A model generated the notes under the pieces. That model ran no database searches, was not told the DNA's origin, and saw only the letters and a program-made list of their open reading frames with translations. From Minisyncoccia bacterium (GTDB taxonomy: Bacteria > Patescibacteriota > Minisyncoccia > Phycocordibacterales > UBA918): 64,000 bases of DNA. The DNA is taken from positions 1,801 through 65,800 of the forward strand of contig JBGSJJ010000013.1 of the NCBI GenBank assembly GCA_041742075.1, given 5' to 3'. Positions 1 through 64,000 of this stretch are shown here, one piece after another. Each line of letters opens with the position of its first letter. The first letter of the stretch is position 1. Both the position numbers and the translations under genes were made by a program.

Positions 1-206
1 GTTAGGAAGTCGGCACTGGTGTGTGCGTCTATAACTTCCTTAAAGGCGTACGGCACTGCCATCAGGCACAGGTTCGTGAGAACCAAAAACCCGAGGGCGA
101 TAGTCTGGTGTCGACGACTTTGCATCGACACCATCTCATCCCAAACCCAGCGCAAACCTTCGTAGGTCTCACGGGCACTGATTCGAGCCGAACGGAATAG
201 CTGCAT
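1..206 (-). CDS. ABC-type exporter transmembrane domain, N-terminal part (partial, runs off window start)
   Basis: Minus-strand frame from ATG at 206-204 is open to the window edge. It reads MQLFRSARISARETYEGLRWVWDEMVSMQSRRHQTIALGFLVLTNLCLMAVPYAFKEVIDAHTSADFL, typical of the first TM helix of a type I ABC exporter. A purine-rich AGGAG lies upstream. It is not in the supplied ORF track because it is open at the edge. Confidence 0.35.
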   Translation of the reverse strand, partial: MQLFRSARISARETYEGLRWVWDEMVSMQSRRHQTIALGFLVLTNLCLMAVPYAFKEVIDAHTSADFL

Positions 207-495
207 GTCCTTCGTTCTCCTGTTGTAAAAGAGCTGGTGCACCTGCACCAATGAACTAAAAACGCCTTGTCGGTAGACAAGACGCTTTGATCACATAAGA
301 AAGGAGAAACCTTATATAGTCTGAGCATATTGCCTACACAATTGACGATTCACGAGTGAGAAACCCATGACGTACGGGTTTACACAGGCGATAACTGACG
401 CAATAAAAGCGTCGGTCCATCGCGTTAATTCGGTTGTGTGTGCAATAGTTCGCATACGTATATAATACAAGTATATTATAATATGTCAACAAGCA

Positions 496-526
496 AAAAG
501 CCCGCCGAAAAATTTCGGCGGGCTAC
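496..526. terminator. rho-independent terminator hairpin (gcccgccgaaa / tttcggcgggc)
   Basis: Perfect 11-bp stem with A/T runs on both sides, immediately 3-prime of the minus gene 553-1149. Confidence 0.7.
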
Positions 527-552
527 AGGAGTTTGCTTTAGCTCAATAGAAG

Positions 553-1149
553 CTACTTAAAACAGCCAACAATTTCGTCGGCCAGTCCGACAGTCAAAGC
601 TGCTTCAGCATTGAAAGCTTTTCCTCTTCGAACTGTCTCAAGAACATCGGTAATGTCTGTTTCTCTTTCGATAACGGCTATAAATCGATTGCGCGTATCT
701 TCGATAAATGTTGCCGCTCCTTGGAGAACATCGGTTGTACCTCCGATTCCACTCGTGTTAGAGGGATCATGAAAAATGAAACTCGTATTGCAACCAACCT
801 TGGTGTATCCTCCACTCACGGCTAGGGTAACCCCGGCGGAAGCTATCTTTCCAACTGCCACAATCGTGAGGTGCGCTGGGTCGCCGTAAATCTGTATTGC
901 ATCATACACACCGAGTGCAAAACTTGGGTCACCACCGGCGGTCATCAGCACAACCTCGACATGCTTCTTTTTTGAAAGACACGGCTCTATCACTTCTTTC
1001 ATGAACCAAACGAGCGTTTCTTCGGTTATTGTTGCACTATAGATTTTCGGCTCACCACAGCTGTCAACTTCAGGTTCTGCTGCTTGCAGGGTAGTGACGT
1101 TGGCGCAAAGACCTAGCATGAGAGCAGACAGCAAGAACTTGCTATGCAT
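553..1149 (-). CDS. secreted ClpP-family (S14) serine peptidase-like protein
   Basis: N-terminal signal peptide (MHSKFLLSALMLGLCANVTTLQA). The GKIASAGVTLAVSGG and FIFHDPSNTSGIGG segments resemble the ClpP Ser and His active-site regions. Confidence 0.55.
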   Translation of the reverse strand: MHSKFLLSALMLGLCANVTTLQAAEPEVDSCGEPKIYSATITEETLVWFMKEVIEPCLSKKKHVEVVLMTAGGDPSFALGVYDAIQIYGDPAHLTIVAVGKIASAGVTLAVSGGYTKVGCNTSFIFHDPSNTSGIGGTTDVLQGAATFIEDTRNRFIAVIERETDITDVLETVRRGKAFNAEAALTVGLADEIVGCFK

Positions 1150-1261
1150 CGCATATTCCTTTCTTGGGTTAAAGACCTAGTATTAAAAAGTAACTGTAGT
1201 AGAAAAAACAACTTTGTCAATTTAGGCACCAATATACCTGTGGTGTAGTATCCTATACTCT

Positions 1262-2605
1262 ATGACACCTCAAGAAAACAGAAAGACTTTTTACAATCTC
1301 CTCGGCAATACGCTGATTGCTTCAATTACAAATACCTTCGTGTGGTTTGCGATTACCTTTTGGGTATTTATTGAAACGCAGTCTGTTCTGGCGACCTCGT
1401 ATATTGCAGGGACGTTTGCTGTACTCAATATGCTGTCGGCACTCTTTTTTGGCACCATTGTTGATCATAACCGTAAGAAGACGGCCATGCTCTACTCGAG
1501 TGTTACCTCGCTTATCTTTTACTGTCTGGGAGCGGGTATTTACTTTGGAAGTGAACCGGCAGTGTTTTTAGAGACGACCTCGCTTACGCTCTGGGCACTC
1601 ATCATTACTCTCATGATTGGAAGTGTGGCAGGAAACCTCCGCATGATTGCTCTTTCAACAGCCGTATCACTTCTGTTTACCGAAGGTAAGGATAAAGCCA
1701 ACGGTTTGATTGGAACCGTGACCGGTATCTCTTTTGCCGTCACTTCAATCATCAGTGGACTCACAATTGGCTTCCTTGGAATGGGAGTAGCCATTATTGG
1801 TACACTGGTGGCGACAGTGCTTTCCCTTGCCCACCTACTGTTTATATCGTTACCTGAACCCGAAATACTTCATACTGAAGAAGCGCCAAAGAAGATGGAC
1901 GTGCGTGGCACAATCGCAATTCTCGTTGGTATCCCAGGTATTTTTACCCTTATCTTCTTTACTACATTCAACAACTTTCTCGGTGGCGTCTTTATGGCAC
2001 TGATGGACGCCTATGGACTCTCACTCATGAGCGTACAGGCCTGGGGACTCATGCTTTCACTTTTAAGCTTTGGTTTTATTTTTGGGAGTGCCTTCATCGC
2101 TAAATACGGACTTGGGAAGAACCCGCTGAAGCGAATGCTTATGGTGAACGTCATCACCTGGGCCACCTGTATCTTCTTTACCATTCAACCGTCAATCATC
2201 TTGCTGGGACTCGGTATGCTCATCTGGATGTCACTGGTGCCGTTTGTGGAAGCAGCTGAACATACCGTGATTCAAAAAGTCGTTCCGTATGAACGGCAAG
2301 GGCGGGTGTTTGGGTTTGCACTCAGTGTTGAGTCGGCAGCCTCACCTATTACTACCTTCCTGATTGGTCCGATTGCCCAGTTTATCTTTATCCCGTTTAT
2401 GACAACCGGTGCCGGTGTACTTCTGATTGGCGACTGGTTCGGGGTCGGAGCAAACCGCGGTATCGCGCTGGTGTTTATCATTGCTGGCTTTATTGGACTC
2501 TGTGTCACGCTCCTGGCATTCCATTCACGTGCCTACAAACTACTCTCCCGCTACTTTACCGAAGACTCACCGACTACAGAACCAGCACCAGTTGCGGTAC
2601 AATAG
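1262..2605 (+). CDS. MFS transporter (12 predicted TM helices)
   Basis: 447 aa, hydrophobic throughout, with MFS-like loop motifs (DHNRKKTAMLY after TM2). Confidence 0.7.
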   Translation: MTPQENRKTFYNLLGNTLIASITNTFVWFAITFWVFIETQSVLATSYIAGTFAVLNMLSALFFGTIVDHNRKKTAMLYSSVTSLIFYCLGAGIYFGSEPAVFLETTSLTLWALIITLMIGSVAGNLRMIALSTAVSLLFTEGKDKANGLIGTVTGISFAVTSIISGLTIGFLGMGVAIIGTLVATVLSLAHLLFISLPEPEILHTEEAPKKMDVRGTIAILVGIPGIFTLIFFTTFNNFLGGVFMALMDAYGLSLMSVQAWGLMLSLLSFGFIFGSAFIAKYGLGKNPLKRMLMVNVITWATCIFFTIQPSIILLGLGMLIWMSLVPFVEAAEHTVIQKVVPYERQGRVFGFALSVESAASPITTFLIGPIAQFIFIPFMTTGAGVLLIGDWFGVGANRGIALVFIIAGFIGLCVTLLAFHSRAYKLLSRYFTEDSPTTEPAPVAVQ

Positions 2606-2849
2606 CGGACGGAAGTCCTTCACTACGGAGAAACATAGTGGGCAACTCTCAAAAATCCCTTGCTGAACGAATCGCCTTCTGCACCGACAATCCCGGCACC
2701 TGCTGTGTTCCACCTGACCCTCAGCAAGGTGACGAATTCTTGTTCCCGAGTGGTACGGGACGAGGACTGACCGAGACTGGAGAAATTTTCGCTCTCGCAC
2801 CAAGCGAATACGTGAAATGGTCCTGGCCGAAGAAGCACAAGAACTGAAA

Positions 2850-2878
2850 TGCCGGACGTCCCCCACAGGGACGTCCGG
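2850..2878. terminator. bidirectional terminator hairpin (gccggacgtccc / gggacgtccggc)
   Basis: 12-bp perfect stem between convergent genes 1262-2605 (+) and 2909-4120 (-). Confidence 0.65.
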
Positions 2879-2908
2879 CACATTCTGTATCTACGTTTTA
2901 CAATTCAG

Positions 2909-4120
2909 CTACTTAATCACACTGGCTACCGCCTTCACCAAACCCGGTGTCATGACGCGCGGAATTACCTCTTCCGCTGTTGGCTTACGCACCAAACTCG
3001 CCAACTTCCTTGCAGCGGCAAGTTTCATTTCGTCGGTAATTGCGGTCACTCCTCTATCAAGTGCGCCACGGAAAATACCAGGAAACACCAGTGAATTATT
3101 GACCTGGTTAGGGTAGTCACTTCGGCCGGTAGCAACCACTGCTGCCCCGGCAAGCTTAGCGTCTTCAGGCTTAATCTCTGGCACTGGGTTAGCAAGCGCG
3201 AACACAATCGGCTGAGGTGCCATCTTTTCAATATGGTGCTTCGAGATAGTACCTGGCCCAGATACGCCAATAATCACGTCGGCTCCATCAACCGCCTCGA
3301 GTACCTGACCTTGTCTTCGATGTCGGTTCGTTACTTTAGCCAGTTCCTTTTTGTACGCAATAAGTCCACTGCGTCCTTCGTAAATAATTCCGTTACTGTC
3401 AGTCACAATTACTTCTTCTACACCCGCCTTAAGGAGAAGGAGCGCAATCGCTCGACCGGCTGCGCCAGCCCCCACAATCACGACCCGAAGTTTTTCAAAC
3501 TTCTTCCCGACCACCTTAGCTGAGTTTAAGAGGCCGGCGAGCACCACAACTGCCGTACCGTGCTGATCGTCATGCATCACCGGTATGGTGAGTTCAGCCT
3601 TTAATCGTTCTTCTATTTCAAAACAGCGTGGTGCAGAAATATCTTCCAAGTTGATGCCACCAAAACCAGGTGCAATTGCTTTCACTACTTTTATAATCTC
3701 TTCGGTGTTTTGTGTATCGAGGACTATTGGAAAGGCGTCGACATCAGCCATGGTTTTAAATATGGCGCACTTACCTTCCATTACTGGCAGGGCGGCAATC
3801 GGACCGAGGTTACCAAGACCAAGAATAGCCGAGCCGTCTGAGATAACTGCAACCGTGTTCCGCTTAATCGTGTACTCACGTGCATCTCGCGGAAACTTAC
3901 CCAAGTGAACCGAGACTGCGCCGACACCGGGACTGTACATCGTACTCCAGTCGTCACGCGTCTCGAGCTTCCCTTTACTGACGACTTCTAGTTTTCCATG
4001 GAGCTTCTTGTGAAGTGCGAGCGCCAGTTTGTTGTAGTCTTTTTTTGCTACTGTCGGCGCTTTTTTGGCAGGAGTCTTTTTTACGACCGCTTTTTTTGGG
4101 CTGATTTTCTTTGGTGTCAT
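2909..4120 (-). CDS. maeA: NAD(P)-dependent malic enzyme with N-terminal Lys/Ala/Pro-rich histone-H1-like tail
   Basis: Malic-enzyme core is recognisable (ETRDDWSTMYSPGVGA, the Rossmann segment VVIVGAGAAGRAIA, VFANPVPE). The likely start is MTPKKISPKKAVVKKTPAKKAPTVAKKD at 4120. The longer ORF to 4252 adds an implausible hydrophobic leader. Confidence 0.8.
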   Translation of the reverse strand: MTPKKISPKKAVVKKTPAKKAPTVAKKDYNKLALALHKKLHGKLEVVSKGKLETRDDWSTMYSPGVGAVSVHLGKFPRDAREYTIKRNTVAVISDGSAILGLGNLGPIAALPVMEGKCAIFKTMADVDAFPIVLDTQNTEEIIKVVKAIAPGFGGINLEDISAPRCFEIEERLKAELTIPVMHDDQHGTAVVVLAGLLNSAKVVGKKFEKLRVVIVGAGAAGRAIALLLLKAGVEEVIVTDSNGIIYEGRSGLIAYKKELAKVTNRHRRQGQVLEAVDGADVIIGVSGPGTISKHHIEKMAPQPIVFALANPVPEIKPEDAKLAGAAVVATGRSDYPNQVNNSLVFPGIFRGALDRGVTAITDEMKLAAARKLASLVRKPTAEEVIPRVMTPGLVKAVASVIK

Positions 4121-4286
4121 AACGTAGGTTTGAGCATTGATAAATATCGAACTAGTATACAAGAGTGTGGGGCTGAGAAAAAGAAAAAGCCCCGAAGGTG
4201 GGGCCTGGTCAGCTGGTGACCATGAAAGGTTCGCTCTGTGGAGCAGTGCCACTTACCGTGGTTGCTCGCCGATGTCGGTGTCGGGT

Positions 4287-4421
4287 TCAGCAGATGTCCC
4301 AGCCGTCGTGGCAGCGGATGTCGCCGCCTTCCTCGAGCTTGCCGCTGCCGTGTTCGCCATGCTCGTGCGCGCCGTCGTAGCCGAGGTGCGTGCCGGTCGG
4401 GTCGTGGTTCTTCGTCACCAT
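4287..4421 (-). CDS. small His/Gly/Asp-rich protein (44 aa): MVTKNHDPTGTHLGYDGAHEHGEHGSGKLEEGGDIRCHDGWDIC
   Basis: Strong RBS (AAGGAG, 6 nt spacer). Upstream candidate promoter TTGCAA-16nt-TAGTAT. About 65% GC in a 45% GC neighbourhood. It is below the 60-aa cut-off of the ORF track. Confidence 0.4.
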   Translation of the reverse strand: MVTKNHDPTGTHLGYDGAHEHGEHGSGKLEEGGDIRCHDGWDIC

Positions 4422-4546
4422 CAGTGCTCTCCTTCTAGGATGAGCGCTCTCGGAACAGCCGAGCTCTGCCCAGACGTTGGGGGATACTACATACTCAGAC
4501 TTTATTTATACTAGCGTGAAACTATAGATTTGCAAACATCCGTGTA

Positions 4547-4583
4547 GAGAAAAGAGCGGTCACTTATGACCGCTCTTTTCTTT
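4547..4583. terminator. terminator hairpin (aaaagagcggtca / tgaccgctctttt)
   Basis: 13-bp stem plus T-run, 3-prime of minus gene 4627-5097. Confidence 0.7.
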
Positions 4584-4626
4584 ACATTTGTATATGAGCC
4601 AATCAATTGCTCATCTTGAAAACAAC

Positions 4627-5097
4627 TTACTCTAACCACTCACCCGCTACCCAACCAGCTAGACCTGAGTCGAACGTAACCTGGTGCCAGGTGTAGTCAC
4701 TAAACACAATTGGTACACCCACTACGGTAGCGACCATGCCTGGAGTGACTTGTCCGACTTTGTCAGTGAGCACTGATGGTGAGAGGCGAACATTGAGAAC
4801 GGCTGTTACTGTTTTTGTATTTGTACTAGGTGGAAGCTCTGTTTCGACAACCATGGTGGGATCAACGGGATCAACCGCTTCATCAGCACTCACGCCGAGT
4901 ACAGACTCTCCAAACACTGGATCAGCTGAGTTTGACGTTGAAGCCCCGAGCACAGCCGGCAAAACTACAGTCACTGGGTCCACTTCACTGACCGGGTCAG
5001 CTGACTGTGCTTCGGCAAAGGAAACCAAAGAAAACATTATGGCTGTGAGTACAATTGCTCCAAAGATAGCTCGAAAAAAAGTGTTTACTAAAGTCAT
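4627..5097 (-). CDS. secreted protein with C-terminal bacterial SH3 (SH3b) domain
   Basis: Signal/TM segment (AIFGAIVLTAIMFSLVSFAEA). C-terminal LNVRLSPSVLTDKVGQVTPGMVATVVG...GWVAGEWL matches the SH3_3 pattern. Confidence 0.55.
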   Translation of the reverse strand: MTLVNTFFRAIFGAIVLTAIMFSLVSFAEAQSADPVSEVDPVTVVLPAVLGASTSNSADPVFGESVLGVSADEAVDPVDPTMVVETELPPSTNTKTVTAVLNVRLSPSVLTDKVGQVTPGMVATVVGVPIVFSDYTWHQVTFDSGLAGWVAGEWLE

Positions 5098-5264
5098 AGC
5101 TTTGCAAATTATAAATGATTATCTTGTAAGTATACGCAAGATACTCTAAGTCGCAACAGCAGTGAATGTAAATGGGAATATATAAATATTACTGCTCATA
5201 CAGTCACCATAAGCGGATAGTGCGAGCCTCTTTGAGGACGCAAACGAAGTCAGTTATTATTCGA

Positions 5265-5298
5265 AATAAAAAACGGGCGGGGACTATGTCCCCGCCCG
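5265..5298. terminator. terminator hairpin (gggcgggga / tccccgccc)
   Basis: GC stem with flanking A/T runs, 3-prime of minus gene 5333-6163. Confidence 0.65.
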
Positions 5299-5332
5299 CA
5301 GTCCACCAACGAGGGTGGATATTGCTCATGTA

Positions 5333-6163
5333 CTACAAGATGAACTCGTCAAAAATTGCCATGGAGGGCTCAACGAAGGCGCTGTAGCCTCCCTTGAACA
5401 TGTACCCTGCAAAGTCCGCTTCGACGTGGACAATTTCACCGTTTTCACCCTGGAACCAGAGTTCATCCAGAGAAATTGTGTGGACCTTCATGTGCGAAAG
5501 GTAGAAATGCGGATCTTTTGCATACGACCATGAAACGAGCTCGACGTCGCCCAGTTCACGGAAGTCAAAACGATCGCCTTCTTCCATGTCGAAGTCTTGG
5601 ATCGTAACCGAAGCCCCGGCCTTGACTTTGAACACATCGGAACCCTGACCACCCCAGCCCTGATCGCCCTCACTCATGAGCAAGGAATCATTGCCTTCGT
5701 TGCCATACAGTAGGTCACGACCCTTCCCGCCAACAAGGTCGTCTCGCCCGGCACCGCCCCGCAAGAGGTCGTTACCAGCTCGACCATAGAGAGTGTCGGA
5801 ACCCTGACCACCGGTCAGATTGTCCCCGCTACTGGTTCCTCGTAAATCGAGGTCGACCACGACCCGTTCAAAGGTAGCGGTTCTAACTTCGCGCACGAGA
5901 TAATCAGCGGCATCACTTTGGTTCGGTCGCAGGGTAGTGACAACAGGATCGCCACCACCTTTACTCCCATAGGCTTCAAGCTGGTACATCATCTCTTCCC
6001 GCAAATGCGGAGTGTTGATGATGGTCTCTCGGTCAAGCTCATTTGGATCACTACTGACCGCCGGGATGTTATCGAGCGGTCCATCGTCCTGCCTGGGAGG
6101 TTGCGTGATCGAGCGATAGACGCCCACAACACCAGACCAAAGTGTACTTAGAGGATTAGCCAT
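5333..6163 (-). CDS. RTX (hemolysin-type calcium-binding, GGxGxDxL nonapeptide) repeat protein
   Basis: LTGGQGSDTLYGRAGNDLLRGGAGRDDLVGGKGRDLLYGNEGNDSLL is a run of tandem RTX nonapeptides. No N-terminal signal peptide. GC-rich gene. Confidence 0.75.
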   Translation of the reverse strand: MANPLSTLWSGVVGVYRSITQPPRQDDGPLDNIPAVSSDPNELDRETIINTPHLREEMMYQLEAYGSKGGGDPVVTTLRPNQSDAADYLVREVRTATFERVVVDLDLRGTSSGDNLTGGQGSDTLYGRAGNDLLRGGAGRDDLVGGKGRDLLYGNEGNDSLLMSEGDQGWGGQGSDVFKVKAGASVTIQDFDMEEGDRFDFRELGDVELVSWSYAKDPHFYLSHMKVHTISLDELWFQGENGEIVHVEADFAGYMFKGGYSAFVEPSMAIFDEFIL

Positions 6164-6332
6164 GTCTTAGTTTCCTTAGGTTGAGCCTCGCGCCCTTCCC
6201 AGAGAAACCTACGTCTCCACTCGTACTAAACATTTTCCCCCGTACGAGCAGGTAATACTTATAACATAAAAAATAGCGCAGTCAAGGGAATTCCCCGACT
6301 GCGCCGTGAGCTCACTTGAGCACGTTGATGAA

Positions 6333-6941
6333 CTAGAACATGAGGTCGGCCGGTTCCTGAATCAGCCGAGCGTCTGCAAAAAGCGACTCGACAAATGCTT
6401 CGCCTCTCACTTCAGAGACACCACCGTTCTTATCTTCGAAAATCATTCGATCGAACAGACCATTGCCGTTGGTATCGAGAAGTCTACTCCTTTCGAGCTT
6501 AGACCCCGGTTTAAAAAAGAAAGTATCACCGACATCAGCATGGAATACGTCCCGCTCGCCAGACCTCGGCTCAAAGACACACGTGTCGTCACCCAGACCA
6601 CCGAAGATGGTGTCACTCCCGCCGTCACCGAAGAAGATGTCCTTACCCAGACCACCGAAAAGACGATCGTTACCTCCCCCGCCGTAGATTTCGTCATCGC
6701 CAGCGTCACCAAGAAGATTGTCGTTGCCGCTACCGCCCTGGAGACGGTCATTTCCGAAACCACCATAAAGGCGGTCGTTGCCTCGATTACCGAAGAGAAA
6801 ATCAACGCCATCTTCGCCATAGAGGGTATCGTCTGCACCTCCACCATAGAGGGTGTCGTCGCCGACCCTACCGAAGACAGTGTCGTCTCCTCCCCTGGCT
6901 CGGAAGAAGTCGTCTCGACTGGTGCCAATGATCGTGGCCAT
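6333..6941 (-). CDS. RTX calcium-binding repeat protein (second copy)
   Basis: About 12 consecutive GxGxDxL repeats (GGDDTVFGRVGDDTLYGGGADDTLYGEDGVDFLFGNRGNDRLYGGFGNDRLQGGSGNDNLLGDAGDDEIYGGGGNDRLFGG...). Its upstream leader resembles that of 5333-6163. Confidence 0.75.
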   Translation of the reverse strand: MATIIGTSRDDFFRARGGDDTVFGRVGDDTLYGGGADDTLYGEDGVDFLFGNRGNDRLYGGFGNDRLQGGSGNDNLLGDAGDDEIYGGGGNDRLFGGLGKDIFFGDGGSDTIFGGLGDDTCVFEPRSGERDVFHADVGDTFFFKPGSKLERSRLLDTNGNGLFDRMIFEDKNGGVSEVRGEAFVESLFADARLIQEPADLMF

Positions 6942-7211
6942 GTCTTATCCCTTCGTTTGAGCGCCCATTGCGCCGTGCAGGATAGTACCTTACATTTTAA
7001 AAAAGTCCATAATTAGAGGTCCGTATAGTGAAAATATAGCTTTGTCTTTGACTGAGAGAATCACCTTGCACGGATAGGGCGGAGCTCCCACAAGACGCCA
7101 AGCGTCATTTCTCCTTGCGAAGTCGAAAATACTGAGCGTCGACATAAAGAAAAAGGCGTGGCCGAGGGGTGTTACCCTCGCCCACGCCATGGAACCGAAG
7201 TTCGCTCTGGA

Positions 7212-7997
7212 TCAGACTGCTGTCGCCAGATTGACGACGTTGATGCACTCTGCCTCGACCTTCTTGAGACGGCTTGCGCCCTTCTCAAGAAGACCCAGGA
7301 TGTAGCCTCCCTGGTTGGGGAGCTCCGTTGCCACCTGCGCGAGACCCTCTTTGGGTCCGAGCTGAAGCAGTGCGCGAGTCTCCGTCGGTGAGAAAATCGG
7401 CGCGAGGATGCGCTGACCTCCTACCAGGAAGATGCCAATCCGCTTCGACTCCGGCCGAGTCAGCACTTCCTTGGTCGAAGCGACGGCCGTGACCGCCGTG
7501 ACCGGAGCCACGGGGACGGAACGATTGGACTGTCCGCCTTCCTGCTCCAGCATGACCGGGGTCACTCTGGCGGAACGCTTGGGCTGTCCGCCTTTCTTCT
7601 CGACCACGAAGTGCTCGAGTGCCTCCTCCCACTCTCCCGATTCGGGATTCAGAGAGAAGAGGACGCAGGGCGTCCCTTCTTCCAAACACTCCCACTCAGA
7701 GCCGGAGACCGGAAGGCCCTTCCAGACCTTGCTGTCACTGTCCCGTACGTAGACCGGCTCGCGTGAACGAATCAGTTGCCGACGGATTTCACGGGCCGCT
7801 TTCTTGTCCGCGACCCGTTCTTCGCTGGCGCGCCGCTCTTCGAAGAGCTCAGTGGCCGATTTGGCCACCATGATGGACTCACGATAGAGCGAGCGCACCT
7901 TGGCGACTGGACCTCTCGGACCAATCAAGTCAATCACGAGCTCGTAACGCTCGCCGACGACCAGATCGAGTTCGGGAGGAATGCCCTTTTCGTGCAC
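7212..7997 (-). CDS. hypothetical protein (GC-rich; GTG start), in the same frame as the upstream cold-shock-domain ORF and separated from it only by TGA
   Basis: Long open frame with an internal approximate repeat (EKKGGQPKRSARVTP / EQEGGQSNRSVPVAP). It may be the C-terminal part of a disrupted or read-through gene. Confidence 0.4.
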   Translation of the reverse strand: MHEKGIPPELDLVVGERYELVIDLIGPRGPVAKVRSLYRESIMVAKSATELFEERRASEERVADKKAAREIRRQLIRSREPVYVRDSDSKVWKGLPVSGSEWECLEEGTPCVLFSLNPESGEWEEALEHFVVEKKGGQPKRSARVTPVMLEQEGGQSNRSVPVAPVTAVTAVASTKEVLTRPESKRIGIFLVGGQRILAPIFSPTETRALLQLGPKEGLAQVATELPNQGGYILGLLEKGASRLKKVEAECINVVNLATAV

Positions 7998-8033
7998 GAA
8001 GAGATCGCGTCCGTTCGAGCGACTGAAGAAGCC

Positions 8034-8516
8034 TCAGGTCGGCATCTTTGTATCGAAGCCACACTTGTACGTGGCGATGATGATGTCGCCGACCTTGATT
8101 TGACCAATGCGATTGGTCTTCTCGGGATCTTCGTGCTCGATGTCCGGCAGGCGAACCAGCTCAGGCCGACGCACCTTGATGCGTCTGGATTTCGCGGGCA
8201 CAGTTTTTGCCGGGGTCGCTCCTTCCGCCACCGTGGCGAGCTTGTCGCCGATACGGTGGATAGCAACGGCCTTGCCTTTGCCGTCGTCGTCGAGATCGTA
8301 GTCGATTTCGGCCATGACTCCCGGCGCCATATCGGCCGTCGTGAAGCCGAATTTCGCCAGCGTCGTCTCGTGGACAAACCCGTTGGGCATGCCCCAGAGC
8401 GTGAAAAAGCCGAAGCCTTTGCCCGCATTGAAGAATTTGACGACGGCGCTGATGTTGGTGAAATCAGCGACGGCCTGTTCCTGGTCGTTGTTTCCGACGT
8501 GAAAAGCTGCGTTCAT
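8034..8516 (-). CDS. cold-shock domain (CspA-like) protein with C-terminal extension
   Basis: VKFFNAGKGFGFF is the canonical CSD RNP1 motif. The ORF ends at a TGA that is in frame with ORF 7212-7997. Confidence 0.65.
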   Translation of the reverse strand: MNAAFHVGNNDQEQAVADFTNISAVVKFFNAGKGFGFFTLWGMPNGFVHETTLAKFGFTTADMAPGVMAEIDYDLDDDGKGKAVAIHRIGDKLATVAEGATPAKTVPAKSRRIKVRRPELVRLPDIEHEDPEKTNRIGQIKVGDIIIATYKCGFDTKMPT

Positions 8517-8615
8517 CGCTTCGGTCTCCCTGTGAGCCTACGAGTGTGCCATTACACCATGTAACGAACTCCACTTTTACTATATTAGCACACTTTATAG
8601 TAAAAGTCAATATTA

Positions 8616-10838
8616 GTGAGCAAAATCAGTCATTTTAAGCCCAGATTTGCTACTATTATGGTTATGTCTCCAGGCGACTTATTAACCAAGCACTTCCGTA
8701 TCGACGCGGTACACCAAAAAGCGCTCAAAAAGCTCGGCGTTCATACTGTCTATGACCTACTCCTCCACCTCCCGGCTCGGTATGAAGACGTGAGCGATAT
8801 CCAGTCAGTGTCAGGTCTGCAGAAAGACCAAGAAGCAATTGTCTTTGGGCAACTGTCTGGACTCAAGACCAGGAAGGCCTGGAAAAGTCGCAAGCCAATA
8901 GCGGAAGGCTACGTCGAAGACGGCTCGGCTAAGATAAAAATCATGTGGTTTAACCAACCTTATCTCGCGAAGATGTACGCTGACGGCATGTACGTGAAGC
9001 TCGTGGGTAAAGTAACCGGAAGCGAAGGCAAGCTCTATATCGCGAACCCCGAAGTAGAGAAGCTCGATGCTCTCCCGGTAGACAGGCATGACTCTATTTT
9101 TAAAAATACTGCCAACTTAGACGACACTATCTATCCGGTCTACCGAGAAACCAAAGGGGTCACGAGTAAGTGGTTTTACCACACGGTACTGAAATGTTTT
9201 GAACGTGGCATTCTCGACAGCCTTCCTGACCCTTTACCAAAAGTGATGCTCGACCGCTACCACTTGCCAGAGTTAAAAACTGCACTGGTGTGGATTCACT
9301 CACCAAAGAAAGCTGAACATGCGCAAAGTGCTCGGAAGCGATTTGCGTTTGAGGAGATTTTTTACATCCAGACTCAGCGGGCCCAGGAACGTAGAGCGGT
9401 GAGTGCGGCGTCGACGTATACCGTCAGGACAACTTCTGACCATCTCTCTGCCTTCACGAGTCGCTTCCCGTTTGCACTCACGAGTGCGCAAGCTAAAGCC
9501 ATCGATGCCATCCTTGGTGACTTCGGTGGCGCTCATGCCATGTCACGTCTGCTTGAAGGTGACGTTGGTTCCGGTAAGACAGCGGTTGCCGCCAGTACTG
9601 CGTACGCGGTCGCCACTTCGAGGCCGCCGGAAGGACTCGGAAAAGCACTTGAGTTCGGAAATCTTCAGGTGGCGTACATGGCGCCAACTGAGATATTAGC
9701 GAAGCAACACTTCGAAAGCTTTATCGAATACTTTAAGCACTTACCAATCGCCATTGGTCTCATGACGGGGAGTGGCTGCCTCAAGTACCCGAGCAAGACC
9801 GACCCAACCAAACCAACGAAAATAAGTAAGGCACAATTGGTAAAGTGGGTAAAAAATGGTGAAATACCAATTCTAATTGGCACCCATGCGCTCATATATA
9901 AGAGTGTCGAATTCAAACACCTTGCCTACGTGATTATTGATGAGCAACACCGCTTCGGCACCAACCAACGAAAAGCTTTAGCTAAGAAGGACACTCGTCT
10001 GCCACATCTCCTTTCCATGACCGCGACACCAATTCCCCGCACACTCGCGCTTACCGTCTACGGAGACCTTGACCTCACCTTGCTTGACGAAATGCCGAAA
10101 GGGCGGAAACCAGTCATCACAAAAATCATTGGTCCCGGCCAAGAAGCACCCATGTATGAACACGTTCGGAGTGAACTGGAAGCTGGGCGACAAGCCTACG
10201 TCATCTGTCCACGGATTGACGAGCCAGACCCTGACAAAGAAACAGCCCTCAACACGAAAAGTGTCAAAGCTGAGGCGGAACGTCTCAAAAAAAGTGTCTT
10301 TCCAAAGTACCGTTTCGATATTTTGCATAGCAAAATGACACCAGCTGAAAAAGACAAAGTGATGGCTCGCTTCGCGAAGCATGAGACGGATATCCTCGTA
10401 GCGACGTCTGTCGTCGAAGTGGGGGTAAATGTACCAAACGCAACCAACATCATCATAGAAGGTGCTGAACGCTTTGGTCTCTCTCAACTCCATCAGTTAC
10501 GTGGTCGGGTAATTCGCAGCAACGACCAAGCCTATTGCTTTGCGGTCTCAAGTAGCAAAAGTGACAAAACCAAAGAACGACTTAAAGCACTCACCACTGC
10601 CAAAAATGGTTTTGAGCTGTCTGAGTACGACTTACAGTTCCGAGGCTCCGGTGAACTCTACGGTGCCAAGCAGTCCGGCCTCTCAGACTTAGGGATGGAA
10701 GCACTTAAGAACCTGAAGCTAGTCGAGGCCGCCCGCACCGAAGCACAAGCACTCATCGATACAGATGAACACCTCACGAATCACCCCGCCATCGCCGCCC
10801 GAGTTGCCAAGCTCGGTACTGCACTCCATATGGAGTAG
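8616..10838 (+). CDS. recG: ATP-dependent DNA helicase RecG
   Basis: Wedge/OB N-terminal domain, helicase motifs GDVGSGKT and DEQHRFG, 740 aa. The true start may be the internal Met at 8658. Confidence 0.9.
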   Translation: MSKISHFKPRFATIMVMSPGDLLTKHFRIDAVHQKALKKLGVHTVYDLLLHLPARYEDVSDIQSVSGLQKDQEAIVFGQLSGLKTRKAWKSRKPIAEGYVEDGSAKIKIMWFNQPYLAKMYADGMYVKLVGKVTGSEGKLYIANPEVEKLDALPVDRHDSIFKNTANLDDTIYPVYRETKGVTSKWFYHTVLKCFERGILDSLPDPLPKVMLDRYHLPELKTALVWIHSPKKAEHAQSARKRFAFEEIFYIQTQRAQERRAVSAASTYTVRTTSDHLSAFTSRFPFALTSAQAKAIDAILGDFGGAHAMSRLLEGDVGSGKTAVAASTAYAVATSRPPEGLGKALEFGNLQVAYMAPTEILAKQHFESFIEYFKHLPIAIGLMTGSGCLKYPSKTDPTKPTKISKAQLVKWVKNGEIPILIGTHALIYKSVEFKHLAYVIIDEQHRFGTNQRKALAKKDTRLPHLLSMTATPIPRTLALTVYGDLDLTLLDEMPKGRKPVITKIIGPGQEAPMYEHVRSELEAGRQAYVICPRIDEPDPDKETALNTKSVKAEAERLKKSVFPKYRFDILHSKMTPAEKDKVMARFAKHETDILVATSVVEVGVNVPNATNIIIEGAERFGLSQLHQLRGRVIRSNDQAYCFAVSSSKSDKTKERLKALTTAKNGFELSEYDLQFRGSGELYGAKQSGLSDLGMEALKNLKLVEAARTEAQALIDTDEHLTNHPAIAARVAKLGTALHME

Positions 10839-10908
10839 TTGGTTGACTTTTTACACATACACAGCATGATGGTGCAGAGAGAAGTCCTTACAAGCGAAAG
10901 GATTAGCC

Positions 10909-11325
10909 ATGACTCAGTCAGATGGATTTGCGTTCCCTGAAATAGCTGGAGACTTACCGACTGGCTACCGTATTGAGATCGAGGAGATGCACGCGGTCAG
11001 CACCGTACCCGATCTCAGGAAGAACGAGATATCTTCATCAGCACTGAAAATTACGGTGTATGAATCTAACTTTCCTTGTTTCCATGTATACGTGGTGAGA
11101 TTTACCAAGTCTAACCATCCTGATGTTCAGAATGTATCGAATCATTGCATGTTTCTCGAGCATTTTGAGACATTGCAGGCACTCAGAATCTCGTGTACTG
11201 ATTCTGTGTATGGATACGGCGTATTTCTGATGCTGGACGTAGTGAGAGTTGAACGAGGAGTGTCAATAACTACCACCTATCAACAAACAGTCACGCTGTT
11301 GACCAAAAATCAACTCACTCACTAA
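10909..11325 (+). CDS. hypothetical protein
   Basis: 138-aa ORF followed by two intrinsic terminator hairpins. No recognisable domain. Confidence 0.4.
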   Translation: MTQSDGFAFPEIAGDLPTGYRIEIEEMHAVSTVPDLRKNEISSSALKITVYESNFPCFHVYVVRFTKSNHPDVQNVSNHCMFLEHFETLQALRISCTDSVYGYGVFLMLDVVRVERGVSITTTYQQTVTLLTKNQLTH

Positions 11326-11328
11326 GTG

Positions 11329-11357
11329 GCGACGGACCTACGGTCCGTCGCTTTTTA
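11329..11357 (+). terminator. terminator hairpin (gcgacggacc / ggtccgtcgc) plus T-run
   Basis: 10-bp stem followed by TTTTTAT. A second hairpin (aacggctg / cagccgtt) follows at about 11364-11390. Confidence 0.7.
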
Positions 11358-12059
11358 TATATAAAAAAGTAACGGCTGACAAACAGCCGTTACAAACACT
11401 GACCTAAAACTAACTATATAAGTTCCACTTAATAGCGTACCCCAAAAGAGAAAGTTGAATTAAAGCGTCACTGACATACTGAAATACTGCAATGACTTCT
11501 TCAGAATCAGAATAGGCTATATACCTACAGGGGTAACAAGAGAGATGGAGTATCTCATCCGTGGTCAGTCTGCGGACATGGACCACGATAGGTGCTGGAC
11601 CCATGAGTACATCGTACGCACAGGTGGACAGAAGCTTACGACGTGCCATCAACTTCCCCTCCTTGGTTTGAACTTTCCTACTCCAATTAGATACCCAATC
11701 GAAGCTTTATACAATACGCCTAGTGCGCGGACGAGATACAGGAAAACCGCTGCCATGAGGCAGCGGTTCAGGTGTCTATGGAGCTTGGTAGCACCACAGG
11801 TCAGGGTCTTCTGTGCGGGGTTGGTACCGCGCCCTTGTGGCTTGGATCACCTCCTTTCAGCTGGAGTGCAGGCTCGCCGCCATGAAGGCTTGAATCATAA
11901 AGTTGGTCATGACTGTCCCCGTCTGAAAGAATGGTCTAAAACTACCATCCATACGTATTAGACACCCGATTTCAAAATTTTACAACAGAGACGCCTGAAC
12001 AGGCGCCTCAAGTCTCTATACTTAAATACTAAGCATACACTGCTTGAAAAAGGTCTTTG

Positions 12060-12133
12060 TCCGCCCTCTTGGACTCGAACCAAGGACCACAGAGGTATAA
12101 GCTCTGTGCTCTAACCAACTGAGCTAAGGGCGG
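12060..12133 (-). tRNA. tRNA-Ile, anticodon UAU (reads AUA)
   Basis: On the minus strand, cloverleaf with acceptor CCGCCCT/AGGGCGG, U8, D-arm GCTC-AGTTGGTTA-GAGC, anticodon stem CAGAG/CTCTG with loop CTTATAC (anticodon TAT), T-arm CTTGG-TTCGAGT-CCAAG, discriminator A. No encoded CCA. Confidence 0.75.
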
Positions 12134-12265
12134 ACAAAAAAATCTTTCAATTGGCTATTACTCTACCGTATCTGGTATGTATCGGCAAACCGGCAATATT
12201 TTACGCTTAGTTGCATTTTAAGCTAAAAGTTTTATACTCGCCCAGAGAAAAAGCGGAGTACAGTC

Positions 12266-12592
12266 ATGTGGTCAGACGTTCTAACTGATAATGAGATTAC
12301 GCGTGGTAAAAAAATATTTACTGCTACCCTTCAAATAGCTCAAATCCCTAAGGAACAATTTCTCGCCCCAGGGTGTAATGATTCAACGTATACAATTTTA
12401 CGTCGAGTATGCCTGTGGCTTATCATAAAAGCCTGTCCAAACTACCAACATGGTTCTTACCTAGTTCGACATGTGCTCGGCACAAGCATAGCCACACTTG
12501 GCCAACGATACGCTATCGCAGACGCCCAAATTGATATCCACAAGAATCCTAAATACATAGAGTTGATTGAACAGATAGAGGCTCGACTATAA
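12266..12592 (+). CDS. hypothetical protein
   Basis: 108-aa ORF followed by a terminator hairpin. Confidence 0.4.
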   Translation: MWSDVLTDNEITRGKKIFTATLQIAQIPKEQFLAPGCNDSTYTILRRVCLWLIIKACPNYQHGSYLVRHVLGTSIATLGQRYAIADAQIDIHKNPKYIELIEQIEARL

Positions 12593-12609
12593 GTGTTAGA
12601 GTCATAGAA

Positions 12610-12648
12610 ATAGCGTAGCGGAAAAGTCCTTCCGCTACGCTATTTATT
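12610..12648 (+). terminator. terminator hairpin (atagcgtagcggaa / ttccgctacgctat)
   Basis: 14-bp perfect stem followed by TTTATT. Confidence 0.7.
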
Positions 12649-12696
12649 CATGTCCAAGAGGCCTCAATAGTTAAAACAGTTGCTATACTAAAGGCA

Positions 12697-14205
12697 ATGT
12701 ATCGTTTCTTTAAGAGTCATGTTCTTGCAAGCATAATTGCTGGCCTCCTTATTGTGGGCGCTGGATACTTGATTATGCGCGCGGTGACCTACGACCCACT
12801 CGCTTCACTCATAACTGAAACTATCAAACGTGGAACAGTTGAAAACATTGTTTCTGTCTCAGGAATTATGGAAGCTGAAAATACCGCAGAGCTAGCGTTT
12901 CCTTCTTCTGGGGTAGTTTCGCAAGTCTATGTCAAAGAGGGCGACATGGTCTTAAAGGACGACGTACTGGCAACACTCGGAGCTGATAGTCTTGTCGCCG
13001 AGCGGGCTAGTGCTTTAGCTGAATTACGCCTCGCTGAAGCCGACCGGGACGAGCTTATCTCAGGCGTTCGCACTGAAGCTCAGGCTGTCACCGCTACTGC
13101 GGTAGCAATTGCTGAGGAAAATTTAAAGCGTATCACAACAGCGGAATCACTGGCTGTAGCGAGCGCTAAACGCTCCCTACTTTCAGACGAACTAACCGCC
13201 AGGAGTACTAAGAGCACCGAGGACGCGACTCCACCAATCATTTCAGGTACTTATCGGTGCGAAGAAACCGGTGTGTACACGCTCGAGGTTTTTAGCTCAA
13301 ACGCTGACTCTGGTTATTCATTTCGCTTAAGCGGGCTTGAGACTGGCACCTTTGATGCTTCAGCAAACCAACCCGCTTCATTTGGTACATGTGGTCTCTA
13401 TGCACTTTTTGACCCTAGCTCAAAGTACAGTAACTCAACATGGGTAATAGAAATTCCGAATAAGAGTGCTCCCGGTTACATCACAAACTTAAACACCCTT
13501 AAGACAGCTGAAACTACAGCTAAAAATGCTATTAGTACCGCTAAGCAAAATGTCACCTTAGAGCAAAGTAAGCAATCACTTGAAAACGCCTCCCCTCGAA
13601 CCGAAGCCAGAGTGCGTGCTGAAGCTAAAATAGCTCAAGCGTCAGCTCGGATTGCGCAGATAGATGCTCAAATACGTGACCGTTCGATTATTGCACCCTT
13701 TTCTGGGGTCGTGACTGAAGTAGCGATACTGCCGGGCGAGACCGCACAAGCAGTACCGGTGTTTACTCTTCTCGCTACTGACACCTTTGAACTCATTGCA
13801 CGAATCCCTGAGATAGACGTTACTAAAATTGCTGTCGGGCAACTGGCACGAGTTATTTTTGATGCCCAGACAGACACGATCCTCACCGGGAGTGTTTCAT
13901 ATATTTCACCACTGCCGATACAGATTGATGGAGTTGGTTATTTTGAAGTGAAAATTATTCTCGACGAACCACCAGTCTGGCTAAGAGGTGGTCTGAATGC
14001 CGACGTCGATATTATTATTGAGGAACAGCGCGATGTGCTTAGGGCTCCCAAGCGGTTTGTGACCACTATTGAAGGCGTGAGTACTGTCTTGACACTCGAG
14101 GGTAACACCGTCGCTACAACTACCGTAGAAACTTTGTTTGAAGGCAATGATGGCTTTGTGGTTCTCTCAGGAATTGCTGAAGGAACTACCATCGTTGCTC
14201 CTTAG
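12697..14205 (+). CDS. HlyD-family periplasmic adaptor / membrane-fusion protein (MacA-like)
   Basis: N-terminal TM anchor, lipoyl-like hairpin (VYVKEGDMVLKDDVLATL), long coiled-coil region, C-terminal beta-barrel. It overlaps the start of the downstream permease. Confidence 0.6.
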   Translation: MYRFFKSHVLASIIAGLLIVGAGYLIMRAVTYDPLASLITETIKRGTVENIVSVSGIMEAENTAELAFPSSGVVSQVYVKEGDMVLKDDVLATLGADSLVAERASALAELRLAEADRDELISGVRTEAQAVTATAVAIAEENLKRITTAESLAVASAKRSLLSDELTARSTKSTEDATPPIISGTYRCEETGVYTLEVFSSNADSGYSFRLSGLETGTFDASANQPASFGTCGLYALFDPSSKYSNSTWVIEIPNKSAPGYITNLNTLKTAETTAKNAISTAKQNVTLEQSKQSLENASPRTEARVRAEAKIAQASARIAQIDAQIRDRSIIAPFSGVVTEVAILPGETAQAVPVFTLLATDTFELIARIPEIDVTKIAVGQLARVIFDAQTDTILTGSVSYISPLPIQIDGVGYFEVKIILDEPPVWLRGGLNADVDIIIEEQRDVLRAPKRFVTTIEGVSTVLTLEGNTVATTTVETLFEGNDGFVVLSGIAEGTTIVAP

Positions 14206-14212
14206 TACCACT

Positions 14213-15460
14213 ATGCGTATCTTTCGTATTGGACTCCTCCTCGGCATACGCCAAATCCAGCGAGCGAGCATTTGGACAAATGTACTCATAGTGTTTGTCA
14301 TGGCCCTCACCTTTCTCAACCTAATTGCCGTGTCGGGTATATTGGTCGGACTGATAGTTGGTGCTGAGAGAGCAGTACGTGAAGACTCGCTGGGAGACAT
14401 TATTATTTCTGCCAAGGACGGTGAGGACTACATCTTAGAGACCGAACGATTTGTACGAGAGATTGGCGCCTTCCCGGAAGTAACCGCTTTTTCTGTCCGC
14501 TACGAAGGAGCTGGTCAGCTGGAAGCCAACTACAAAGAACGTCGTGACCTTAAGGGTGAGAGGGACATAGCGTCCGTCAAAGTAACCGGGATTGACCCTA
14601 AGCGAGAAGACCAGATGACGAACCTGTCTGACGTCGTGATAAGCGGAGAATACCTCGACCCAAACGAAGAGGGTTATATTTTACTTGGTGCTTTTTACAT
14701 CAAAGAATACGCCGCTCAGTTTAGTGACATTTTTGAAACCGTAGAAAGCGTCGAGCCTGGTGATACAGTACGACTGACTGTGGGAGATATCTCTAAAGAA
14801 TTTATTATTAAAGGTATTATTCAGTCAAAGGTAGACGAGGTTACCTTGAACACCTACATCCCGGAACGAGAATTCCGTCGAGTATTTAACCGGGTAGACC
14901 GGAACGCCGACCAAATCGTGATTCGACTGGTTGACCCAAAGCAGAACGCCGAGATAAAAGAAGCCATTGTCGCGAGTGGCCTAGCTGACTTAGCCAAGAT
15001 ACAGACCTATGAAGAAGGGGTACCAAAGTTTTTAACTGACATTAAAAATACCTTCAACGTACTTGGTACATTCATTGGTTCTATCGGGATTGTTGTCGCT
15101 TCAATTACCATCTTCATTATTATTTTTATAAATGCTCTCGCCAGGCGACGCTACATCGGTATCCTTAAAGGTATCGGTATTGATAGACGCGCCATTGAAA
15201 TTGCCTACGTCATTCAGGCCGGTATCTACGCTCTAACTGGTTCTCTTATCGGTGTCTTTATCACCTACGGCCTACTGATTCCGTACTTTGATCAGAACCC
15301 TATCAACTTCCCATTTAGTGACGGCATACTGGTTGCGGAACCATACGGTACCTTCGTTCGTTTTATCGTACTGTTTGTAATAACCTTAATTGCTGGCTAT
15401 ATCCCGGCTTGGTTAATTGCCCGCGGTAACACCCTTAATGCTATCCTGGGTAGAAAGTAA
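14213..15460 (+). CDS. ABC transporter permease, FtsX/MacB type
   Basis: N-terminal TM, large extracytoplasmic domain, C-terminal three-TM FtsX-like bundle. The start was moved to the Met at 14213 to clear the adaptor gene. Confidence 0.6.
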   Translation: MRIFRIGLLLGIRQIQRASIWTNVLIVFVMALTFLNLIAVSGILVGLIVGAERAVREDSLGDIIISAKDGEDYILETERFVREIGAFPEVTAFSVRYEGAGQLEANYKERRDLKGERDIASVKVTGIDPKREDQMTNLSDVVISGEYLDPNEEGYILLGAFYIKEYAAQFSDIFETVESVEPGDTVRLTVGDISKEFIIKGIIQSKVDEVTLNTYIPEREFRRVFNRVDRNADQIVIRLVDPKQNAEIKEAIVASGLADLAKIQTYEEGVPKFLTDIKNTFNVLGTFIGSIGIVVASITIFIIIFINALARRRYIGILKGIGIDRRAIEIAYVIQAGIYALTGSLIGVFITYGLLIPYFDQNPINFPFSDGILVAEPYGTFVRFIVLFVITLIAGYIPAWLIARGNTLNAILGRK

Positions 15461-15464
15461 AAGT

Positions 15465-16154
15465 ATGACAGAAATTATTACCGCAAAAAACATTCACAAG
15501 TCATTCGGTACGGGTAATTTGCTGACGCATGTCCTTAGAGGAATTGACATCACAATTTTTGAAGGTGAGTTTGTGAGTATTATGGGTAAGTCGGGCGCTG
15601 GTAAGTCGACACTTATGTATCAACTCTCCATGCTCGACGAACCAACTGAAGGTACTATTTTTATTTCGGGCATTCCAGTCCATACCCAAAATGAATCAGA
15701 ACGAACTCACTTCCGACTCAACATGCTCGGCTATGTGTTTCAAGACTATGCGCTCGTACCAGACTTAAGTGCCGAAGAAAACGTTATGATTCCTCTTCTC
15801 ATGAAAGGTGGAAATTGGAACGAAGCTAAAGAAACTGCGCAAGCCTCGATTGATTCGGTGGGTCTCGTCGGTAAATACAAAAATCTGCCGAGCGAGCTCT
15901 CTGGTGGTGAACAACAACGCATAGCGGTAGCCAGAGCAATTGCCGGCAAGCCAAAAATACTCTTTGCGGACGAACCAACTGCCAACCTCGACAGTACCTC
16001 AAGTGAGCAAGTAATTGCGCTTATTACTGCCTTGAATCGTGAACGTGGGCAAACGGTAGTTATGGTCACCCACGAACGGGAGTACGCTCTTGGCTCTGAC
16101 CGAATTATTCACATGGAAGACGGTTTGGTGGTACGTGAAGAAAAGCTACGTTAG
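15465..16154 (+). CDS. ABC transporter ATP-binding protein (MacB/LolD type)
   Basis: Walker A GKSGAGKST, signature LSGGEQQR, Walker B ILFADEPT, H-loop. Confidence 0.85.
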   Translation: MTEIITAKNIHKSFGTGNLLTHVLRGIDITIFEGEFVSIMGKSGAGKSTLMYQLSMLDEPTEGTIFISGIPVHTQNESERTHFRLNMLGYVFQDYALVPDLSAEENVMIPLLMKGGNWNEAKETAQASIDSVGLVGKYKNLPSELSGGEQQRIAVARAIAGKPKILFADEPTANLDSTSSEQVIALITALNRERGQTVVMVTHEREYALGSDRIIHMEDGLVVREEKLR

Positions 16155-16165
16155 GTATCTAACTA

Positions 16166-16197
16166 AAAAGCGCCGACCCTAAAGGGTCGGCGCTTTT
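16166..16197. terminator. bidirectional terminator hairpin (aaaagcgccgaccc / gggtcggcgctttt)
   Basis: 14-bp stem between convergent operons. Confidence 0.75.
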
Positions 16198-16212
16198 CGA
16201 GCATGCGCACTA

Positions 16213-17193
16213 CTAGCGAATTGCTGCGACAGCTGCTTGGAGAGCAGTAGCTTCAGCCAAAACTTGGTCGAGAGCTGCTTTGATGTCTGTTATTGAGGCA
16301 CCCTGTACAGCTCCAGATTTAATTGGCACTGGGAGTGGGGCAATTTTCTTGAGAAGTTCTGCTACATTACCGGTGTAGCCAGCCTTAACAAAGAATTCAT
16401 TGTGAGTACTAGCTGGAATCATAGCTGGTACTTTTACTTCGACAACGTTACCACTTACAAGAGTAATGGTATAAAGCGTGTACTCGTCATCAGCGAGCAG
16501 TTGACTTGGGTCAACCCATTTAGAAGTGATTGACTTTACGTCTACTAAAGCGAACGTGATAGTTGTTGGTGTACTTACAGCCATTTTCTTAAGAGCCGCA
16601 ATGTCACCGGTGTATCCAGCGTCACGAAACGCTTTCTCGTTGGCTGAAGCAAGCGCAAAGCCATAGTTTTTTACTTCGACAACCTTGCCACTTACAAGGG
16701 TAATGGTATAAAGCGTGTACTCGTCATCAGCGAGCAGTTGACTTGGGTCAACCACTTTCGAGGTAACTGACTTAACGTCTGTCAGAGTGAAAGCTGTAAC
16801 AACTGGCGTATCTGTTCGATCTTTTGGAAGCGTAAAAGTCTTAATGTAGGTCTTACCAAGACTTGGGTAGGTTACACGAACTGTATAGTTCCCGGCTTTG
16901 GCATACTCATGACTCACTCGCTTTGTTACATTGGTTTGTGTACAGGTATTTGGTGAAGCGTAATTAGTCACTTTTCCGTCACCCCAGCGAATAGTGTAGT
17001 TTGGGCAATTGTCATTTTGAAATGACACTCTGACATTCAAGTCAGACGCATAAAATGTTGGGGGCTGTGGTGTGAACGCCGGTGGTAGTGTCAGCGCAAA
17101 AGCATTTTGAGCAATACTGAATACTGCAACAAAAGTCAGTACAAAAAATAGTGCAATTGGGAGGAGACGCGATGATTCAAGTTGTGTTCTCAT
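16213..17193 (-). CDS. secreted protein with PKD-like domain and two tandem ~79-aa repeats
   Basis: Signal peptide. NCPNYTIRWGDGKVTNY...NYTVRVTY resembles a PKD domain. The repeated block VDPSQLLADDEYTLYTITLVSG(K/N)VVEVK appears twice. Confidence 0.55.
   Translation of the reverse strand: MRTQLESSRLLPIALFFVLTFVAVFSIAQNAFALTLPPAFTPQPPTFYASDLNVRVSFQNDNCPNYTIRWGDGKVTNYASPNTCTQTNVTKRVSHEYAKAGNYTVRVTYPSLGKTYIKTFTLPKDRTDTPVVTAFTLTDVKSVTSKVVDPSQLLADDEYTLYTITLVSGKVVEVKNYGFALASANEKAFRDAGYTGDIAALKKMAVSTPTTITFALVDVKSITSKWVDPSQLLADDEYTLYTITLVSGNVVEVKVPAMIPASTHNEFFVKAGYTGNVAELLKKIAPLPVPIKSGAVQGASITDIKAALDQVLAEATALQAAVAAIR
16451..16753. repeat. intragenic tandem duplication (period 237 bp) with a 66-bp core identical but for one mismatch at 16451-16516 and 16688-16753
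   Basis: ccacttacaag(a/g)gtaatggtataaagcgtgtactcgtcatcagcgagcagttgacttgggtcaacc is present twice. Confidence 0.8.
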
Positions 17194-17250
17194 TATAATT
17201 TATAATTAGATTATACTTCGTATTAATGCCGTTGTAGAGACAAACAACGA

Positions 17251-17277
17251 AAAGGTCTTGCCGTCGGCAAGACCTCC
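17251..17277 (-). terminator. terminator hairpin (aggtcttgcc / ggcaagacct) 3-prime of ftsH
   Basis: 10-bp stem, T-run on the minus strand. Confidence 0.6.
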
Positions 17278-17331
17278 TTCGTATACTTTCGCTTGTTTTT
17301 ATGAGCATTACAACCTGAGACTGTGTATAAC

Positions 17332-19419
17332 CTACACCACTTCAGTTTTTGGCACCTCAAGCGCCTTGCTTGGGTCACCGAGTTTTTCTTCAGCCAAACG
17401 TGCCTCACGGTACGCATCTTTTATCTCAACTCCGAGCTGTTTAAGCATTGCCTCGTACTCTTCTCGTTCGAGTGTTTCTACTTCAAAAAGCTTCTTTGAA
17501 ATTATATCAAGTGCCGACCGGTGCTTAGTTAGAATTTCGCGGGCGGTATTCTTTCCATCCTCAATCAATTTTGCTACCTCGTCATCGATCGCTTTGGCGA
17601 TTTGTGGCGAATATCCTCTGTCTTCACTCATACCACCGCCAATCATACGTCCTCCAGTACCCTCAAGTGCGACCGGCCCAAGCGCACTCATGCCGTACTT
17701 CGTCACCATGTCGCGCGCTAGGTTAGCTACTACCTGCAGGTCGTTTGACGGACCAGTTGAAAGGTCACCAAAAATCATTTCTTCTGTCACGTAGCCACCG
17801 AGCGTCATCGCAATATCGTCAACGAATTCTTTCTTGGTGTGCATCCGACGGTCTTCGTCCGGAAGCTTGAGTGTGTAGCCAGCCGCCCGCCCGCGGGAAA
17901 TAATCGAAATCTTTTGGACTGGGTCAGCGTACGGAAGCACTGAAGCAACAAGCGCATGTCCGACTTCATGGTAGGCCGTCACGAGACGCTCTTGTTTTGA
18001 GAGCACATGACTCTTTCGCTCAGGTCCGAGCATAACTTTTTCAATTGAGCGAATCAGGTCAAACTGCCCCACTTTCTTTCGGGTCTCGCGCGCCGCCAAG
18101 ATAGCTGCTTCGTTCATAAGTGAGTAAAGGTCAGCTCCAGAGAAGCCTGGTGTGCGCTGGGCAATGATGTCTAGGTTTACATCTTCCTGAAGTGGCTTCT
18201 TCCGTGAGTGTACGACGAGAATCGCTTTTCGGTCGTTACGGTCAGGGAGGTCAATCGTGACGCGTCTATCAAACCGTCCAGGACGAAGCAATGCTGGATC
18301 AAGCACGTCGGGTCGGTTCGTTGCGGCCATCACAATCACCTTCGCATTTGGCTCAAAGCCATCCATCTCCACCAGAATTTGGTTGAGTGTCTGTTCACGC
18401 TCATCATTACCTCCACCAACACCCGTACCGCGAACTCGCCCCACCGCATCGATTTCATCAACGAAAATAATTGCTGGTGCGGCTTTTTTGGCCATTGAGA
18501 ATAAGTCACGCACCCGGGAAGCTCCGACACCCACAAACATTTCTACAAACTCACTACCTGAAATAGAGAAGAACGGCACTCCTGCTTCACCAGCTACTGC
18601 CCGAGCAAGGAGAGTCTTACCGGTACCTGGTGCTCCCATCATCATCACCCCTTTCGGAATCTCAGCGCCAATGTCGAGGAACTTCTTTGGGTTTTTGAGG
18701 AAGTCAACGATTTCTTCTAGTTCCTGTTTCGCCTCCTTTGCTCCCGCCACGTCTTTGAAGGTAACTTTTTGTGACTGATCGTTTGGGTCAATTAAGCGTG
18801 CTTTACTTGAGCCAAAATTAAGTGCCTGGATACCAGCTCCTTTAACTGAGCGAGTAAAAAACCAAATGATGATACCAAGAAAAAGTAATGGGAAAAGAAA
18901 TGGGGCAAAGTTTGCAAACCAATAAGTAAACCCAGTTTCTCTTTGTACATCGATGCGTACCTTAGCGAGTTGTTCGGTCGTAACCCCTAGGTTCGTCAGA
19001 GTTTCAGACACAGCGGCATCTGTTTCCTTTTTGGCTTCTGCACTGTTCCGCCCCTCTTCAAGGTACTCAACCTCAATCATTGACCCTCGTACAATAAGTT
19101 CCTTCACCTCACCATTCTGCACTTGACCAACAATATCTGAAATAGACACCTCCTCTGGCTTAACCGTGTTGTCAGTGAGGTACGAGTACCCCGCACTCAC
19201 CAAGATGAGCAACATGATGGTCGACAAGATGTTGTTCCAAAAGTTACCCGGTCCAACTGGGATATGCTTTTGCGCATTTTTAAACGACGGCATTTGGCGT
19301 CCTTTCTTCGGCTCGACTGGCTTCTCAGGCTTTGGTTCGTTACCCGCTTCTACCGGTACTTCCGATGTCGTCGTGTCTTTATTTTCCTCATTAATTTCTG
19401 GGTTTTTTGAGTCAGTCAT
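17332..19419 (-). CDS. ftsH: ATP-dependent zinc metalloprotease FtsH
   Basis: AAA+ Walker A GAPGTGKT, second-region-of-homology, zinc motif HEVGHAL. The start is set at MTDSKNPE (19419) rather than 19512, which would overlap the patatin gene. Confidence 0.9.
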
Positions 19420-19484
19420 ATGCCCGCCATTATACAGAAATTGTGCTCGATTGCGAGCATCTGGCCCTCGAGCAACTTCTTTGA

Positions 19485-20396
19485 CTAACTCCGTAAGAGA
19501 CTCGTCCACCACGCTTGCGATTTTGCAATGACACCCTTAACTACATCACTATTTTGCTCCAGACTGGTAATTGAGCCATCACCCCAGACCGTCATCATCT
19601 TTATGGCTTTATTTTTTCGAATCGCGTCAAGAATCCGCAACCGTGAATGCCGGCGATCATTGGCTGCCATACGGAGAGCATGGGTCATCCGAAACCGAAA
19701 CAACGTATTATTTAAAAGCTGTTCATGCCAAGGGATTGAGGAGACGGATTTATCTTGATTAGTAATGAGCAAAATATGGGTAGCTTGTATATCTTCAATC
19801 GCTTTACCGATTATGTGTGGTCGAGCAAACCCACCATCGGTGTACCGCTTACCATTTATAAAAATACGACTCATGGTGATGTTTGGCATCGAGATAGATG
19901 CTTCAATACCCATAAAAACCCCTTCTTCGTCTGTTGGAGAAATCAGCTCAGGCTCCGCGGTATAAAAATCAGTTACTCCGTAATAAATTTTTGTTTTATG
20001 GCTTAGGATGCGCTGTGTATCAAGACGCTTCCGTTCGTCGTTTTTGAATACATCAAGTAGGTACTGAAAATGAATTTGATTGGAGAGGCGTTTGAAATTT
20101 GCAAACTCTGGTGAGCAACACTCCTCATACATTACACTCGCTCCAGCTTCTACGTTACCTGATAAAAAGTAGCTTATTGTAGGCGCTCCCGAGGAAATGC
20201 CGACCATCGCACTCCACACCTCACTGTACCCAGCTTCAGCTAATGCAACGCAGGCACCTGCACCATAGACCCCTTTCATCAGACCGCCATCGACTATCAA
20301 AAGTAACTTGATATGATCGTGAGGACGACCAGCTTGCATGAGTTCTTTCTTTTCGCGCATCGCATCGAGTACACTTGTGTCACCTTCGAGTATCAT
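19485..20396 (-). CDS. patatin-like phospholipase
   Basis: Oxyanion-hole motif DGGLMKGVYGAGA, nucleophile elbow GISSGA (GxSxG), later catalytic Asp region. Confidence 0.7.
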   Translation of the reverse strand: MILEGDTSVLDAMREKKELMQAGRPHDHIKLLLIVDGGLMKGVYGAGACVALAEAGYSEVWSAMVGISSGAPTISYFLSGNVEAGASVMYEECCSPEFANFKRLSNQIHFQYLLDVFKNDERKRLDTQRILSHKTKIYYGVTDFYTAEPELISPTDEEGVFMGIEASISMPNITMSRIFINGKRYTDGGFARPHIIGKAIEDIQATHILLITNQDKSVSSIPWHEQLLNNTLFRFRMTHALRMAANDRRHSRLRILDAIRKNKAIKMMTVWGDGSITSLEQNSDVVKGVIAKSQAWWTSLLRS

Positions 20397-20398
20397 AG

Positions 20399-20899
20399 TT
20401 GCGGTATTATGTAGTAATGTCTATAGTAGCACGCGCACAAACGTACGTCAGATTCCTTCTTTTTAGACCAGACAAGTCTTTTAGATGGGATTCATTTTTT
20501 CTTGGCCTTGGGTTATTGCTTGTTCTAGCAATTACTTCTGACAGATTTTTTACTCCCCCAACAAGCCCAGCCATGCTCGCTCAAGCTGAGTCGTACCGAC
20601 TCAAAACAAACAAGCCTATCCCTCCTTCAGTGTTCACTCAAGACGGCTGTTCACTTTTCCCTGACCAGTTTTTAGAAAGCAATTTTAGAGAGGCTTGCTT
20701 AGCGCACGACATCCGGTACTGGCTTGGTGGCAGGGATGAAGAGCGAGCACAAGCAGACACGCAGTTATATACTGACGTAGCGGGGTCAGGAATTTTTGGT
20801 GCAATTCTGGCTCCCCTGGTATACACTAGTGTCCACATTTTCGGAGATAGCTGGCTTACCAAAAGCATTGATGCCAATTGGGGCTACGGCTATAACTAA
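20399..20899 (+). CDS. hypothetical secreted protein with phospholipase-A2-like C-x-A-H-D-x-x-Y motif
   Basis: TM/signal segment. FREACLAHDIRYWLGG resembles the His-Asp catalytic core of prokaryotic PLA2. It is transcribed divergently from the patatin gene. Confidence 0.35.
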   Translation: MRYYVVMSIVARAQTYVRFLLFRPDKSFRWDSFFLGLGLLLVLAITSDRFFTPPTSPAMLAQAESYRLKTNKPIPPSVFTQDGCSLFPDQFLESNFREACLAHDIRYWLGGRDEERAQADTQLYTDVAGSGIFGAILAPLVYTSVHIFGDSWLTKSIDANWGYGYN

Positions 20900-20905
20900 C
20901 CTCTT

Positions 20906-21355
20906 ATGACTACCTACATCCAAAACAAAAAAGCTAGCTTTAATTTTGAACTACTCGAAACCTTTGAGGCCGGAGCAGTGCTTTTTGGCTATGAAGTGAA
21001 GTCGCTCCGGGGCGGTATGGGCAAACTCGACGGTGCGCACGTACTAATTCGTGGTGGTGAAGCTTTTTTGGTTGGTGCCTCGATACCCGCTTTTCAGCCA
21101 GTCAATGCGCCAAAAAGCTACGATCCGGAGCGTGTACGTAAGCTCCTTATGACAAAAAAACAGTTGGCGTTACTCGAGCGAGAAAGTGAACAGGCGGGCT
21201 TGACAATAGTGGCATTAAAATGGTATAATAGTAATCGGAAATTGAAGCTTGCAATTGCGCTTGCGCGTGGTAAAAAGAAAGCTGATAAGCGTGAGTCCCT
21301 AAAAGCCAAAGACGCTAAAAGAGACATCGCCCGTACCTTGAAAAGCCAGTACTAG
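20906..21355 (+). CDS. smpB: SsrA-binding protein SmpB
   Basis: The N-terminal region and Lys/Arg-rich C-terminal tail fit SmpB. 149 aa. Confidence 0.85.
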   Translation: MTTYIQNKKASFNFELLETFEAGAVLFGYEVKSLRGGMGKLDGAHVLIRGGEAFLVGASIPAFQPVNAPKSYDPERVRKLLMTKKQLALLERESEQAGLTIVALKWYNSNRKLKLAIALARGKKKADKRESLKAKDAKRDIARTLKSQY

Positions 21356-21447
21356 CCATAGTACGTTACTTCAGTTACAGATAGGTGGAGGGAATTATTC
21401 CCGAAACCATAACCACGACCACCATACTTCTAAGGAGGGACTAAAAA

Positions 21448-21609
21448 ATGCCATCACCAAGAAGGCGTAACGACGAGGACGACGAGGTCTTTCTCGACCC
21501 CGATCCGGCAGAGGAAGGACTGCCGAAGCGGAGCGAACTCAATTTTGAACCGACCTCCTTGCGGGAGGTCACAAGAGACGGTACGTTCCTTGAGGCCTGG
21601 GAGAGCTGA
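21448..21609 (+). CDS. small acidic hypothetical protein (53 aa)
   Basis: Strong RBS TAAGGAGGG. GC-rich. Ends at a TGA that is immediately followed, in frame, by the next ORF. Confidence 0.35.
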   Translation: MPSPRRRNDEDDEVFLDPDPAEEGLPKRSELNFEPTSLREVTRDGTFLEAWES

Positions 21610-21804
21610 ATGTCACTCTACCTAGTCATGAGCTCCCAACTGGGAACCAACCCTGTCGCGAAGCTAAAGGAAATCTGTCGCGACCCGGCAGACCTCCCCT
21701 TTCCGGGACCGTTCCTCACAGCCGAAGACGTCGGCGATGAGAACTTCGCCAATAGCCTGCGCCAGGCGTTCTACCCTGCACCGGAAGACCACCACACCAG
21801 CTAG
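21610..21804 (+). CDS. small hypothetical protein (64 aa), same frame as 21448-21609
   Basis: An ATG directly abuts the preceding TGA. The stop lies inside a hairpin. Confidence 0.3.
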   Translation: MSLYLVMSSQLGTNPVAKLKEICRDPADLPFPGPFLTAEDVGDENFANSLRQAFYPAPEDHHTS

Positions 21805-21872
21805 CTAAAGCGATGCTTGCAAGGCGCTTTAGCTAGAAATCTTGGCAAGGACGTGTCCCACACGTCCTTGCC
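21803..21872 (+). terminator. two tandem perfect hairpins (agctaaagcg/cgctttagct and ggcaaggacgtg/cacgtccttgcc)
   Basis: 10-bp and 12-bp perfect inverted repeats. No strong T-run, so they may be regulatory rather than terminators. Confidence 0.45.
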
Positions 21873-21917
21873 TTCACCTATCTGTACCTGAAGTCAACTC
21901 AAAGCGAAAGAAGCAAA

Positions 21918-22205
21918 ATGACCTCAAACGTAAACTGGCTAAGCATCGCGCCGTACGCTGTTCTTTTTTTTGCAGTGGTATGCGGACTTAGAGTCGCGTA
22001 CATTAACTCAAGGTCTCTCAGTCGCAAAGGTCAGCCACCGGCCATGAAAATCAAGGAAATGCCGGTATTTGAGGACACGTCCTCAAAGGTTGAGCTGCCA
22101 GCAGGATTCAGGCTCGCGCCGAAGCGGGTTGACCCGGCAAAGGAAGCTGCTCGACTTCACGCCAGCAAGGACCATCCATTGCTGAGAGGCAGACCAAAAC
22201 CATGA
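21918..22205 (+). CDS. small membrane-anchored hypothetical protein
   Basis: One TM helix, then a basic/proline-containing tail. Its stop overlaps the next start (ATGA). Confidence 0.35.
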   Translation: MTSNVNWLSIAPYAVLFFAVVCGLRVAYINSRSLSRKGQPPAMKIKEMPVFEDTSSKVELPAGFRLAPKRVDPAKEAARLHASKDHPLLRGRPKP

Positions 22206-22426
22206 AGCGACCCTTTTTCTCCTGGTCAGACGTGGGGCAAAATTTGCTCGAGATACTCGAGTTGGGAGTGGGTCTTGTAGTCTTCGTCATACTCTTGATT
22301 ATGATAAAGTATCGCAAAGAGTTGTACGCTGAGTTCTGCAAACCTCTGGTAATTAGTTTCAGGAATTTTGTACACAGAGTTTCGTGCAACCAATCACTGA
22401 TTCAGATTGTGCTTCTCCTGCGCTAA
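22202..22426 (+). CDS. small membrane hypothetical protein
   Basis: TM helix LLEILELGVGLVVFVILLIMI. Followed by a strong terminator. Confidence 0.35.
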   Translation: MKRPFFSWSDVGQNLLEILELGVGLVVFVILLIMIKYRKELYAEFCKPLVISFRNFVHRVSCNQSLIQIVLLLR

Positions 22427-22428
22427 TC

Positions 22429-22467
22429 GGGCAGGCGCACCTGCGCCTGCCCGAATCTCTTTTTTAT
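22429..22467 (+). terminator. terminator hairpin (gggcaggcgca / tgcgcctgccc) plus TTTTTTATT
   Basis: 11-bp GC stem plus T-run. Confidence 0.8.
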
Positions 22468-22515
22468 TAGAACTACCCTTCCCTGAAAGTATTGAAGTAC
22501 ATTTCAATTTTTTCA

Positions 22516-22909
22516 GGGGATGCTAGGCATCGACGGTTAGCCCCGGAAGTAGTGCGCAATGTCGAAAGTGAATGTGAATTCGTTAAAATACATTCAACAC
22601 TTACGTGCAAAGAATAGCGTAAAAAGCCCATACTTTTCGAAGTTGAGCTTCGCCCCTGCTGTAGCGTAAATAACGCTCGCAGTCAGCGACATCACTTCTC
22701 CTGACGTCTGATACGGAGGAGTTGGTGTAATAAACATCGGACTCTTAGCTACCGCTCCGCAGTAGTGATAGCTAGAATTTCTTACTGCTCGACAGTCTGG
22801 ACTTTGGTTTTCTTTTAATCCAGGCTGTTTAAACCCAAAGGAGGACTATACATTGTAGACCCACCGCTTTCACCTAATTCGGACGGGAGTTCAATTCTCC
22901 CCATCTCCA
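22516..22909 (+). ncRNA. ssrA: tmRNA (ssrA)
   Basis: 5-prime GGGGATGCTAGGCATCGACGG. 3-prime tRNA-like end GGGAG-TTCAATT-CTCCC then CATCTCC-A, which pairs with the 5-prime GGGGATG. Internal tag frame GCA AAG AAT ... GCG TAA gives AKNSVKSPYFSKLSFAPAVA. Lies about 1.1 kb downstream of smpB. Confidence 0.75.
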
Positions 22910-23121
22910 CGAGTACAAAAAACAGCTCACACATTTTTGTGTGGGCATTTTTTGTTCGTGGAGATGGGAGCAAGCAAACTACTTTGCTTGCGTGAGAATT
23001 GAACTAAGCATAGCGATGTGACTTTGTCACGAGTGAGCTCGGGGAGGAAGTTCTTAGTATTTTAAGAGTGGTACGAATTAAAATACTTAGAAACTTGACC
23101 CTTCATTCTCCCCATCTCCAC
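22895..23121. repeat. tmRNA 3-prime-end repeats: direct copy ttc(a)attctccccatctccac at 23101-23121 and inverted copy cgtggagatgggag at 22957-22970
   Basis: 16 of 16 nt are identical between 22895-22910 and 23106-23121. The pattern resembles an att core duplication left by an element integrated at ssrA. Confidence 0.6.
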
Positions 23122-23207
23122 CGACATATAAGTATGTAGAAATACATGGAACAACATAGAAGTTTACTCGTATGGGTAAGCTTTTTTGTTTTGGTATACT
23201 TAATTTA

Positions 23208-23513
23208 ATGCAAATTATTCTCCTTGATTCTGTTGAAACATTTTTTGGGTCACTAAACGCAAAAGAAATTGCCAAAATAATTCGAACAATTGAATTACTA
23301 GAAGAATTTGGTAATGATTTAGGAATGCCACACAGCAGACACATGTCTGATGGTCTACTGGAACTACGGATACGCGGAACTAGAGAAATTAGAATATTCT
23401 ACTGCTTCCATAAGAAACAGGCTGTTTTACTACATGCCTGTATCAAGAAAACCCAAAAGACACTCGATAAAGAACTAGGCAGAGCGCGAGACGCAAAAGC
23501 ACACTTGCAATAA
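23208..23513 (+). CDS. type II toxin, RelE/ParE superfamily (HigB / Gp49-like addiction-module killer protein)
   Basis: LELRIRGTREIRIFYCFHKKQAVLLHACIKKTQKT matches the Gp49/HigB-like toxin pattern. It precedes an XRE HTH gene. Confidence 0.55.
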   Translation: MQIILLDSVETFFGSLNAKEIAKIIRTIELLEEFGNDLGMPHSRHMSDGLLELRIRGTREIRIFYCFHKKQAVLLHACIKKTQKTLDKELGRARDAKAHLQ

Positions 23514-23539
23514 TATAACTTATAAGTTATATTTACTTT

Positions 23540-23815
23540 ATGAGTACTACATTCAAACAATTTAAAACCAAAACTCTCAAGGACCCAGTCGTCAAAACTG
23601 AGTACGAAGCGCTTGGAGCAGAGTATGGGGTAGTAAAAACTATTATCAAAGAACGTGTTAAGCGTGGCTGGTCTCAGACAGAACTGGCAGAAGCCATCGG
23701 TAGCCGCCAGCCAGTTATTTCTCGCCTGGAACGTGGTGACGGCAATCCTTCCCTGCAAACCCTCAGTCGCATTGCCAAGGCACTAGATTTATCCCTCAAG
23801 GTATCGATGCGGTAA
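23540..23815 (+). CDS. XRE-family helix-turn-helix protein (HigA-like antitoxin)
   Basis: WSQTELAEAIGSRQPVISRLERGDGNPSLQTLSRIAKAL is a canonical HTH_XRE. Confidence 0.7.
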   Translation: MSTTFKQFKTKTLKDPVVKTEYEALGAEYGVVKTIIKERVKRGWSQTELAEAIGSRQPVISRLERGDGNPSLQTLSRIAKALDLSLKVSMR

Positions 23816-23984
23816 TCACCAAAAATCAACAATCTTCAAAAATTCACACACTCCATTTCAATCAAAGGGGTTTTTCACCACAAGAGCATTTCCAAAATTA
23901 TGTTCGAGTGAACTCTCACTAATTTCTAGGTCACTTGAGTTAAAGTGCTCTACTTATATAAAACTCATCAAGACTCAAAAATCT

Positions 23985-24539
23985 CTACTCTAAGACTCTT
24001 TCAGTGAATTCCCACGGTTTCTCATTACTACTTGAAATTAAATAGGTGCAGTCTTCTCCTGCAAGATTGCAAGCATCAACTTTGAGCAAACTGTCTTCAG
24101 TCCATTCTACAACTCGGCCCCAGGTACGGTTATGGAGTATACCCCTGCCTGCTTCATATACCTCAACAAATGAATCCTCGAACTTACTTCCTTGCAAGGC
24201 AACGAACTTTTTGTCGGGAGAAATATATCCTTCGTGATACGAAACAACTTCAAAGTAATTCTCTATCGTTGAAGGGTTGTCTGATTCGGCGATTCTGACC
24301 CGGTAGTTTGTACTCAGTACTACGTATACACCTAGGTCACTTTCGCCATCCCCAATTTCTACACTATCTAGAGTAACCACTTCTTCACTCGGTACCGGTG
24401 TTTCATGATTGTCTGAATTGGTTTTGCCTTCTTCTGAAGTAATGGCTAGTTTACTTACTTCCTTATCCCTATAACTTATGTAGACAAGCAAAGCTGTGAG
24501 GGTTAAAACTACCACTGAGAGAGTGATGATTTTATTCAT
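23985..24539 (-). CDS. secreted hypothetical protein
   Basis: N-terminal signal/anchor, 184 aa, no recognisable domain. Confidence 0.4.
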   Translation of the reverse strand: MNKIITLSVVVLTLTALLVYISYRDKEVSKLAITSEEGKTNSDNHETPVPSEEVVTLDSVEIGDGESDLGVYVVLSTNYRVRIAESDNPSTIENYFEVVSYHEGYISPDKKFVALQGSKFEDSFVEVYEAGRGILHNRTWGRVVEWTEDSLLKVDACNLAGEDCTYLISSSNEKPWEFTERVLE

Positions 24540-24575
24540 CTTTTCAGCCTACCACACCTGAAACAGAAGCACATA

Positions 24576-24604
24576 ATAAAAACCGCCCTTAAGGCGGTTT
24601 TTAT
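24576..24604. terminator. bidirectional terminator hairpin (aaaaaccgcc / ggcggttttt)
   Basis: 10-bp stem with A/T runs on both sides. Confidence 0.7.
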
Positions 24605-24620
24605 TATGTGCATTTGCAGT

Positions 24621-25475
24621 TTAGTTTGTCAGAGCGGGGGTTGTCGTCGCCATTATCTCTGAGACAGTCGTTGTGCTAACTTCTATAATCATCGCATCAG
24701 CTCCCTCTGGTTCAGGTTTCACTTCGGCTGGCTTTTCAACTTCTGCACCAAGAATTCGCTCAAGCTCAATATCTTGTAGTGCATTTGCGATAGTGTCAAT
24801 TGCTTTAGCGATATCGCCTTCAGCGATACTTTCGCTAGCGCGAGTGAGATTCTTCTTCGTGTCATCGCGAAGCGTATCACTCATTTCGTTACCCTCTGCA
24901 TGAACAAGGACCTGTCCAAGGAAGTCACTAAGGAAAGCTTTTACTTCATCGTTAGTGGCATGCACAATGAACTGATCTATTCGGTTTGAGAAAATATTAG
25001 CAACTTCTCGGCGCTTCTCTTGTATAGCGTCAGCAACAATAACCATGTGTTCACTCCGCTCGGCCACCTCTTCTATCGTACGTAACCGTACTTGTAGGTT
25101 GTGGGTCATCCGTAGAGCGTCTGGCCTTGATATACCGACTGTTTCTTCAGCAGCCAGTAGTGCTACGACAGCATCTGAGTGTCCCCGGGTAGTGTCTACG
25201 AGTTTCCAAAGTATTGCTTCATCAACCGCTGAACGTTGACTTAATACTTTGGTTTCTTCAGCTCGTCTCGCTAGTAATGTGAGTTGATATTCACCCTGCG
25301 CAACAGGTGTTTGATAGAACATACCAACCCCCTTTTCAAGGCCGTTTATCTTAAGGGTATAGAGCGGACTACTCACCGAAGCGGTGAAAACAAAGCCGAG
25401 TAGTATGAGAAAAACTGCTAACGCAGATAGTGCCACAACGAGTGATTTATTTGATTTTATATTGTCTAAGTTCAT
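24621..25475 (-). CDS. membrane-anchored hypothetical protein
   Basis: TM anchor after MNLDNIKSNK, then a largely helical extracytoplasmic region. Confidence 0.4.
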   Translation of the reverse strand: MNLDNIKSNKSLVVALSALAVFLILLGFVFTASVSSPLYTLKINGLEKGVGMFYQTPVAQGEYQLTLLARRAEETKVLSQRSAVDEAILWKLVDTTRGHSDAVVALLAAEETVGISRPDALRMTHNLQVRLRTIEEVAERSEHMVIVADAIQEKRREVANIFSNRIDQFIVHATNDEVKAFLSDFLGQVLVHAEGNEMSDTLRDDTKKNLTRASESIAEGDIAKAIDTIANALQDIELERILGAEVEKPAEVKPEPEGADAMIIEVSTTTVSEIMATTTPALTN

Positions 25476-25517
25476 TATTCTATTGTACCTGAATACGCGA
25501 CAGACTGATAGGCTACA

Positions 25518-25555
25518 CAAAATGGGCGCCAAACTGCGTTTTGGCGCCCATTTTC
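25518..25555. terminator. long terminator hairpin (aaaatgggcgccaaa / tttggcgcccatttt)
   Basis: 15-bp perfect stem. Confidence 0.7.
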
Positions 25556-25569
25556 TCTCTACCTACAGC

Positions 25570-25713
25570 TTAGTTTTTGGTCGCAACCAAAGAAAAGCTC
25601 AGGGCAATCATGTCGTCAATAACGTTGTCTGCTAGATTTTTGAGAATACTTGAAATAATCAGTTTAGAAGATGTACGAAAAAACCGCGAAGGCAAGGCCT
25701 TCGCGGTAGTTGT
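25570..25713 (-). pseudogene. orphan 3-prime fragment of a yceI-like gene (no start codon)
   Basis: The minus frame reads ...ILKNLADNVIDDMIALSFSLVATKN*. This matches the C-terminus of the intact YceI-like gene at 30319-31041 (DDLADNVIDDMIALSFVLVAEKN*). It has no Met and is bounded upstream by TGA. Confidence 0.6.
25605..25635. repeat. 31-bp direct repeat, left copy (caatcatgtcgtcaataacgttgtctgctag)
   Basis: Identical to 30354-30384. Confidence 0.9.
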
Positions 25714-25734
25714 TCAAAGAACAGATATTCACCG

Positions 25735-27141
25735 TCATGCTGCGAGTGCGCATGAGGTACCACGAGCACACTTCTCGGCAGCAGTCTTGCCATAGGATGT
25801 CAACACGACCGGCAGACCGAGCAGTCCACCGAGTCGATCAGCATAGGCTTCACCCCGCTCAGAGACTGGAGTGTAACTTGCTTCAGCCTTCCGTAAGACC
25901 TCACCGAGTAAGAGCTGGTGCGGCTTGTTCTCAGCGTCGAACTTCGGCCGGAGCGCAGTTACGTAGTCAACGTCGGAGCGCGAGCGTGGCTCGATGATAA
26001 GTGCGGCCACTTCAGTGTTGGTGAGTGCACCGGCCGGTACTCGATAACGAGTTGCAAGCATCGGTGACGGCACCGTATCGAGACGATCAAGGTGTGTGAC
26101 CACAAGCGAGTCAACTCCTTCACTCGCCATAAGCGCATAGCGCGTAAGTGGAACATCGAACCAGCCGACCCGAAACCCTTCCTGCCACGTGCTGTAGCGA
26201 TTGTGCTCATCAGGAAGCTGTGTCGTCAGTGACATGTCTTCGGTTGGAAATGGTCCGGCGCCGTGACGAGTGCTGTATGCGCGCACCACGCCGTAGCGAG
26301 AAACCGGCTTGTCATAGCCGATATCCGCGAGGAGCGTGTTGGCATTCTTCGCCGTCGTCGTGCTCCAGGTGGTGTACGGATGGAAGCCGTGCCGCTCATC
26401 AAGCAGCACCCCTTGTGCCCCTTCGAAGATGAGTGGCTTGGTTTCGGCCAGCCGCTTGAGTGTCCGCACGGAAGCGATAGTGAGACGCTTGCCGATTTCG
26501 TAGAGAGCGGAAGCAATCAGCTCCGGCGCCCGGTAGTCGTAGAGGTGCTGTAATTCCTCACCGAGGTATCCGTACGATCTGAGCTCGTTGAAGTACGGCG
26601 AGAACTCGACATACTTCAGTTCCTGAAGAGTCTTGAGACGCACGAGAAGCGTCGAGCGCGAGCGTAGATCAGCAACCCGAATCGTGAGCTCGGGATGGGC
26701 GATGGAGTCCGACATCGTTTCGCCGATACCCATGCCACAGCTACCGTGACGACCATGACCCCGGAGCATTTCCCGCAGACGATTGCCGGCTTTCTGGAAC
26801 GGCGTCACGACGATCGCGTCGCCGTCAATCGCGATTCGAGCGAACGGTTCCGTGACACCGAGCTGCTCGAGACGTCGTGCCTCCTCCTTGAGGGCGAACG
26901 GGTCAACAAGCATGAAACGTGAGAGGAACGTCCGCACACCCAAAACGAAGGTGCCGCTCCCAAACTGGGAGAAGGTGTGGTGACGGCCGGTTGCAGTGTG
27001 CACGTTGTGCGCGGCCTGTGCACCGCCGTTGTAACGAACAACGACCGCGCCTTCCATTTGGCGAGCTAGATAGTCAACAGTCGTACCCTTGCCCGCGTCG
27101 CCAAACCCGAGGTCGGTCACGATAGTAGCTCTTTGTTCCAT
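25735..27141 (-). CDS. adenylosuccinate synthetase (PurA) family protein
   Basis: P-loop [17 protein letters not shown]...[12 protein letters not shown], then [37 protein letters not shown] and [15 protein letters not shown]. These match PurA motifs ([55 protein letters not shown]). RBS AAGGAA. Confidence 0.7.
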   Translation of the reverse strand: [468 protein letters not shown]

Positions 27142-27217
27142 AACGTGATTCCTTGTGTGAGAGAAAAGAAAAGCGGTGGCGCGAAGCGCCACCGCAGAGG
27201 TGTTCGGTGTGTTCAGC

Positions 27218-28231
27218 TCAGAGCCGACTCACACCACCTGAGGCACGTCGCTTCGCGAGTGTGCCGCCAGTGCGAGCAGCTGTTCCGGCTGCCACCGACT
27301 TGTTGCCGATAGGCACGAGCGCGTTCTTGACGGCGCTCGCGGCTGCACCAGAGAGTCCGATGTCAGCCACGACACGGTCGGCGTCGTACGAGCTCTCGAG
27401 CATGTGGATGATGCCAGCGATGATCTCGCAGACCAGGCTCGAGTCCTCGACCATGACGAGTCGCTCTCCGAGGAGCTGCCGCCAGCGGTCGTGGATGTCC
27501 ATGCGATCAGGATAGCTGCCATCGAGTGCGAACAGGTGGAAGATGTTCCACTGCTCGCTCGCCCGAGACAGAAGCGACTCGACCGTTTCGTCACCCTCGA
27601 CGTCGACGCCGAAGATCTTCTGCACGTCGGCTCCCGTAACGGTCGGCCACGGCATCTCGTCGCCCATCGTGAAGAGGTAGCCCTTCTTGCCGCGCTTCTC
27701 GAACGCATCGCTCGCGGTGTGGTTGGCGGCGAAGTAGTAGGCGAGCCCGTAGGACTCCTTCACCTGTCCGCCGCCGCCCTCGAGGATGATGGCGCGCAGC
27801 TGATCGTCGAAGCGGTTGTCCGATTCGAACTGACCGACCTGGAACGGATAGCGGTCGCACGTCGAGTCGCCGACGGCGCCGACCAGCACCTGTGGGTCCG
27901 AGAGACCAGCCTTGTCGATGATCACGTCCATCAAGCTCGTGAGCTTCTCCTGCAAGACGCGCGGGATGCGCCCCATCGAACCAGTGACATCGAACAGCAT
28001 GGCGATCGGAATCGAGTTCGGGTGTTCGTCGCTGTCGCGGCTCTCGCGCACGCCGTAGTGGTAGCGCGCCGGGTCAGGGTTCTTGAAGCCCTTCGGGTCG
28101 AGCGAGGTATGAATGCCGCTCGCCTTGCCGGACCGAACCTTGACCGTATAGTCGAAGTCGTCGATACCACTTGCGCGGCGCGACGTAGCTGCAGCACTGT
28201 AGATGCTGCTATCCCAAGTACCACCACCCAT
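27218..28231 (-). CDS. von Willebrand factor A (vWA) domain protein
   Basis: MIDAS motif IAMLFDVTGSMG (DxSGS). RBS AGGAGG. Confidence 0.65.
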   Translation of the reverse strand: MGGGTWDSSIYSAAATSRRASGIDDFDYTVKVRSGKASGIHTSLDPKGFKNPDPARYHYGVRESRDSDEHPNSIPIAMLFDVTGSMGRIPRVLQEKLTSLMDVIIDKAGLSDPQVLVGAVGDSTCDRYPFQVGQFESDNRFDDQLRAIILEGGGGQVKESYGLAYYFAANHTASDAFEKRGKKGYLFTMGDEMPWPTVTGADVQKIFGVDVEGDETVESLLSRASEQWNIFHLFALDGSYPDRMDIHDRWRQLLGERLVMVEDSSLVCEIIAGIIHMLESSYDADRVVADIGLSGAAASAVKNALVPIGNKSVAAGTAARTGGTLAKRRASGGVSRL

Positions 28232-28264
28232 GATGTCCTCCTTTGGGTTTGGTGTAGTTTCGAT

Positions 28265-29386
28265 TCACGTGTTCGGCATAATAAGTGGCCGATACGTTCG
28301 TCCCCAGTGGCCTCGCACCGCATCAGTGAACTGACGCAGTACAAGTGCCCCATCGTGTGCACGTCGCTTCGGGTCTGCCACGAGGCAGCCCTTCACCACT
28401 TGCACGATGTCACTCGGAACCTGGCTCGGGAATCGATCGCGAGCCACGTCGCCGCCGGTGAGATAGAGAAACGCCTTGCCGGCCATGTAGAGGTCGGTTT
28501 GGTGCGTCGGTACTTCACGGGCGAATACTTCAGGCGGGTACCAGTCTCGGTAGCGGTCGATGACCGTTGTTAACCGAGCCTTCCTGACGTGTGGTTCGAT
28601 GACCGCATGCGCCCAACCCAAGTGGAGGGGCTCATGGGTCTTCGGATGCACCAGCACGTGCTCCGGCACTAGTGCGCCATTGACGACACCGAGCATCGCT
28701 GCCGCCAGAGTCTGACCGAGTACCCGTCGCCAGACCCAGGCGGCTGCCTCTTGTGGCAAGCCATCCTGGTAGGCAGTACGGATATCCTTGAGCGAAACGA
28801 AACCTGGTCGCTCACGGTAGACATTGGCGCGGTAGCGAATGTTGCCCGCTTCAAGCACCAAAAAAGTGTCAAGAAGTTCAGGCAGAAACGGTGCCAAGAC
28901 CGAAGCCTTGCCGGTCGCCCGTGACAGCACCGCCACCTCATGTTCGAGGTATTGGTTCTGGCTCGGCTCAGCCGCTACCTTCACCACAACAGCCGTGCCA
29001 TCTGCAGCGACCCCGCGATAGAGAAGCGAAAAGTCACCCTCTCTAAACGGTGTCGCGGCGCAGGTATAGCTCATCGTCGAGCCAGTGAAGCTGATAGTCG
29101 GTCCAGTTGTAGAACCAGCCGAAGCAAACGGCTCTTCGTACCGACCGGCGGCCAGTGCCGCTTTTGCACGTTCGTGCAGGTCGATGATACGTGTGAGCAC
29201 ATCGCCAGCCAGCGCTTGTTCAGGACCTGCTCGGTCGGGGTGCGAGGTGCGAGCAAGGTAGACGAACTTCTTCTTGAGTTGCCGTTCCTGCTCGCGCTTG
29301 GTACCCAGAGGGAGCGAACCAAAGACGTCACTGTAGCGAGTGGCGCCCTTAAGCTGTGAGTCGAAAGCCGCCAGTGCGCTCTGCAT
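28265..29386 (-). CDS. J-domain (DnaJ-like HPD motif) fused to a protein-kinase-like domain
   Basis: N-terminal LKKKFVYLARTSHPDRAG is a J-domain helix II-III with HPD. Downstream come VVVKVAAEP (VAIK-like) and a GALVPEHVLVHP catalytic-loop-like segment. RBS AAGGAG. Confidence 0.55.
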   Translation of the reverse strand: MQSALAAFDSQLKGATRYSDVFGSLPLGTKREQERQLKKKFVYLARTSHPDRAGPEQALAGDVLTRIIDLHERAKAALAAGRYEEPFASAGSTTGPTISFTGSTMSYTCAATPFREGDFSLLYRGVAADGTAVVVKVAAEPSQNQYLEHEVAVLSRATGKASVLAPFLPELLDTFLVLEAGNIRYRANVYRERPGFVSLKDIRTAYQDGLPQEAAAWVWRRVLGQTLAAAMLGVVNGALVPEHVLVHPKTHEPLHLGWAHAVIEPHVRKARLTTVIDRYRDWYPPEVFAREVPTHQTDLYMAGKAFLYLTGGDVARDRFPSQVPSDIVQVVKGCLVADPKRRAHDGALVLRQFTDAVRGHWGRTYRPLIMPNT

Positions 29387-29516
29387 TGTTTTGTACTCCT
29401 TCTGTCAAAGAACGTGTTGGAGTGGCTGTACCAACTCCTTCCTTTGTGTACTTCTTACACTAAGATATACCTATGCTTAATTAGTCTCAAGTGTACACTA
29501 AGTTATGACACAGATA

Positions 29517-29549
29517 TGTCCTTATTGTCAAATATACAATAAGGACATT
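29517..29549. promoter_or_regulatory. perfect palindrome atgtccttattg-N9-caataaggacat between the NrtR-like gene and the kinase-vWA-PurA operon
   Basis: 12-bp arms overlapping the stop of the NrtR-like gene. No T-run. Candidate operator and/or terminator. Confidence 0.4.
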
Positions 29550-30219
29550 ATGCGATGAGCGGTATCTCAGTTACGGTACTTCCCTTAAAGCGATACAGAG
29601 CTGCTGGTCGATTCTGTACCCCACTTTGCATGTCCCCAGTCTCTTCTAGAATATCGAGTGCGAGTATTTTTTTGCGAAAATTACGCTTATCAAATGTCTC
29701 GGCTCGCACAACTTCGTAGATTGATTGCAGTTCAGTGAGAGTAAATTGTTTTGGTAGTAGTTGTCTAGCGATAGTGGTGTAGAGCAATTTGCCAGCTAGT
29801 CTCGTGTGAGCGCTCGTGAGCATATCGTTATGATCGTACGCAAGTGTACCAACCTTCTTAATTGGCACCCACTTTGCACTGTCATGCGTATACCTTTCAG
29901 CGGTACTAAATGGCACCAGGCCGAGGTACGCAATTGCGACCGAGCGGCTACGCGTATCACGAGTAACGTCGGTAAAGGTGTAAAGTTGCTCAAGGTACAC
30001 ACGCTCAATGTTAACCTTCTCCTTCAAGTGGCGCGCGAGTGCTTGTTCAGCATTTTCTTCTGGTCGCATAACACCCCCGGGGAAACCAGACATTCCTTTG
30101 TAGTGATTGGTGACGGTTTCAACTGGCCGCAGTAGTGTCCATAGCATTCCGTTTCCTACAGCAAACAGCACAGCGTCTACCGCAGCTATCGCAAATCGAA
30201 ATGGTGGACTTTGAGTCAT
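29548..30219 (-). CDS. Nudix-domain transcriptional regulator, NrtR-like (Nudix N-terminal domain plus C-terminal winged helix)
   Basis: Degenerate Nudix box GFPGGVMRPEENAEQALARHLKEKVNI. C-terminal FTLTELQSIYEVVRAETFDKRNFRKKILALDILEETGDMQSGVQNRPAALYRF is typical of the NrtR DNA-binding domain. Confidence 0.55.
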   Translation of the reverse strand: MTQSPPFRFAIAAVDAVLFAVGNGMLWTLLRPVETVTNHYKGMSGFPGGVMRPEENAEQALARHLKEKVNIERVYLEQLYTFTDVTRDTRSRSVAIAYLGLVPFSTAERYTHDSAKWVPIKKVGTLAYDHNDMLTSAHTRLAGKLLYTTIARQLLPKQFTLTELQSIYEVVRAETFDKRNFRKKILALDILEETGDMQSGVQNRPAALYRFKGSTVTEIPLIA

Positions 30220-30318
30220 AGCTTACTTACTGTACAAAATACACTATTATAGACTATCTGTCGAGTACAAAAGGCACCACACAAAGTGTAGTGCCTTTTG
30301 TGTATAGACTTTGAGCGA

Positions 30319-31041
30319 CTAGTTCTTTTCTGCTACCAGCACAAACGACAATGCAATCATGTCGTCAATAACGTTGTCTGCTAGGTCGTCAAAAAACGAA
30401 CCTGAACCAGCGGTAATTCCCCACTTTGTTCGGTCGATTTCAGTGCTTGCTTCTGCTACTAGCTGACCTTCTGCATTCGTGTAGATAGTGGCCGGAAAGG
30501 TAACCTCGTGGGTTTGGTCTTTCATAGTGAGGTCACCCGTGATGTCGTACGCAAACGTAGTTGCGCTATCAGCCCTCTCTGTGACGCTGGTAATTTTAAA
30601 GCCAGCATTTGGGTAGGCTTCGACATTAAACCAACGTTCTCCCTTGAGGTGCTCTTCGAGCTTACCTTCCTGTCCAGGCTTTTTAGCAGTCAATCCCACA
30701 TCGAGTGTATTCATATCAATCACGAACTCACCAGTAGCAGTGTCACCGAGTACTGTAATCGTACCTTCGGTTACACCGAGCGTTCCGTTGTTGGTGTATC
30801 CTTCGAGGAGTGGCTTCTTGCCAGACCAGTTGACCACACTTTCAGTTGCTACAACGGTATATGCGCCGTCAGTAACCACCACTTTTTCAACTTTGGCCAT
30901 TTCTGTCTCATTTGTCGCCATGGTTGTGGTGCTGGTTTCGCCAGTAGCCATTTCTTCAGTCTTCTTGTCTGACCCCATCATGACAAAATACACCCCGCCA
31001 GCAAGTATTAGTAAAGCTCCAATTCCTAAAATAAGTTTCAT
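30319..31041 (-). CDS. YceI-family secreted protein
   Basis: Signal peptide, Thr/Glu-rich linker, and YceI-like beta-barrel region (...WFNVEAYPNAGFKITSV...TMKDQTHEVTF...). Confidence 0.6.
   Translation of the reverse strand: MKLILGIGALLILAGGVYFVMMGSDKKTEEMATGETSTTTMATNETEMAKVEKVVVTDGAYTVVATESVVNWSGKKPLLEGYTNNGTLGVTEGTITVLGDTATGEFVIDMNTLDVGLTAKKPGQEGKLEEHLKGERWFNVEAYPNAGFKITSVTERADSATTFAYDITGDLTMKDQTHEVTFPATIYTNAEGQLVAEASTEIDRTKWGITAGSGSFFDDLADNVIDDMIALSFVLVAEKN
30354..30384. repeat. 31-bp direct repeat, right copy (inside the 3-prime end of the yceI-like gene)
   Basis: Identical to 25605-25635. Confidence 0.9.
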
Positions 31042-31214
31042 ATATCATCAATCAAATTATGTCTCTACTAAATGTACTCTTAGTATACTAAATTAGTGAG
31101 CCAGACCAAACAGAATTAAAACAGCACCACAAGAATTAAGGTAACGTCAGGTGACTGCCCGTTACATATCTTTGGGTCTAGGTTTTCAGCGTTTTTGTAT
31201 GACATACTATATAG

Positions 31215-31943
31215 ATGTTTCCTTTTCCACTTGGTCGCCTCCTAGTCGGTAGTGTACTTATCGGGTTGTTTGGTGCGGTTATCTCCATTGTTGGAATTGA
31301 AGGGGCTCCAGCACAAATGCGCATAGATCCAAAGTCTGCCGTTACTACTGAAGGTGGAACTTTTACTGTTGCTCTTGTCGTAGACAGCAGTGTCCCGGTA
31401 AATGCGTACAGTGGTGTACTTACCTTTGACCCGGCCATGATTACGGTAACCAATATCGACTACAACACAAGTATCGCTAACCTTTGGGTAGAAAAACCCT
31501 GGTATGAAAATGGTGATGGGACACTCACGTTTGCTGGCGGAACCACCGAAGCTGGTGGCTTTACGGGCACGGGAGCCCTTCTTACCGTCACCTTTACCAC
31601 CCACCTTGTCGGTACGGCAGTAATCAAACTAAATAATGCACGCATTCTAGCCCACAATGGATTTGGCACCGATGTTCCACTCTTTGATTCAGTTGACGCT
31701 CTCTTTACTGTTGAAGCGATTTCCACTCAAGCCAGTACTATTGCCGAAGTTGATAGTGAAAGTGCAGTGCAGGTACTTAAAACCATGCCCGATACCGACC
31801 TAAATAATGACAGCAAGGTAAACTTGGCTGACGTCAGTATCTTTATGCGCTCACTCTTTTCTAATAACCCAGAACATGACTTTAATGGAGATGGTGTTAC
31901 GAATCTTGCCGACTTAAGTATCCTCCTGGATGCTCGAGAGTAG
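31215..31943 (+). CDS. secreted cohesin-like domain protein with C-terminal dockerin repeats
   Basis: Two dockerin calcium-binding repeats DLNNDSKVNLADVSIF and DFNGDGVTNLADLSILL. Upstream beta-sandwich region. N-terminal signal/TM. Confidence 0.55.
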   Translation: MFPFPLGRLLVGSVLIGLFGAVISIVGIEGAPAQMRIDPKSAVTTEGGTFTVALVVDSSVPVNAYSGVLTFDPAMITVTNIDYNTSIANLWVEKPWYENGDGTLTFAGGTTEAGGFTGTGALLTVTFTTHLVGTAVIKLNNARILAHNGFGTDVPLFDSVDALFTVEAISTQASTIAEVDSESAVQVLKTMPDTDLNNDSKVNLADVSIFMRSLFSNNPEHDFNGDGVTNLADLSILLDARE

Positions 31944-31958
31944 TTTCGACACCTCTCG

Positions 31959-33125
31959 CTACATTGACTCAGTAATTTTAAGCATCTCTCCCATTTCATC
32001 AGTTTGGAGTACGTACACAGCCGGTATTACGCCAGGCGTACTAATACAAGCTGAACGACCAACCACTGTTTCGTTTATTGCTGAGTCGAGTGAAAGATGT
32101 ACACCTTCTAACCCTTCTATGATGAGAGCCCGCAGGGTCGGGTTGCGTTCAGTGGCGGTAGCCGTAAAAATTAGGGCATCAATCCCTCCGAGTGCTGCCA
32201 CATACCCTCCGATAGCTAGTTGGATTTTGTAGATAAATTGCTCAAGGGCTATTACTGCTTCATGGTCGCGTTCGTGATACCTCTTAATTAAAATCCTTAA
32301 ATCATGGACACCACTCCTTGCTTTGAAGCCACCACCTTGCTGAAGAAAGGAGTGGGCATGACTTAGTGGTACACCGCTCGCTTCAAGGTACGCCACCAGT
32401 GCCGATGCCTCAAGGTCCCCGGCCCGCGTACTCATTATTAGTCCCCCGCCGGGAGTAAAGCCCATTGTCGTATCGATACTCTCTCCAGCCCGGACAGCCG
32501 TCACACTAACCCCACTTCCAACATGACAGACGATTAGTCGTTCCGGCAGGAATCCCATTTTTGCTGGCAGTTGGCGAACAACCGAAGCGACTGAGAGCCC
32601 GTGATACCCGAAGCGATAAATGTCGTACTTCTCTGCTTCACCCGGGCTAATGCTAAAATCTCTTGCGACCTTTGGTAGGGTACGGTGAAAGAAGCTATCG
32701 GACACACCGACAAAACGAGCGTTCGGGAGGAGCTCAAGCACCGTTTGAATCTCTTTTTCCATAACAGGAATATGGAGCGGTGCCCGCGCAAGTACCTGAG
32801 TAAATAACTCAATATACGAGGCATCAATTATCCGGTGAGTCTGAAAAAATGTCCCCGGAGCTACTATACGTATTCCGACTCTAGTCACCTCTTCTTTACT
32901 CCCGATACACTTCCGCTCTTCTGCCGTCTTCAACACTTGAGCTAAGGCAGTGTCAAAATCGACTTGAGATAAGGGTAGACACTGTTGCTCGCCATGGATC
33001 GTCGTACACAGTTCATAGCCTGACTCTGTTGATTCAAACCGCATCGTCAGGAGGAGCTCACTATTTTTGTAGAGCGCGTATTTTTTCGAGGAACTACCTG
33101 GATTTATGATGAGCGTGGTTGCCAT
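31959..33125 (-). CDS. ackA: acetate kinase
   Basis: 388 aa with the ASKHA fold pattern. The VCHVGSGVSV stretch fits the AckA phosphate-binding glycine loop. Adjacent to phosphoketolase. Confidence 0.85.
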   Translation of the reverse strand: MATTLIINPGSSSKKYALYKNSELLLTMRFESTESGYELCTTIHGEQQCLPLSQVDFDTALAQVLKTAEERKCIGSKEEVTRVGIRIVAPGTFFQTHRIIDASYIELFTQVLARAPLHIPVMEKEIQTVLELLPNARFVGVSDSFFHRTLPKVARDFSISPGEAEKYDIYRFGYHGLSVASVVRQLPAKMGFLPERLIVCHVGSGVSVTAVRAGESIDTTMGFTPGGGLIMSTRAGDLEASALVAYLEASGVPLSHAHSFLQQGGGFKARSGVHDLRILIKRYHERDHEAVIALEQFIYKIQLAIGGYVAALGGIDALIFTATATERNPTLRALIIEGLEGVHLSLDSAINETVVGRSACISTPGVIPAVYVLQTDEMGEMLKITESM

Positions 33126-35464
33126 ACCCAGTTGGTTATATCTGCTGGATCGTCACCATTTTTAACCACATACGCGTGATGCGCCCCCAACTCTTCGTGA
33201 TACTTGTCAATCAAAGTCTCAGCTTCTCTATCAGTTATAACTCCTAAGTCACGTGCCCGGGCGAACCCTTCTAGGGCAAGATGGAAGCGGTCTACTCGAT
33301 TGCGCACCATCATGTCAAACGGAGTGGTGGTTGAACCGGTTTCTTCATAGCCATGAATAGAAAAACGTGAAGTTGTGCAGTTATAGTCAAACAAAACTTG
33401 TTTAATTGTTTGCGGATAACCATGGAAGTTAATGATGACTGGCTTATCTTCGGTAAAGTAATCGTTGAAGTCGTAACGTAACACTCGGCAATTTGAATGT
33501 CCGATGCCAAGAGCCGAAAGTGATGTGATAGAAACAAAGCGGAGACGAAGTCCGGGTATTTCCCGGCGGAGTATACTCATCGCTGCCAGTACCTCAAGAG
33601 TAGGATAATCGCCGGCTGCTGAGTACACAATATGTGGATCAGCATCACTCGCAAAATCCCAAATCGAGACCCCGTCTTCGACGTCACGTTCTGCCTCAGC
33701 TAAGGTGCGCCAAACTGGCAGTGGTCGCTTCTCTGCCACCATGACATTTATCTCTCTCGTTGAAGCCATCATTTTTCTAAACACCACAAGCGCAGTCGTG
33801 GCATCTGCTGGAAAGTACACATTACTGAAACAACCCTGTCGTTGCAGTACATCATCGATGAAGCCAGGGTTTTGGTGAGAAAAACCATTGTGTTCTTGTC
33901 TCCAGCCAGTTGAAGTCAGTATGTAGTTGAGTGACGGCACGTTACCACGCCATGATACATCGCGGGCGATTTTAAGAAACTTAGCGTACTGATCCACCAT
34001 ACTCGCCACAATCTGCACAAACGCCTCATAGGAAACAAATAAACCATGTCGACCGGTCAGTACGTAGCCTTGCATCAAACCTTGCAAACTATGTTCTGAA
34101 AGCATTTCCATCACTCGCCCATCTCTTGCTATGTCTTTGTCCCACGGACGAAGTGGCCACACGAATGCACGTTTAGTAAACTCAAACACTGCATGTACTT
34201 TGTTTGAATACGTTTCGTCAGGTGAGAATAAACGAACATTACGCTCACTGTCGTTTTCTCGCATAATGTCACGCAAGTACGCACCAATCGTTTCGAGACT
34301 ACTCACTTGGCCACAAATTGGATTATTTAAATCACAAGTAGCGGTGGCAACGTATGACTCAGCTGCTGGCAACACAAGTGGTACATAGTGCGGGGCACCA
34401 CCGCGCGCATAGCTTGAACTACCCATTCGCAAATCTTCTCTAGGCACCAGCGCTTCAATTTCTGGACTAAAGCGTTCACCGTCAAACAGTTCAGAAAAAT
34501 TGTATGACCGAAGCCATGTCTCGAGAGCGGTAAAGTCTTCTTCATCAGTACGAGCTAACTCAGCAATCACCTGGTGAGAATTATGGTTATCTTCGATTCG
34601 TTTGCCGTGTAGCTCAGGAATACTGTGCCAGCCTTTTGGACTGCGCAAAATAATGACCGGCCATTTTGGATGGTCAGCCAGCGTACCTTCGCGAGCACAA
34701 TGCTGAGTAAAGTGGATTGAGGCCAAGGCTCGGTCAAGTGTGTCTGCCATAACAGCGTGAGGGTCTTCGGCGGTGTAGGCGTCAACAAACATTGGCTCAT
34801 AGCCGTATCCAGTAAAGAGAGCCTGAAGCTCCTCGTCACTCATCCGTCCATAAAAAGTGGGTCCGGAAATCTTGTAACCGTTGATATGCACTATCGGCAG
34901 AACGGCTCCGTTGTGTTTTGGATCAACGAGTTTATTTAAATGCCAGGCAGTAGCAGTTGGACCTGTCTCTGCTTCGCCGTCACCAACCATGCACGCAACG
35001 ATGAGTCTTGGATTATCTAAAATTGCTCCATACGAGGTAGCGAGCGCATACCCCAACTCCCCACCTTCGAGAATCACTCCGGGCGCTTCAGGGTTACTGT
35101 GACTCGGAAACCCATACGGCCAACTGAACTGACGGATCATGTGTGATAAGCCGTCTTTTGTTCGCGGTACTTCAGGGTTAAATTTTGACAGCGTTCCTTC
35201 CAGGAAAAGATTGGACTGGATAGCCGGAAATCCATGACCGGGTCCAAGCACAAATAGCATCTCTTGTTGCTTTTCGATTATGATTCGGTTCAGGTGAGCG
35301 TAGGTGAAGTTGATACCAGGGCAGGTACCCCAGTGACCAAGGAGTCTTGATTTAATATGCTCTGGACGAAGAGGTTCAGTGAGTAAAAAATTATCCTGTA
35401 AATAAATTTGGGCAGCTGACAAATAATCAGCAGCACGAACAAAAGAACGAAAATCATAATTCAT
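33104..35464 (-). CDS. xfp: xylulose-5-phosphate/fructose-6-phosphate phosphoketolase
   Basis: 786 aa. The TPP-binding HGPGHG-like region (GPGHG) fits phosphoketolase. Followed by ackA. Confidence 0.85.
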   Translation of the reverse strand: MNYDFRSFVRAADYLSAAQIYLQDNFLLTEPLRPEHIKSRLLGHWGTCPGINFTYAHLNRIIIEKQQEMLFVLGPGHGFPAIQSNLFLEGTLSKFNPEVPRTKDGLSHMIRQFSWPYGFPSHSNPEAPGVILEGGELGYALATSYGAILDNPRLIVACMVGDGEAETGPTATAWHLNKLVDPKHNGAVLPIVHINGYKISGPTFYGRMSDEELQALFTGYGYEPMFVDAYTAEDPHAVMADTLDRALASIHFTQHCAREGTLADHPKWPVIILRSPKGWHSIPELHGKRIEDNHNSHQVIAELARTDEEDFTALETWLRSYNFSELFDGERFSPEIEALVPREDLRMGSSSYARGGAPHYVPLVLPAAESYVATATCDLNNPICGQVSSLETIGAYLRDIMRENDSERNVRLFSPDETYSNKVHAVFEFTKRAFVWPLRPWDKDIARDGRVMEMLSEHSLQGLMQGYVLTGRHGLFVSYEAFVQIVASMVDQYAKFLKIARDVSWRGNVPSLNYILTSTGWRQEHNGFSHQNPGFIDDVLQRQGCFSNVYFPADATTALVVFRKMMASTREINVMVAEKRPLPVWRTLAEAERDVEDGVSIWDFASDADPHIVYSAAGDYPTLEVLAAMSILRREIPGLRLRFVSITSLSALGIGHSNCRVLRYDFNDYFTEDKPVIINFHGYPQTIKQVLFDYNCTTSRFSIHGYEETGSTTTPFDMMVRNRVDRFHLALEGFARARDLGVITDREAETLIDKYHEELGAHHAYVVKNGDDPADITNWVWQPRSS

Positions 35465-35609
35465 AACCCCTATATAATAGCAGTTAGCTACAAATAAATG
35501 TATAGATTATTTGCACTACTTTTATGTCGGATACGTTTACTGAGAAAACTTTTTTGCCCAGGCTAGATTCGTGCGGAATTTTAACCTGCCTGCTATACTA
35601 GCGAACGTT

Positions 35610-36014
35610 ATGAAAACTACATACACCTTTCCGGCCGTCGCGGTAAAAAAAAGTTCTGCCGGTCTTGGGCTTTTTACCACCACTGACATTAAAAAAGACG
35701 AGCTCATTATTGAGTACACGGGGGAACGGATTTCAGACGAAGAAGCGAACAAGCGAGGTGGTCAATACTTGTTTATCGTTACCGATAGCTTAGTTATTGA
35801 TGGTAAGGGTCGCGAAAACAAAGCTCGCTATATCAACCACTCGTGTCGACCCAACGCCGAAGCGGAACATGACGAAGCTGAGGATAGAATTTTTATCCGC
35901 GCGCGAAAGCAGATTAAGTCAGGCGAAGAAATTACCTATCACTATGGAAGTGATTTTTTTAAACGAATCATCAAAGGAAAAGGTTGTCGTTGTGCAAAGT
36001 GTCGTGCGAAGTGA
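35610..36014 (+). CDS. SET-domain protein lysine methyltransferase
   Basis: ELIIEYTGE, the NHSCRPN motif, the Y of ITYHYG, and a post-SET CRCAKC cysteine cluster. Confidence 0.75.
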   Translation: MKTTYTFPAVAVKKSSAGLGLFTTTDIKKDELIIEYTGERISDEEANKRGGQYLFIVTDSLVIDGKGRENKARYINHSCRPNAEAEHDEAEDRIFIRARKQIKSGEEITYHYGSDFFKRIIKGKGCRCAKCRAK

Positions 36015-36039
36015 CCTCAGTTAAAGATCGATACCAAAA

Positions 36040-36711
36040 TTAGACACCTGGTACTGGCTCTGTCGCTTCTGTAGTTACCGACTCAACTTCTTCTACCTCA
36101 GTGACATCTGACTCAGACGTAGCACTATCTGTGACTTCTTCTGTCGAACTGGCGGTTTCACTTTCTGTCCCTCCTTGGGTTGGGTCGGTAGTAGACGCGG
36201 TTGAAGAGCCCGTTGTCGAATCTGTGGGTGCAAGCACTGAGACAGATTCTCCTGGTACATTTGGTACTTGGTTTTCTGGATCTGATGGTACAAGTCCGAT
36301 TCCGAGCGAAAGTGGCGACGGTGGCGCCGGTACAACGACAGGTGTGCCGTCTGGGTTGGGTTGCATTTTGGCAACTTGCGCCACGATGGTTGCAGAAACG
36401 TCTATCTGCCCCCGATCACTAATACCGATGTAAGCTGAAAAACCGAAGACGACTAGAAATAAGGCGAGACTGACGTAAAGCTGGATTGGGGCAGGGCGAC
36501 GATGGTTGTTAGTAAACTGGATTTCAGTCGGAGCTTTGCGGGTTACGATTTTTTCTTCTTCTCGCTCAGTCGGTGTTGCTACTTTAGTGCGAGAAACTGT
36601 CTTTCGAGGAGCTCGTGGAGCGCGTGGTTTTGGAACTTTTGGCACGTCTTCAACCGTCGACTTAGCGCGCGTTCTAGTGGTTGTTGTTGTGCGTGGTGTT
36701 TTCTCTACCAT
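36040..36711 (-). CDS. single-pass membrane protein with basic cytoplasmic N-terminus and Ser/Thr/Pro/Glu-rich extracellular tail
   Basis: TM helix LYVSLALFLVVFGFSAYIGI. Low-complexity C-terminal region. Confidence 0.45.
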   Translation of the reverse strand: MVEKTPRTTTTTRTRAKSTVEDVPKVPKPRAPRAPRKTVSRTKVATPTEREEEKIVTRKAPTEIQFTNNHRRPAPIQLYVSLALFLVVFGFSAYIGISDRGQIDVSATIVAQVAKMQPNPDGTPVVVPAPPSPLSLGIGLVPSDPENQVPNVPGESVSVLAPTDSTTGSSTASTTDPTQGGTESETASSTEEVTDSATSESDVTEVEEVESVTTEATEPVPGV

Positions 36712-36778
36712 ACGCGAGCTTGTGGCGATATTGTAGCATCTGATACCATAGATACATAATAACCTACTCTTCTTATTT

Positions 36779-37582
36779 ATGACTACATTTTTATTGACGC
36801 TTGGCATATTTGCTTCCTGCGTACTTATATACGTAACGATTGTCTTCTTGCTTGCTCAACTGAAAGGTGACAATAGTATTATGGATATTTTCTATGGTCC
36901 GGCCTTTATGGTCTCGCTGTGGGCAACCATTTTACTCACGCTCTCCATGGATTTAAATACGTACTTAGTGGCACTTTTAGTGACGCTCTGGGCCACCAGA
37001 CTCTCGCTTCGGATTGCGCGGAAAAACTGGGGAAAAGCTGAAGATCCCCGCTACCGAGCGTGGCGGACTGCTTGGAGTCAACATGGAAAAGTGTACTTTG
37101 TACTGCGGAGCTACTTACAGATAAACCTACTCCAGGGACTGGTCGTGGTGGTGGTTGGCCTACCGCTCGTTTTGGCAGTTGTCTATGGACCAACCCTTAA
37201 TCAATCAGTCCTTCTCCTTGGTGTGTGTATCTTTTTCTGTGGGCTTATCTATGAAAGCATCGCTGATTTCCAGCTCGACCGCTTCTTGGCACGAAAAAAA
37301 GCTGGTACCGAACCAGCCACGCTTATGACTACTGGTTTGTTTCGCTTCAGCCGTCGACCAAACTATTTTGGAGAATCTGTCATTTGGTGGGGATTTGCCG
37401 TCATGACCCTCTCTGCCCCGATTGGTTTCCTTGGGCTTCTGAGTCCACTTCTTATCACGTACATTTTAACCAAAGTAACTGGCCCGATGCTCGAAGCAAT
37501 TTTTCTCGAAAAATACCCGGATGAATATAAGACGTATATGAACAAAACCAGCTACCTTGTTCCGTTTCCACCCAAGAAGTAG
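36779..37582 (+). CDS. DUF1295 / steroid-5-alpha-reductase-fold (ICMT-like) membrane protein
   Basis: Multi-TM protein with C-terminal FRFSRRPNYFGESVIWWGF, the RHPNY-type motif of this family. Confidence 0.55.
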   Translation: MTTFLLTLGIFASCVLIYVTIVFLLAQLKGDNSIMDIFYGPAFMVSLWATILLTLSMDLNTYLVALLVTLWATRLSLRIARKNWGKAEDPRYRAWRTAWSQHGKVYFVLRSYLQINLLQGLVVVVVGLPLVLAVVYGPTLNQSVLLLGVCIFFCGLIYESIADFQLDRFLARKKAGTEPATLMTTGLFRFSRRPNYFGESVIWWGFAVMTLSAPIGFLGLLSPLLITYILTKVTGPMLEAIFLEKYPDEYKTYMNKTSYLVPFPPKK

Positions 37583-37591
37583 CCCTACAGA

Positions 37592-37622
37592 TAACGGCCG
37601 TCATGGTGAGTGACGGCCGTTC
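37592..37622. terminator. terminator hairpin (aacggccgtca / tgacggccgtt) overlapping the stop of 37601-38041
   Basis: 11-bp stem between convergent genes. Confidence 0.6.
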
Positions 37623-38041
37623 TTCTTCTTTTTTATGGACAACTCGTGTCCGTCAGTAGCACCATAGGCGCGTGGGTCAGTGGTCGGTACAATACCCGCA
37701 TTTACTAAGAGCAGAAGTGCTTCTTCTGCACGGTCAATTGGTACTACCAAAGCGAAAGAATCAAGTGGAAGCCAGCACCGATTCATATAGCGGATAATAT
37801 CAAGTGGGGGCATTATCCGAAACAAGTTGTGCCACCACTGATGGTGGTTTTTTGGCACTCGAATAACGTTTGGCTCTGTGTCGACACCACCAAGCGCTGT
37901 TGGCAGGCGGTGATGTCTGGTAGTCTCGCGATTCTTTTTCTTTTCAAGCGCTTTCTTGAGCTTGCGCTCACGCATTGCTTCAGCTTGTCGTTTACGCTTT
38001 GAGAGCGCCCTTTTGCAGATAGCCTGCTGACTCGGTGACAT
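37601..38041 (-). CDS. small basic protein with HNH-nuclease-like motif (paralog of 39280-39735)
   Basis: HHRLPTALGGVDTEPNVIRVPKNHHQWWH fits HH..P...GG....N......H..H. Lys/Arg-rich N-terminus. Confidence 0.45.
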   Translation of the reverse strand: MSPSQQAICKRALSKRKRQAEAMRERKLKKALEKKKNRETTRHHRLPTALGGVDTEPNVIRVPKNHHQWWHNLFRIMPPLDIIRYMNRCWLPLDSFALVVPIDRAEEALLLLVNAGIVPTTDPRAYGATDGHELSIKKKKNGRHSP

Positions 38042-38223
38042 GGAGTGAACTCCTCATAAGATCAATTTGCCCTTACTCTATCCAAACCCCAGGTAATTGC
38101 AAGCTTATGTGTAGTGTCGGTTCCCGACTTACATAACGCTTGCACCTTACGTAGACGTTTGTTACTCTCAAAGTTAGTCCCTACGTCCTTTGACGTTATA
38201 GAAGTCCAACTTGGAGACAAGCA

Positions 38224-38769
38224 ATGTGCAAGTCGTTCGTCACTCTGTTGCTGGCAGTCATATTTGGTTTTTCTACACCAGTCTATGCGTTTTTTGATGA
38301 CCTGACTGTTCCAGACTTTAAGCTCAAAGAAGAGGCCCTGACCTGGCCTACACCCCAGAAGTTTGGACAAATTGGTGACGGGAAAGTACGTGTTATTTTT
38401 ACGCCTGCTACAATTCATTTAATTAGTGATCCACTTAAGTATCGGACTGTCTTAAGGGAGTCAGGGCTTGAGCATGCTGTCTTTATCCCATGTGGAGCAC
38501 TTGGTAAACTGTACTGTGATCAGGCTGGTGAAATAATGATTAAGCTAGCTCTCAAACCAGCTTGTTCCTCTTTCTTTTTAGGCCTCATTGACCTGAGTGC
38601 GTATCGAAGAGAAACAAAAGTACCTCTTCTGTTTGGGTCTAATCGATTAATAGTCTATGTCCAGCAAGACGAGTTTGCTGGCGCATCGGTACTCAATCGT
38701 AAAGATTCCAAACCGACGCCTGAACAAGCTAATATTTTTAATGCCTGCGTAGGTGGGGTTATAAGCTGA
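38224..38769 (+). CDS. secreted hypothetical protein
   Basis: Signal peptide MCKSFVTLLLAVIFGFSTPVYA. 181 aa. Confidence 0.4.
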   Translation: MCKSFVTLLLAVIFGFSTPVYAFFDDLTVPDFKLKEEALTWPTPQKFGQIGDGKVRVIFTPATIHLISDPLKYRTVLRESGLEHAVFIPCGALGKLYCDQAGEIMIKLALKPACSSFFLGLIDLSAYRRETKVPLLFGSNRLIVYVQQDEFAGASVLNRKDSKPTPEQANIFNACVGGVIS

Positions 38770-38915
38770 ACATATTTTATGGACAAGCCTTAATTACGGC
38801 TCCGCTTTCTTGAGAAAGTGGAGCCAATTTATTTCTGAGTTTAAACTATTGCAGATTTTTAAATTTCGATTAGTCTAATACTTAGAGAGAACCCTTTGAC
38901 AGGTGAGGTACTAAG

Positions 38916-39209
38916 GTGGATGGAGAAAGAGACTGGCAAGGCCCCCTAGAAAGTCGCACTTTTATTAAACACGTAGAAATAAGTCTAGGTTGCAATTTTC
39001 CAGTACGAACCATACTCATATTTGAAGGTCATGCCGGACTAGTGGCAATGTTTGCCGAAATTGTAAATGGTGTTGGGAAGGTTACACCAATCCCCTCTGA
39101 GTTTCGCCCACGTATTGTTTTAGAGACACTGTGCACTTTTCTTAAACAACATGAACATGCGACGCTACTCACTCTTCGTGGTGATCTGATTGGTCGATAT
39201 GACGCTTAG
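38916..39209 (+). CDS. hypothetical protein
   Basis: 97-aa ORF followed by a strong hairpin. Confidence 0.3.
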   Translation: MDGERDWQGPLESRTFIKHVEISLGCNFPVRTILIFEGHAGLVAMFAEIVNGVGKVTPIPSEFRPRIVLETLCTFLKQHEHATLLTLRGDLIGRYDA

Positions 39210-39212
39210 GTG

Positions 39213-39249
39213 ATACCCGCGGTTTTCAAGATTGAAAACCGCGGGTATT
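39213..39249. terminator. bidirectional terminator hairpin (atacccgcggttttcaa / ttgaaaaccgcgggtat)
   Basis: 17-bp perfect stem. Confidence 0.75.
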
Positions 39250-39279
39250 TAAAACTGTACAGTAGTATGAAACTTCGGA

Positions 39280-39735
39280 TTATTTTTTCCGACCACGTTT
39301 CTTTTTATAGTCTCTTGGTTCGGCTTTACGTTTTGCCACCTCTTCTGCTTTTAGCCGCGCATCCTCTTCACGATACCAGCCTCGCTCTTCATCGCTTCCA
39401 TGATAGCGAAAATGATCTTCCGTAAGGCCAAGCTCTTCAAGGTCGAGCTCAATCTCATGCAAAGACAAAAGCGACTTCAGTACCGCTCTTAGTTTTGCAA
39501 CCTCAATTGGTACCAGAACAGTACGAAGTGGAAGCCAAGTGGTATTCAAGGTAGCGGCGACTTCAAGAGGCGATCTGCTGTCATGAAGAAGGTGATACGC
39601 TCGGTGCTCAATTACTTTTACGACAACGATATTGCCGTCCTTAGTCTTACCTCCTTTTGAGGCTGGATGACGATGATGCTTGTTCTTACCTCGATTCTGC
39701 TTTCGTTTGGCTTTTGACTTATTGTTAGTCGACAC
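39280..39735 (-). CDS. small basic protein with HNH-nuclease-like motif (paralog of 37601-38041)
   Basis: HHRHPASKGGKTKDGNIVVVKVIEHRAYH...TTWLPL aligns with HHRLPTALGG...NVI...HHQWWH...CWLPL of the paralog. Confidence 0.45.
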   Translation of the reverse strand: MSTNNKSKAKRKQNRGKNKHHRHPASKGGKTKDGNIVVVKVIEHRAYHLLHDSRSPLEVAATLNTTWLPLRTVLVPIEVAKLRAVLKSLLSLHEIELDLEELGLTEDHFRYHGSDEERGWYREEDARLKAEEVAKRKAEPRDYKKKRGRKK

Positions 39736-39871
39736 GACGCTCTCCTAAGTAATGACGGATTCCGCACCTAGTATACGGATACTAAGGAAAAAGCAAGTAT
39801 CAGTTTGAAATACTTTTAATTATGCGTATAGTGAGTCTGAATTCGTCCCTTAAACAACTCTGGAGGCAGTT

Positions 39872-40582
39872 ATGACTCATACACAAACTCCGCTCGTGCT
39901 TATTCCGGGCGCCGGCCGTCTCGCCTGCTCGCTTTGGCCACTACAAGCGCTCGTTGACCCGACCTTGATTCCAATTGACTACGAGCGAGGTCTGCAAAAT
40001 AAAACCAAAGCTTCACTTCTCCATCACTACGGCAAACGTGTCTACCGAAAAATCCGCGATCTAAAGGGACCACTCGATATAATCGGGTGGTCAATGGGAT
40101 TTCCGGTAGCACTGAGTGCCCTCAAGCACGCAGATAAGCACCGACCAGGTCTTGTGCGCAAACTTGTTGGCATCAATCCTGGTGTCTATGGAGGCAAACC
40201 GCTCTATAACTTTCACCTTGACCCCAGGTATGTGGCACAAATTTGGTACAGCACACATGTCGATCGTGGTACCCGAACCAACACGGCAGTCAAAAGAATT
40301 CGAAAAAGAATTCTTAAATTTAATTACGTTTGTCGTGAGGATGTTCGAGCGATGATGGAGGCTGGTGACGGTGTCGTGAAAGTACCTACGCATCTTGATC
40401 CAGAGCGGGTTATAATATATTACTCGCCTGAGGACAGTATTATCCCAATACATATCACTGAACATTGTGCTCGTAGAGCCAACTTCAAAGCAGTGGCGAT
40501 TCATGGTTATGACCACGATACACCACTCTTAGATACCGAGGGAATTGTCCTCGAAAGGATTAGGGCCGACTGTAACATCTAA
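39872..40582 (+). CDS. alpha/beta-hydrolase fold protein (esterase/lipase-like)
   Basis: Nucleophile elbow GWSMG (GxSxG). Later Asp and HGYDHD His region. Confidence 0.55.
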   Translation: MTHTQTPLVLIPGAGRLACSLWPLQALVDPTLIPIDYERGLQNKTKASLLHHYGKRVYRKIRDLKGPLDIIGWSMGFPVALSALKHADKHRPGLVRKLVGINPGVYGGKPLYNFHLDPRYVAQIWYSTHVDRGTRTNTAVKRIRKRILKFNYVCREDVRAMMEAGDGVVKVPTHLDPERVIIYYSPEDSIIPIHITEHCARRANFKAVAIHGYDHDTPLLDTEGIVLERIRADCNI

Positions 40583-40597
40583 CCTGTTTTGTAGCTT

Positions 40598-40634
40598 AAA
40601 AAGCCGTGATTTCCAGCAGGAAATCACGGCTTTT
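40598..40634 (+). terminator. terminator hairpin (aaaagccgtgatttcc / ggaaatcacggctttt)
   Basis: 16-bp stem plus T-run. Confidence 0.8.
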
Positions 40635-40707
40635 CCACACCTCACTTGTGTACAGCACAAATATCATGTACACTGTACGATTATCTGGACTTATCTAGAT
40701 AGGAGAG

Positions 40708-40757
40708 AAATCGGACGTTTAGCTTTAAGGGAGCGACGTCCGATTTTTCGTTTTTTT
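40708..40757 (+). terminator. second terminator hairpin (aaatcggacgt / acgtccgattt) plus a long T-run
   Basis: 11-bp stem, then TTTTCGTTTTTTT, about 75 nt after the first terminator. Confidence 0.6.
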
Positions 40758-40895
40758 AAAACCTACCCCCGCTGGAGCCTTGACAGCTAACGCGCATATG
40801 TGATGATACATGCAGAAGTTCTTCAGAACAGGCTTGACCGCCCGCTCCCTTAGGTCAAACCTGCCGAGCCAGCTCATTCTACTTTGGAGGTACCA

Positions 40896-41273
40896 ATGCT
40901 CATACCAGACCTGCCTGCGGAAGAACCAGGCTTCTTCCTTCGTCTCACGATTTTTCCTCGCCACCTCACCCCGAGCGTGTACCTAAAGTATCAGGGCGAG
41001 GTTATTACACTGACTTCATCTCGACCAAATGAGATACTACCTGAACCCAGTCATAAACTTATCTTTATCGGCTGTGGTCGGCTGAAGGAAGCGCTTGTGT
41101 TCTACGTTTCTCCCTATACTTTTGGCGACGGTCTCTTTGACCACACTGTCGATGCCATCTACTCATATGGCAATGAAAAGTTGGATACTCGTACGCTTTC
41201 GCTCCTAACAAAGCGTGGTTGGTCAGAGCTTCCACGGAAACCGCTCGAAGGTGAGGTTCGCGATGGGACGTAG
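40896..41273 (+). CDS. hypothetical protein
   Basis: RBS GGAGG 5 nt upstream of ATG 40896. Overlaps the next start. Confidence 0.4.
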   Translation: MLIPDLPAEEPGFFLRLTIFPRHLTPSVYLKYQGEVITLTSSRPNEILPEPSHKLIFIGCGRLKEALVFYVSPYTFGDGLFDHTVDAIYSYGNEKLDTRTLSLLTKRGWSELPRKPLEGEVRDGT

Positions 41274-41634
41274 AAAAGTTGCTCTACCAAGCGCTGTTGG
41301 CTACATACTCTACCTGACCATACCGGCTCGGAAGTTAGAGCGGGAAGTAATTACTGAGTACAAGGTCGACATCGCACTTACCTTTGTCGTAAAAGTACCC
41401 CTGCCCATACCAAGGGTGCGTGAACGACTGGTGTTTGCCAATACCGGTCTCGTGCATGAAGCCATCGTGTACATAGTCGATGGTGAACATCCTGCTGAGC
41501 AACAACACCGACAAGGTGAGATGGCGGTTTACGCCAATCTTAGGCAACGAGAAAAAATTGACCACCTCACCATGCGCTTACTACTTGATGAGCGTAAATG
41601 GGAACGCCTATCGATCCCTATCCTACTCAACTAA
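41263..41634 (+). CDS. hypothetical protein (translationally coupled to 40896-41273)
   Basis: ATG 41263 overlaps the preceding stop. Followed by terminator hairpins. Confidence 0.35.
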   Translation: MGRRKVALPSAVGYILYLTIPARKLEREVITEYKVDIALTFVVKVPLPIPRVRERLVFANTGLVHEAIVYIVDGEHPAEQQHRQGEMAVYANLRQREKIDHLTMRLLLDERKWERLSIPILLN

Positions 41635-41646
41635 AGCAGGCGAATG

Positions 41647-41682
41647 AAAAAGCCACGACTTTCTGGTCGTGGCACTTTTTTA
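41647..41682 (+). terminator. terminator hairpin (aaaagccacgac / gtcgtggcactttt)
   Basis: Stem plus T-run. Confidence 0.7.
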
Positions 41683-41701
41683 TATTTACTTTAAGACGAT
41701 A

Positions 41702-41734
41702 AAAATGACGGCGACACATGTCGCCGTCATTTTG
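41702..41734 (-). terminator. terminator hairpin (aaaatgacggcgaca / tgtcgccgtcatttt) 3-prime of minus gene 41739-42593
   Basis: 15-bp perfect stem. Confidence 0.7.
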
Positions 41735-41738
41735 GTAG

Positions 41739-42593
41739 TCAGACAATTCCTCCCACATACGAGTAGAAGGTGCCAAAGACGACGAGGATCATTCCCACCC
41801 CGTGCGAGAAATGAAACTGCTCTTTTAGGAGGAACTTAACACTCACTGCGCGCAAGAGTACGTCGTATACGTTATAGACCGCCCAAGCAAAAATAAAGCT
41901 GGGCTGGGCTTCTCCATAACCATAAAAGAACAAACTTCCCTCGACAAAAATTAAGGGTAAGAAGACGAGCCACTTTGACTTAAGGTATGGCCAATCGCTT
42001 CGCCACAACTGCAGCCGCACATAGGGCGAAGAGAAATGGACCGTGACGGGGCTGTAGTAGTTGAAGTAGCCCTTACGAGCAACAAACTCCTCAAGTGCAA
42101 TCAGGACCGCCCCACCAAACAGATAGAGCATCCACCAATCAAGTACCATAACTGACAGTACTTCTTGCGTAATCAGATGACCTTGGAAAAACAGCATCAA
42201 GCCAAGTAGAACAATGCTCCCGAACGTTACGAAGCGATGCACGAGAAAGCTTGAGAGAAGTAGTCCAAGCACCAGAAGACCAATCCCGAGTAACACCATG
42301 CCATTTAGAGGCTCGCCAGCATACACCGTGATAAGGACGCGTGATGCTACCAGCATAGTGATGAAACTACCCCAAGCCATGAGGAAGGTTGGCGCTAACC
42401 GAAACCCCCAAAAGAAGGCAACCCCGGCTAGAAAGAAAACTGGCTGAAGATAGAGATGCGTCAGCCACGACCAATAGGTGTCAAACCACTCAAGCCGGTA
42501 CCACGTTTCGACCACGTGGACGCCAAGCGTGGCACCGACAAGCCACATAATCCATTGCTTATCTTCAATCACGCTGTGCAAAGTCCTTTCCAT
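41739..42593 (-). CDS. polytopic membrane protein, unknown function
   Basis: 284 aa, about 8 hydrophobic helices, Trp/Tyr-rich. An AGGAGG RBS lies in the upstream small ORF. Confidence 0.5.
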   Translation of the reverse strand: MERTLHSVIEDKQWIMWLVGATLGVHVVETWYRLEWFDTYWSWLTHLYLQPVFFLAGVAFFWGFRLAPTFLMAWGSFITMLVASRVLITVYAGEPLNGMVLLGIGLLVLGLLLSSFLVHRFVTFGSIVLLGLMLFFQGHLITQEVLSVMVLDWWMLYLFGGAVLIALEEFVARKGYFNYYSPVTVHFSSPYVRLQLWRSDWPYLKSKWLVFLPLIFVEGSLFFYGYGEAQPSFIFAWAVYNVYDVLLRAVSVKFLLKEQFHFSHGVGMILVVFGTFYSYVGGIV

Positions 42594-42594
42594 T

Positions 42595-42693
42595 TCAGCC
42601 TCCTAAGCTTTTAAAAAAGAGGAGCCCGGAAAGCAAGAGACCAGCGAGTAGCCAAAGATACTGTGGCCATTTAGGTTTACGCGGTAGAGCCAT
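42595..42693 (-). CDS. small hydrophobic peptide (32 aa) MALPRKPKWPQYLWLLAGLLLSGLLFFKSLGG
   Basis: GGAGAA RBS. One TM helix. Its stop lies 1 nt before the next ATG. Confidence 0.35.
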   Translation of the reverse strand: MALPRKPKWPQYLWLLAGLLLSGLLFFKSLGG

Positions 42694-42777
42694 TTTGGTT
42701 CTCCTTGATACTATCTGCGCTATAGCAAAGCACTTTTTAGTTCTCCTATCAAGCAGTTCACTTACCATTTGACATGA

Positions 42778-42812
42778 GAAAAGGTGGGCGCGTACGCCCA
42801 CCTTTGGTTTTG
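42778..42812 (-). terminator. terminator hairpin (aaaggtgggcgc / cgcccaccttt)
   Basis: 3-prime of minus gene 42818-45103. Confidence 0.7.
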
Positions 42813-42817
42813 TTGTC

Positions 42818-45103
42818 CTAGACGTACCACTCGCTCCCGTACTTGATTTCGAGCGACATGATTTGTCCGTTCTTGAAGACAGCGCCGGTTGTTGCCGTCC
42901 AGTCTGACCCGGTGATCGGACCTCTGAAGTAGTGTCCGTAGGCTCCTTTGGCGGTACCGACACGCCAGACATTGAGAAGCTTCTCGCCGGTATGGCCGTG
43001 ACCCACGATGTACTGCATCTTGTTGCCGTAAACCGTGAACGCTCCGAGACTCCGCGTATTGTTTCCCTTCGGCGCAACATCGCCATGTGAGGACAAACAG
43101 ACGCGGTACTTACCGGTCGTCTTCGCGTAGCGTTCGTCTTGACGACCAAGCGCCGTCAACCACGGATACCGTCCGTTAAACAAGACTTCCAGCGCTTCTG
43201 GCGAGACAGCTTTCCGTTTCTCACGGCTTGTTTTGGCCTCCTCGACCCGCCGTGTCGTTTCTTCTGCCATCAGGTAGCAGAGCTTGCTACCGAAGGCGTA
43301 GTTGCGAGAGTCTTCGCGCCAGAGGCACTTCTGAGCCCATTCCGTGAGCCACGCCGGATGGTTCGCAGCGACAATCACAATCTCAGCGTTCGGGAGGATT
43401 TTGTGGTGTTCGACCAACCTCTTCTCAAACGCATCGACTTCTTCTTCCGCCAAGTCAAACCCCAGACCAGCCAGGGCCGCACTCCGACTCATCTGCTTGA
43501 GCCAGAACGGGCAAGCTGGCGAGTCCGTATCGAGGCCATCGTGACGATACACTTCGTCCGGCTTCAGGGTTGGCATAATGCCGTGCTTGCCCCAGAGCGC
43601 TTTCGCAATCTCTGGGTCAGTTGAGGCGTCATGCCAATCCGGTTCAGCCACCGCCACAATGTCGTTCGGCCGATGTTCACTGCCATCGGCAGTATACAGC
43701 CGTGCGCCACCGTGTTTGGGGTCAATGTCGTACACCTCACCCGTCGCCTCATCAAGCATGATGAGTGGACGAGCGAACCACTTACGCTTACCTTTGAAGC
43801 TAATCACCCAAGCAGCAATCTCAACGTCGTTTTGTGTCACGACGCCTCGCGTGCTCTCATGACCGAGCGCATCGACGTTCAAGACCAGGCGAGTAGCCGT
43901 ACCTGCCGTCATGATGTGACGGGTTCCATCTTCACCCTGCAAAGGCAGATGCTTGAACTCGATATTGGTCCCGGCGATGATGCGCGAAAGACCCGACTTC
44001 ATACGCGCTACCCGACCCGAAAGTTTGGTGTAGAGGGTGGGAAGCAAGAACGAACTCACATCGAGAAGCAGTCGACGTTCTTCATAGACGAAGTCCTCAA
44101 AGAGCATAGAGTCTTCGAGTTCCGGCGCGAAGTTGCTCTCCAAGCGACCATCATGCGTTTTGATTGGACCAAAGCGAAGCGGGAGTCCAACAAACGTGTA
44201 GCCAAGTTCATCAGCAATCTTCTTAAACGTTTGGACTGCTGGGATGAAGGAGGCACCAATCTGCGCCGACATGACGACCAAACCTTTGGCCTGTCGCAGT
44301 TGCTTGCGAGAAACCCGGAATCGCTCGATCTGCTCGAGCGCGGCCGGGTGCATGGGAACAATTCGTCCCGTCGTCGGATGCCTGCGACTCAGACGCACAA
44401 GCTGGCGTTCGAACTCAGGATTCTTTTTCCGATAGGAGTCGTACTTACTCCGTAAACGGTCGATACCCTTGAGCGTCAGCATTTCGCCAAGCTCATGCTT
44501 CATGGCCTCGATGAGGTCATGTCCCGAGGTAAGTTTCTTGTTGTTCCAGACCCGAGCGAATTTGGCAAACTGACGGACTTTCTTCGGCACTTCTTGTTCT
44601 TTAGGCTTCTGACCGCCCCACAAGCCAACTTCCTCACGATGCTTGGCGATGAAGTTGCTGAGCATCGAAATAGTGACTTGTGGAAAATTGCCACGCTTCG
44701 GGTCACGCAGTACTTCGAGTAATCGGGTTTTGAGCCGTGCGAGATCATTTTTCTTATAATACCGCCGTGACTCTTCGTAGGCCTGCTTGATGATACGCAC
44801 GTGCACTTCGTTCCAAATACCGGCCGTACCAGCCACATCGTTGGCAGGAATCGAGAGTGTGAACGTGAGATGCTTCGGGTCGGTAATTGGTTCCGGTATG
44901 CCATCCGGAAAAAGCGTACGCCGACGTTGGTTGACTGCGTTTGCAGATAGCCTAAGTCGGTGACCGAGACGCTTGAGCTCTTCATTAAGATCGCGAGCTA
45001 TCTCAGTGAGACCATGTCCGAAACGAGTCCGCTCACTGATGAACGTATTCATCTCGAATGAGAGGCCGCTCTTTACCTTGGCCGCATTTTTAAGCTTACT
45101 CAT
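42818..45103 (-). CDS. large hypothetical protein (761 aa) on a GC-rich segment
   Basis: Long uninterrupted ORF with sensible amino-acid composition, whereas the antisense ORFs are Arg-rich artefacts. A GHGHTG motif near the C-terminus. No confident family assignment. Confidence 0.5.
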   Translation of the reverse strand: MSKLKNAAKVKSGLSFEMNTFISERTRFGHGLTEIARDLNEELKRLGHRLRLSANAVNQRRRTLFPDGIPEPITDPKHLTFTLSIPANDVAGTAGIWNEVHVRIIKQAYEESRRYYKKNDLARLKTRLLEVLRDPKRGNFPQVTISMLSNFIAKHREEVGLWGGQKPKEQEVPKKVRQFAKFARVWNNKKLTSGHDLIEAMKHELGEMLTLKGIDRLRSKYDSYRKKNPEFERQLVRLSRRHPTTGRIVPMHPAALEQIERFRVSRKQLRQAKGLVVMSAQIGASFIPAVQTFKKIADELGYTFVGLPLRFGPIKTHDGRLESNFAPELEDSMLFEDFVYEERRLLLDVSSFLLPTLYTKLSGRVARMKSGLSRIIAGTNIEFKHLPLQGEDGTRHIMTAGTATRLVLNVDALGHESTRGVVTQNDVEIAAWVISFKGKRKWFARPLIMLDEATGEVYDIDPKHGGARLYTADGSEHRPNDIVAVAEPDWHDASTDPEIAKALWGKHGIMPTLKPDEVYRHDGLDTDSPACPFWLKQMSRSAALAGLGFDLAEEEVDAFEKRLVEHHKILPNAEIVIVAANHPAWLTEWAQKCLWREDSRNYAFGSKLCYLMAEETTRRVEEAKTSREKRKAVSPEALEVLFNGRYPWLTALGRQDERYAKTTGKYRVCLSSHGDVAPKGNNTRSLGAFTVYGNKMQYIVGHGHTGEKLLNVWRVGTAKGAYGHYFRGPITGSDWTATTGAVFKNGQIMSLEIKYGSEWYV

Positions 45104-45308
45104 TGGGGGATTCCTTCTCTTCTGGCACGGCTATAGCCGGCGCGAGGGTAGCGGTCGGACGGTTCGGAAGAACCAAGATCCTACCACCTTTGTTGCGGGG
45201 TGCGTTCACGACCGGAGCTTTTGGGGCTCCGGGGCGATGATTTGTATTGGCTGGCGTCTTTGTGAATGGTGGTCGACTTACGCCGTCACCATCACGCTTG
45301 TTTGGCAT
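45096..45308 (-). CDS. small basic Pro-rich protein (70 aa), translationally coupled to the 761-aa gene
   Basis: RBS AAGGTG. Its stop overlaps the ATG of 42818-45103 (ATGAGTAA). Confidence 0.4.
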   Translation of the reverse strand: MPNKRDGDGVSRPPFTKTPANTNHRPGAPKAPVVNAPRNKGGRILVLPNRPTATLAPAIAVPEEKESPNE

Positions 45309-45486
45309 GGCGTTCACCTTTTGGTATGTATATCTCAACGTAAGGGAGCGAGACGTCGAGATAGGGTTGACAAGGAACACAAAGAACATGAAGACGGTAC
45401 TGGCCGTACTTCTCTTAGGTTCTGCTTCAACTATGCCTTATTTGTGTAAATTACTCAACCTGTACACGTGTATACATATATGTCAA

Positions 45487-45517
45487 AAGACCACCCGAAT
45501 GAATCCGGGTGGTCTAG
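45487..45517 (-). terminator. hairpin (agaccacccg / cgggtggtct) 3-prime of 45531-45872
   Basis: 10-bp stem. Confidence 0.5.
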
Positions 45518-45530
45518 GGTGCGTGCCACT

Positions 45531-45872
45531 CTATACGCCAATTGAAGCGTTGAAAGCCACTTCATGATGATGGCCGCGATCAGAGTGCAGGGCTTCAAAA
45601 CACAGTTTGATGAAGTCAAACGTGAGCAAGCGCTGGCCATTACACTGAGTCGGCACAAGTGACTCAAGACGCACTTCGCTTGAGGGGTGGAGCATGACTT
45701 TAATGAGTATGTCAGACGTCCACGCTGATTCTGCAAGCAAAAACAGTCGTTCTGCTATACCAGCTTCAATCAGGTCACCCTCAACCAAGTAGAGCATCTG
45801 ACCATCAAGCATCCGGCCACACGTCCAGCGTGCGCCTGGTATGTGGTTGACAACCATATGGTCTTTTTTCAT
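45531..45872 (-). CDS. hypothetical protein (113 aa; His-rich C-terminus)
   Basis: The start is set at MKKDHMVVNH. The longer ORF would translate through a terminator-like hairpin. Confidence 0.4.
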   Translation of the reverse strand: MKKDHMVVNHIPGARWTCGRMLDGQMLYLVEGDLIEAGIAERLFLLAESAWTSDILIKVMLHPSSEVRLESLVPTQCNGQRLLTFDFIKLCFEALHSDRGHHHEVAFNASIGV

Positions 45873-45898
45873 CTGCTTCTTGCCTTCCTCTAAAGAAC

Positions 45899-45934
45899 AA
45901 AAACAGAGCCCGCGGTAGGCGGGCTCTGTTTTAG
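45899..45934. terminator. hairpin (aaacagagcccgc / gcgggctctgttt) in the 5-prime leader of 45531-45872
   Basis: 13-bp stem plus T-run. Possible terminator or attenuator. Confidence 0.5.
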
Positions 45935-46213
45935 ATAACTCATTCTTTGACCTATCCAAAACACAACCGACCTTGCGGGCAGATAATCAGCACGACGAGC
46001 AGGTTGTTGTTTTGGGTAAACATTACTTTGATAATAGCAGAGAGAATTCCTCGTAGCAAGCTATGTCCCACATACGGTTTACTGTTGCAAAATAACGTTT
46101 TTATGGTACATTTCATACACCATTGTTAGTGCTTTGGTAAAAACGGGTAGGGCCGTTTATTCTGCACAGAAGACCGAGAGCCGATCTCTCATTTATTATT
46201 TAAGCCAATTTAT

Positions 46214-46885
46214 TTGACTACACTACGACCGAGTAACAATTACAGTGATAAGACTCGCATAAACCACGCTATTCGTGCTCGAGAACTACGAGTTATTGGG
46301 GCGGAAGGAGAAAACCTTGGTGTTCTCCAACTTGCCGATGCACTCAAAGCAGCAGATACTGCCAACCTCGACTTAATTGAAATCTCTCCAAAAGCAGTGC
46401 CGCCCGTAGCCAAGATTATGGACTATGGTCAGTACCGTTATGAAGTAAAACGAAAAGCCAGTGAAGTGAAGTCTAAGTCACATGTTACTGAAACGAAGAG
46501 TGTACAAGTTAAGATTGGTACCGGAGAACACGACCAACTACTGAAAGCGAAACGAGCGGCACAGTGGCTTCAAGATGGACACCGAGTAAAAGTTGATCTT
46601 TTCCTTTGGGGTCGCTACAAGTACATGGAAGAAGGGTTTCTGAAAGAACGACTTGATCGCTTCCTCAAGATTATCCCCGCTGACTACAAACTGGCTGACG
46701 AAATAAAAAAAAGTCCAAAAGGCTTCACTACTACCCTCGAACGAGTTGGAAAAAGTGTGAAAGGCCCAAAGACACTAGAGGCACCAAAAAAAGCTGACGA
46801 ACCAGCTCCAGACGGCACTGTGAAAGAAATAGCCAAATCCAAGAAAAAGTCCCTAGACGAGCTCCTCGAAGGAGGTATGAGCTAA
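46214..46885 (+). CDS. infC: translation initiation factor IF-3
   Basis: INHAIRARELRVIGAEGENLGV...DLIEISP...AKIMDYGQYRYE. Non-ATG (TTG) start, as is usual for infC. Confidence 0.85.
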   Translation: MTTLRPSNNYSDKTRINHAIRARELRVIGAEGENLGVLQLADALKAADTANLDLIEISPKAVPPVAKIMDYGQYRYEVKRKASEVKSKSHVTETKSVQVKIGTGEHDQLLKAKRAAQWLQDGHRVKVDLFLWGRYKYMEEGFLKERLDRFLKIIPADYKLADEIKKSPKGFTTTLERVGKSVKGPKTLEAPKKADEPAPDGTVKEIAKSKKKSLDELLEGGMS

Positions 46886-46957
46886 ACCCAAGAGAGTGGA
46901 CTTTTAAAGCGAAGTACGGTACAGTACTGCCACTTTTTGCCTGTTAATGCAATTATT

Positions 46958-47149
46958 ATGAAAACAAACAAGTCTTATACAAAACGCCTCAAGGTCACGA
47001 AAAATGGCAAAATCGTTGCCCGAAAGCAAGGACAGAACCACTTCAATGCTCGCCAAACTGGTCAACAGCGACTTCGCCGAAAGCGAACCCAGCTCCTCAA
47101 CCTCAGTAAGCGAATCACAAGACGGTTTCTTCCTGGCACTGGCGCATAA
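46958..47149 (+). CDS. rpmI: 50S ribosomal protein L35
   Basis: 63-aa basic protein MKTNKSYTKRLKVTKNGKIVARKQGQNHF between infC and rplT. Confidence 0.8.
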   Translation: MKTNKSYTKRLKVTKNGKIVARKQGQNHFNARQTGQQRLRRKRTQLLNLSKRITRRFLPGTGA

Positions 47150-47188
47150 GCCAACTATTATTAGCAAACTCACCCTACTACATACTAT

Positions 47189-47533
47189 ATGTCACGAGTA
47201 AAAGGAGGCTTAATGGCCAACAAGCGACGTCGCAATATTCTTACACAAGTTAAAGGATACCGACTCGGTCGCTCAAAGAAGAAGCGTCAGGCACGTGAAG
47301 CTATCTACCACGCACAACTGCACTCATTTGCTCACCGCAAAGATAAGAAGAATGACTTCCGTCGACTTTGGATCTCTCGAATCAACGCCGTCTTGAAAAA
47401 CCAAGGATTGCAGTACAGTCGCTTTATCAAGGCTATGGCAGACAAGAGCATCAAGCTCGATCGAAAGATCCTCGCCACCCTCGCTAAAGACCGACCAGAA
47501 TCATTCCAGAGAGTGGTTGATCAAGTAAAGTAA
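47189..47533 (+). CDS. rplT: 50S ribosomal protein L20
   Basis: MSRVKGG...RRNILTQVKGYRLGRSKKKRQAREA. Confidence 0.9.
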   Translation: MSRVKGGLMANKRRRNILTQVKGYRLGRSKKKRQAREAIYHAQLHSFAHRKDKKNDFRRLWISRINAVLKNQGLQYSRFIKAMADKSIKLDRKILATLAKDRPESFQRVVDQVK

Positions 47534-47562
47534 TCAAAAGAAGCACTAACACACTACATTTA

Positions 47563-47594
47563 AAACACCCCGCGCCATTGGCGCGGGGTGTTTT
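47563..47594. terminator. bidirectional terminator hairpin (aaaacaccccgcgcc / ggcgcggggtgtttt)
   Basis: 15-bp stem. Confidence 0.8.
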
Positions 47595-47604
47595 ACTGTA
47601 TATT

Positions 47605-48003
47605 CTAAAGGAGCTGTAAGAATGCTAAATATAGAAGATATAGACTACCCAAAACAAGTGCCCACAGTGTACCTTGCATTCCTATAATGCGGAATTTGTT
47701 CACGGTATTTTTTTGACTGAGTCCATAGGCGTGCATAATTCTGCCGAAAATTATAACTACACTGTAGCTGACGAGAAACCAGTAGTGTACCCCGGCTGAT
47801 TCAAGTAGGAATAAAATAATAAGTAGGATTGGTACGTATTCACTAAAGTTTCCATGCATACGAATCCTCCGACTCATCAAGTCACTTTCACCCGCCCCTA
47901 AACTCGTGTTTGTTTTTGCCCGAGTGTAAATAGTGAGAAGACTTAATCCAAAAAAGAAGACCCCAAGAATACCGGCTGTTACTAACGTAATTGGAGTTTC
48001 CAT
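47605..48003 (-). CDS. MAPEG-family membrane protein
   Basis: 132 aa, 4 TM helices. The NFSEYVPILL segment is typical of MAPEG/YecN. Confidence 0.5.
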   Translation of the reverse strand: METPITLVTAGILGVFFFGLSLLTIYTRAKTNTSLGAGESDLMSRRIRMHGNFSEYVPILLIILFLLESAGVHYWFLVSYSVVIIFGRIMHAYGLSQKNTVNKFRIIGMQGTLWALVLGSLYLLYLAFLQLL

Positions 48004-48005
48004 AG

Positions 48006-49364
48006 TTAAAAGTCTATCTCTATCTCCTCGTTCTGACTTGGAGCCACGGCATTGAGCCCAAGGTAGTCACGTAAGCGCTGAACTAAGAAAAGCGATGAAC
48101 GCTCTTCACCCATGGCGACAAACACCTGCTTGGCCTGTTCGCCACCCTTCTGCACTAAGTTAATAAGCTGGTCACGGTCGGCATGTCCGGAGTAGCCCCG
48201 AATGTGCGCAATCTTGGCTTTTACCCGTACCTCCTCACCGTCGATCTTCACCTTAGTTGCGCCATCGCTTAAAACTCTACCGAGGCTACCAACAGCCTGG
48301 TACCCCACCAAAAGGAGCGTGGTATTCTTCTCGCCTAAGTAGCGCTGTTCATGACCTCGAATACGTCCCCCATGACTCATGCCACTGCCGGCGATTATTA
48401 TTTTGGATCCTCGCTCTTCTGAGATAGAGTGTGAGTCTTTGAGGGTACGCGTAAACTTAAGACCTTCAAAATCGAATATATCATCACCTGCCTTAATCTG
48501 ATCTTGTATATCCTGTTTGAGATAGTTAGTATGTCTGCGGTACATTTCAGTTACCTCAATCGCGAGTGGTGAGTCCAAGAAGACTGGTATTGGTTTGATT
48601 TTTCCTGACTCAACGAGGTTATTTATTTCAAGGAGCATGCCCTGCGTACGCTCAAGACTAAAAGCTGGAATAATGAGCGTCCCACCCTTAGCTTGCGTGT
48701 CTTCTATATGCCCTTGGAGTAAATTGGTTCGCTCTGCCACATCTTCATGAAGTCGGTCACCGTACACACTTTCCATAACCAGATATTGGTACTCGGTCGG
48801 AATGACTGGAGCATCAAGTAGTGGTTGTGGGATATTGCCAATATCACCGGTAAATACGATCTTTTTTTCACCTCGAGTAAAATGCACCATACCAGAACCA
48901 AGAATGTGTCCCGCGTCAGTGTACCAAGCAGTAATCTCGTCTGGTAGTGATATTTTTTCATCATACGAAACAGTCTTCCACAGGGACAGAGCTGAGTCGA
49001 TGTCATGCATTTCATACAGCACATCTGCACCATACTGCTCTTTTTCGTACTGCATAACCTTGAGAGCATCCCGCAGCATCAGGTTGGCAAAGTCTTTGGT
49101 TGGTGTGGTTGAGTAAATCACTCCTTTAAAACCATCTTTGACGAGCTTTGGAATCCGTCCAATATGATCTGCGTGCGCATGGGTGACCATAAGTACATCA
49201 ACCTGAGCTGGTTCATACGGAAATGGTAGTGCATTAATTGCTTGGGCAAACCGATCACCCTGCACGAGTCCACAGTCAACTAAAATCGCTACCTTGCCCG
49301 TATCGAGCATAAAGTTAGCCCCCGTTACACTCCCTACTCCTCCATAGAATCCTAATGTCGACAT
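48006..49364 (-). CDS. MBL-fold metallo-hydrolase, beta-CASP (RNase J/CPSF-like) family
   Basis: HAHADHIG is the HxHxDH motif. Length and downstream motifs are consistent with beta-CASP RNA-metabolising enzymes. Confidence 0.55.
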   Translation of the reverse strand: MSTLGFYGGVGSVTGANFMLDTGKVAILVDCGLVQGDRFAQAINALPFPYEPAQVDVLMVTHAHADHIGRIPKLVKDGFKGVIYSTTPTKDFANLMLRDALKVMQYEKEQYGADVLYEMHDIDSALSLWKTVSYDEKISLPDEITAWYTDAGHILGSGMVHFTRGEKKIVFTGDIGNIPQPLLDAPVIPTEYQYLVMESVYGDRLHEDVAERTNLLQGHIEDTQAKGGTLIIPAFSLERTQGMLLEINNLVESGKIKPIPVFLDSPLAIEVTEMYRRHTNYLKQDIQDQIKAGDDIFDFEGLKFTRTLKDSHSISEERGSKIIIAGSGMSHGGRIRGHEQRYLGEKNTTLLLVGYQAVGSLGRVLSDGATKVKIDGEEVRVKAKIAHIRGYSGHADRDQLINLVQKGGEQAKQVFVAMGEERSSLFLVQRLRDYLGLNAVAPSQNEEIEIDF

Positions 49365-49370
49365 GCTGTG

Positions 49371-49751
49371 TTACGTTAAATCTTGCAAACCTTTTCCTAC
49401 AGTATACCCCACCGCTCCACCGAGAAGTCCCACGAAAATATCTCCAAGCGTGTCGGCAATGTAGTTTACTTTCATGACTTCAGTGATGGTAAATTGAAAA
49501 ACCTCCCAGGTAATTGCCACAATAAATACAATACTAAGTGTCACTGCCAGTCTGTTCATAATCCAGACTGGAAGCAGGCGGAGCTCAACGGCAGTGTAGA
49601 GACCTAAGACCACCGTTGCCCCACCGAAAATATGCATCGGGATATCAAACCACCAGATTTGCCAGTAGAGATAGAGTTTCAGCGCAATATAGTGAAGAAC
49701 CGAAAGTAAGCTGGCACAAATAAGAAAAATTATAGTGGCTGGCTTTAGCAT
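49371..49751 (-). CDS. small membrane protein, unknown function
   Basis: Four hydrophobic helices. Start set at MLKPATII. Confidence 0.4.
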   Translation of the reverse strand: MLKPATIIFLICASLLSVLHYIALKLYLYWQIWWFDIPMHIFGGATVVLGLYTAVELRLLPVWIMNRLAVTLSIVFIVAITWEVFQFTITEVMKVNYIADTLGDIFVGLLGGAVGYTVGKGLQDLT

Positions 49752-49799
49752 AAATAGTCTATACCTAAAATAGTAGCACAAAAAAAGCCCTCCTTGGGG

Positions 49800-49970
49800 G
49801 AGAGCGTTTTTGGCGGAACCACTACGTATGCTCCTCCTGAAAAACAGGTGGGTACCCTATCCGAGTTGGGTCTGAAATCCGTTACCGGGCCTCATATCGT
49901 CTCGCGAAATTAGGCAACCCTGAGCAATTACTTAAGCGGAACATACGTAGAGATGGTTCCGCAATTAAGT
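49800..49970. ncRNA. candidate structured non-coding RNA (long-range helix ggcggaaccactacgtatg ... catacgtagagatggttccgc)
   Basis: About 170-nt ORF-free segment whose ends form a roughly 17-bp helix enclosing further stems. Strand and identity unknown. Confidence 0.25.
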
Positions 49971-49975
49971 ATATC

Positions 49976-50014
49976 AAAAAAATAGCCGGCCCCAAAGGGG
50001 CCGGCTATTTTTTA
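49976..50014. terminator. bidirectional terminator hairpin (aaaaaaatagccggcccc / ggggccggctatttttt)
   Basis: 17-bp stem flanked by A and T runs. Confidence 0.8.
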
Positions 50015-50025
50015 TCTACATAGGA

Positions 50026-50634
50026 TTAGACGGTAGGCACATCAAAATGTACGTCGTACATAATTCGTTCTTGAGCGGTCACGTATTCCATGATTTCATT
50101 TTCAGTAAACCAAATTGTGGTTTCTCGCTCCGCTTCCTCTGGTGATTCTGAACAGTGGATGAGATTTCGAACTGCTCGATCTTCGTAGGCAGAATGACCA
50201 TACGAGTCAATGGTGAAGTCACCACGAATCGTACCGACGTCTGACGTTGCCGGCTCAGTGGTACCAACCAGCTTTGTTACCACTGCCACTGATTGGTTGC
50301 CTTCAAGTACCATCATCACGACGGGAGCAGCCGTCATGTAGTGAACGATGGTTCGGATAATATCCTTTCCGTACTCAATTGGTTCCTTAGTAATCGTTGT
50401 TCCTTGTGCTTTTAAGTCTTCAACAATCCGCGTACCTTTTTTTAAAAACCAGGCATCATCTTTGTTGTAGTGCTTGAGGAGTTGCGCTTCAGTCGGTACT
50501 GCCATTTTCATAGCAACAAACTTCAGGCCAGTTCGTTCAAAACGGCCAATTACTTCACCCATCAGTGACCGTTGGACCGTGTCAGGTTTTAGAATTACAA
50601 ACGTTCGTTCTTGATGTGGTTTACGCGATGCCAT
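50026..50634 (-). CDS. ndk: nucleoside diphosphate kinase (long form)
   Basis: ERTFVILKPDTVQRSLMGEVIGRFERTGLKFVAMK matches the Ndk N-terminus. Confidence 0.7.
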   Translation of the reverse strand: MASRKPHQERTFVILKPDTVQRSLMGEVIGRFERTGLKFVAMKMAVPTEAQLLKHYNKDDAWFLKKGTRIVEDLKAQGTTITKEPIEYGKDIIRTIVHYMTAAPVVMMVLEGNQSVAVVTKLVGTTEPATSDVGTIRGDFTIDSYGHSAYEDRAVRNLIHCSESPEEAERETTIWFTENEIMEYVTAQERIMYDVHFDVPTV

Positions 50635-50717
50635 AACAAAATTTAGATTAAAAATATGCTCGCAGTATACAGTAGAATTGATTTTTTTCAATCTTTTATC
50701 TGAGGCTCAGAGTAGTG

Positions 50718-51485
50718 TTAGACAAGGGTAAGAATTTCCGGGCCGTCATCCGTTATCAAAACTGTATGCTCCATATGGGCTGAGAGTGAGCCGTCCTTAG
50801 TAACCGCAGTATAGCCGTCTTCGAGCACTTCAACGTCTATTCCGCCAAGTGTGATCATTGGTTCAATCGCGAGCACCATACCTGCCTCAAGTTTTGGACT
50901 CGGTCCCTTCATAACAAAGTTAGGTACAATCGGCTCTTCATGCAGTGAGTAACCAACACCGTGCCCACAAAAAGTTTCGATGATACCAAACTTTTTTCCG
51001 ACCGCCTTTTCGATAGCTGCACCAATGTCGCGTACATGAGCGCCCGGCTTGGCAGCGTCAATTCCAGCGCTCAGTGCACGCTTGGTGACGTCTATCAGTG
51101 CTTGCACTTCTTTGCTTACTCTACCCACTCCTACGGTTCGAGCTGAATCAAGCACAAAACCTTGGTACCCAATCACTAAGTCAATTGAAACTACATCGCC
51201 ATCTTCAAAAGTTTGCGGATGCTCGTTCGGGATACCGTGTACCACCACGTCGTTAATAGACACACAGGTGGCTGCCGGATAAGGCCGTGGTGCAAAGCCG
51301 GCGTGATAGCCAAGAATCATAGGCTCAACACCATACTCTTCAATCAGTTCCATCGCTCGGTCATCTATATCGAGCGTTGTGTTCCCAGCAACAGCAAGTT
51401 TCTCCAAGTCATTTAAAATAGTAGCGAGAATTTTCCCTCCCGCCCGCATGATTTCAATTTCTTCAGCTGTTTTTATAGCAATCAT
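50718..51485 (-). CDS. map: methionine aminopeptidase type I
   Basis: IKTAEEIEIMRAGGKILA..., metal-binding D/D/H/E/E pattern. Follows adk as in spc-adk-map clusters. Confidence 0.85.
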   Translation of the reverse strand: MIAIKTAEEIEIMRAGGKILATILNDLEKLAVAGNTTLDIDDRAMELIEEYGVEPMILGYHAGFAPRPYPAATCVSINDVVVHGIPNEHPQTFEDGDVVSIDLVIGYQGFVLDSARTVGVGRVSKEVQALIDVTKRALSAGIDAAKPGAHVRDIGAAIEKAVGKKFGIIETFCGHGVGYSLHEEPIVPNFVMKGPSPKLEAGMVLAIEPMITLGGIDVEVLEDGYTAVTKDGSLSAHMEHTVLITDDGPEILTLV

Positions 51486-52081
51486 TGAGGCAAGTTAAGT
51501 GCCGAGACAATCTGAGCATGCACTCCATCAATAGTATCAAGCCCGTCGATGTCATGCACGGTTGTGTTCGGCCGGTTACGATAGTACGCAAGCACCGGGA
51601 GTGTTTCTTCACGATACCACTTCAAACGAGCCTCAATTGAGTCAGGGGTGTCGTCTGTTCTGGCCCGTGAAGCCATTCGAGCACGAACTACTTCTTCTGG
51701 TGTCTCAAGGTTTATGATAGTGACTATATCTCTATTGTAAAAAGTTAGGGCACTTTCAAGCACACGAGCTTCATCAACCACTCGCGGAAAACCATCAATC
51801 AGTAAGTGGCGTTTCTCGCTTAGGTGCTCGCGCATCGCGTCTCCCCAGAGTGCTACAGAAAGGAACAGTGGTTGCAGAATACCGCTATTTAGCGTCTCAG
51901 CCACATGCTCTTCTGTGTAGCCCTCACCCTTTGCGGCGAGCGCCCGGAAGCGACGACCAGTCTGAATGTCGACTACCCGGTTCGTGGGATCGAGTGCCGA
52001 CAAGACTGCATCGAGCTTATCAATCTGAGTTCCTTTACCACTTCCCTGCGGTCCGATGAAAATAATAGTGAATGGTTGCAT
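51482..52081 (-). CDS. adk: adenylate kinase
   Basis: P-loop GPQGSGKGTQ, LIDGFPR NMP-binding motif, LID arginines. Confidence 0.75.
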   Translation of the reverse strand: MQPFTIIFIGPQGSGKGTQIDKLDAVLSALDPTNRVVDIQTGRRFRALAAKGEGYTEEHVAETLNSGILQPLFLSVALWGDAMREHLSEKRHLLIDGFPRVVDEARVLESALTFYNRDIVTIINLETPEEVVRARMASRARTDDTPDSIEARLKWYREETLPVLAYYRNRPNTTVHDIDGLDTIDGVHAQIVSALNLPQ

Positions 52082-52084
52082 GAT

Positions 52085-52666
52085 CTAAGTAGCTAGGTAG
52101 TTAAAAATTTGTTGTTGGACGATATTTGGAGCTTGTTCACCATCTATTTCTATCAAGGTTCCTTTCGTTCTAAAGTATTCTATCGAGTGAGCAGTATAGG
52201 TATGGTATTCCTCTAGTCGCTTTTCCACTGACTTTTCTGAATCAACGATATCTCTTGAGCGCGCCGCGCTTCGCTTCCGTACTTCCTCATCTGATATGGC
52301 CAGATGGAAAACAACGTACTGACGGTCAACCCATTCGTGAATTTCATGAAATAACTCTGCTTCGTTGGGCTTTTTTGCAACAGCTTCAAAGACGACACGC
52401 TCATGTTCAAACTGACTCACGAGGGCGTGCGTCATCCAGTACGAGGCTATCCACTCGGGCATTAAATACCCTCCTTCATACATCTCCTTCATCTTCAAAC
52501 CAAACGTGGTTGGCAACGTAGCGCTTTCGCGCACCTTATTTCCATTAGAATACAACGAGCCTCCGAAGTGCTCTAAGATGGCGTGAGCCTGAGTACCTTT
52601 ACCTGAGGCTATCTTGCCCATGAGCACGATACTTTGATATTTTGTTTTGTATTCCATACTTTGCAT
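52085..52666 (-). CDS. adenylate-kinase-family NMP kinase (second, divergent paralog)
   Basis: P-loop GKIASGKGTQ, C-terminal RLEEY...Y pattern. Directly upstream of adk. Confidence 0.55.
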   Translation of the reverse strand: MQSMEYKTKYQSIVLMGKIASGKGTQAHAILEHFGGSLYSNGNKVRESATLPTTFGLKMKEMYEGGYLMPEWIASYWMTHALVSQFEHERVVFEAVAKKPNEAELFHEIHEWVDRQYVVFHLAISDEEVRKRSAARSRDIVDSEKSVEKRLEEYHTYTAHSIEYFRTKGTLIEIDGEQAPNIVQQQIFNYLAT

Positions 52667-52734
52667 AGAGTACCAATTTTTTCAAGTTCTGCAATCTAAG
52701 GCTCACGCTAAAGATGTGGTATGCTGAAAACGCA

Positions 52735-53355
52735 ATGAAGAAAAAACACATCATTACTATTTCCGGGAAACCCGGCAGTGGCAAGTCATCTACTGCAGAC
52801 AAGGTAGCCGAACTCCTTGGCTACACGCGCTACTCCTCAGGTGACTTTGTCCGGACGATTATACGAAAACGAGGTATTTCGCTCGCCGAGTTCAATAAAA
52901 AAGCGAGTACCGACCATACGATTGATGAAGAAATTGACGAAGAACTTCGAAAACTGCGTGACCAAAAAGAAATCATCATCGACTCACGCCTCGGATTCTA
53001 CTGGATACCCGAATCGTTTAAGGTCTATCTTGACCTCGACATGGACGTCGCCACCGCGCGTATCTACAAAGACACGGTCTCAAACGCTAGCCGAAGTAGC
53101 ACTGAATCTGGTGCCACTATTGGTGAAGTGCAGGCGATGGTCCAGGAACGTCTTAAAAACGAACAGGAGCGCTTCCAGTCGCTCTATGGGGTGAATCCAT
53201 ATAGTCGTCGGCATTTTGACCTCATCATCAACACCTCCCGCCATAGCCCACAAACCGTTGCGCTTACCGTCTACGACACCTATCGCAGATGGCTAGAGTC
53301 AGAAACCTGGAAGCAAGAAATCAGTGAAATTCCACTTGGTTTTTCCCTGCAGTAG
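52735..53355 (+). CDS. cmk: cytidylate kinase
   Basis: ITISGKPGSGKSSTA P-loop and SGDFVRTIIRKRG. Confidence 0.7.
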   Translation: MKKKHIITISGKPGSGKSSTADKVAELLGYTRYSSGDFVRTIIRKRGISLAEFNKKASTDHTIDEEIDEELRKLRDQKEIIIDSRLGFYWIPESFKVYLDLDMDVATARIYKDTVSNASRSSTESGATIGEVQAMVQERLKNEQERFQSLYGVNPYSRRHFDLIINTSRHSPQTVALTVYDTYRRWLESETWKQEISEIPLGFSLQ

Positions 53356-53429
53356 TTAATCTTTCTGCAGTGTCAAAGTAAAATTTTTACTAACAAGCCC
53401 TGTGGGTTGCGTGAGTAGTAAATCGTTTT

Positions 53430-53467
53430 AGACGAGGCGAACAAGAAAAAAGACCCTATAGGGTCTT
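53430..53467. terminator. bidirectional terminator hairpin (aacaagaaaaaagaccc / gggtcttttttcttgtt)
   Basis: 17-bp stem between cmk (+) and secY (-). Confidence 0.8.
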
Positions 53468-53602
53468 TTTTCTTGTTCTTATCTAACAACTCAGGGGATG
53501 AGAAAAATTTTCTGAGACGAGGCAGGCGAAGAAATTATTGTGAGACGTACAAGAGTACGATGAACAATAATTTACTGAAGCCTAACGAAGTATCAGGAAA
53601 TT

Positions 53603-54877
53603 TTAATATTCCCTGAGGGAGACTTGGGCGTCGACTCGGCGTATCAGGTCAAGTACTACTGAAACCACAATGAGTAACGCAGTACCACCAATGGCGAGAG
53701 ATGCCACTCCGGTCAATACCTGCATACCAACTGGCAAGACCGCAATCAACGCGAGGAAACTTGCCCCCACGAGCGTCAAACGAGTAATCAAGTTACCGAG
53801 GTACTCAGACGTATGAGCACCTGGACGAATTCCTGGTACAAACGCTCCGTTTCGTTGGAGGTTCTTGGAGATTTGGTCTGGGTCAAAGGTTACTGCGGTG
53901 TAGAAGAAGGTAAAGAGGAATACCAGTAGGAAGTAGGCACCACCATAAATGTACTGATTAGCGAGAATCGCGTTGACTTGGTTAATTGCTCCCGGGACCC
54001 ACGGCAAGTCAAACGCTGACAGGATGTTTAGAATCATTTGTGGGAAGAGAAGGATAGAGAGTGCAAAGATGATTGGGATAACACCAGCTTGGTTTAAGCG
54101 AAGCGGGAGGTATGACTGACTACTGCCATAGGTCTTACCGCCACGTACTTGCTTGGCGTAGGTAATCGGCACCGGGCGTTCGGCCTCGGTCATTACCACT
54201 ACCGCGTAAATAATAGCGAGAGCTGCAAACACAAAGCCGACATAGAGTGGGAGCTGGGCTGGGTCAGTAAAGGCATACGCGAGCTGACTAGCAGTCTGCG
54301 GTAGGCCAGCCACAATACCGGCGAAGATGATGATTGACACACCGTTTCCAATACCGAACTCCGTTACGAGCTCTCCAATCCACATGAGAAGTATCGAACC
54401 AGCCACAATCAAGATTACGTTTACAATAAACTCAAAGGTTGAAAGTCCAGTGATAACTCCCTGACTCTGGAGGAGGGTCAAGAAACCGAAGCCTTGCAGG
54501 ATAGCGAGTGGAAGCGTGAGCATCCGACCGTACTGCATAAACTTAGCGCGCCCTGACTCACCGTCTTCTGAATACATAGTCTTTAAGGCCGGTGACATCA
54601 CGGTCAAAAGTTGCATGATGATTGAAGCCGTAATGTACGGACCAACACCAAGCATTACAATTGAGAGGTTAGCGAGGCCACCACCAGAGAAGATATTTAA
54701 GAGGCCAAGAAATTGGTTGTTCTCAAAGAATTGTGCAAGCACCGTTTGGTCTACGCCAGGAATTGGAATAGCTGCGAGCGCTCGGAAGATAACTAAGGCC
54801 AGCAAAACGAAGAGGATTCGGTTACGAATCGACTTGTCGGTGAACATTATCTTGAGCTTATGAATGAATGTTTGCAT
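53603..54877 (-). CDS. secY: preprotein translocase subunit SecY
   Basis: 424 aa, 10 TM helices, follows rplO. Confidence 0.9.
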   Translation of the reverse strand: MQTFIHKLKIMFTDKSIRNRILFVLLALVIFRALAAIPIPGVDQTVLAQFFENNQFLGLLNIFSGGGLANLSIVMLGVGPYITASIIMQLLTVMSPALKTMYSEDGESGRAKFMQYGRMLTLPLAILQGFGFLTLLQSQGVITGLSTFEFIVNVILIVAGSILLMWIGELVTEFGIGNGVSIIIFAGIVAGLPQTASQLAYAFTDPAQLPLYVGFVFAALAIIYAVVVMTEAERPVPITYAKQVRGGKTYGSSQSYLPLRLNQAGVIPIIFALSILLFPQMILNILSAFDLPWVPGAINQVNAILANQYIYGGAYFLLVFLFTFFYTAVTFDPDQISKNLQRNGAFVPGIRPGAHTSEYLGNLITRLTLVGASFLALIAVLPVGMQVLTGVASLAIGGTALLIVVSVVLDLIRRVDAQVSLREY

Positions 54878-54896
54878 AATTGTTTAGTATACCTTA

Positions 54897-55346
54897 CTAG
54901 GCTACGGTCCCGCCAACTGCTTCTATCTTGGCCTTGGCTGATTCAGAAACCTCGCAGGCAATAATCATGAGCTTCTTGGTGAGCGTACCGGTACCAAGAA
55001 TCTTCACTGTTGGTGGCTTCTTGCGGCGAAGTGAGAGTACACCAGCTGACACGAGGGTCTTTGGACTTACGGTTGCACCTGCTTCAAAAGCTGTTTCAAG
55101 CGCGCTCACGTTCACCACTTCTGGGCGAATTCGCTCATTATTTACCGTCTGAGCACGGTTCTTACCGTGTCCACGAAGCTTTGGAAGCTTCTTGATGATG
55201 TCGCGCATTTCTGGTCGTGTACTGTTACCAGCACGGGCTGTCTGACCCTTCATACCTCTACCAGAGGTCTTTCCGCGCTTACCGCCACGCCCGATGCGCT
55301 TTCCGGTCTTGCGAATTTTTGTAGGTTGTAAATCGTGTAATTGCAT
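54897..55346 (-). CDS. rplO: 50S ribosomal protein L15
   Basis: IRKTGKRIGRGGKRGKTSGRGMKGQ. Confidence 0.9.
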   Translation of the reverse strand: MQLHDLQPTKIRKTGKRIGRGGKRGKTSGRGMKGQTARAGNSTRPEMRDIIKKLPKLRGHGKNRAQTVNNERIRPEVVNVSALETAFEAGATVSPKTLVSAGVLSLRRKKPPTVKILGTGTLTKKLMIIACEVSESAKAKIEAVGGTVA

Positions 55347-55356
55347 ATTGTTGTAG

Positions 55357-56001
55357 TTAGGCTTTAAGTTGCTTAAGCGCCTCTACTGCTGCGCGAGCGT
55401 TGTTAAGCTTGTTCTTTGAACGAGAGAAGATTTTGGCTGTTACGTCTTTGACGCCACCGAGCTCGAGCACGGTACGAACTGACGAACCAGCTACGAGTCC
55501 ACGGCCTGGAGCCGGCATAATCATAACTTCACTTGAAGCGTATTTTACCTGGACGTCGTGCGGGATGTGACTATCTTTGTTCATTGGGATAGTAATCATG
55601 TTCTTTTTAGCGTCGCGCATTGCTTTTTCAATCGCAAGCTGAGTATCACCGGCTTTACCGATACCAACGCCTACCTTTCCTTTCTTGTCTCCCAAGACCA
55701 TCGCAACTGAGAAAGAGAATCGTCGTCCGCCAGCCATAACTCGAGTTACTCGACGAATACTGATGATTTTCTGTTCGAACTCTTGACGAGGTCGTTCTTC
55801 GCGACGTCCACCGCGCCGTGGCCGGCGTGGGTTACGCTTATCATTACTCTGACCACGCGGACCGTACGGACGATCACCCGGCGTTGCTGGGGTCGTTGTG
55901 TCGGCAGCGGGTGCATCGGTAGCAGTCACTTCTTCGACTGCTGGTGTTGAGGCAGTGGTTCCTTCCTCAACAGTTGTAGCTTCCTGCTTTGTTTCACTCA
56001 T
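55357..56001 (-). CDS. rpsE: 30S ribosomal protein S5 with Ala/Thr/Glu-rich N-terminal extension
   Basis: VTRVMAGGRRFSFSVAMVLGDKKGKVGVGIGKA. Directly abuts rplO with no L30 gene. Confidence 0.9.
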   Translation of the reverse strand: MSETKQEATTVEEGTTASTPAVEEVTATDAPAADTTTPATPGDRPYGPRGQSNDKRNPRRPRRGGRREERPRQEFEQKIISIRRVTRVMAGGRRFSFSVAMVLGDKKGKVGVGIGKAGDTQLAIEKAMRDAKKNMITIPMNKDSHIPHDVQVKYASSEVMIMPAPGRGLVAGSSVRTVLELGGVKDVTAKIFSRSKNKLNNARAAVEALKQLKA

Positions 56002-56027
56002 AACGTAACTAAAATTAACTTCGATAA

Positions 56028-56378
56028 TTAAAAGACCAGTCCTTCAGTTCGAGCACCTTCGGCGACCGCTTTCACGACACCGATGTACTTAAAGCCTCCT
56101 CGGTCAAACACGATGGTGGTTACACCAAGCTTCTTTGCCTTTGAGGCAATCTCAGCACCAACTTCAGTTCCCTTAAGAAGCAAGGTCGCTCCTTTGGCAG
56201 TTCGTGAGTCAGCACTCGCAATAGTGGTAGCTGTATCGTCGTTGATGAGCTGGGCGTAGATAGCTCGGTTACTGCGGAACACCGCTAAGCGAGGCTTTGT
56301 AGCTGTACCAATCACCCGAGCGCGGATACGCGCATGGCGGCGAACACGGCTGTCTTTCTTTTGTGTTGCAGATTTCAT
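56028..56378 (-). CDS. rplR: 50S ribosomal protein L18
   Basis: [34 protein letters not shown]. Confidence 0.9.
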   Translation of the reverse strand: [116 protein letters not shown]

Positions 56379-56518
56379 AGTTTTGCTTGAATCGTATAAA
56401 AGTTTTAGTTTGAGATGCAGTGCGAGGCGCGAGTCAAAATTTTTACGAGGCGTATGTAGGTATACGGTGAGTAAAAATTTTGATGAAGCAACAAAGCAAT
56501 GCGCTCAAATAAACTTTT

Positions 56519-57052
56519 TTATACGGCTTTCTTACCTTGCTTACGAATAATATGTTCCCCCTTATACCGAATCCCCTTCCCCTTGTACGGTTCTGGCTTA
56601 CGTACCTTTCGTACGTTCGCAGCAAACTGTCCAATGGCGTGCTTATCAAAGCCCATCAGGGTAATTGAGCCTTTTTCTACCGTTGCTGAAATACCAGTTG
56701 GTATTTCCATCACCACTGGATGAGAGTAACCAACACTGAGTGTTAGCTTCTGACCTTGGGCTTCGGCTCGGTACCCCACTCCTTCGATTTCAAGTACGCG
56801 AGTAAAACCTTCAGTCACTCCAGTAATCATGTTTCGTACAATAGAAGCGTAGGTGCCCCAAAGTGCCCGTGCTTCTATAGTCTGCTTCTTTGGTTCCAAT
56901 GTCAGGATGCCGTCCTCAATCTTGAGTGCGACAACGGGACGAATGGCTTCAGTAAGAGTTCCTTTTGGTCCAGTTACCGTAAGTACACCATCAGTAAAAC
57001 TGGCGGTGACACCGGCTGGAAGGGTTACTGGTTGTTTTCCTAATCGACTCAT
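56519..57052 (-). CDS. rplF: 50S ribosomal protein L6
   Basis: MSRLGKQPVTLPAGVT... Confidence 0.9.
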   Translation of the reverse strand: MSRLGKQPVTLPAGVTASFTDGVLTVTGPKGTLTEAIRPVVALKIEDGILTLEPKKQTIEARALWGTYASIVRNMITGVTEGFTRVLEIEGVGYRAEAQGQKLTLSVGYSHPVVMEIPTGISATVEKGSITLMGFDKHAIGQFAANVRKVRKPEPYKGKGIRYKGEHIIRKQGKKAV

Positions 57053-57058
57053 ATGTTG

Positions 57059-57454
57059 TTACCAGATGATGAAGAGTTGTTCACCTCCGACTTGCTTTTC
57101 GCGTGCCTCTTCTCCGGTTAAGATACCGGCTGGCGTCGAAAGGATCATGTGACCCTTACCAAATTTTACTGGATAAATATCGGTGACCTTAATGTAGAGA
57201 CGTCGTCCCGGCTTTGAGATACGCTTTACACCACGAATCGTGTGTACCTCCCCTTCAGCGTACTTAAGCGTAACCGCAAGGTCAGCTCCTACTTTTTTGC
57301 TTTGCTTCTCGACTCCAGAAACATAGCCTGCTTCATGCAACTTCTTAGCAATTGCATGCTTCAACTTTGAGTATGGAAGGGTAACTGTGCTTTTGCCAGC
57401 CATGCCTCCATTCTTAAGTTGGATAATGAAATCTCCTACTGTATCGCTTACCAT
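57059..57454 (-). CDS. rpsH: 30S ribosomal protein S8
   Basis: MVSDTVGDFIIQLKNG... Confidence 0.9.
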   Translation of the reverse strand: MVSDTVGDFIIQLKNGGMAGKSTVTLPYSKLKHAIAKKLHEAGYVSGVEKQSKKVGADLAVTLKYAEGEVHTIRGVKRISKPGRRLYIKVTDIYPVKFGKGHMILSTPAGILTGEEAREKQVGGEQLFIIW

Positions 57455-57633
57455 GATGATTTCTTTATGCCTGGTATAGTGCCTTCATTTGCTCCTTCAC
57501 GGAAACAAATACGACAAAGGTCGAAGTCTCGCATGTAGCCTCGCTTACGACCACACTGGTTGCAGCGTCGTACCACTTGAGACTTGAACTTTGGTGTACG
57601 CATTGCGCGTATCAAGATTGACTTTCGTGCCAC
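57448..57633 (-). CDS. rpsZ: 30S ribosomal protein S14 type Z (zinc-ribbon form)
   Basis: 61 aa with CNQCGR...CRIC. Confidence 0.9.
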   Translation of the reverse strand: MARKSILIRAMRTPKFKSQVVRRCNQCGRKRGYMRDFDLCRICFREGANEGTIPGIKKSSW

Positions 57634-58016
57634 GTTTTTTGTCTTATGGGTGGGACAGTATCATGTAGAAACCATGACTTGTCCCCTAATAATCCGACCA
57701 AAACTGGTGGTTTTGGTCTTCGGCGTATACACAAACGAGCGCCTTCCGAGTTAAAACAATAGTTTTATTGCTCGGCGCGTCTCACTCACAACAGATTGTT
57801 TAGAATCAGGAGAGGTTTTGCGTATCTCGCTTCGGGGGCAATAGTACCAGAATACGGAGAAATAACAAGGTCTTACTGCGCTGGAGTAGAGCATCACTCC
57901 ACCTGACGTATCTTCATAGTTTTATATGCTTCATAGTTGAAGTAAGTATAAGAAAAGCCCCGGCACATAATGCGCCGGAGCTGAGACTCACCGAGATGAG
58001 CAAGGAACCTGAAGAA

Positions 58017-59114
58017 CTAGAGGTTCGAGAGCGAGCCGATGATGCGCTCCATCACCAGCGCGCTGGGCATCGGCATCACCTTGTTGATGGAGGCGGGGAT
58101 GCCGGTCACCGTGAGCACGGTTGGGTCGGATTCCACACCGACGAAGCCGGAACGAAACCCATGTTGGCTCCAAGCAATGGCCTGGATGCGCGGATCTCGA
58201 AACGCTTCAGTGAGTCGTTCGCACTCGGGCTTGAGCACGATGAGCGGGTGAGAGGAAAAGATGGTTGGTTCTGGGTACAGGATGTTTATCTGCTCCTTGA
58301 TGACCGTCTGATACTCAGGATGCTTAAGGATGAACTCCGGCAACTGACTCTCGTAGCCGACGATCATCGGCCGAGCGCCCATTCCTTGGTTGAGGAAGTT
58401 CTCGAAGATATCCCCCGAACCCTCTTCCATGAAACCCATGGAGCGAAAGTAGGCGACGAGCTGCGGAAGGACGTTGTCCACCGTCGTTTCGTCGATGACC
58501 TCGCCGTTGTTCAGCATGCCGGCGAGAAGTGCCGCCCACATGTTGCCCGAGTTCGACTTCCTCGGGTCGCTGGAGAAGACCTTGATCGAACCGTAGAGGT
58601 CGAGACCGAGGGATTCCCATTTCTCCTTTGCCGCCGCGAGTTTGATGAGCTCTTGTGGCTTGATGATATAGTGGGTGTTCTCCCGCTCTTCAACAATCCC
58701 TGCCTTCGTGAGCGCGGCGGTAACCGGCGCCCATGTGTAGAAGACGATGGGACTGTTGAAGATGACCTGGTCAGAGATGACGGATTTGCCACTCCTGCGT
58801 GCCAATTCCACCGCCACTTGGTTGCTCGGCCAGATGCAGTGCTGGTCGGTCGTGTTGTCGGTTGTCGACATCGCGATCGAACCGCGTCGCGTGCCGTTGA
58901 GTTGGATTTTGTAGTCCTCGTCGAGGATGGCGAGAACCTCCGGGTTGTTCAGAAACCCCTCTTTCTCGCCGCCATAGTAGAGGTTAAGCGTGAGCGGAGC
59001 GAGTCGCTCGGGGACCTTGCGCTTGAGGCTATCGAAGTCGACCATCGTCAGTATAAGAACGACGACTGCGACCACGATCAGCACTGCGAGGCCCATAAGT
59101 TTCCTCAGGTTCAT
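58017..59114 (-). CDS. membrane-anchored solute-binding-protein-like protein
   Basis: N-terminal TM helix, then a roughly 330-aa periplasmic-binding-protein-like domain. Confidence 0.4.
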   Translation of the reverse strand: MNLRKLMGLAVLIVVAVVVLILTMVDFDSLKRKVPERLAPLTLNLYYGGEKEGFLNNPEVLAILDEDYKIQLNGTRRGSIAMSTTDNTTDQHCIWPSNQVAVELARRSGKSVISDQVIFNSPIVFYTWAPVTAALTKAGIVEERENTHYIIKPQELIKLAAAKEKWESLGLDLYGSIKVFSSDPRKSNSGNMWAALLAGMLNNGEVIDETTVDNVLPQLVAYFRSMGFMEEGSGDIFENFLNQGMGARPMIVGYESQLPEFILKHPEYQTVIKEQINILYPEPTIFSSHPLIVLKPECERLTEAFRDPRIQAIAWSQHGFRSGFVGVESDPTVLTVTGIPASINKVMPMPSALVMERIIGSLSNL

Positions 59115-59725
59115 CGTTCGTATCTCCTTTTGTCATCAATCAGCTCGCCCGCAACATCAGCGGTGCGAGTGAGTTGTTCCAGGTTGGTTTCGAGGCACTC
59201 ATCGCGCATTTGCCGAATGCGAGTCCGGAAGGTATCAATGATGCGCCGTCGAACCGCGTCGAGTTTGATCACGGTGTCTGTACCCCGACTATGCCGCCAA
59301 AGACGGACGTACTCGGTAGAAACCGTGGGTACATCGGCGAAATCGACGATGCGGGTTTTCACAATCCGTATCCCTCGGGGATACTCGTTGCAAAAACGAA
59401 CAACCGCGTAGAGGTCTTCGGCCATTTCGGCGAATACGGGCTGCATCGTCGGGTCGCCGTCCTCGGCGGACAGTTTCTTAAGACCATCTGCGATGGTCTG
59501 TAGGTTTGCGAGCAACGCTTTGAAGCGGTCGCGTCGCATACCAGCATCCCATAGAAATTCAAGATTCGCTGGCGGCTTCACATCGATGATGACCGCTACT
59601 GCCAAGAAGGCAATAACAGCCAGAATCAGTGCGAGCCACCAAACCAGCTGCACCGGCAGAAATAGGACCAAGAAGATCACAACTCCGACCGCTGCAGCGA
59701 TGAGCTGTCGCATGGTTTCTGTCAT
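59111..59725 (-). CDS. 2-TM membrane protein with cytoplasmic helical domain (XpaC-like architecture)
   Basis: Two N-terminal TM helices then about 140 aa predicted helical. The architecture resembles the XpaC family. Homology not verified. Confidence 0.35.
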   Translation of the reverse strand: MTETMRQLIAAAVGVVIFLVLFLPVQLVWWLALILAVIAFLAVAVIIDVKPPANLEFLWDAGMRRDRFKALLANLQTIADGLKKLSAEDGDPTMQPVFAEMAEDLYAVVRFCNEYPRGIRIVKTRIVDFADVPTVSTEYVRLWRHSRGTDTVIKLDAVRRRIIDTFRTRIRQMRDECLETNLEQLTRTADVAGELIDDKRRYER

Positions 59726-59779
59726 AGCTCTAACTCCGCGTGAGGGGAAGGGTGCGCGGCCTCAGGCCGCACTTAGCGT

Positions 59780-61411
59780 TTAGTTGTACCCCTTGACACT
59801 GCGAAGCGTCGCCGGGAGGTCACCCTTGCTGTCGAAGTAGCGTCCAACCGTCAGTGTGGTCAGCTGCTGCAGCTCGGTAGTATCGGCACCGCCGAAGGCG
59901 ATGGCGTTGATTGGCACATCCGACATGAACGAGTACCCCGAAAGGAATCGTTCAAAGTCTTGCGCTTTCATGCCAGCATTCGTTTCGCCATCAGTCATCG
60001 CGTTGATAGCGACGAGGTAGTTGTCGAGCCGGCCTGAGGCTGCGTACGGAGCGATTTCGCGCACCGCTTGAGCCAAGCCTTCATACAACGCTGTTGCAGA
60101 TCCCAGATCGATGGCTTGGGTGTTATTGAGCAGACGAGCGACCTTAGTCGGCTCGTTGCCCTCAACCACCCACACGTCTTGCACAGAGCCCGCGAACGTG
60201 ACGACGATAGTGACGTCGTTCGGTCCGAGTTGGAGCAGGTTGGCAGCGGCAGTTTCGGGATCGAGAAGGTTTTCCATCGCCTTCTTTAGCCCCTCGATGC
60301 CACGTCCAGACATACTGCTCGACGCGTCGAGCACCCATGCTGTCAATGACGGTTTGCGAAGACCGGTCTGGTACAGGTTGAGTGCGGTCTCAATGACCTC
60401 CTGAGTAGGCACCGGCACCGACGCAATGATGCGCTTGGTGTCGATACCCCAGTCGGGGTTGAAGACCGTCGGATCGACCGTGCCAGCGTTAAGGCCGATA
60501 AGGCCCGTACGCCGACCAGTCGCCTTGATGGCGTCTTGTGTCTCAGGCGTAAGCAAGTGAGCCTGAAGCTCGAGGAAGAGTGTTTCCTTTGCTTCGATCC
60601 CATGATCCACGTAGCCGAGCGGGCTATCAGAGACCATGATGGCGTCGCGTGGGTAGACTGCACAGAGCGGTTCGTGGCCACGGTTGATGAGACCGGGCAC
60701 GAACTTCCCTTTCTCGTTCCAGCCGAGATTGGCTTCGATGATCATGCTCTCGTAGTTGAACATAGCATCGAAACGATGCGGGTTCTCGACGACGAGAGTG
60801 CGCAACCAGCCCGAGCTTCCTGCGCTCCGGTCAACGGTCGCAAGGAAGCGCTTCAGATCAGCCTGCACTTGCCGATCCTCGAGTTGCTCAAGAGTCAGTA
60901 CATCTGGACTGCCTGAGAGGGCATAGAGCGCTCCGATGTAGGCCGAAGCGCCGCTATTGGACTGCGTCGCCGAAGTCATCGTGAGCGTGAATGCCCCTTG
61001 GTCCGCGGCCGCGATGATGTCGGCCATGGTGACGTCGGTATCGCTTATCCAGCCGAGTCGGTTGGCGATTGAGCAGTTAAGACCGAGCACAACCGGCGAA
61101 CGCATGATCGACGCCGTGTGCGCGACCGTATTGTTGCGGTCGCCGAGGGCGATCCAAAGCTGGTTCGCCGGCCACACCGCGTCGTACGCACAGCCGGTCT
61201 CGGCCTGCAGGCAGCGGGCGATGTCCACACTACCGAGATAGTCGATGTCAATCGTGATACCTTTCTCTTCAGCGAACGCCGTGATGATTGGCTCGAGGCC
61301 TTCGTTCTCGGATCCCGAGACGATGGTGAATGTTCGTTGCGGTTGTGCCTCATCGCAGGCGGCGAGGGCACAGAGCCCAGCGACTAGGCCACAGAGTACG
61401 TGTTTGGACAT
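59780..61411 (-). CDS. lipoprotein with N-terminal binding-protein-like region and C-terminal vWA domain
   Basis: Lipobox LCALAAC. MIDAS motif WVLDASSSMSG. The start was moved to MSKHVLCG at 61411. Confidence 0.55.
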   Translation of the reverse strand: MSKHVLCGLVAGLCALAACDEAQPQRTFTIVSGSENEGLEPIITAFAEEKGITIDIDYLGSVDIARCLQAETGCAYDAVWPANQLWIALGDRNNTVAHTASIMRSPVVLGLNCSIANRLGWISDTDVTMADIIAAADQGAFTLTMTSATQSNSGASAYIGALYALSGSPDVLTLEQLEDRQVQADLKRFLATVDRSAGSSGWLRTLVVENPHRFDAMFNYESMIIEANLGWNEKGKFVPGLINRGHEPLCAVYPRDAIMVSDSPLGYVDHGIEAKETLFLELQAHLLTPETQDAIKATGRRTGLIGLNAGTVDPTVFNPDWGIDTKRIIASVPVPTQEVIETALNLYQTGLRKPSLTAWVLDASSSMSGRGIEGLKKAMENLLDPETAAANLLQLGPNDVTIVVTFAGSVQDVWVVEGNEPTKVARLLNNTQAIDLGSATALYEGLAQAVREIAPYAASGRLDNYLVAINAMTDGETNAGMKAQDFERFLSGYSFMSDVPINAIAFGGADTTELQQLTTLTVGRYFDSKGDLPATLRSVKGYN

Positions 61412-61544
61412 TGGGTATTTCTCTCTTCTCTTGTTGAATTGTGAAGGACAGTTCGGCTTGTTTTGCAACCAAAACCCCCTAATTTATTAGCACAAAAAAT
61501 GTGAAAAGTCAATAGATTACTAAATATTTTAAATAACTAACAAC

Positions 61545-61581
61545 AAACAGCCGGCACCCTTTTGGGGTGCCGGCTGTTTGT
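61545..61581. terminator. terminator hairpin (aaacagccggcacccc / ggggtgccggctgttt) immediately 3-prime of rplE
   Basis: 16-bp stem. It interrupts the ribosomal operon upstream of the GC-rich cassette. Confidence 0.75.
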
Positions 61582-61605
61582 AACTTGCAACGGTTTAGTT
61601 TTTGA

Positions 61606-62196
61606 CTAGCGTCGCTTCTTCACTACTTTCTTCTTTGGAGCTGCGCCAGCTTCCATAAGTGGAAGGCCGATGTGCCTAAGTAGTGCTTCGGCTTCAGCTT
61701 TACTCTTAGCAGTCGTAACAATCGTAATCGCTAAGCCAAAGACGTCACGAATTTCTTCATCAACTGTCTCTGGAAAAATAGTGTGTTCAGGTAGACCAAT
61801 CGTGATGTTCCCCATCTCGTCAATCGCTGTTGGACGAAGACCTCGAAAGTCTCGTGTCTGTGGCAAGGCTAGGTTGATAAACTTATCGAGGAAACTTTCC
61901 ATCTGCTTGCCACGCAAGGTGACTTGGTAGCCGATGATTTCTCCCTCTCGTAGTTTGAACGAAGCGATTGATTGCTTTGCTCCCCGAGCAGCTGCCTTCT
62001 GACCAGTGATTTGAGCGAGTCGGTCTTGGATGAGGGCAAGCTTCTGCTTGTCTTCAATTTTTCCAACACCGGTTGAGACAACAACTTTCTCGATTCTCGG
62101 AGCTTGCATCACGTTCTTGTAGTTGAACGTTCCCTTAAGTGCATCGTATGATGACTTAATCTGCTCTTTCATGGTTGGTTTGGTAGTAGTTGTCAT
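61606..62196 (-). CDS. rplE: 50S ribosomal protein L5
   Basis: Sits between rplX and the expected rpsZ position. Confidence 0.9.
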   Translation of the reverse strand: MTTTTKPTMKEQIKSSYDALKGTFNYKNVMQAPRIEKVVVSTGVGKIEDKQKLALIQDRLAQITGQKAAARGAKQSIASFKLREGEIIGYQVTLRGKQMESFLDKFINLALPQTRDFRGLRPTAIDEMGNITIGLPEHTIFPETVDEEIRDVFGLAITIVTTAKSKAEAEALLRHIGLPLMEAGAAPKKKVVKKRR

Positions 62197-62199
62197 AGG

Positions 62200-62511
62200 C
62201 TATAGTTTCTTACCAGAAGGACGCGCAACGCGAACCTTCTTTGTTTTTTCACCATTTTTTTCGACCGTATACCCAACTCGTACTGGCTTTCCGCCAACAG
62301 CAAACGCAACGTTTGATACGTGGATTGGCATACTCATTTCAATAATCTGCCCTTGTGAGCGAGTTCGCTTGTTTCGCTTGTGCTTACTCACCACATTTAC
62401 CCCATCAACAACTACTTGTTCAGTAGCTTGTAGAGTATTTTGTACGGTACCAGTCTTACCTTTATCTTTACCAGCGATGACTATTACGCTGTCTCCTTTT
62501 TTAATTTTCAT
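62200..62511 (-). CDS. rplX: 50S ribosomal protein L24
   Basis: MKIKKGDSVIVIAGKDKGKTGTV (KOW motif). Confidence 0.9.
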   Translation of the reverse strand: MKIKKGDSVIVIAGKDKGKTGTVQNTLQATEQVVVDGVNVVSKHKRNKRTRSQGQIIEMSMPIHVSNVAFAVGGKPVRVGYTVEKNGEKTKKVRVARPSGKKL

Positions 62512-62522
62512 AATGGTATCGG

Positions 62523-62894
62523 TTAAACGACTTCAGGTGCCAGTGACACAATCTTCTGATAACCGGCTTCAGCGAGCTCACGAGGAATTGGACCAAACAC
62601 ACGGTTTGCCTTTGGTTCCTTCTTTACCTTATCGACAATCACCACGGCGTTATCGTCAAATGAGACATATGAACCGTCTTTTCGTCGGTACGGCTTTCTT
62701 TGTCGTACTACCACGCCACAGACCACATCCTTCTTCTTCACTTGCTTGCGTGGTTCTGCAGTTTGAACTGACAGAATAACGAGTTCGCCTAGTTCTGCGT
62801 AGCGCTTCTTTGAACCACCGAGGACTTTGAACACGCGACCAATCTTGGCGCCTGAGTTATCGGTGATTTTCACAATTGTTTGTGGCTGAATCAT
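62523..62894 (-). CDS. rplN: 50S ribosomal protein L14
   Basis: MIQPQTIVKITDNSGAK. Confidence 0.9.
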   Translation of the reverse strand: MIQPQTIVKITDNSGAKIGRVFKVLGGSKKRYAELGELVILSVQTAEPRKQVKKKDVVCGVVVRQRKPYRRKDGSYVSFDDNAVVIVDKVKKEPKANRVFGPIPRELAEAGYQKIVSLAPEVV

Positions 62895-62895
62895 A

Positions 62896-63156
62896 TTATT
62901 TTACTAAGATGAATCGCTTGCGCTTACTAAGCGGGCGGGTTTCTTTAATTTCGACCTGTGTTCCCACTACTGCTGTATTGCCCTTGTCGTGAACTAAGAA
63001 CTTCTTGGTTCGACGTTGAAACTTCTTGTACTTCGGATGCTTCACGTATCGTTCTACCGCTACCGTACACGTATCAATCATCTTACTTGCGACTACCGTA
63101 CCCTTAAGGACACGTCCGTTTGAGGTAATAGTCTCTTTAGTTACTACTTCTGTCAT
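62896..63156 (-). CDS. rpsQ: 30S ribosomal protein S17
   Basis: 86 aa, RVLKGTVVASKMIDTCTVAV. Confidence 0.9.
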   Translation of the reverse strand: MTEVVTKETITSNGRVLKGTVVASKMIDTCTVAVERYVKHPKYKKFQRRTKKFLVHDKGNTAVVGTQVEIKETRPLSKRKRFILVK

Positions 63157-63158
63157 AT

Positions 63159-63374
63159 TTATTTTGCAGTCTTCGCACGCTCTTCTCGCGCACGTCGATT
63201 AAGCTCGGTTAAGCTTCGGGCAATTTCCTTTTTAGAAGTTCGAACCGCACGAACATTTCGAGTTGCTGAACCAGCAACACCGAAACGAAAGGCGCGTACC
63301 GCTTCACGCTCTGTAGCTACATCAGCAATAAGGTCTTTTTCTGACTTTGTTGTCAAATCTGTTTTCTTACTCAT
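63159..63374 (-). CDS. rpmC: 50S ribosomal protein L29
   Basis: 71 aa, helical, between rplP and rpsQ. Confidence 0.85.
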   Translation of the reverse strand: MSKKTDLTTKSEKDLIADVATEREAVRAFRFGVAGSATRNVRAVRTSKKEIARSLTELNRRAREERAKTAK

Positions 63375-63385
63375 ATACCTAAGCG

Positions 63386-63820
63386 TTACATGCGGGTCTC
63401 CTCACGACGGACAAACTTGCCTTTGAGTGGTAGTTTTGCCGTAGCCTTCCGTAGCGCTTCACGCGCTAGTTCTTCAGGAACACCGTCAATTTCGAATAAT
63501 ACACGACCTGGTTGGACTTCAAACATAAAGTATTCTGGATCTCCTTTTCCTTTACCCATCGGGAGTTCAGCTGCTTTTTTGGTAGCTGGTCGGTCTGGGA
63601 AAATACGAATCCAAATTTTACCTGTCTTGCCAAGTGTTCTTGAGATAACTCGACGAGCAGCTTCAATTTGGTTTGAGCGAACACGAGCTGAGGTAACGGC
63701 CTTTAGTCCATATGAACCAAATGCCACACTCACGCCACGGGTATCCGGAAGCATCCGACGCGCTTCGCTCTTGCGACCTACTTGCCACTTACGGTGTTTT
63801 ACTTTTTTTGGAAATAACAT
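63386..63820 (-). CDS. rplP: 50S ribosomal protein L16
   Basis: MLFPKKVKHRKWQ... Confidence 0.9.
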   Translation of the reverse strand: MLFPKKVKHRKWQVGRKSEARRMLPDTRGVSVAFGSYGLKAVTSARVRSNQIEAARRVISRTLGKTGKIWIRIFPDRPATKKAAELPMGKGKGDPEYFMFEVQPGRVLFEIDGVPEELAREALRKATAKLPLKGKFVRREETRM

Positions 63821-63832
63821 AGTGAGTGAGAG

Positions 63833-64000
63833 TTAGGCGCGAGTAGCACGGGTTGGTGTAGGCTTCTTTTCTTCTTGGTTAGCTTTGCGGTCAGCAAAGA
63901 CGTCACCTCGATAGACCCATACCTTTACACCAATCACACCGTACGGGAGATTTGCTCGTTCACGAGCAAAGTCAATGTCAGCACGAAGTGTCTGGAGAGG
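63833..64000 (-). CDS. rpsC: 30S ribosomal protein S3, C-terminal part (partial at window end)
   Basis: The minus frame reads ...[54 protein letters not shown]. Confidence 0.8.

Follow-up and report, generated by a model that had tools for sequence, protein, structure and literature searches.

In bacteria and large phages, a mobile vWA/PurA-like gene module recurs beside genes of NAD salvage and ADP-ribose processing

The genes at positions 25735-30219 (minus strand) of the window, the whole 64-kb stretch of DNA that was analysed, are one copy of a module that is mobile, widespread among bacteria and large phages, and conserved but undescribed. The core of the module is a near-obligate pair, a gene for a vWA-fold protein followed by a gene for a PurA-like enzyme. 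A J-domain pseudokinase is a frequent accessory, usually encoded upstream of the pair, and in bacteria the module normally adjoins a gene for an NrtR-family repressor. In bacteria as well as in large phages the module recurs beside, or interleaved with, genes for NAD salvage and ADP-ribose processing. We put at roughly 55% the probability that the module is tied to NAD or ADP-ribose and has at its centre a GTP-dependent ligase that acts on new substrates.

The four co-directional open reading frames of the initial annotation were confirmed on the minus strand. They encode the NrtR regulator (29548..30219, 223 aa), the J-domain pseudokinase (28265..29386), the vWA protein (27218..28231, 337 aa) and the PurA-like enzyme (25735..27141, 468 aa). 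Their description as one operon with spacers of 25–33 bp could not be upheld: the gaps are 161, 33 and 76 nt, respectively, and nrtR is a transcription unit apart from the trio that follows it. The 161-bp spacer between nrtR and the pseudokinase gene holds three putative 19-bp NrtR-type operators found by motif scan (29444-29462, 29482-29500 and 29523-29541), which bracket a promoter-like site (TTGAGA-17-TATCTT, 29490-29462). Upstream of nrtR another such operator, TACTGTACAAAATACACTA (30228..30246, one mismatch to TAGTGTA-N5-TACACTA), overlaps a promoter-like site at 30264-30236 detected by promoter scan. The four best operator matches of the window all lie in this spacer or upstream of nrtR, and none of 100 shuffles attained the observed number. 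The same motif was present 5' of the trio in the CPR loci L003, L008, L009, L011 and L012, and in L009 also 5' of nadA; L010 carries the trio with neither NrtR nor operator. In the window and in related CPR loci, two or three NrtR-type operators are predicted over the module promoter.

The PurA-like frame starts at the ATG at 27141, with the ribosome-binding site AAGGAA. A GTG at 27192 was rejected as start codon, as it lies inside a terminator-like hairpin followed by a T-run (27163..27195, minus strand; 10-bp stem with 9 G-C pairs) in the gap that separates the stop codon of vWA from the PurA-like start codon. All 6 other CPR loci examined (7 including the window) have an equivalent hairpin and T-run of different sequence at this place, and the hairpin is probably an internal attenuator. 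A further terminator-like hairpin (25683..25707, minus strand) closes the transcription unit of the trio. The three genes downstream of nrtR are indeed GC-rich, as first described (59.9%, versus 48.0% elsewhere in the window); the G + C content of nrtR (47.8%) is like that of the host genome. The trio forms a GC-atypical island in 8/8 CPR loci. A tmRNA gene lies 2.8 kb from the module, and a toxin-antitoxin pair adjoins it.

In loci from GTDB species, the PurA-like gene followed the vWA gene in 74/74 cases; the J-kinase was present in 54, NrtR/Nudix in 67 and all four genes in 48. The metagenome loci (n = 23) contained the pair in 22, the J-kinase in 22, NrtR/Nudix in 14 and all four in 14. 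Among 53 IMG/VR viral contigs the pair was found in 50, the J-kinase in 35 and NrtR in 4. Isolated phages (approximately 220) carry the module as well: the records matched by the vWA protein and by the PurA-like protein were identical, namely those of 202 Mycobacterium, 10 Rhizobium and 6 Vibrio phages. Cluster C1 mycobacteriophages encode the whole trio, and phage I3 encodes homologues of the J-kinase (gp270), the vWA protein (gp271) and, after gp272, the PurA-like enzyme (gp273). In Micromonospora loci the module genes overlap by 4 nt. This very strong co-occurrence, across phyla and in phages, supports the reading of the genes as a conserved functional unit; the division into a core pair and an accessory pseudokinase was absent from the initial annotation. 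Its statement that no system of this composition has been described also stood. In PADLOC the vWA and PurA-like proteins had no match and the J-kinase had a negligible one, at chance level (E 0.064), and no paper describing the module was found in the searchable literature.

Because hundreds of phage genomes carry the same trio, the interpretation of the module as a host conflict or defence system is weakened. It is very unlikely that the module is an ADP-ribose-induced anti-phage defence or abortive infection system of the vWA/kinase type. Such a role would fit the patchy cross-phylum distribution, the GC-atypical island, the nearby tmRNA and toxin-antitoxin genes and a Nudix-TF control like that of predicted ARG-centric conflict systems (PMC9503650). 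However, an effector (nuclease, protease, pore or NADase) is absent, the kinase is catalytically dead, PADLOC gave no meaningful match, the module is interleaved with NAD-salvage genes, and it is present in about 200 lytic mycobacteriophages and, counted as the pair, in nearly all of the large viral contigs.

The regulator was correctly recognised as an NrtR-type Nudix protein: it has the Pfam domains NUDIX and NrtR_WHD (E 1e-24) and matches the structures of BtAraR (2e-32) and Shewanella NrtR (1e-26) over its full length. Its Nudix box is degenerate, reading RHLKEKVNI where REUxEExGU is expected. The best PDB match, AraR, is arabinose-responsive, which counts against NAD or ADP-ribose as the effector. 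The NAD operons controlled by NrtR (Rodionov et al. 2008, PMC2330246) share the Nudix and winged-helix repressor with its degenerate Nudix box and the palindromic operators that overlap both its own promoter and those of its targets; nadA, nadV and nadM-type genes belong to the same regulon in module-related loci. In contrast to these operons, the main local target here is an uncharacterised trio, which the 2008 paper never mentions; the word 'adenylosuccinate' is absent from its text.

The link to NAD and ADP-ribose, through NrtR operators and through neighbouring NAMPT, NMNAT-Nudix, NadA, NADAR and ARG genes, was absent from the initial annotation. NUDIX and NAMPT were the commonest recurring neighbour domains. 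In L008, genes for NAMPT, NMNAT/Nudix and ARG together with nrtR are divergent from the trio, in L009 nadA sits between nrtR and the trio, and in L003 prs adjoins the module. The gene order is NrtR, vWA, NMNAT/Nudix, NAMPT, PurA-like, J-kinase in the viral locus L174 and NrtR, NAMPT, radical-SAM protein, vWA, PurA-like, J-kinase in L135. A NADAR gene adjoins the module in L153 and in a Vibrio phage, and a Rhizobium phage has NMNAT/Nudix and PRTase-like genes upstream of it. Besides NrtR, NAD-related neighbours occur in a minority of loci, and the flanks are mostly heterogeneous. Since the phage neighbourhoods also hold RNA-repair genes (PNK, RtcB, Rnl1, HAD_SAK_2 and TROVE), a role in RNA or nucleotide repair is possible.

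Two known groups of systems resemble the module in this respect. The ARG-centric Nudix-TF systems that Iyer et al. (2022, PMC9503650) predict to act against ADP-ribosylation by viruses share the Nudix-HTH repressor, a vWA protein that was described as a 'chaperone' binding peptides, the ADP-ribose theme and a distribution in Actinobacteria and Planctomycetes. However, the window contains neither an ADP-ribosylglycohydrolase nor a phosphatase (ARG was seen in L008 only), those systems include no PurA-like enzyme or J-pseudokinase, and the module is also common in phages. With the phage systems NARP1, NARP2 and NARP3 it shares phage carriage, NAMPT and NMNAT/Nudix neighbours and a plausible use when host NAD is destroyed; yet the trio lacks their defining enzymes (Adps/Namat, NadV/NMNAT and PnuC/NadR, respectively). 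The literature offers an independent link to ADP-ribose: another divergent Adenylsucc_synt-domain protein co-occurs with DarT-like ADP-ribosyltransferase, AAA and Nudix genes (bioRxiv 10.1101/2024.07.30.605764).

The PurA-like protein belongs to the PurA family, as proposed (PF00709, 1.9e-65). Because it scores below the equivalog cut-offs for purA and PurZ (177 bits, against 402 for purA), it is not a housekeeping PurA. Residues were mapped on E. coli PurA, whose numbering is used here, with 84 homologues and 3 phage homologues. In common with PurA (EC 6.3.4.4) and phage PurZ the protein has the PF00709 fold, the P-loop GD-x-GKG, D13, K16, H41, Q224 and the guanine-specificity residue D333; G127 and T239 are also kept. 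With these catalytic and GTP residues in place, the enzyme probably uses GTP to phosphorylate an oxygen of its substrate, with displacement as the next step. The C-terminal 80–90 aa differ from those of PurA and PurZ, and the gene is almost always paired with a vWA gene. The ligands of L-aspartate are gone (T300W, T301Q, R303 deleted, R305F; family-wide W/Y, Q, deleted and F/W), those of the IMP phosphate are changed (N38Q, T129C, R143H), and further substitutions are S240W and V273H, both family-specific, and K331H. The ligand losses hold across the 84 family members compared, position 143 being variable, and the phage copies have the same substitutions. By this residue mapping, the GTP and phosphoryl-transfer residues are kept, and the L-aspartate pocket and IMP 5'-phosphate ligands are replaced. 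Of the PurA motifs first reported as retained, the P-loop stands and the IMP-loop and aspartate site do not; as the aspartate pocket is remodelled, the suggested ligation of aspartate to a purine nucleotide is not expected.

An ordinary adenylosuccinate synthetase with unrelated neighbours is extremely improbable, in line with the first impression. Its strong PF00709 match, its status as sole PurA homologue in the window and the reduced nature of CPR genomes would suit one, but the low score, the loss of every aspartate ligand, also in the phage copies, and the strong co-occurrence of the partner genes, with vWA adjacency invariant even in large-genome Actinobacteria, would not. It is rather unlikely that the enzyme acts on a 6-oxopurine nucleotide (IMP, GMP, ITP or dITP) with ammonia or another neutral amine. 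D13, H41, Q224, G127 and T239, which in PurA act on the 6-oxopurine and ribose-phosphate, are kept, the residues lost are the carboxylate-binding ones, and phages carry the gene; but N38, T129 and R143 have changed too, and NrtR control and the NAMPT, NMNAT and NADAR neighbours would be left unexplained. If it were true, adenine nucleotides would be regenerated without PurB, and phages could undo the deamination of ATP to ITP by which host defences act.

For the vWA protein, the claimed fold and MIDAS motif (D81-x-T83-x-S85...T188...D191, intact) were confirmed by invariant columns, AF2 (pLDDT 84) and Foldseek matches to integrin I-domains and vWF A3, although a Pfam search gave no match. The N-terminus (M1-G2-x-G4) is invariant and the C-terminal tail disordered. 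With homologues in 770 clusters at 50% identity (E<=1e-30), and identities of 69–73% within CPR and 40–43% to Actinobacteria and phage, it is better conserved than any other protein of the module. MoxR AAA+/vWA chaperone pairs and vWA-kinase-phosphatase (TerY-P) triads likewise couple a MIDAS vWA protein to an ATP-driven or nucleotide-binding partner, and the J-domain of the module could supply an ATPase (DnaK) as MoxR does; in contrast to both, the module has no AAA+ ATPase or PP2C phosphatase, and its kinase domain lacks catalytic residues. It is quite unlikely that the PurA-like enzyme modifies protein, for example by adding a nucleotide to the vWA N-terminal Gly once Met has been cleaved off, or to a client that the vWA MIDAS and DnaK present, or that the trio repairs ADP-ribosylated proteins or nucleic acids. 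The invariant N-terminus, the higher conservation of the vWA protein than of the enzyme, the ARG and NADAR neighbours and the vWA chaperones proposed in Nudix-TF/ARG systems countering ADP-ribosylation (PMC9503650) are consistent with this, and a peptide amine as substrate instead of free aspartate would agree with the loss of the two arginines that bind carboxylate. However, PurA-fold enzymes acting on proteins have no precedent, and those neighbours are rare.

The annotated fusion of a J-domain (approximately aa 30–85, HPD at 49–51) to a protein-kinase fold (approximately aa 97–361) was supported by an AF2 model (pLDDT 92), hhalign to E. coli DnaJ (E 1.3e-5) and family-level Pfam (DnaJ in 30/36 members, Pkinase in 8/36). 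The protein itself had no Pfam match above threshold (DnaJ 12.5 bits, cut-off 27.8); it matches phrog_3043, annotated 'kinase'. In the family alignment K136 and E150 are retained, but H-G-A takes the place of HRD, His243 that of the catalytic-loop Asn and G-W-A that of DFG; lacking both the catalytic and the DFG Asp, the protein is a pseudokinase. The top PDB match by Foldseek was the human oncogenic DnaJ-PKA chimera (4wb7), in which a J-domain is likewise followed directly by a kinase fold. That chimera arose as an artificial fusion by somatic deletion in a chromosome and is not a homologue; the pseudokinase of bacteria and phages, in contrast, is natural and conserved. The proposed vWA/kinase signalling triad is unlikely, because the kinase domain is catalytically degenerate and neither the window nor the set of domains that recur beside related loci included a phosphatase partner. 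Overall, the observations of the initial annotation were partly confirmed and its interpretation was partly supported.

For the module as a NAD/ADP-ribose-tied system, we propose that NrtR would repress it until an effector builds up, most likely ADP-ribose, a breakdown product of NAD. The PurA-like enzyme would phosphorylate an oxygen on a nucleotide-like substrate with GTP as donor, and a nucleophile other than aspartate would displace the phosphate. The vWA protein would be its obligate partner subunit, its MIDAS metal perhaps replacing the lost inter-subunit Arg143 in a composite active site and holding the substrate phosphate; alternatively, the MIDAS may serve to bind a target protein. 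Host DnaK would be recruited to the complex by the J-domain pseudokinase. We infer these vWA and pseudokinase roles purely from domain identity.

One specific chemistry, conceivable though unlikely, is that the pair rebuilds NAD+ in one step, with GTP phosphorylating the anomeric oxygen of ADP-ribose for displacement by nicotinamide, or amidates NaMN or NaAD via an acyl-phosphate. The whole NAD/ADP-ribose gene context and the phage carriage as in NARP1, NARP2 and NARP3 point in this direction, and the former aspartate pocket (W240, H273, W/Y300, Q301 and F/W305), aromatic with His and Gln, could accommodate a stacked pyridine ring or enclosed ammonia. However, this scheme draws purely on chemical analogy and leaves the need for the vWA partner and J-pseudokinase unexplained, and a second route would be partly redundant because NAMPT and NMNAT, which often co-occur, already rebuild NAD. 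For the module as a whole, the net role may be that, under NAD-centred stress or in conflict between phage and host, it restores or protects the NAD or adenylate pool or reverses damage linked to ADP-ribose. One-step rebuilding or amidation, if true, would each be a new way to reconstitute NAD, which phages would use against immunity that depletes NAD and bacteria would use under the control of NrtR.

The vWA protein, the PurA-like enzyme and the 373-aa putative J-domain pseudokinase form a module that is conserved and mobile, has the vWA/PurA-like pair as its core and is common to many large phages. HMMs built in this analysis were run on loci taken from species genomes, metagenomes and IMG/VR. 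A vWA gene followed by a PurA-like gene was found in all 74 GTDB species loci, in 22 of the 23 metagenome loci and in 50 of the 53 loci on IMG/VR viral contigs, which bears out the neighbourhood conservation that the initial annotation had asked for. The J-pseudokinase was present in 54, 22 and 35 of these loci and an NrtR/Nudix gene in 67, 14 and 4, respectively; all four genes occurred together in 48 species loci and 14 metagenome loci. Since the pseudokinase is absent from some Nocardia, Micromonospora and Planctomycetota loci, the pair of vWA and PurA-like genes was taken as the core. Conservation within the module decreases from vWA through PurA-like and NrtR to the J-pseudokinase.

The closest homologues of the proteins in the window are from Saccharibacteria, Kaiserbacteria and Kerfeldbacteria, and by these homologues the window is assigned to CPR/Patescibacteria. 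Hosts include Nocardia, Micromonospora (where the module genes overlap by 4 nt), Amycolatopsis, Saccharothrix, Actinoplanes and Streptomyces, as well as Planctomycetota MAGs, Saccharibacteria and other Patescibacteria. The viral contigs carrying the module have a G + C content of 30-71% and are up to 437 kb in size. The vWA and PurA-like proteins match the same phage records, namely 202 of Mycobacterium phages (cluster C1, Bixzunavirus), 10 of Rhizobium phages and 6 of Vibrio phages. In Mycobacterium phage I3 the order is gp270 (annotated as a kinase), gp271 (vWA), gp272 (a small protein) and gp273 (PurA-like), and gp270 is a homologue of the J-pseudokinase with the HPD and HGA motifs. Phage and some bacterial versions often have a small ORF of 77-135 aa (phrog_3263, function unknown) between the vWA and PurA-like genes, for instance gp272 of I3 (7020-7358 of L092), 6975-7208 of locus L135 and several IMG/VR loci. 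These ORFs may encode an additional subunit, one that the window lacks. The vWA family is extensive: the candidates comprised more than 6,500 clusters at 90% identity, and at 50% identity there were 770 clusters at E ≤ 1e-30 and 1,495 at E ≤ 1e-10. The J-pseudokinase family is apparently small, with 40 matches in a word-indexed search.

Neither the 373-aa protein (28265-29386, minus strand) nor the 337-aa vWA protein (27218-28231, minus strand) had a match above threshold in Pfam (VWA included), NCBIfam or PADLOC, and PDB sequence searches with both gave chance matches only, so structure prediction was needed. The AF2 model of the 373-aa protein (pLDDT 92) has a bilobal kinase fold, and its best Foldseek match in the PDB was the DnaJ-PKA chimera 4wb7, followed by AAK1, PknA and PknB (E about 1e-10). 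Among 36 relatives, the HPD motif at 49-51 is nearly invariant and the landmarks of the kinase subdomains are present. DnaJ was the commonest sub-threshold Pfam match (30 of 36 members, best E 4.8e-4) and Pkinase matched in 8 of 36 (best E 4.7e-8). The protein in the window itself scored 12.5 bits for Pfam DnaJ, against a gathering score of 27.8. Aligned with E. coli DnaJ residues 15-68 (helix II-HPD-helix III), the family profile gave an hhalign probability of 80.6% (E 1.3e-5). The predicted J-domain and kinase fold thus failed the Pfam thresholds for this protein, but hold by family profile, HPD motif and structural matches.

Kinase activity, in contrast, is not to be expected. The catalytic loop reads H-G-A-x-V-P-x-H, with A238 at the position of the HRD aspartate and H243 at that of the asparagine, and G257-W-A takes the place of DFG in the CPR clade. 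In members from Actinobacteria and phages this motif is D-W-C, but the HRD aspartate is absent there too. These replacements identify the protein as a J-domain pseudokinase instead of the kinase fusion first annotated. It probably still binds nucleotide, because the β3 lysine (K136) and the αC glutamate (E150) are invariant.

The 337-aa protein is predicted to fold as a vWA domain (pLDDT 84), with integrin I-domains and vWF A3 as Foldseek matches. Its MIDAS residues D81-x-T83-x-S85 and D191 are invariant and T188 nearly so, as a result of which its annotation as a vWA (MIDAS) protein stands despite the absent Pfam match. The N-terminal M-G-x-G is also invariant. Two longer homologues, P0257 (581 aa) and P0224 (595 aa), matched the profile in two stretches in a representative search. 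The break in P0257, around residues 173-250, has a weak Hint/intein match (E 2.4e-4), a possible intein in the conserved vWA core close to the MIDAS residues T188 and D191.

The PurA-like protein belongs to the adenylosuccinate synthetase family, as annotated (PF00709, 221.7 bits, E 1.9e-65, above the gathering score). A housekeeping purA was rejected, since the scores are far under the equivalog cut-offs (NF002223, 176.8 against 402; TIGR00184, 149.4 against 395.6) and the aspartate ligands are lost; PurZ (2-aminoadenylosuccinate synthase) was rejected on the basis of a score of 47.7 bits for NF038379, which requires 300. The enzyme is thus neither PurA nor PurZ. Its residues were mapped onto E. 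coli PurA across 84 homologues and the phage copies. The GTP and phosphotransfer residues G12, D13, K16, G17, H41, Q224 and D333 are conserved in 82-84 of the 84 members, and the phage copies retain them except for D333N in the Vibrio phage; T239 is likewise kept in essentially all of the homologues. The ligands of L-aspartate are replaced throughout the family (T300 by W or Y, T301 by Q, R305 by F or W, with R303 deleted), as are those of the IMP 5'-phosphate (N38 by Q, T129 by C or V, R143' by H or variable residues). Further family-wide replacements are G40A, S240W, V273H and K331H; the phage copies likewise have H273 and Q301 and lack R303 and R305. Of the PurA motifs that had been reported as retained, the P-loop residues are therefore present, but the aspartate-site and IMP-phosphate ligands are not. 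The machinery for GTP-dependent phosphotransfer is thus kept, and both the aspartate pocket and the ligands of the IMP phosphate are lost. The enzyme probably catalyses a new reaction, in which the GTP activation chemistry of PurA is retained and the acceptor pocket has been completely rebuilt. Competing candidates for this reaction include the joining of ADPR and nicotinamide to NAD, the amidation of NaMN or NaAD, the reaction of IMP with ammonia, and N-terminal nucleotidylation of proteins. Because the inter-subunit Arg143 is lost and the vWA protein is extremely conserved, a composite active site of vWA and PurA-like subunits is plausible.

Upstream of the trio, nrtR (29548-30219, minus strand, ORF of 223 aa) encodes an N-terminal NUDIX domain (PF00293) and a C-terminal NrtR_WHD domain (PF21906), with full-length PDB matches to BtAraR (2e-32) and Shewanella NrtR (1e-26; structures 5bs6 and 3gz5), confirming an NrtR-type Nudix regulator. 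As read from the sequence, its Nudix box is degenerate (RHLKEKVNI instead of REUxEExGU). The score for the NtrR equivalog model was 126.8 against a cut-off of 400, and the best PDB match was the arabinose-responsive AraR. The four genes had been described as one operon with spacers of 25-33 bp. All four are indeed minus-strand ORFs, and the J-pseudokinase and vWA genes are 33 nt apart, with a AAAGGAGGA ribosome-binding site, but the spacer between nrtR and the J-pseudokinase gene is 161 nt. TAGTGTA-N5-TACACTA, a palindrome of 19 bp, is found repeatedly in the regulatory regions (a pattern with an N7 spacer gave nothing relevant; the correct spacing is N5). The four best matches in the 64-kb window are at 29444, 29482 and 29523 in this spacer and at 30228 just upstream of nrtR, a count that was reached by none of 100 shuffles. 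The predicted operators therefore lie at both nrtR's own promoter and the target promoter, in line with the palindrome criterion of the NrtR family. Two of the spacer sites bracket a promoter-like TTGAGA-17-TATCTT. The motif was also found upstream of the trio in the CPR loci L003, L008, L009, L011 and L012 and upstream of nadA in L009. With operators and a promoter-like site in the spacer, the trio is predicted to be a separate transcription unit under NrtR operators, not part of one tight four-gene operon.

Directly after the nrtR stop, at 29519-29547 of the minus strand, there is a perfect palindrome with 10-bp arms (GTCCTTATTG-N9-CAATAAGGAC) in which TTGACA and the third operator-like site are found; it may serve as the terminator of nrtR, as an additional operator, or as both. 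Several CPR metagenome loci have ORFs of 990-1170 aa directly upstream of nrtR (L095, 392-3904; L128, 1062-4034; L127, 998-4021), and the one in L095 has no Pfam match.

The GTG listed as the start of the PurA-like gene (27192) is located inside a strong terminator-like hairpin. The true start is the ATG at 27141, preceded by AAGGAA, with the gene ending at 25735 on the minus strand, and an independent assembly calls the same 468 aa. This hairpin (27195-27173, minus strand; 27163-27195 with its T-run) is situated in the spacer from the vWA gene to the PurA-like gene and has a 10-bp stem with 9 G-C pairs. A G-C-rich hairpin with a T-run was present at this position in seven of seven CPR loci (the window, L003 and L008-L012), in unrelated sequences, which suggests a conserved internal terminator or attenuation; PurA-like expression would then need read-through. 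A second terminator-like hairpin (25707-25683, minus strand) closes the unit.

The G + C content of the three downstream genes is 58.6-62.9% (GC3 of the vWA gene 0.80), that of nrtR a host-like 47.8% and that of the rest of the window 48.0%; the trio is thus GC-rich, as first noted. The trio exceeded its flanks by 3 to 16 points in eight of eight CPR loci (the window, L003 and L008-L013), an excess of a kind not seen in the Actinobacteria and phage loci. The window and L003 share the synteny XFP, AckA, dockerin, NrtR and trio, with only 46-69% protein identity. Hence either the high G + C content has persisted or the cassette is repeatedly replaced. The synteny also suggests that the trio is not a recent insertion.

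A tmRNA gene (22516-22912, plus strand) lies 2.8 kb past the end of the module. About 190 nt downstream of it, at 23105-23121, is a 17-nt copy of its 3' end (ATTCTCCCCATCTCCAC), which resembles an att-type scar of the kind left by integration or excision of an element. That the module arose by a recent island insertion at this tmRNA gene is unlikely, because L003 keeps the XFP-AckA-dockerin-NrtR-trio order without it. Adjoining the scar is a pair of a Gp49/HigB-like toxin (PF05973) and an HTH_3 antitoxin (23172-23815, plus strand), and between this pair and the module are two hypothetical proteins with no Pfam match (23985-24539 and 24621-25532, minus strand). Other stretches of raised G + C content (57-59%) are at 7001-8000, 43001-44000 and 58001-61000 of the window; rRNA does not account for them, as the only Rfam matches in the window are one tRNA and the tmRNA. 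The tRNA is a tRNA-Ile with anticodon TAT (12059-12133, minus strand), which is uncommon in bacteria, where AUA is usually decoded by a lysidine-modified CAT.

The module is repeatedly embedded in NAD/ADP-ribose gene sets. L008 carries NAMPT, NMNAT/Nudix, ADP-ribosylglycohydrolase and nrtR, divergent from the trio; in L009 nadA is placed between nrtR and the trio, and prs adjoins in L003. The viral locus L174 has NrtR, vWA, NMNAT/Nudix, NAMPT, PurA-like and J-pseudokinase genes, and L135 has NrtR, NAMPT, a radical-SAM protein, vWA, PurA-like and J-pseudokinase. A NADAR gene adjoins the module in L153 and in the Vibrio phage, and in a Rhizobium phage the module is preceded by NMNAT/Nudix and a PRTase-like gene. 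Of the families met in unbiased scans of the neighbours, NUDIX and NAMPT recurred most, and one PARP domain was present; loci with NAD/ADP-ribose neighbours beyond NrtR are a minority, most flanks being heterogeneous. NAMPT matches 104 Mycobacterium phages, one of them a 74-kb phage that is not of cluster C1. RNA-repair genes (PNK, RtcB, Rnl1, HAD_SAK_2, TROVE/Ro60 and a Rv2179c-like exoribonuclease) are often found near phage copies (L092, 3991-4512; L094, 9288-13071; IMG/VR loci). According to an independent preprint, a different protein with an Adenylsucc_synt domain accompanies a DarT-like ADP-ribosyltransferase in 60% of neighbourhoods, which include AAA and Nudix genes in P. aeruginosa (bioRxiv 10.1101/2024.07.30.605764).

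The labels for the module in PADLOC, Pfam and PHROGs are generic or absent, those in PHROGs being 'kinase' (phrog_3043), unknown function (phrog_2971) and a lumped group named after PurZ (phrog_1211). In PADLOC-DB v2 the vWA and PurA-like proteins had no match, the J-pseudokinase only a chance-level one (MAD6, E 0.064), and NrtR matched the Nudix candidate PDC-S07; with no significant system match, a known anti-phage defence system was rejected. The conflict-system reading of the initial annotation fared no better: a classical host defence system is unlikely, because the trio occurs in phages, has no effector domain and has only one, negligible PADLOC match, that of the J-pseudokinase. The likeness it had drawn to vWA/kinase signalling was not upheld either, as a vWA-kinase-PP2C (TerY-P) triad requires an active kinase and a PP2C phosphatase partner: the kinase here is degenerate, the window lacks a phosphatase gene, and PP2C is missing from the domains that recur next to related loci. 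A MoxR-vWA chaperone pair was rejected for want of a MoxR AAA+ ATPase in the window or among these domains. The closest published idea is that of the ARG-centric Nudix-TF and vWA systems (Iyer et al. 2022, PMC9503650), with only the regulator and a vWA protein in common; their ARG core gene is absent from the window and present only in L008. NARP3 (PnuC and NadR) is unrelated. The founding NrtR paper (PMC2330246) does not mention the module, and in open-access text we found no paper linking the vWA protein with the PurA-like enzyme and, as first stated, no described system of this composition. Compared with that literature, the module is in our view a novel type of system, assembled from known folds.

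In the mechanism we propose, NrtR would keep the module off until ADP-ribose (a candidate effector) or a related ligand accumulates. The PurA-like enzyme, with the vWA protein as obligate partner subunit, would spend GTP on activating an oxygen of a nucleotide-like substrate, a nucleophile other than aspartate would finish the reaction, and the J-domain would recruit DnaK. In the most far-reaching reading, the vWA and PurA-fold proteins would be a new two-subunit, GTP-driven enzyme of NAD/ADP-ribose metabolism, either rebuilding NAD+ or adenine nucleotides directly from breakdown products or attaching or removing a nucleotide on proteins, and coupled to Hsp70 through the J-pseudokinase. For large phages it would be a means of surviving NAD-depleting immunity, and CPR bacteria and Actinobacteria would hold it under an ADP-ribose-sensing NrtR. 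We give this two-subunit reading roughly one chance in four.

In the conflict between phages and bacteria, NAD depletion and ADP-ribosylation have a central place, and three phage pathways of NAD reconstitution have been described in the last few years. The module is a fourth, much less obvious gene set that shares their genomic signature. It spans about 770-1500 clusters at 50% identity, in hundreds of sequenced phages, CPR bacteria, Actinobacteria and Planctomycetota. We know of no precedent for a PurA-fold enzyme paired with a MIDAS protein and a J-domain pseudokinase. The module is directly testable, both M. smegmatis and the cluster C1 mycobacteriophages being amenable to genetics, and if confirmed it would add a new case in which a metabolic or repair enzyme recruits Hsp70.

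Follow-up and report, generated by a model that had tools for sequence, protein, structure and literature searches.

The gene order of the spc cluster is among the most conserved in bacteria, and S10-spc-alpha is the textbook example of a frozen order. The spc operon of E. coli carries a translational operator for S8, reportedly described by Cerretti et al. 1988 and Merianos et al. 2004. Its position on the transcript that encodes S8 allows feedback control of the spc genes (PMC3616713, PMC4176348) and the core of the S8 site has been described (PMC4176348). Of the regulatory RNAs that act on r-protein genes in E. coli, the majority occur in Gammaproteobacteria only, as reported by Fu et al. 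2013 (PMC3616713).

The locus analysed here lies in a 64-kb stretch of DNA (the window) from a Paceibacteria (Parcubacteria/Kaiserbacteria-like, CPR) bacterium. Like the E. coli spc operator, it carries an mRNA helix that appears to mimic the S8 site of 16S rRNA helix 21, with the shared core A595/A596-U644, G597-C643, U641 and A642, and in both cases the helix is on a transcript that encodes S8. The E. coli operator, however, overlaps the rplE start and controls L5 and the genes downstream, whereas the helix described here (P2) is a compact stem-loop about 18 nt before rpsZ, and rplE is in a separate, terminated unit beyond its reach. Further, unlike E. coli, the host belongs to a CPR lineage in which the native genes checked lack a Shine-Dalgarno (SD) motif. 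With integration hotspots flanked by core genes the locus shares conserved flanks, differing accessory genes in close relatives and deviant composition. It departs from the typical ones in that the flanks are spc r-protein genes and in that no integrase or transposase was found among the three inserted genes, no tRNA nearby and no flanking repeats above chance, so that by these marks it does not classify as a mobile island.

The rplE/rpsZ junction in the window and in relatives

Between rplE and rpsZ the window holds three minus-strand genes, referred to here as the cassette, then a 383-nt spacer, followed by rpsZ-rpsH-rplF (Table 1). Cassette genes 2 and 3 overlap by 4 nt, and rpsH and rpsZ by 7 nt. 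The sequence-only reading had recognised that genes of foreign composition interrupt rplE and rpsZ, at coordinates that we confirmed, and had noticed both the terminator past rplE and the non-coding gap before rpsZ; the stem is 17 bp instead of 16 bp, and the gap 383 nt instead of 360 bp. It had also proposed a promoter for the distal spc genes within 57634–57995, where a predicted, conserved promoter element is indeed found. Transcription of the leader would start near 57835.

Table 1. Features of the rplE/rpsZ junction and its flanks (positions in the window)
Feature	Position	Strand	Description
rplE (L5)	61606-62196	-	ORF; final gene of the upstream ribosomal unit; Pfam Ribosomal_L5/L5_C on record for the identical protein
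rplE intrinsic terminator	61543-61581	-	perfect 17-bp stem (61543-61559 / 61565-61581), 5-nt loop, T-rich tail
Candidate cassette promoter	61484-61512	-	TTGACT, 17 nt, TAATAA with TG before it; lies within a spacer region of 37% GC
Cassette gene 1	59780-61411	-	543 aa; SBP_bac_11 + vWA lipoprotein
Cassette gene 2	59111-59725	-	204 aa; N-terminal 2-TM hairpin, XpaC/PF10112-like
Cassette gene 3	58017-59114	-	365 aa; N-terminal TM anchor; type II periplasmic-binding-protein fold (predicted)
Cassette intrinsic terminator	57956-57982	-	12 pairs, 8 of them G-C, then TTTTCTTAT
Non-coding stretch	57634-58016		383 nt
rpsZ promoter (predicted)	57841-57868	-	-35 TTGTTA (57868-57863), 16-nt spacer, extended -10 TcTGG-TACTAT
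rpsZ promoter -10 hexamer	57846-57841	-	
rpsZ-rpsH-rplF structured 5' leader	57634-57834	-	~200 nt
Leader hairpin P1	57696-57718	-	GACCAAAAC / GUUUUGGUC
Leader hairpin P2	57652-57686	-	putative mimic of the S8 site, 16S rRNA helix 21; ends 18 nt before the GTG start
rpsZ	57448-57633	-	zinc-type S14, 61 aa, GTG start; Pfam Ribosomal_S14, E 3.7e-21
rpsH (S8)	57059-57454	-	Pfam Ribosomal_S8, E 9e-35
rplF	56519-57052	-	

In most of 35 non-CPR loci the rplE-rpsZ gap is about 20 nt, and it never rises above about 200 nt. Of 34 related Patescibacteria loci, 32 have a gap of 108 nt or more, and the distant L032 and L039 one of about 20 nt; some other related loci have no rpsZ within 8 kb. All 22 closer relatives showing both genes have a gap of 203–3544 nt. 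In 22 of 25 clade loci a terminator-like hairpin with a T-run follows the stop codon of rplE within 130 nt, and the rpsZ promoter, TTGnnn-N16/17-TCTGGTAttGT, lies upstream of the leader at the same position in 21 of 22. The junction is thus not normally contiguous in this clade, nor is the promoter new, as the sequence-only reading had supposed. Between terminator and promoter, relatives carry 0–3.5 kb or more of unrelated genes, which differ from locus to locus and are mostly orphan or secreted-protein genes. Four loci (L004, L007, L026, L029) have no insertion, yet keep terminator, promoter and leader, and L009 and L087, whose r-protein genes are 83% identical, carry different inserts, with homology beginning at the promoter. 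Based on these comparisons, the variable, unrelated genes between a conserved terminator and a conserved promoter indicate that the rplE/rpsZ junction is a clade-wide insertion hotspot, and the conservation of terminator, promoter and leader, together with the enlarged gaps in relatives, indicates that the cassette landed in a pre-existing inter-operon spacer.

The rpsZ leader and its likeness to the S8 site

The leader has a minimum free energy of -65.6 kcal/mol (z -4.55 against shuffles), and its 3' half is conserved among relatives. The leader RNA is kept whichever genes are inserted. In alignments, the position of P1 is occupied by sequence-different hairpins in several relatives (e.g. L009, L013, L014, L018 and L028). 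P2 was compared with the verified E. coli sequence of 16S helix 21: its 5' strand AAGUC (57680–57676) corresponds to 16S positions 595–599 and its 3' strand GAUACU (57662–57657) positions 639–644. The stem is 96–98% paired, against 34–48% in slid controls, and 8–9 of its 11 pairs show compensatory changes (0 of 500 shuffles). The equivalents of G597, U598, G639, A640, A642 and C643 are invariant in all 16 seed sequences and that of U641 is kept in 14, while the G597-C643 pair is present in 25 of 25, so that P2 has the internal loop of the S8 site (G597-C643, U598, A640, U641, A642). At the 596-644 equivalent, the distinct sequences have C-G (14), A-U (6), G-C (1) or U-G (1), or are unpaired (2) or gapped (1); the alternation of A-U and C-G at this pair is also what distinguishes the S8 site of E. 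coli from that of Thermus (PMC4176348). The base before the 596 equivalent is mostly A, which conforms to the 595-(596-644) base triple, A-(A-U) in E. coli and G-(C-G) in Thermus (PMC4176348).

A covariance model of P2 (R1) gave one match per locus, on the sense strand and always between rplE and rpsZ; in most loci the match lies 15–25 nt before the rpsZ start, on the mRNA that also encodes S8. There was no match in the 35 non-CPR loci or in the more distant Patescibacteria L031–L048, and the lack of matches in the latter bounds the age of the split only roughly. Among 80 metagenome pattern matches, only three had rpsZ 22–25 nt downstream, all three with complete stems. A few loci (L011, L016, L024) have over 100 nt between hairpin and start codon, so that simple steric occlusion cannot apply throughout. 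The leader matched no Rfam family at E values up to 10; weak Rfam sRNA-terminator matches fell solely on the cassette terminator hairpin. P2 does not fall in the E. coli-type spc operator family, being located upstream of rpsZ rather than at rplE and having no Rfam match. A term search of the paper presenting 20 r-leader candidates (PMC7247131) found no mention of uS8, rpsH, rpsN, uS14, Parcubacteria or helix 21, and an rpsZ leader with an S8-site mimic is previously undescribed. Cumulatively, the likeness in sequence and pairing suggests that the leader hairpin is probably an S8 autoregulatory operator moved to rpsZ, and we propose S8, the rpsH product, as its ligand.

The cassette, its proteins and its source

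The cassette region (58017–61468) has a GC content of 57.4%, elevated as the sequence-only reading had noted, if short of the 60% that it gave, against a background of 47.4%, and the contrast is far beyond chance. Genes 1, 2 and 3 have GC contents of 58.8, 54.5 and 57.2% and GC3 values of 0.70, 0.60 and 0.78, respectively, compared with GC3 of 0.28–0.53 in 17 flanking native genes. When the 64 kb were scanned, 14 of 606 equal-size windows had cassette-level GC; besides the cassette, these were confined to the region at 25.3–29.4 kb. SD motifs, absent from the 17 native genes checked, occur in the cassette genes (GGAG upstream of gene 2, AAGGAG upstream of gene 3), and together with the high GC3 these retained motifs point to little amelioration of the cassette. 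Two outcomes that the earlier reading had named as telling against it were not observed: instead of all relatives carrying the same insertion at native composition, the only other r-protein-linked contig with the cassette is L087, at the same place and also GC-richer than its flanks, and the GC difference was anything but non-significant, in the windowed GC as in the GC3 comparison.

The domain assignments of that reading (a vWA/MIDAS lipoprotein, an XpaC-like 2-TM protein and an anchored SBP-like protein) hold up, the XpaC likeness as a putative one, with the addition of an N-terminal SBP_bac_11 domain in gene 1. This protein matches SBP_bac_11 (PF13531) over residues 55–319 (49 bits, cutoff 25) and vWA (PF00092) over residues 379–541 (30.8 bits, cutoff 23.8); its MIDAS motif is intact (DASSS at residue 362, TDG at 473), and it has the lipobox LAAC with Cys19. 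It has 3223 homologues, the named ones in Thiothrix, Rhodobacterales and Neomegalonema. Gene 2 has a hydrophobic segment at residues 3–55 by hydropathy and scores 22.1 bits against XpaC / Halogen_Hydrol (PF10112), below the 29.8 cutoff and over the TM region only; it is 22–31% identical to its syntenic orthologues, of which those in five proteobacterial operons have PF10112 matches on record. Gene 3 had no sequence match in Pfam, NCBIfam or PDB. Its AF2 model (pLDDT 87) matched FbpA/FutA, sulfate-binding and ModA proteins in Foldseek at E 1e-10 to 1e-8, and on this model gene 3 is a membrane-anchored protein with an oxyanion/iron SBP fold. The fold is like that of the SBPs of oxyanion/iron-cluster ABC importers (FbpA/FutA, Sbp, ModA; target-normalised TM-score 0.55–0.69), which also belong to the same Pfam family as the N-domain of gene 1, but sequence identity to them is only 9–15%, and in the cassette one SBP copy is fused to vWA. 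Neither in the window cassette nor in seven of eight other contexts are the genes linked to a permease or ATPase, the linkage that defines an ABC solute-binding protein; pstSCAB adjoins the Thiothrix copy, an adjacency not conserved in the other contexts. None of the three proteins matched a PADLOC defence-system model. Our best guess, held with low confidence, is that they may form an envelope complex, with no ABC importer, whose ligand on the outer side of the membrane would be an anion or a metal.

In Alpha- and Gammaproteobacteria these three genes form a conserved operon (SBP-vWA / PF10112 / SBP-fold) of unchanged order and similar gene sizes (~540, 200 and 360 aa), with reading frames that overlap or adjoin in both settings and with genes 1 and 3 at 50–62% identity to the cassette. 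Seven contigs whose gene neighbourhoods are of an ordinary, non-CPR type carry the operon, Thiothrix nivea and Tropicimonas among them; its neighbour genes vary from contig to contig, and in one of the seven no 2-TM gene is called. Its GC equals host GC in the three contigs checked, whereas the cassette deviates from its reduced CPR host, being above it in GC, and sits on a long branch. The CPR copies are monophyletic with a neighbour-joining bootstrap of 100% (200 replicates, 876 columns). In the cassettes of L087 and L088, TTGACA-N17-TATAAT and TTGACT-N17-TAAAAT occur where the candidate cassette promoter sits; the latter was read directly in the sequence and not flagged by a consensus scan, and its assignment is accordingly a putative one. 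We consider it most likely, from these comparisons, that the cassette, a module of proteobacterial type, entered Paceibacteria by horizontal transfer, the CPR copies forming one clade.

Competing explanations and meaning of the locus

We regard as likely, taken as a whole, an explanation that combines an ancestral rplE/rpsZ split, an S8-mimic leader, an insertion site and a foreign, self-contained cassette. The spc operon of this Paceibacteria clade would have been cut ancestrally between rplE and rpsZ, with the upstream unit stopping at the strong intrinsic terminator directly past rplE and the downstream rpsZ-rpsH-rplF unit relying on its own conserved extended -10 promoter and structured leader. 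Surplus S8, encoded by the second gene, would bind P2 at about -19 to -53 and hinder 30S loading at the A-rich, SD-less start region, resulting in feedback repression of rpsZ-rpsH and the coupled downstream genes. The essentially zero spacer between terminator and promoter in 'empty' genomes would serve as a permissive insertion site, and the cassette would be a foreign unit in which a promoter and a terminator of its own enclose the three genes.

A recent insertion that broke a contiguous rplE-rpsZ operon, with a new promoter in the 360-bp gap rescuing the distal spc genes, would suit the cassette's foreign composition and the ~20-nt junction of most non-CPR bacteria and of L032 and L039. It is very improbable and already contradicted, since terminator, promoter and leader are kept both in the four insertion-free loci and alongside different insertions, and 20 other loci share the promoter element of the window. 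The sharp GC step and the proteobacterial affiliation of the closest named homologues could also stem from an assembly or binning chimera joining a proteobacterial fragment to a CPR contig. We give this hardly any credence: junctions identical to those of the window occur in separate Logan assemblies (both in SRR28170465, the rplE-side one in SRR28170474), the exact proteins are on record from NCBI on an 80-kb contig, the cassette occupies this site also in L087, a second and divergent Paceibacteria contig, and no proteobacterial copy is more than 50–62% identical to it.

The cassette could instead be an old resident, inserted once in the common ancestor of the window genome and L087, inherited vertically and mostly lost or replaced since, as opposed to a recent or repeated acquisition. 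The monophyly of the CPR copies and the shared locus in two sublineages agree with this, as does a cassette divergence (~55% identity between window and L087) proportionate to that of the r-proteins (65–70%), which is also compatible with one old insertion followed by many losses. Against it stand the slight amelioration seen in GC3 and SD motifs and the nearest relatives of both carriers, which lack the cassette (L004, L005 and L007; L009), so that vertical descent needs many independent losses; we think it unlikely. A small chance likewise attaches to the leader hairpin having another role, for instance in stabilising or processing the mRNA or in binding a different protein, with no more than a resemblance to helix 21. 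S8 binding is deduced from sequence likeness, some loci differ in how far the hairpin lies from the start codon, and further conserved upstream hairpins have no assigned ligand. The invariant nucleotides, however, are exactly the S8-contact core (G597-C643, U598, A640, A642), changes at the variable ones are isosteric, as they are in rRNA, and the transcript also encodes S8, for which E. coli provides the precedent.

Returning to the ancestral split with an S8-mimic leader, a broader version of it, to which we assign even chances, is that the spc operon has been re-partitioned, that the leader represents a new S8-responsive class, and that the zero-length boundary is a recurrent hotspot of cassette exchange, by way of which accessory envelope genes, this proteobacterial SBP-vWA module among them, would pass from one CPR lineage to another. 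Homologous recombination in the ultra-conserved flanks may drive such exchange. The cluster is a textbook case of frozen gene order, yet throughout a CPR clade one of its junctions is systematically open, with a turnover of accessory genes. The flow of genes by horizontal transfer into these reduced and for the most part uncultivated genomes can thereby be studied at a defined locus. For annotators, it provides promoter, terminator and leader models for such genomes, and the cassette points to a widespread proteobacterial three-gene envelope module (SBP+vWA, XpaC-like, SBP-fold), uncharacterised so far. As a candidate r-protein autoregulatory RNA from a lineage of the candidate phyla radiation, the conserved leader lends itself well to testing and, if true, would place the S8 principle of E. 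coli at another gene, in a translation system without Shine-Dalgarno motifs.

Composition and origin of the cassette between rplE and rpsZ

The gene map that the sequence-only reading had drawn around rplE, the cassette and rpsZ was reproduced by ORF listing, Pfam searches and a terminator scan, and the foreign cassette at this position is real. From the side of the cassette that bears the second terminator to rpsZ, 383 nt are non-coding.

Features of the rplE-rpsZ region of the window
Feature	Position	Strand	Basis
rplE	61606-62196	-	ORF listing, Pfam
Terminator after rplE, perfect 17-bp stem	61543-61581	-	terminator scan
Cassette gene 1	59780-61411	-	ORF listing, Pfam
Cassette gene 2	59111-59725	-	ORF listing
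Cassette gene 3	58017-59114	-	ORF listing
Second terminator, the cassette's own	57982..57956	-	terminator scan
rpsZ promoter, TTGTTA-N16-TCTGGTACTAT	57868-57841	-	motif common to 21/22 loci
rpsZ, followed by rpsH and rplF	57448-57633	-	ORF listing, Pfam

The island has a GC content of 57.4% vs. 47.4% for the background, and GC3 of genes 1, 2 and 3 is 0.70, 0.60 and 0.78, compared with a range of 0.28-0.53 among 17 native genes nearby. Elsewhere in the window, a single region, at 25.3-29.4 kb, is equally rich in GC. An assembly chimera was ruled out, as Logan assemblies of other runs, made separately, show the proteins in an identical order and the exact proteins also occur in an NCBI record, on a contig of 80 kb. 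A repeat search of 57600-61620 yielded no direct or inverted repeats at the flanks in excess of chance, and the likenesses between TTGTTA..TTATTT at both borders, and between the cassette and rpsZ promoters, are too weak to interpret.

In the three non-CPR-type contigs checked, the GC content of the cassette matches that of its surroundings (0.607/0.597, 0.576/0.567 and 0.379/0.382), while in CPR contigs it lies above them (0.574/0.474 in the window and 0.543/0.499 in L087, a Paceibacteria locus). Further, all 17 native genes examined lack a Shine-Dalgarno (SD) motif, while GGAG precedes cassette gene 2 and AAGGAG gene 3, and a consensus-like promoter candidate, TTGACT-N17-TAATAA (61512-61484, minus strand), was read by eye. 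The GC contrast, the retained SD motifs and the conservation of the operon elsewhere argue, with good support, that the cassette is a horizontally acquired, self-contained operon with a predicted promoter and terminator of its own.

Gene 1 encodes a lipoprotein with a LAAC lipobox and an intact MIDAS motif (DASSS, TDG), as had been proposed from the sequence, together with an N-terminal SBP_bac_11 domain that the original description lacked. The protein has over 3000 homologues; those from named organisms are 'substrate-binding and VWA domain-containing proteins' of Thiothrix, Neomegalonema, Tropicimonas, Ruegeria and other Pseudomonadota (50-55% identity), and its top match (62% identity) lies on L084, a contig of 60% GC; homologues of gene 3 show a similar pattern. 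Six contigs whose gene neighbourhoods are ordinary and not of CPR type show all three genes side by side and identically ordered, at similar sizes (about 540, 200 and 360 aa); a seventh such contig, L086, has no called 2-TM gene. The middle gene of the non-CPR-type operons matches PF10112 (XpaC-like). Neighbours of the cassette in these contigs are unrelated between genomes, and no conserved ABC permease or ATPase adjoins it in the seven examined. A link to phosphate, at which pstSCAB and PhoX next to the copy in Thiothrix had hinted, was rejected, as this neighbourhood was not seen in other contexts; the short contig L088 offers no neighbours to judge by. NCBIfam, PADLOC and PDB sequence searches returned nothing useful for the cassette proteins, and gene 3 had no family match in Pfam, NCBIfam or PDB sequence searches. 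Its predicted model (pLDDT 87) has a membrane-anchored type II periplasmic-binding-protein fold, and the nearest structures are binders of ferric ion, sulfate and molybdate.

Other parts of the window also stand out. The second GC-rich island (25300-29400, minus strand; 58-62% GC, GC3 about 0.63) contains an adenylosuccinate-synthetase-like gene (25735-27192) along with two ORFs that lack Pfam matches (27218-28231 and 28265-29386), and is probably a further horizontally acquired block. A 761-aa ORF without a Pfam match (42818-45103, minus strand) has raised GC (54%, GC3 0.62), and a stretch of 52-54% GC (5333-6941, minus strand) encodes two RTX calcium-binding nonapeptide repeat proteins (HemolysinCabind, E 1e-42 and 4e-13). 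The tRNA-Ile at 12059-12133 has the anticodon TAT (UAU) and reads AUA directly; the usual reader of this codon is a lysidine-modified CAU tRNA.

The rplE-rpsZ junction among relatives of the host

Taking a single genome for each species, we searched with the L5 protein and compared 45 Patescibacteria loci with 35 loci of other phyla. In the latter, the gap from rplE to rpsZ/rpsN is about 20 nt in most loci and never exceeds about 200 nt, whereas in Patescibacteria loci showing both genes it ranges from 20 to 3544 nt and reaches 700 nt or more in 17 of 34; in several more, no rpsZ lies within 2-8 kb of rplE. In the closer clade, where L5 identity is 67% or higher, even 'empty' sites span 203-374 nt. 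The cassette occurs in none of the 45 Patescibacteria loci, and the inserted ORFs vary by genome, including a DsbA-like protein, an NMT1-like SBP and an ORF6N protein. The majority are orphans, several carry signal peptides or TM segments, and the GC content of several inserts is above or below that of their flanks. The r-protein genes of one relative, L009, are 83% identical in DNA to those of L087, yet the two carry unrelated genes at the rplE-rpsZ site, with homology starting exactly at the rpsZ promoter.

At empty sites, the rplE stop is followed by a strong intrinsic terminator, then at once by an extended -10 promoter, TTGCtT-N16/17-TCTGGTATTGT, and a leader of about 130-200 nt before rpsZ. 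A terminator-like hairpin with a T-run lies 3' of rplE in 22 of 25 clade loci, and the promoter motif lies upstream of the leader in 21 of 22, window included. The sequence-only reading had foreign genes breaking a contiguous operon, with the distal spc genes driven from a new promoter in a 360-bp gap. The promoter was indeed located in that gap, but it is not new, and both boundary elements are conserved in the clade, also at empty sites; the distal spc genes therefore appear to use the clade's old promoter. The cassette thus sits between a predicted old terminator and a predicted old promoter, disrupting nothing, and the broken operon is replaced by a clade-wide insertion hotspot at an ancestral terminator/promoter boundary.

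In L087, the three cassette genes and a flotillin-like gene are found just upstream of that locus's own rpsZ promoter and leader. The copies of the window, L087 and L088 form a neighbour-joining clade with 100% support, and this single clade of CPR copies favours one entry of the cassette into Paceibacteria; L084 falls beside it with weak support. From there, the cassette may have spread between lineages through this locus, as is favoured by its weak amelioration and by its absence from the nearest relatives of both carriers, or it may have been inherited vertically with many losses. The latter is allowed because cassette and r-proteins have diverged in proportion: between L087 and the window, the r-proteins are 65-70% identical, genes 1 and 3 are 54-55% identical and gene 2 is 31% identical.

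Both L087 (4549-6480) and the proteobacterial contig L091 (9448-11103) have a Band_7/flotillin-like gene immediately after the cassette, on the other strand, which suggests an occasional functional or transfer linkage. Within the distal spc unit of the window, a 140-nt non-coding gap (56379-56518) separates rplF from rplR, and rplO directly follows rpsE without rpmD (54897-56001), which fits the absence of L30 that is reported for CPR bacteria. Downstream of secY are two tandem adenylate-kinase-family genes (52085-52666 and 51482-52081) and, on the strand opposite to them, a cytidylate-kinase-like gene (52714-53355). On L002, a contig of the same organism, two small minus-strand ORFs (1-1306) precede rpsS instead of rplB, so the S10 operon may also be interrupted, past the window's end.

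A leader hairpin resembling the S8 site

The 50 nt upstream of rpsZ are conserved across lineages and form a hairpin, P2, with the strands AAGUC (or ACGUC) on the 5' side and GAUACU (or GAUACG) on the 3' side; E. coli 16S helix 21 reads ...UUAAGUCAGAUG...CAUCUGAUACUGG... (verified, 5426 genomes). The S8 site is a helix with a conserved internal loop that holds a (G597-C643)-U641 triple and the invariant A642, and E. coli has A595-(A596-U644) where Thermus has G595-(C596-G644) (PMC4176348). In the leaders, the equivalents of G597, U598, G639, A640, A642 and C643 are invariant and the 596-644 equivalent switches between A-U and C-G. The S8-type structure is paired in 96% of cells, with compensatory changes in 8 of 11 pairs; none of 500 shuffles reached the observed covariation score or percentage paired, and slid controls were 34-45% paired. 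Once L087 and three contigs from metagenomes were included, the set of 25 distinct sequences was 98% paired, with covariation in 9 of 11 pairs.

A covariance model of P2, R1, built from a seed of 16 sequences, gave one match per locus in 21 sources, on the sense strand and always just upstream of rpsZ, five of them in loci outside the seed; neither the 35 loci from outside the CPR nor the rest of the 1.1 Mb searched gave a match. Among the 80 metagenome matches listed for the loop pattern AMGTCAYNNNNTTCNNNNTGATACKG, 77 were chance occurrences without rpsZ and only three (L103, L145 and L160) precede rpsZ, all with complete stems. Moreover, the whole leader of the window folds with z = -4.55, and hairpins further upstream, P1 among them, are seen again in relatives. 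No Rfam leader family was matched at the gathering threshold across the window or at E up to 10 in 57400-58100, the only matches being tmRNA and tRNA elsewhere in the window and chance ones at the cassette terminator. A term search of a paper reporting 20 r-leader candidates found no mention of uS8 (rpsH), uS14 (rpsN), Parcubacteria or helix 21, and none of the top-ranked literature matches joined 'spc operon' with CPR.

Five more distant Patescibacteria loci without an R1 score (L036, L045, L041, L046 and L047) have GUC...GAUAC-like strings in conserved-looking hairpins about 60-130 nt upstream of rpsZ, and these may be divergent leader variants. Two 5' leader motifs are also shared, GGCAAGACGA-hairpin-CGUUGAAAGC by L011, L023, L026, L027 and L029, and GCGACGUUGGGUGGGGA... 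by L013, L014, L018 and L021.

In E. coli, a helix 21 mimic overlaps the start of rplE, and S8 that binds to it represses this gene together with the coupled distal ones (PMC3616713). The window likewise has a helix 21 mimic, placed upstream of rpsZ instead. By analogy, we infer feedback at rpsZ that would follow E. coli-like logic at a different gene: S8, made from the overlapping second cistron, would occupy the hairpin, 18 nt ahead of the rpsZ GTG, and hinder the 30S subunit from loading on an initiation region that is A-rich and has no SD motif. The distance from the hairpin to the rpsZ start exceeds 100 nt in a few loci, so details of control may differ there. By its position, rplE lies outside this putative S8-leader control. 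Two things are new: a single spc junction is opened recurrently, and rpsZ is preceded by an unannotated leader that resembles the S8 site. The junction site is more informative than the cassette itself.
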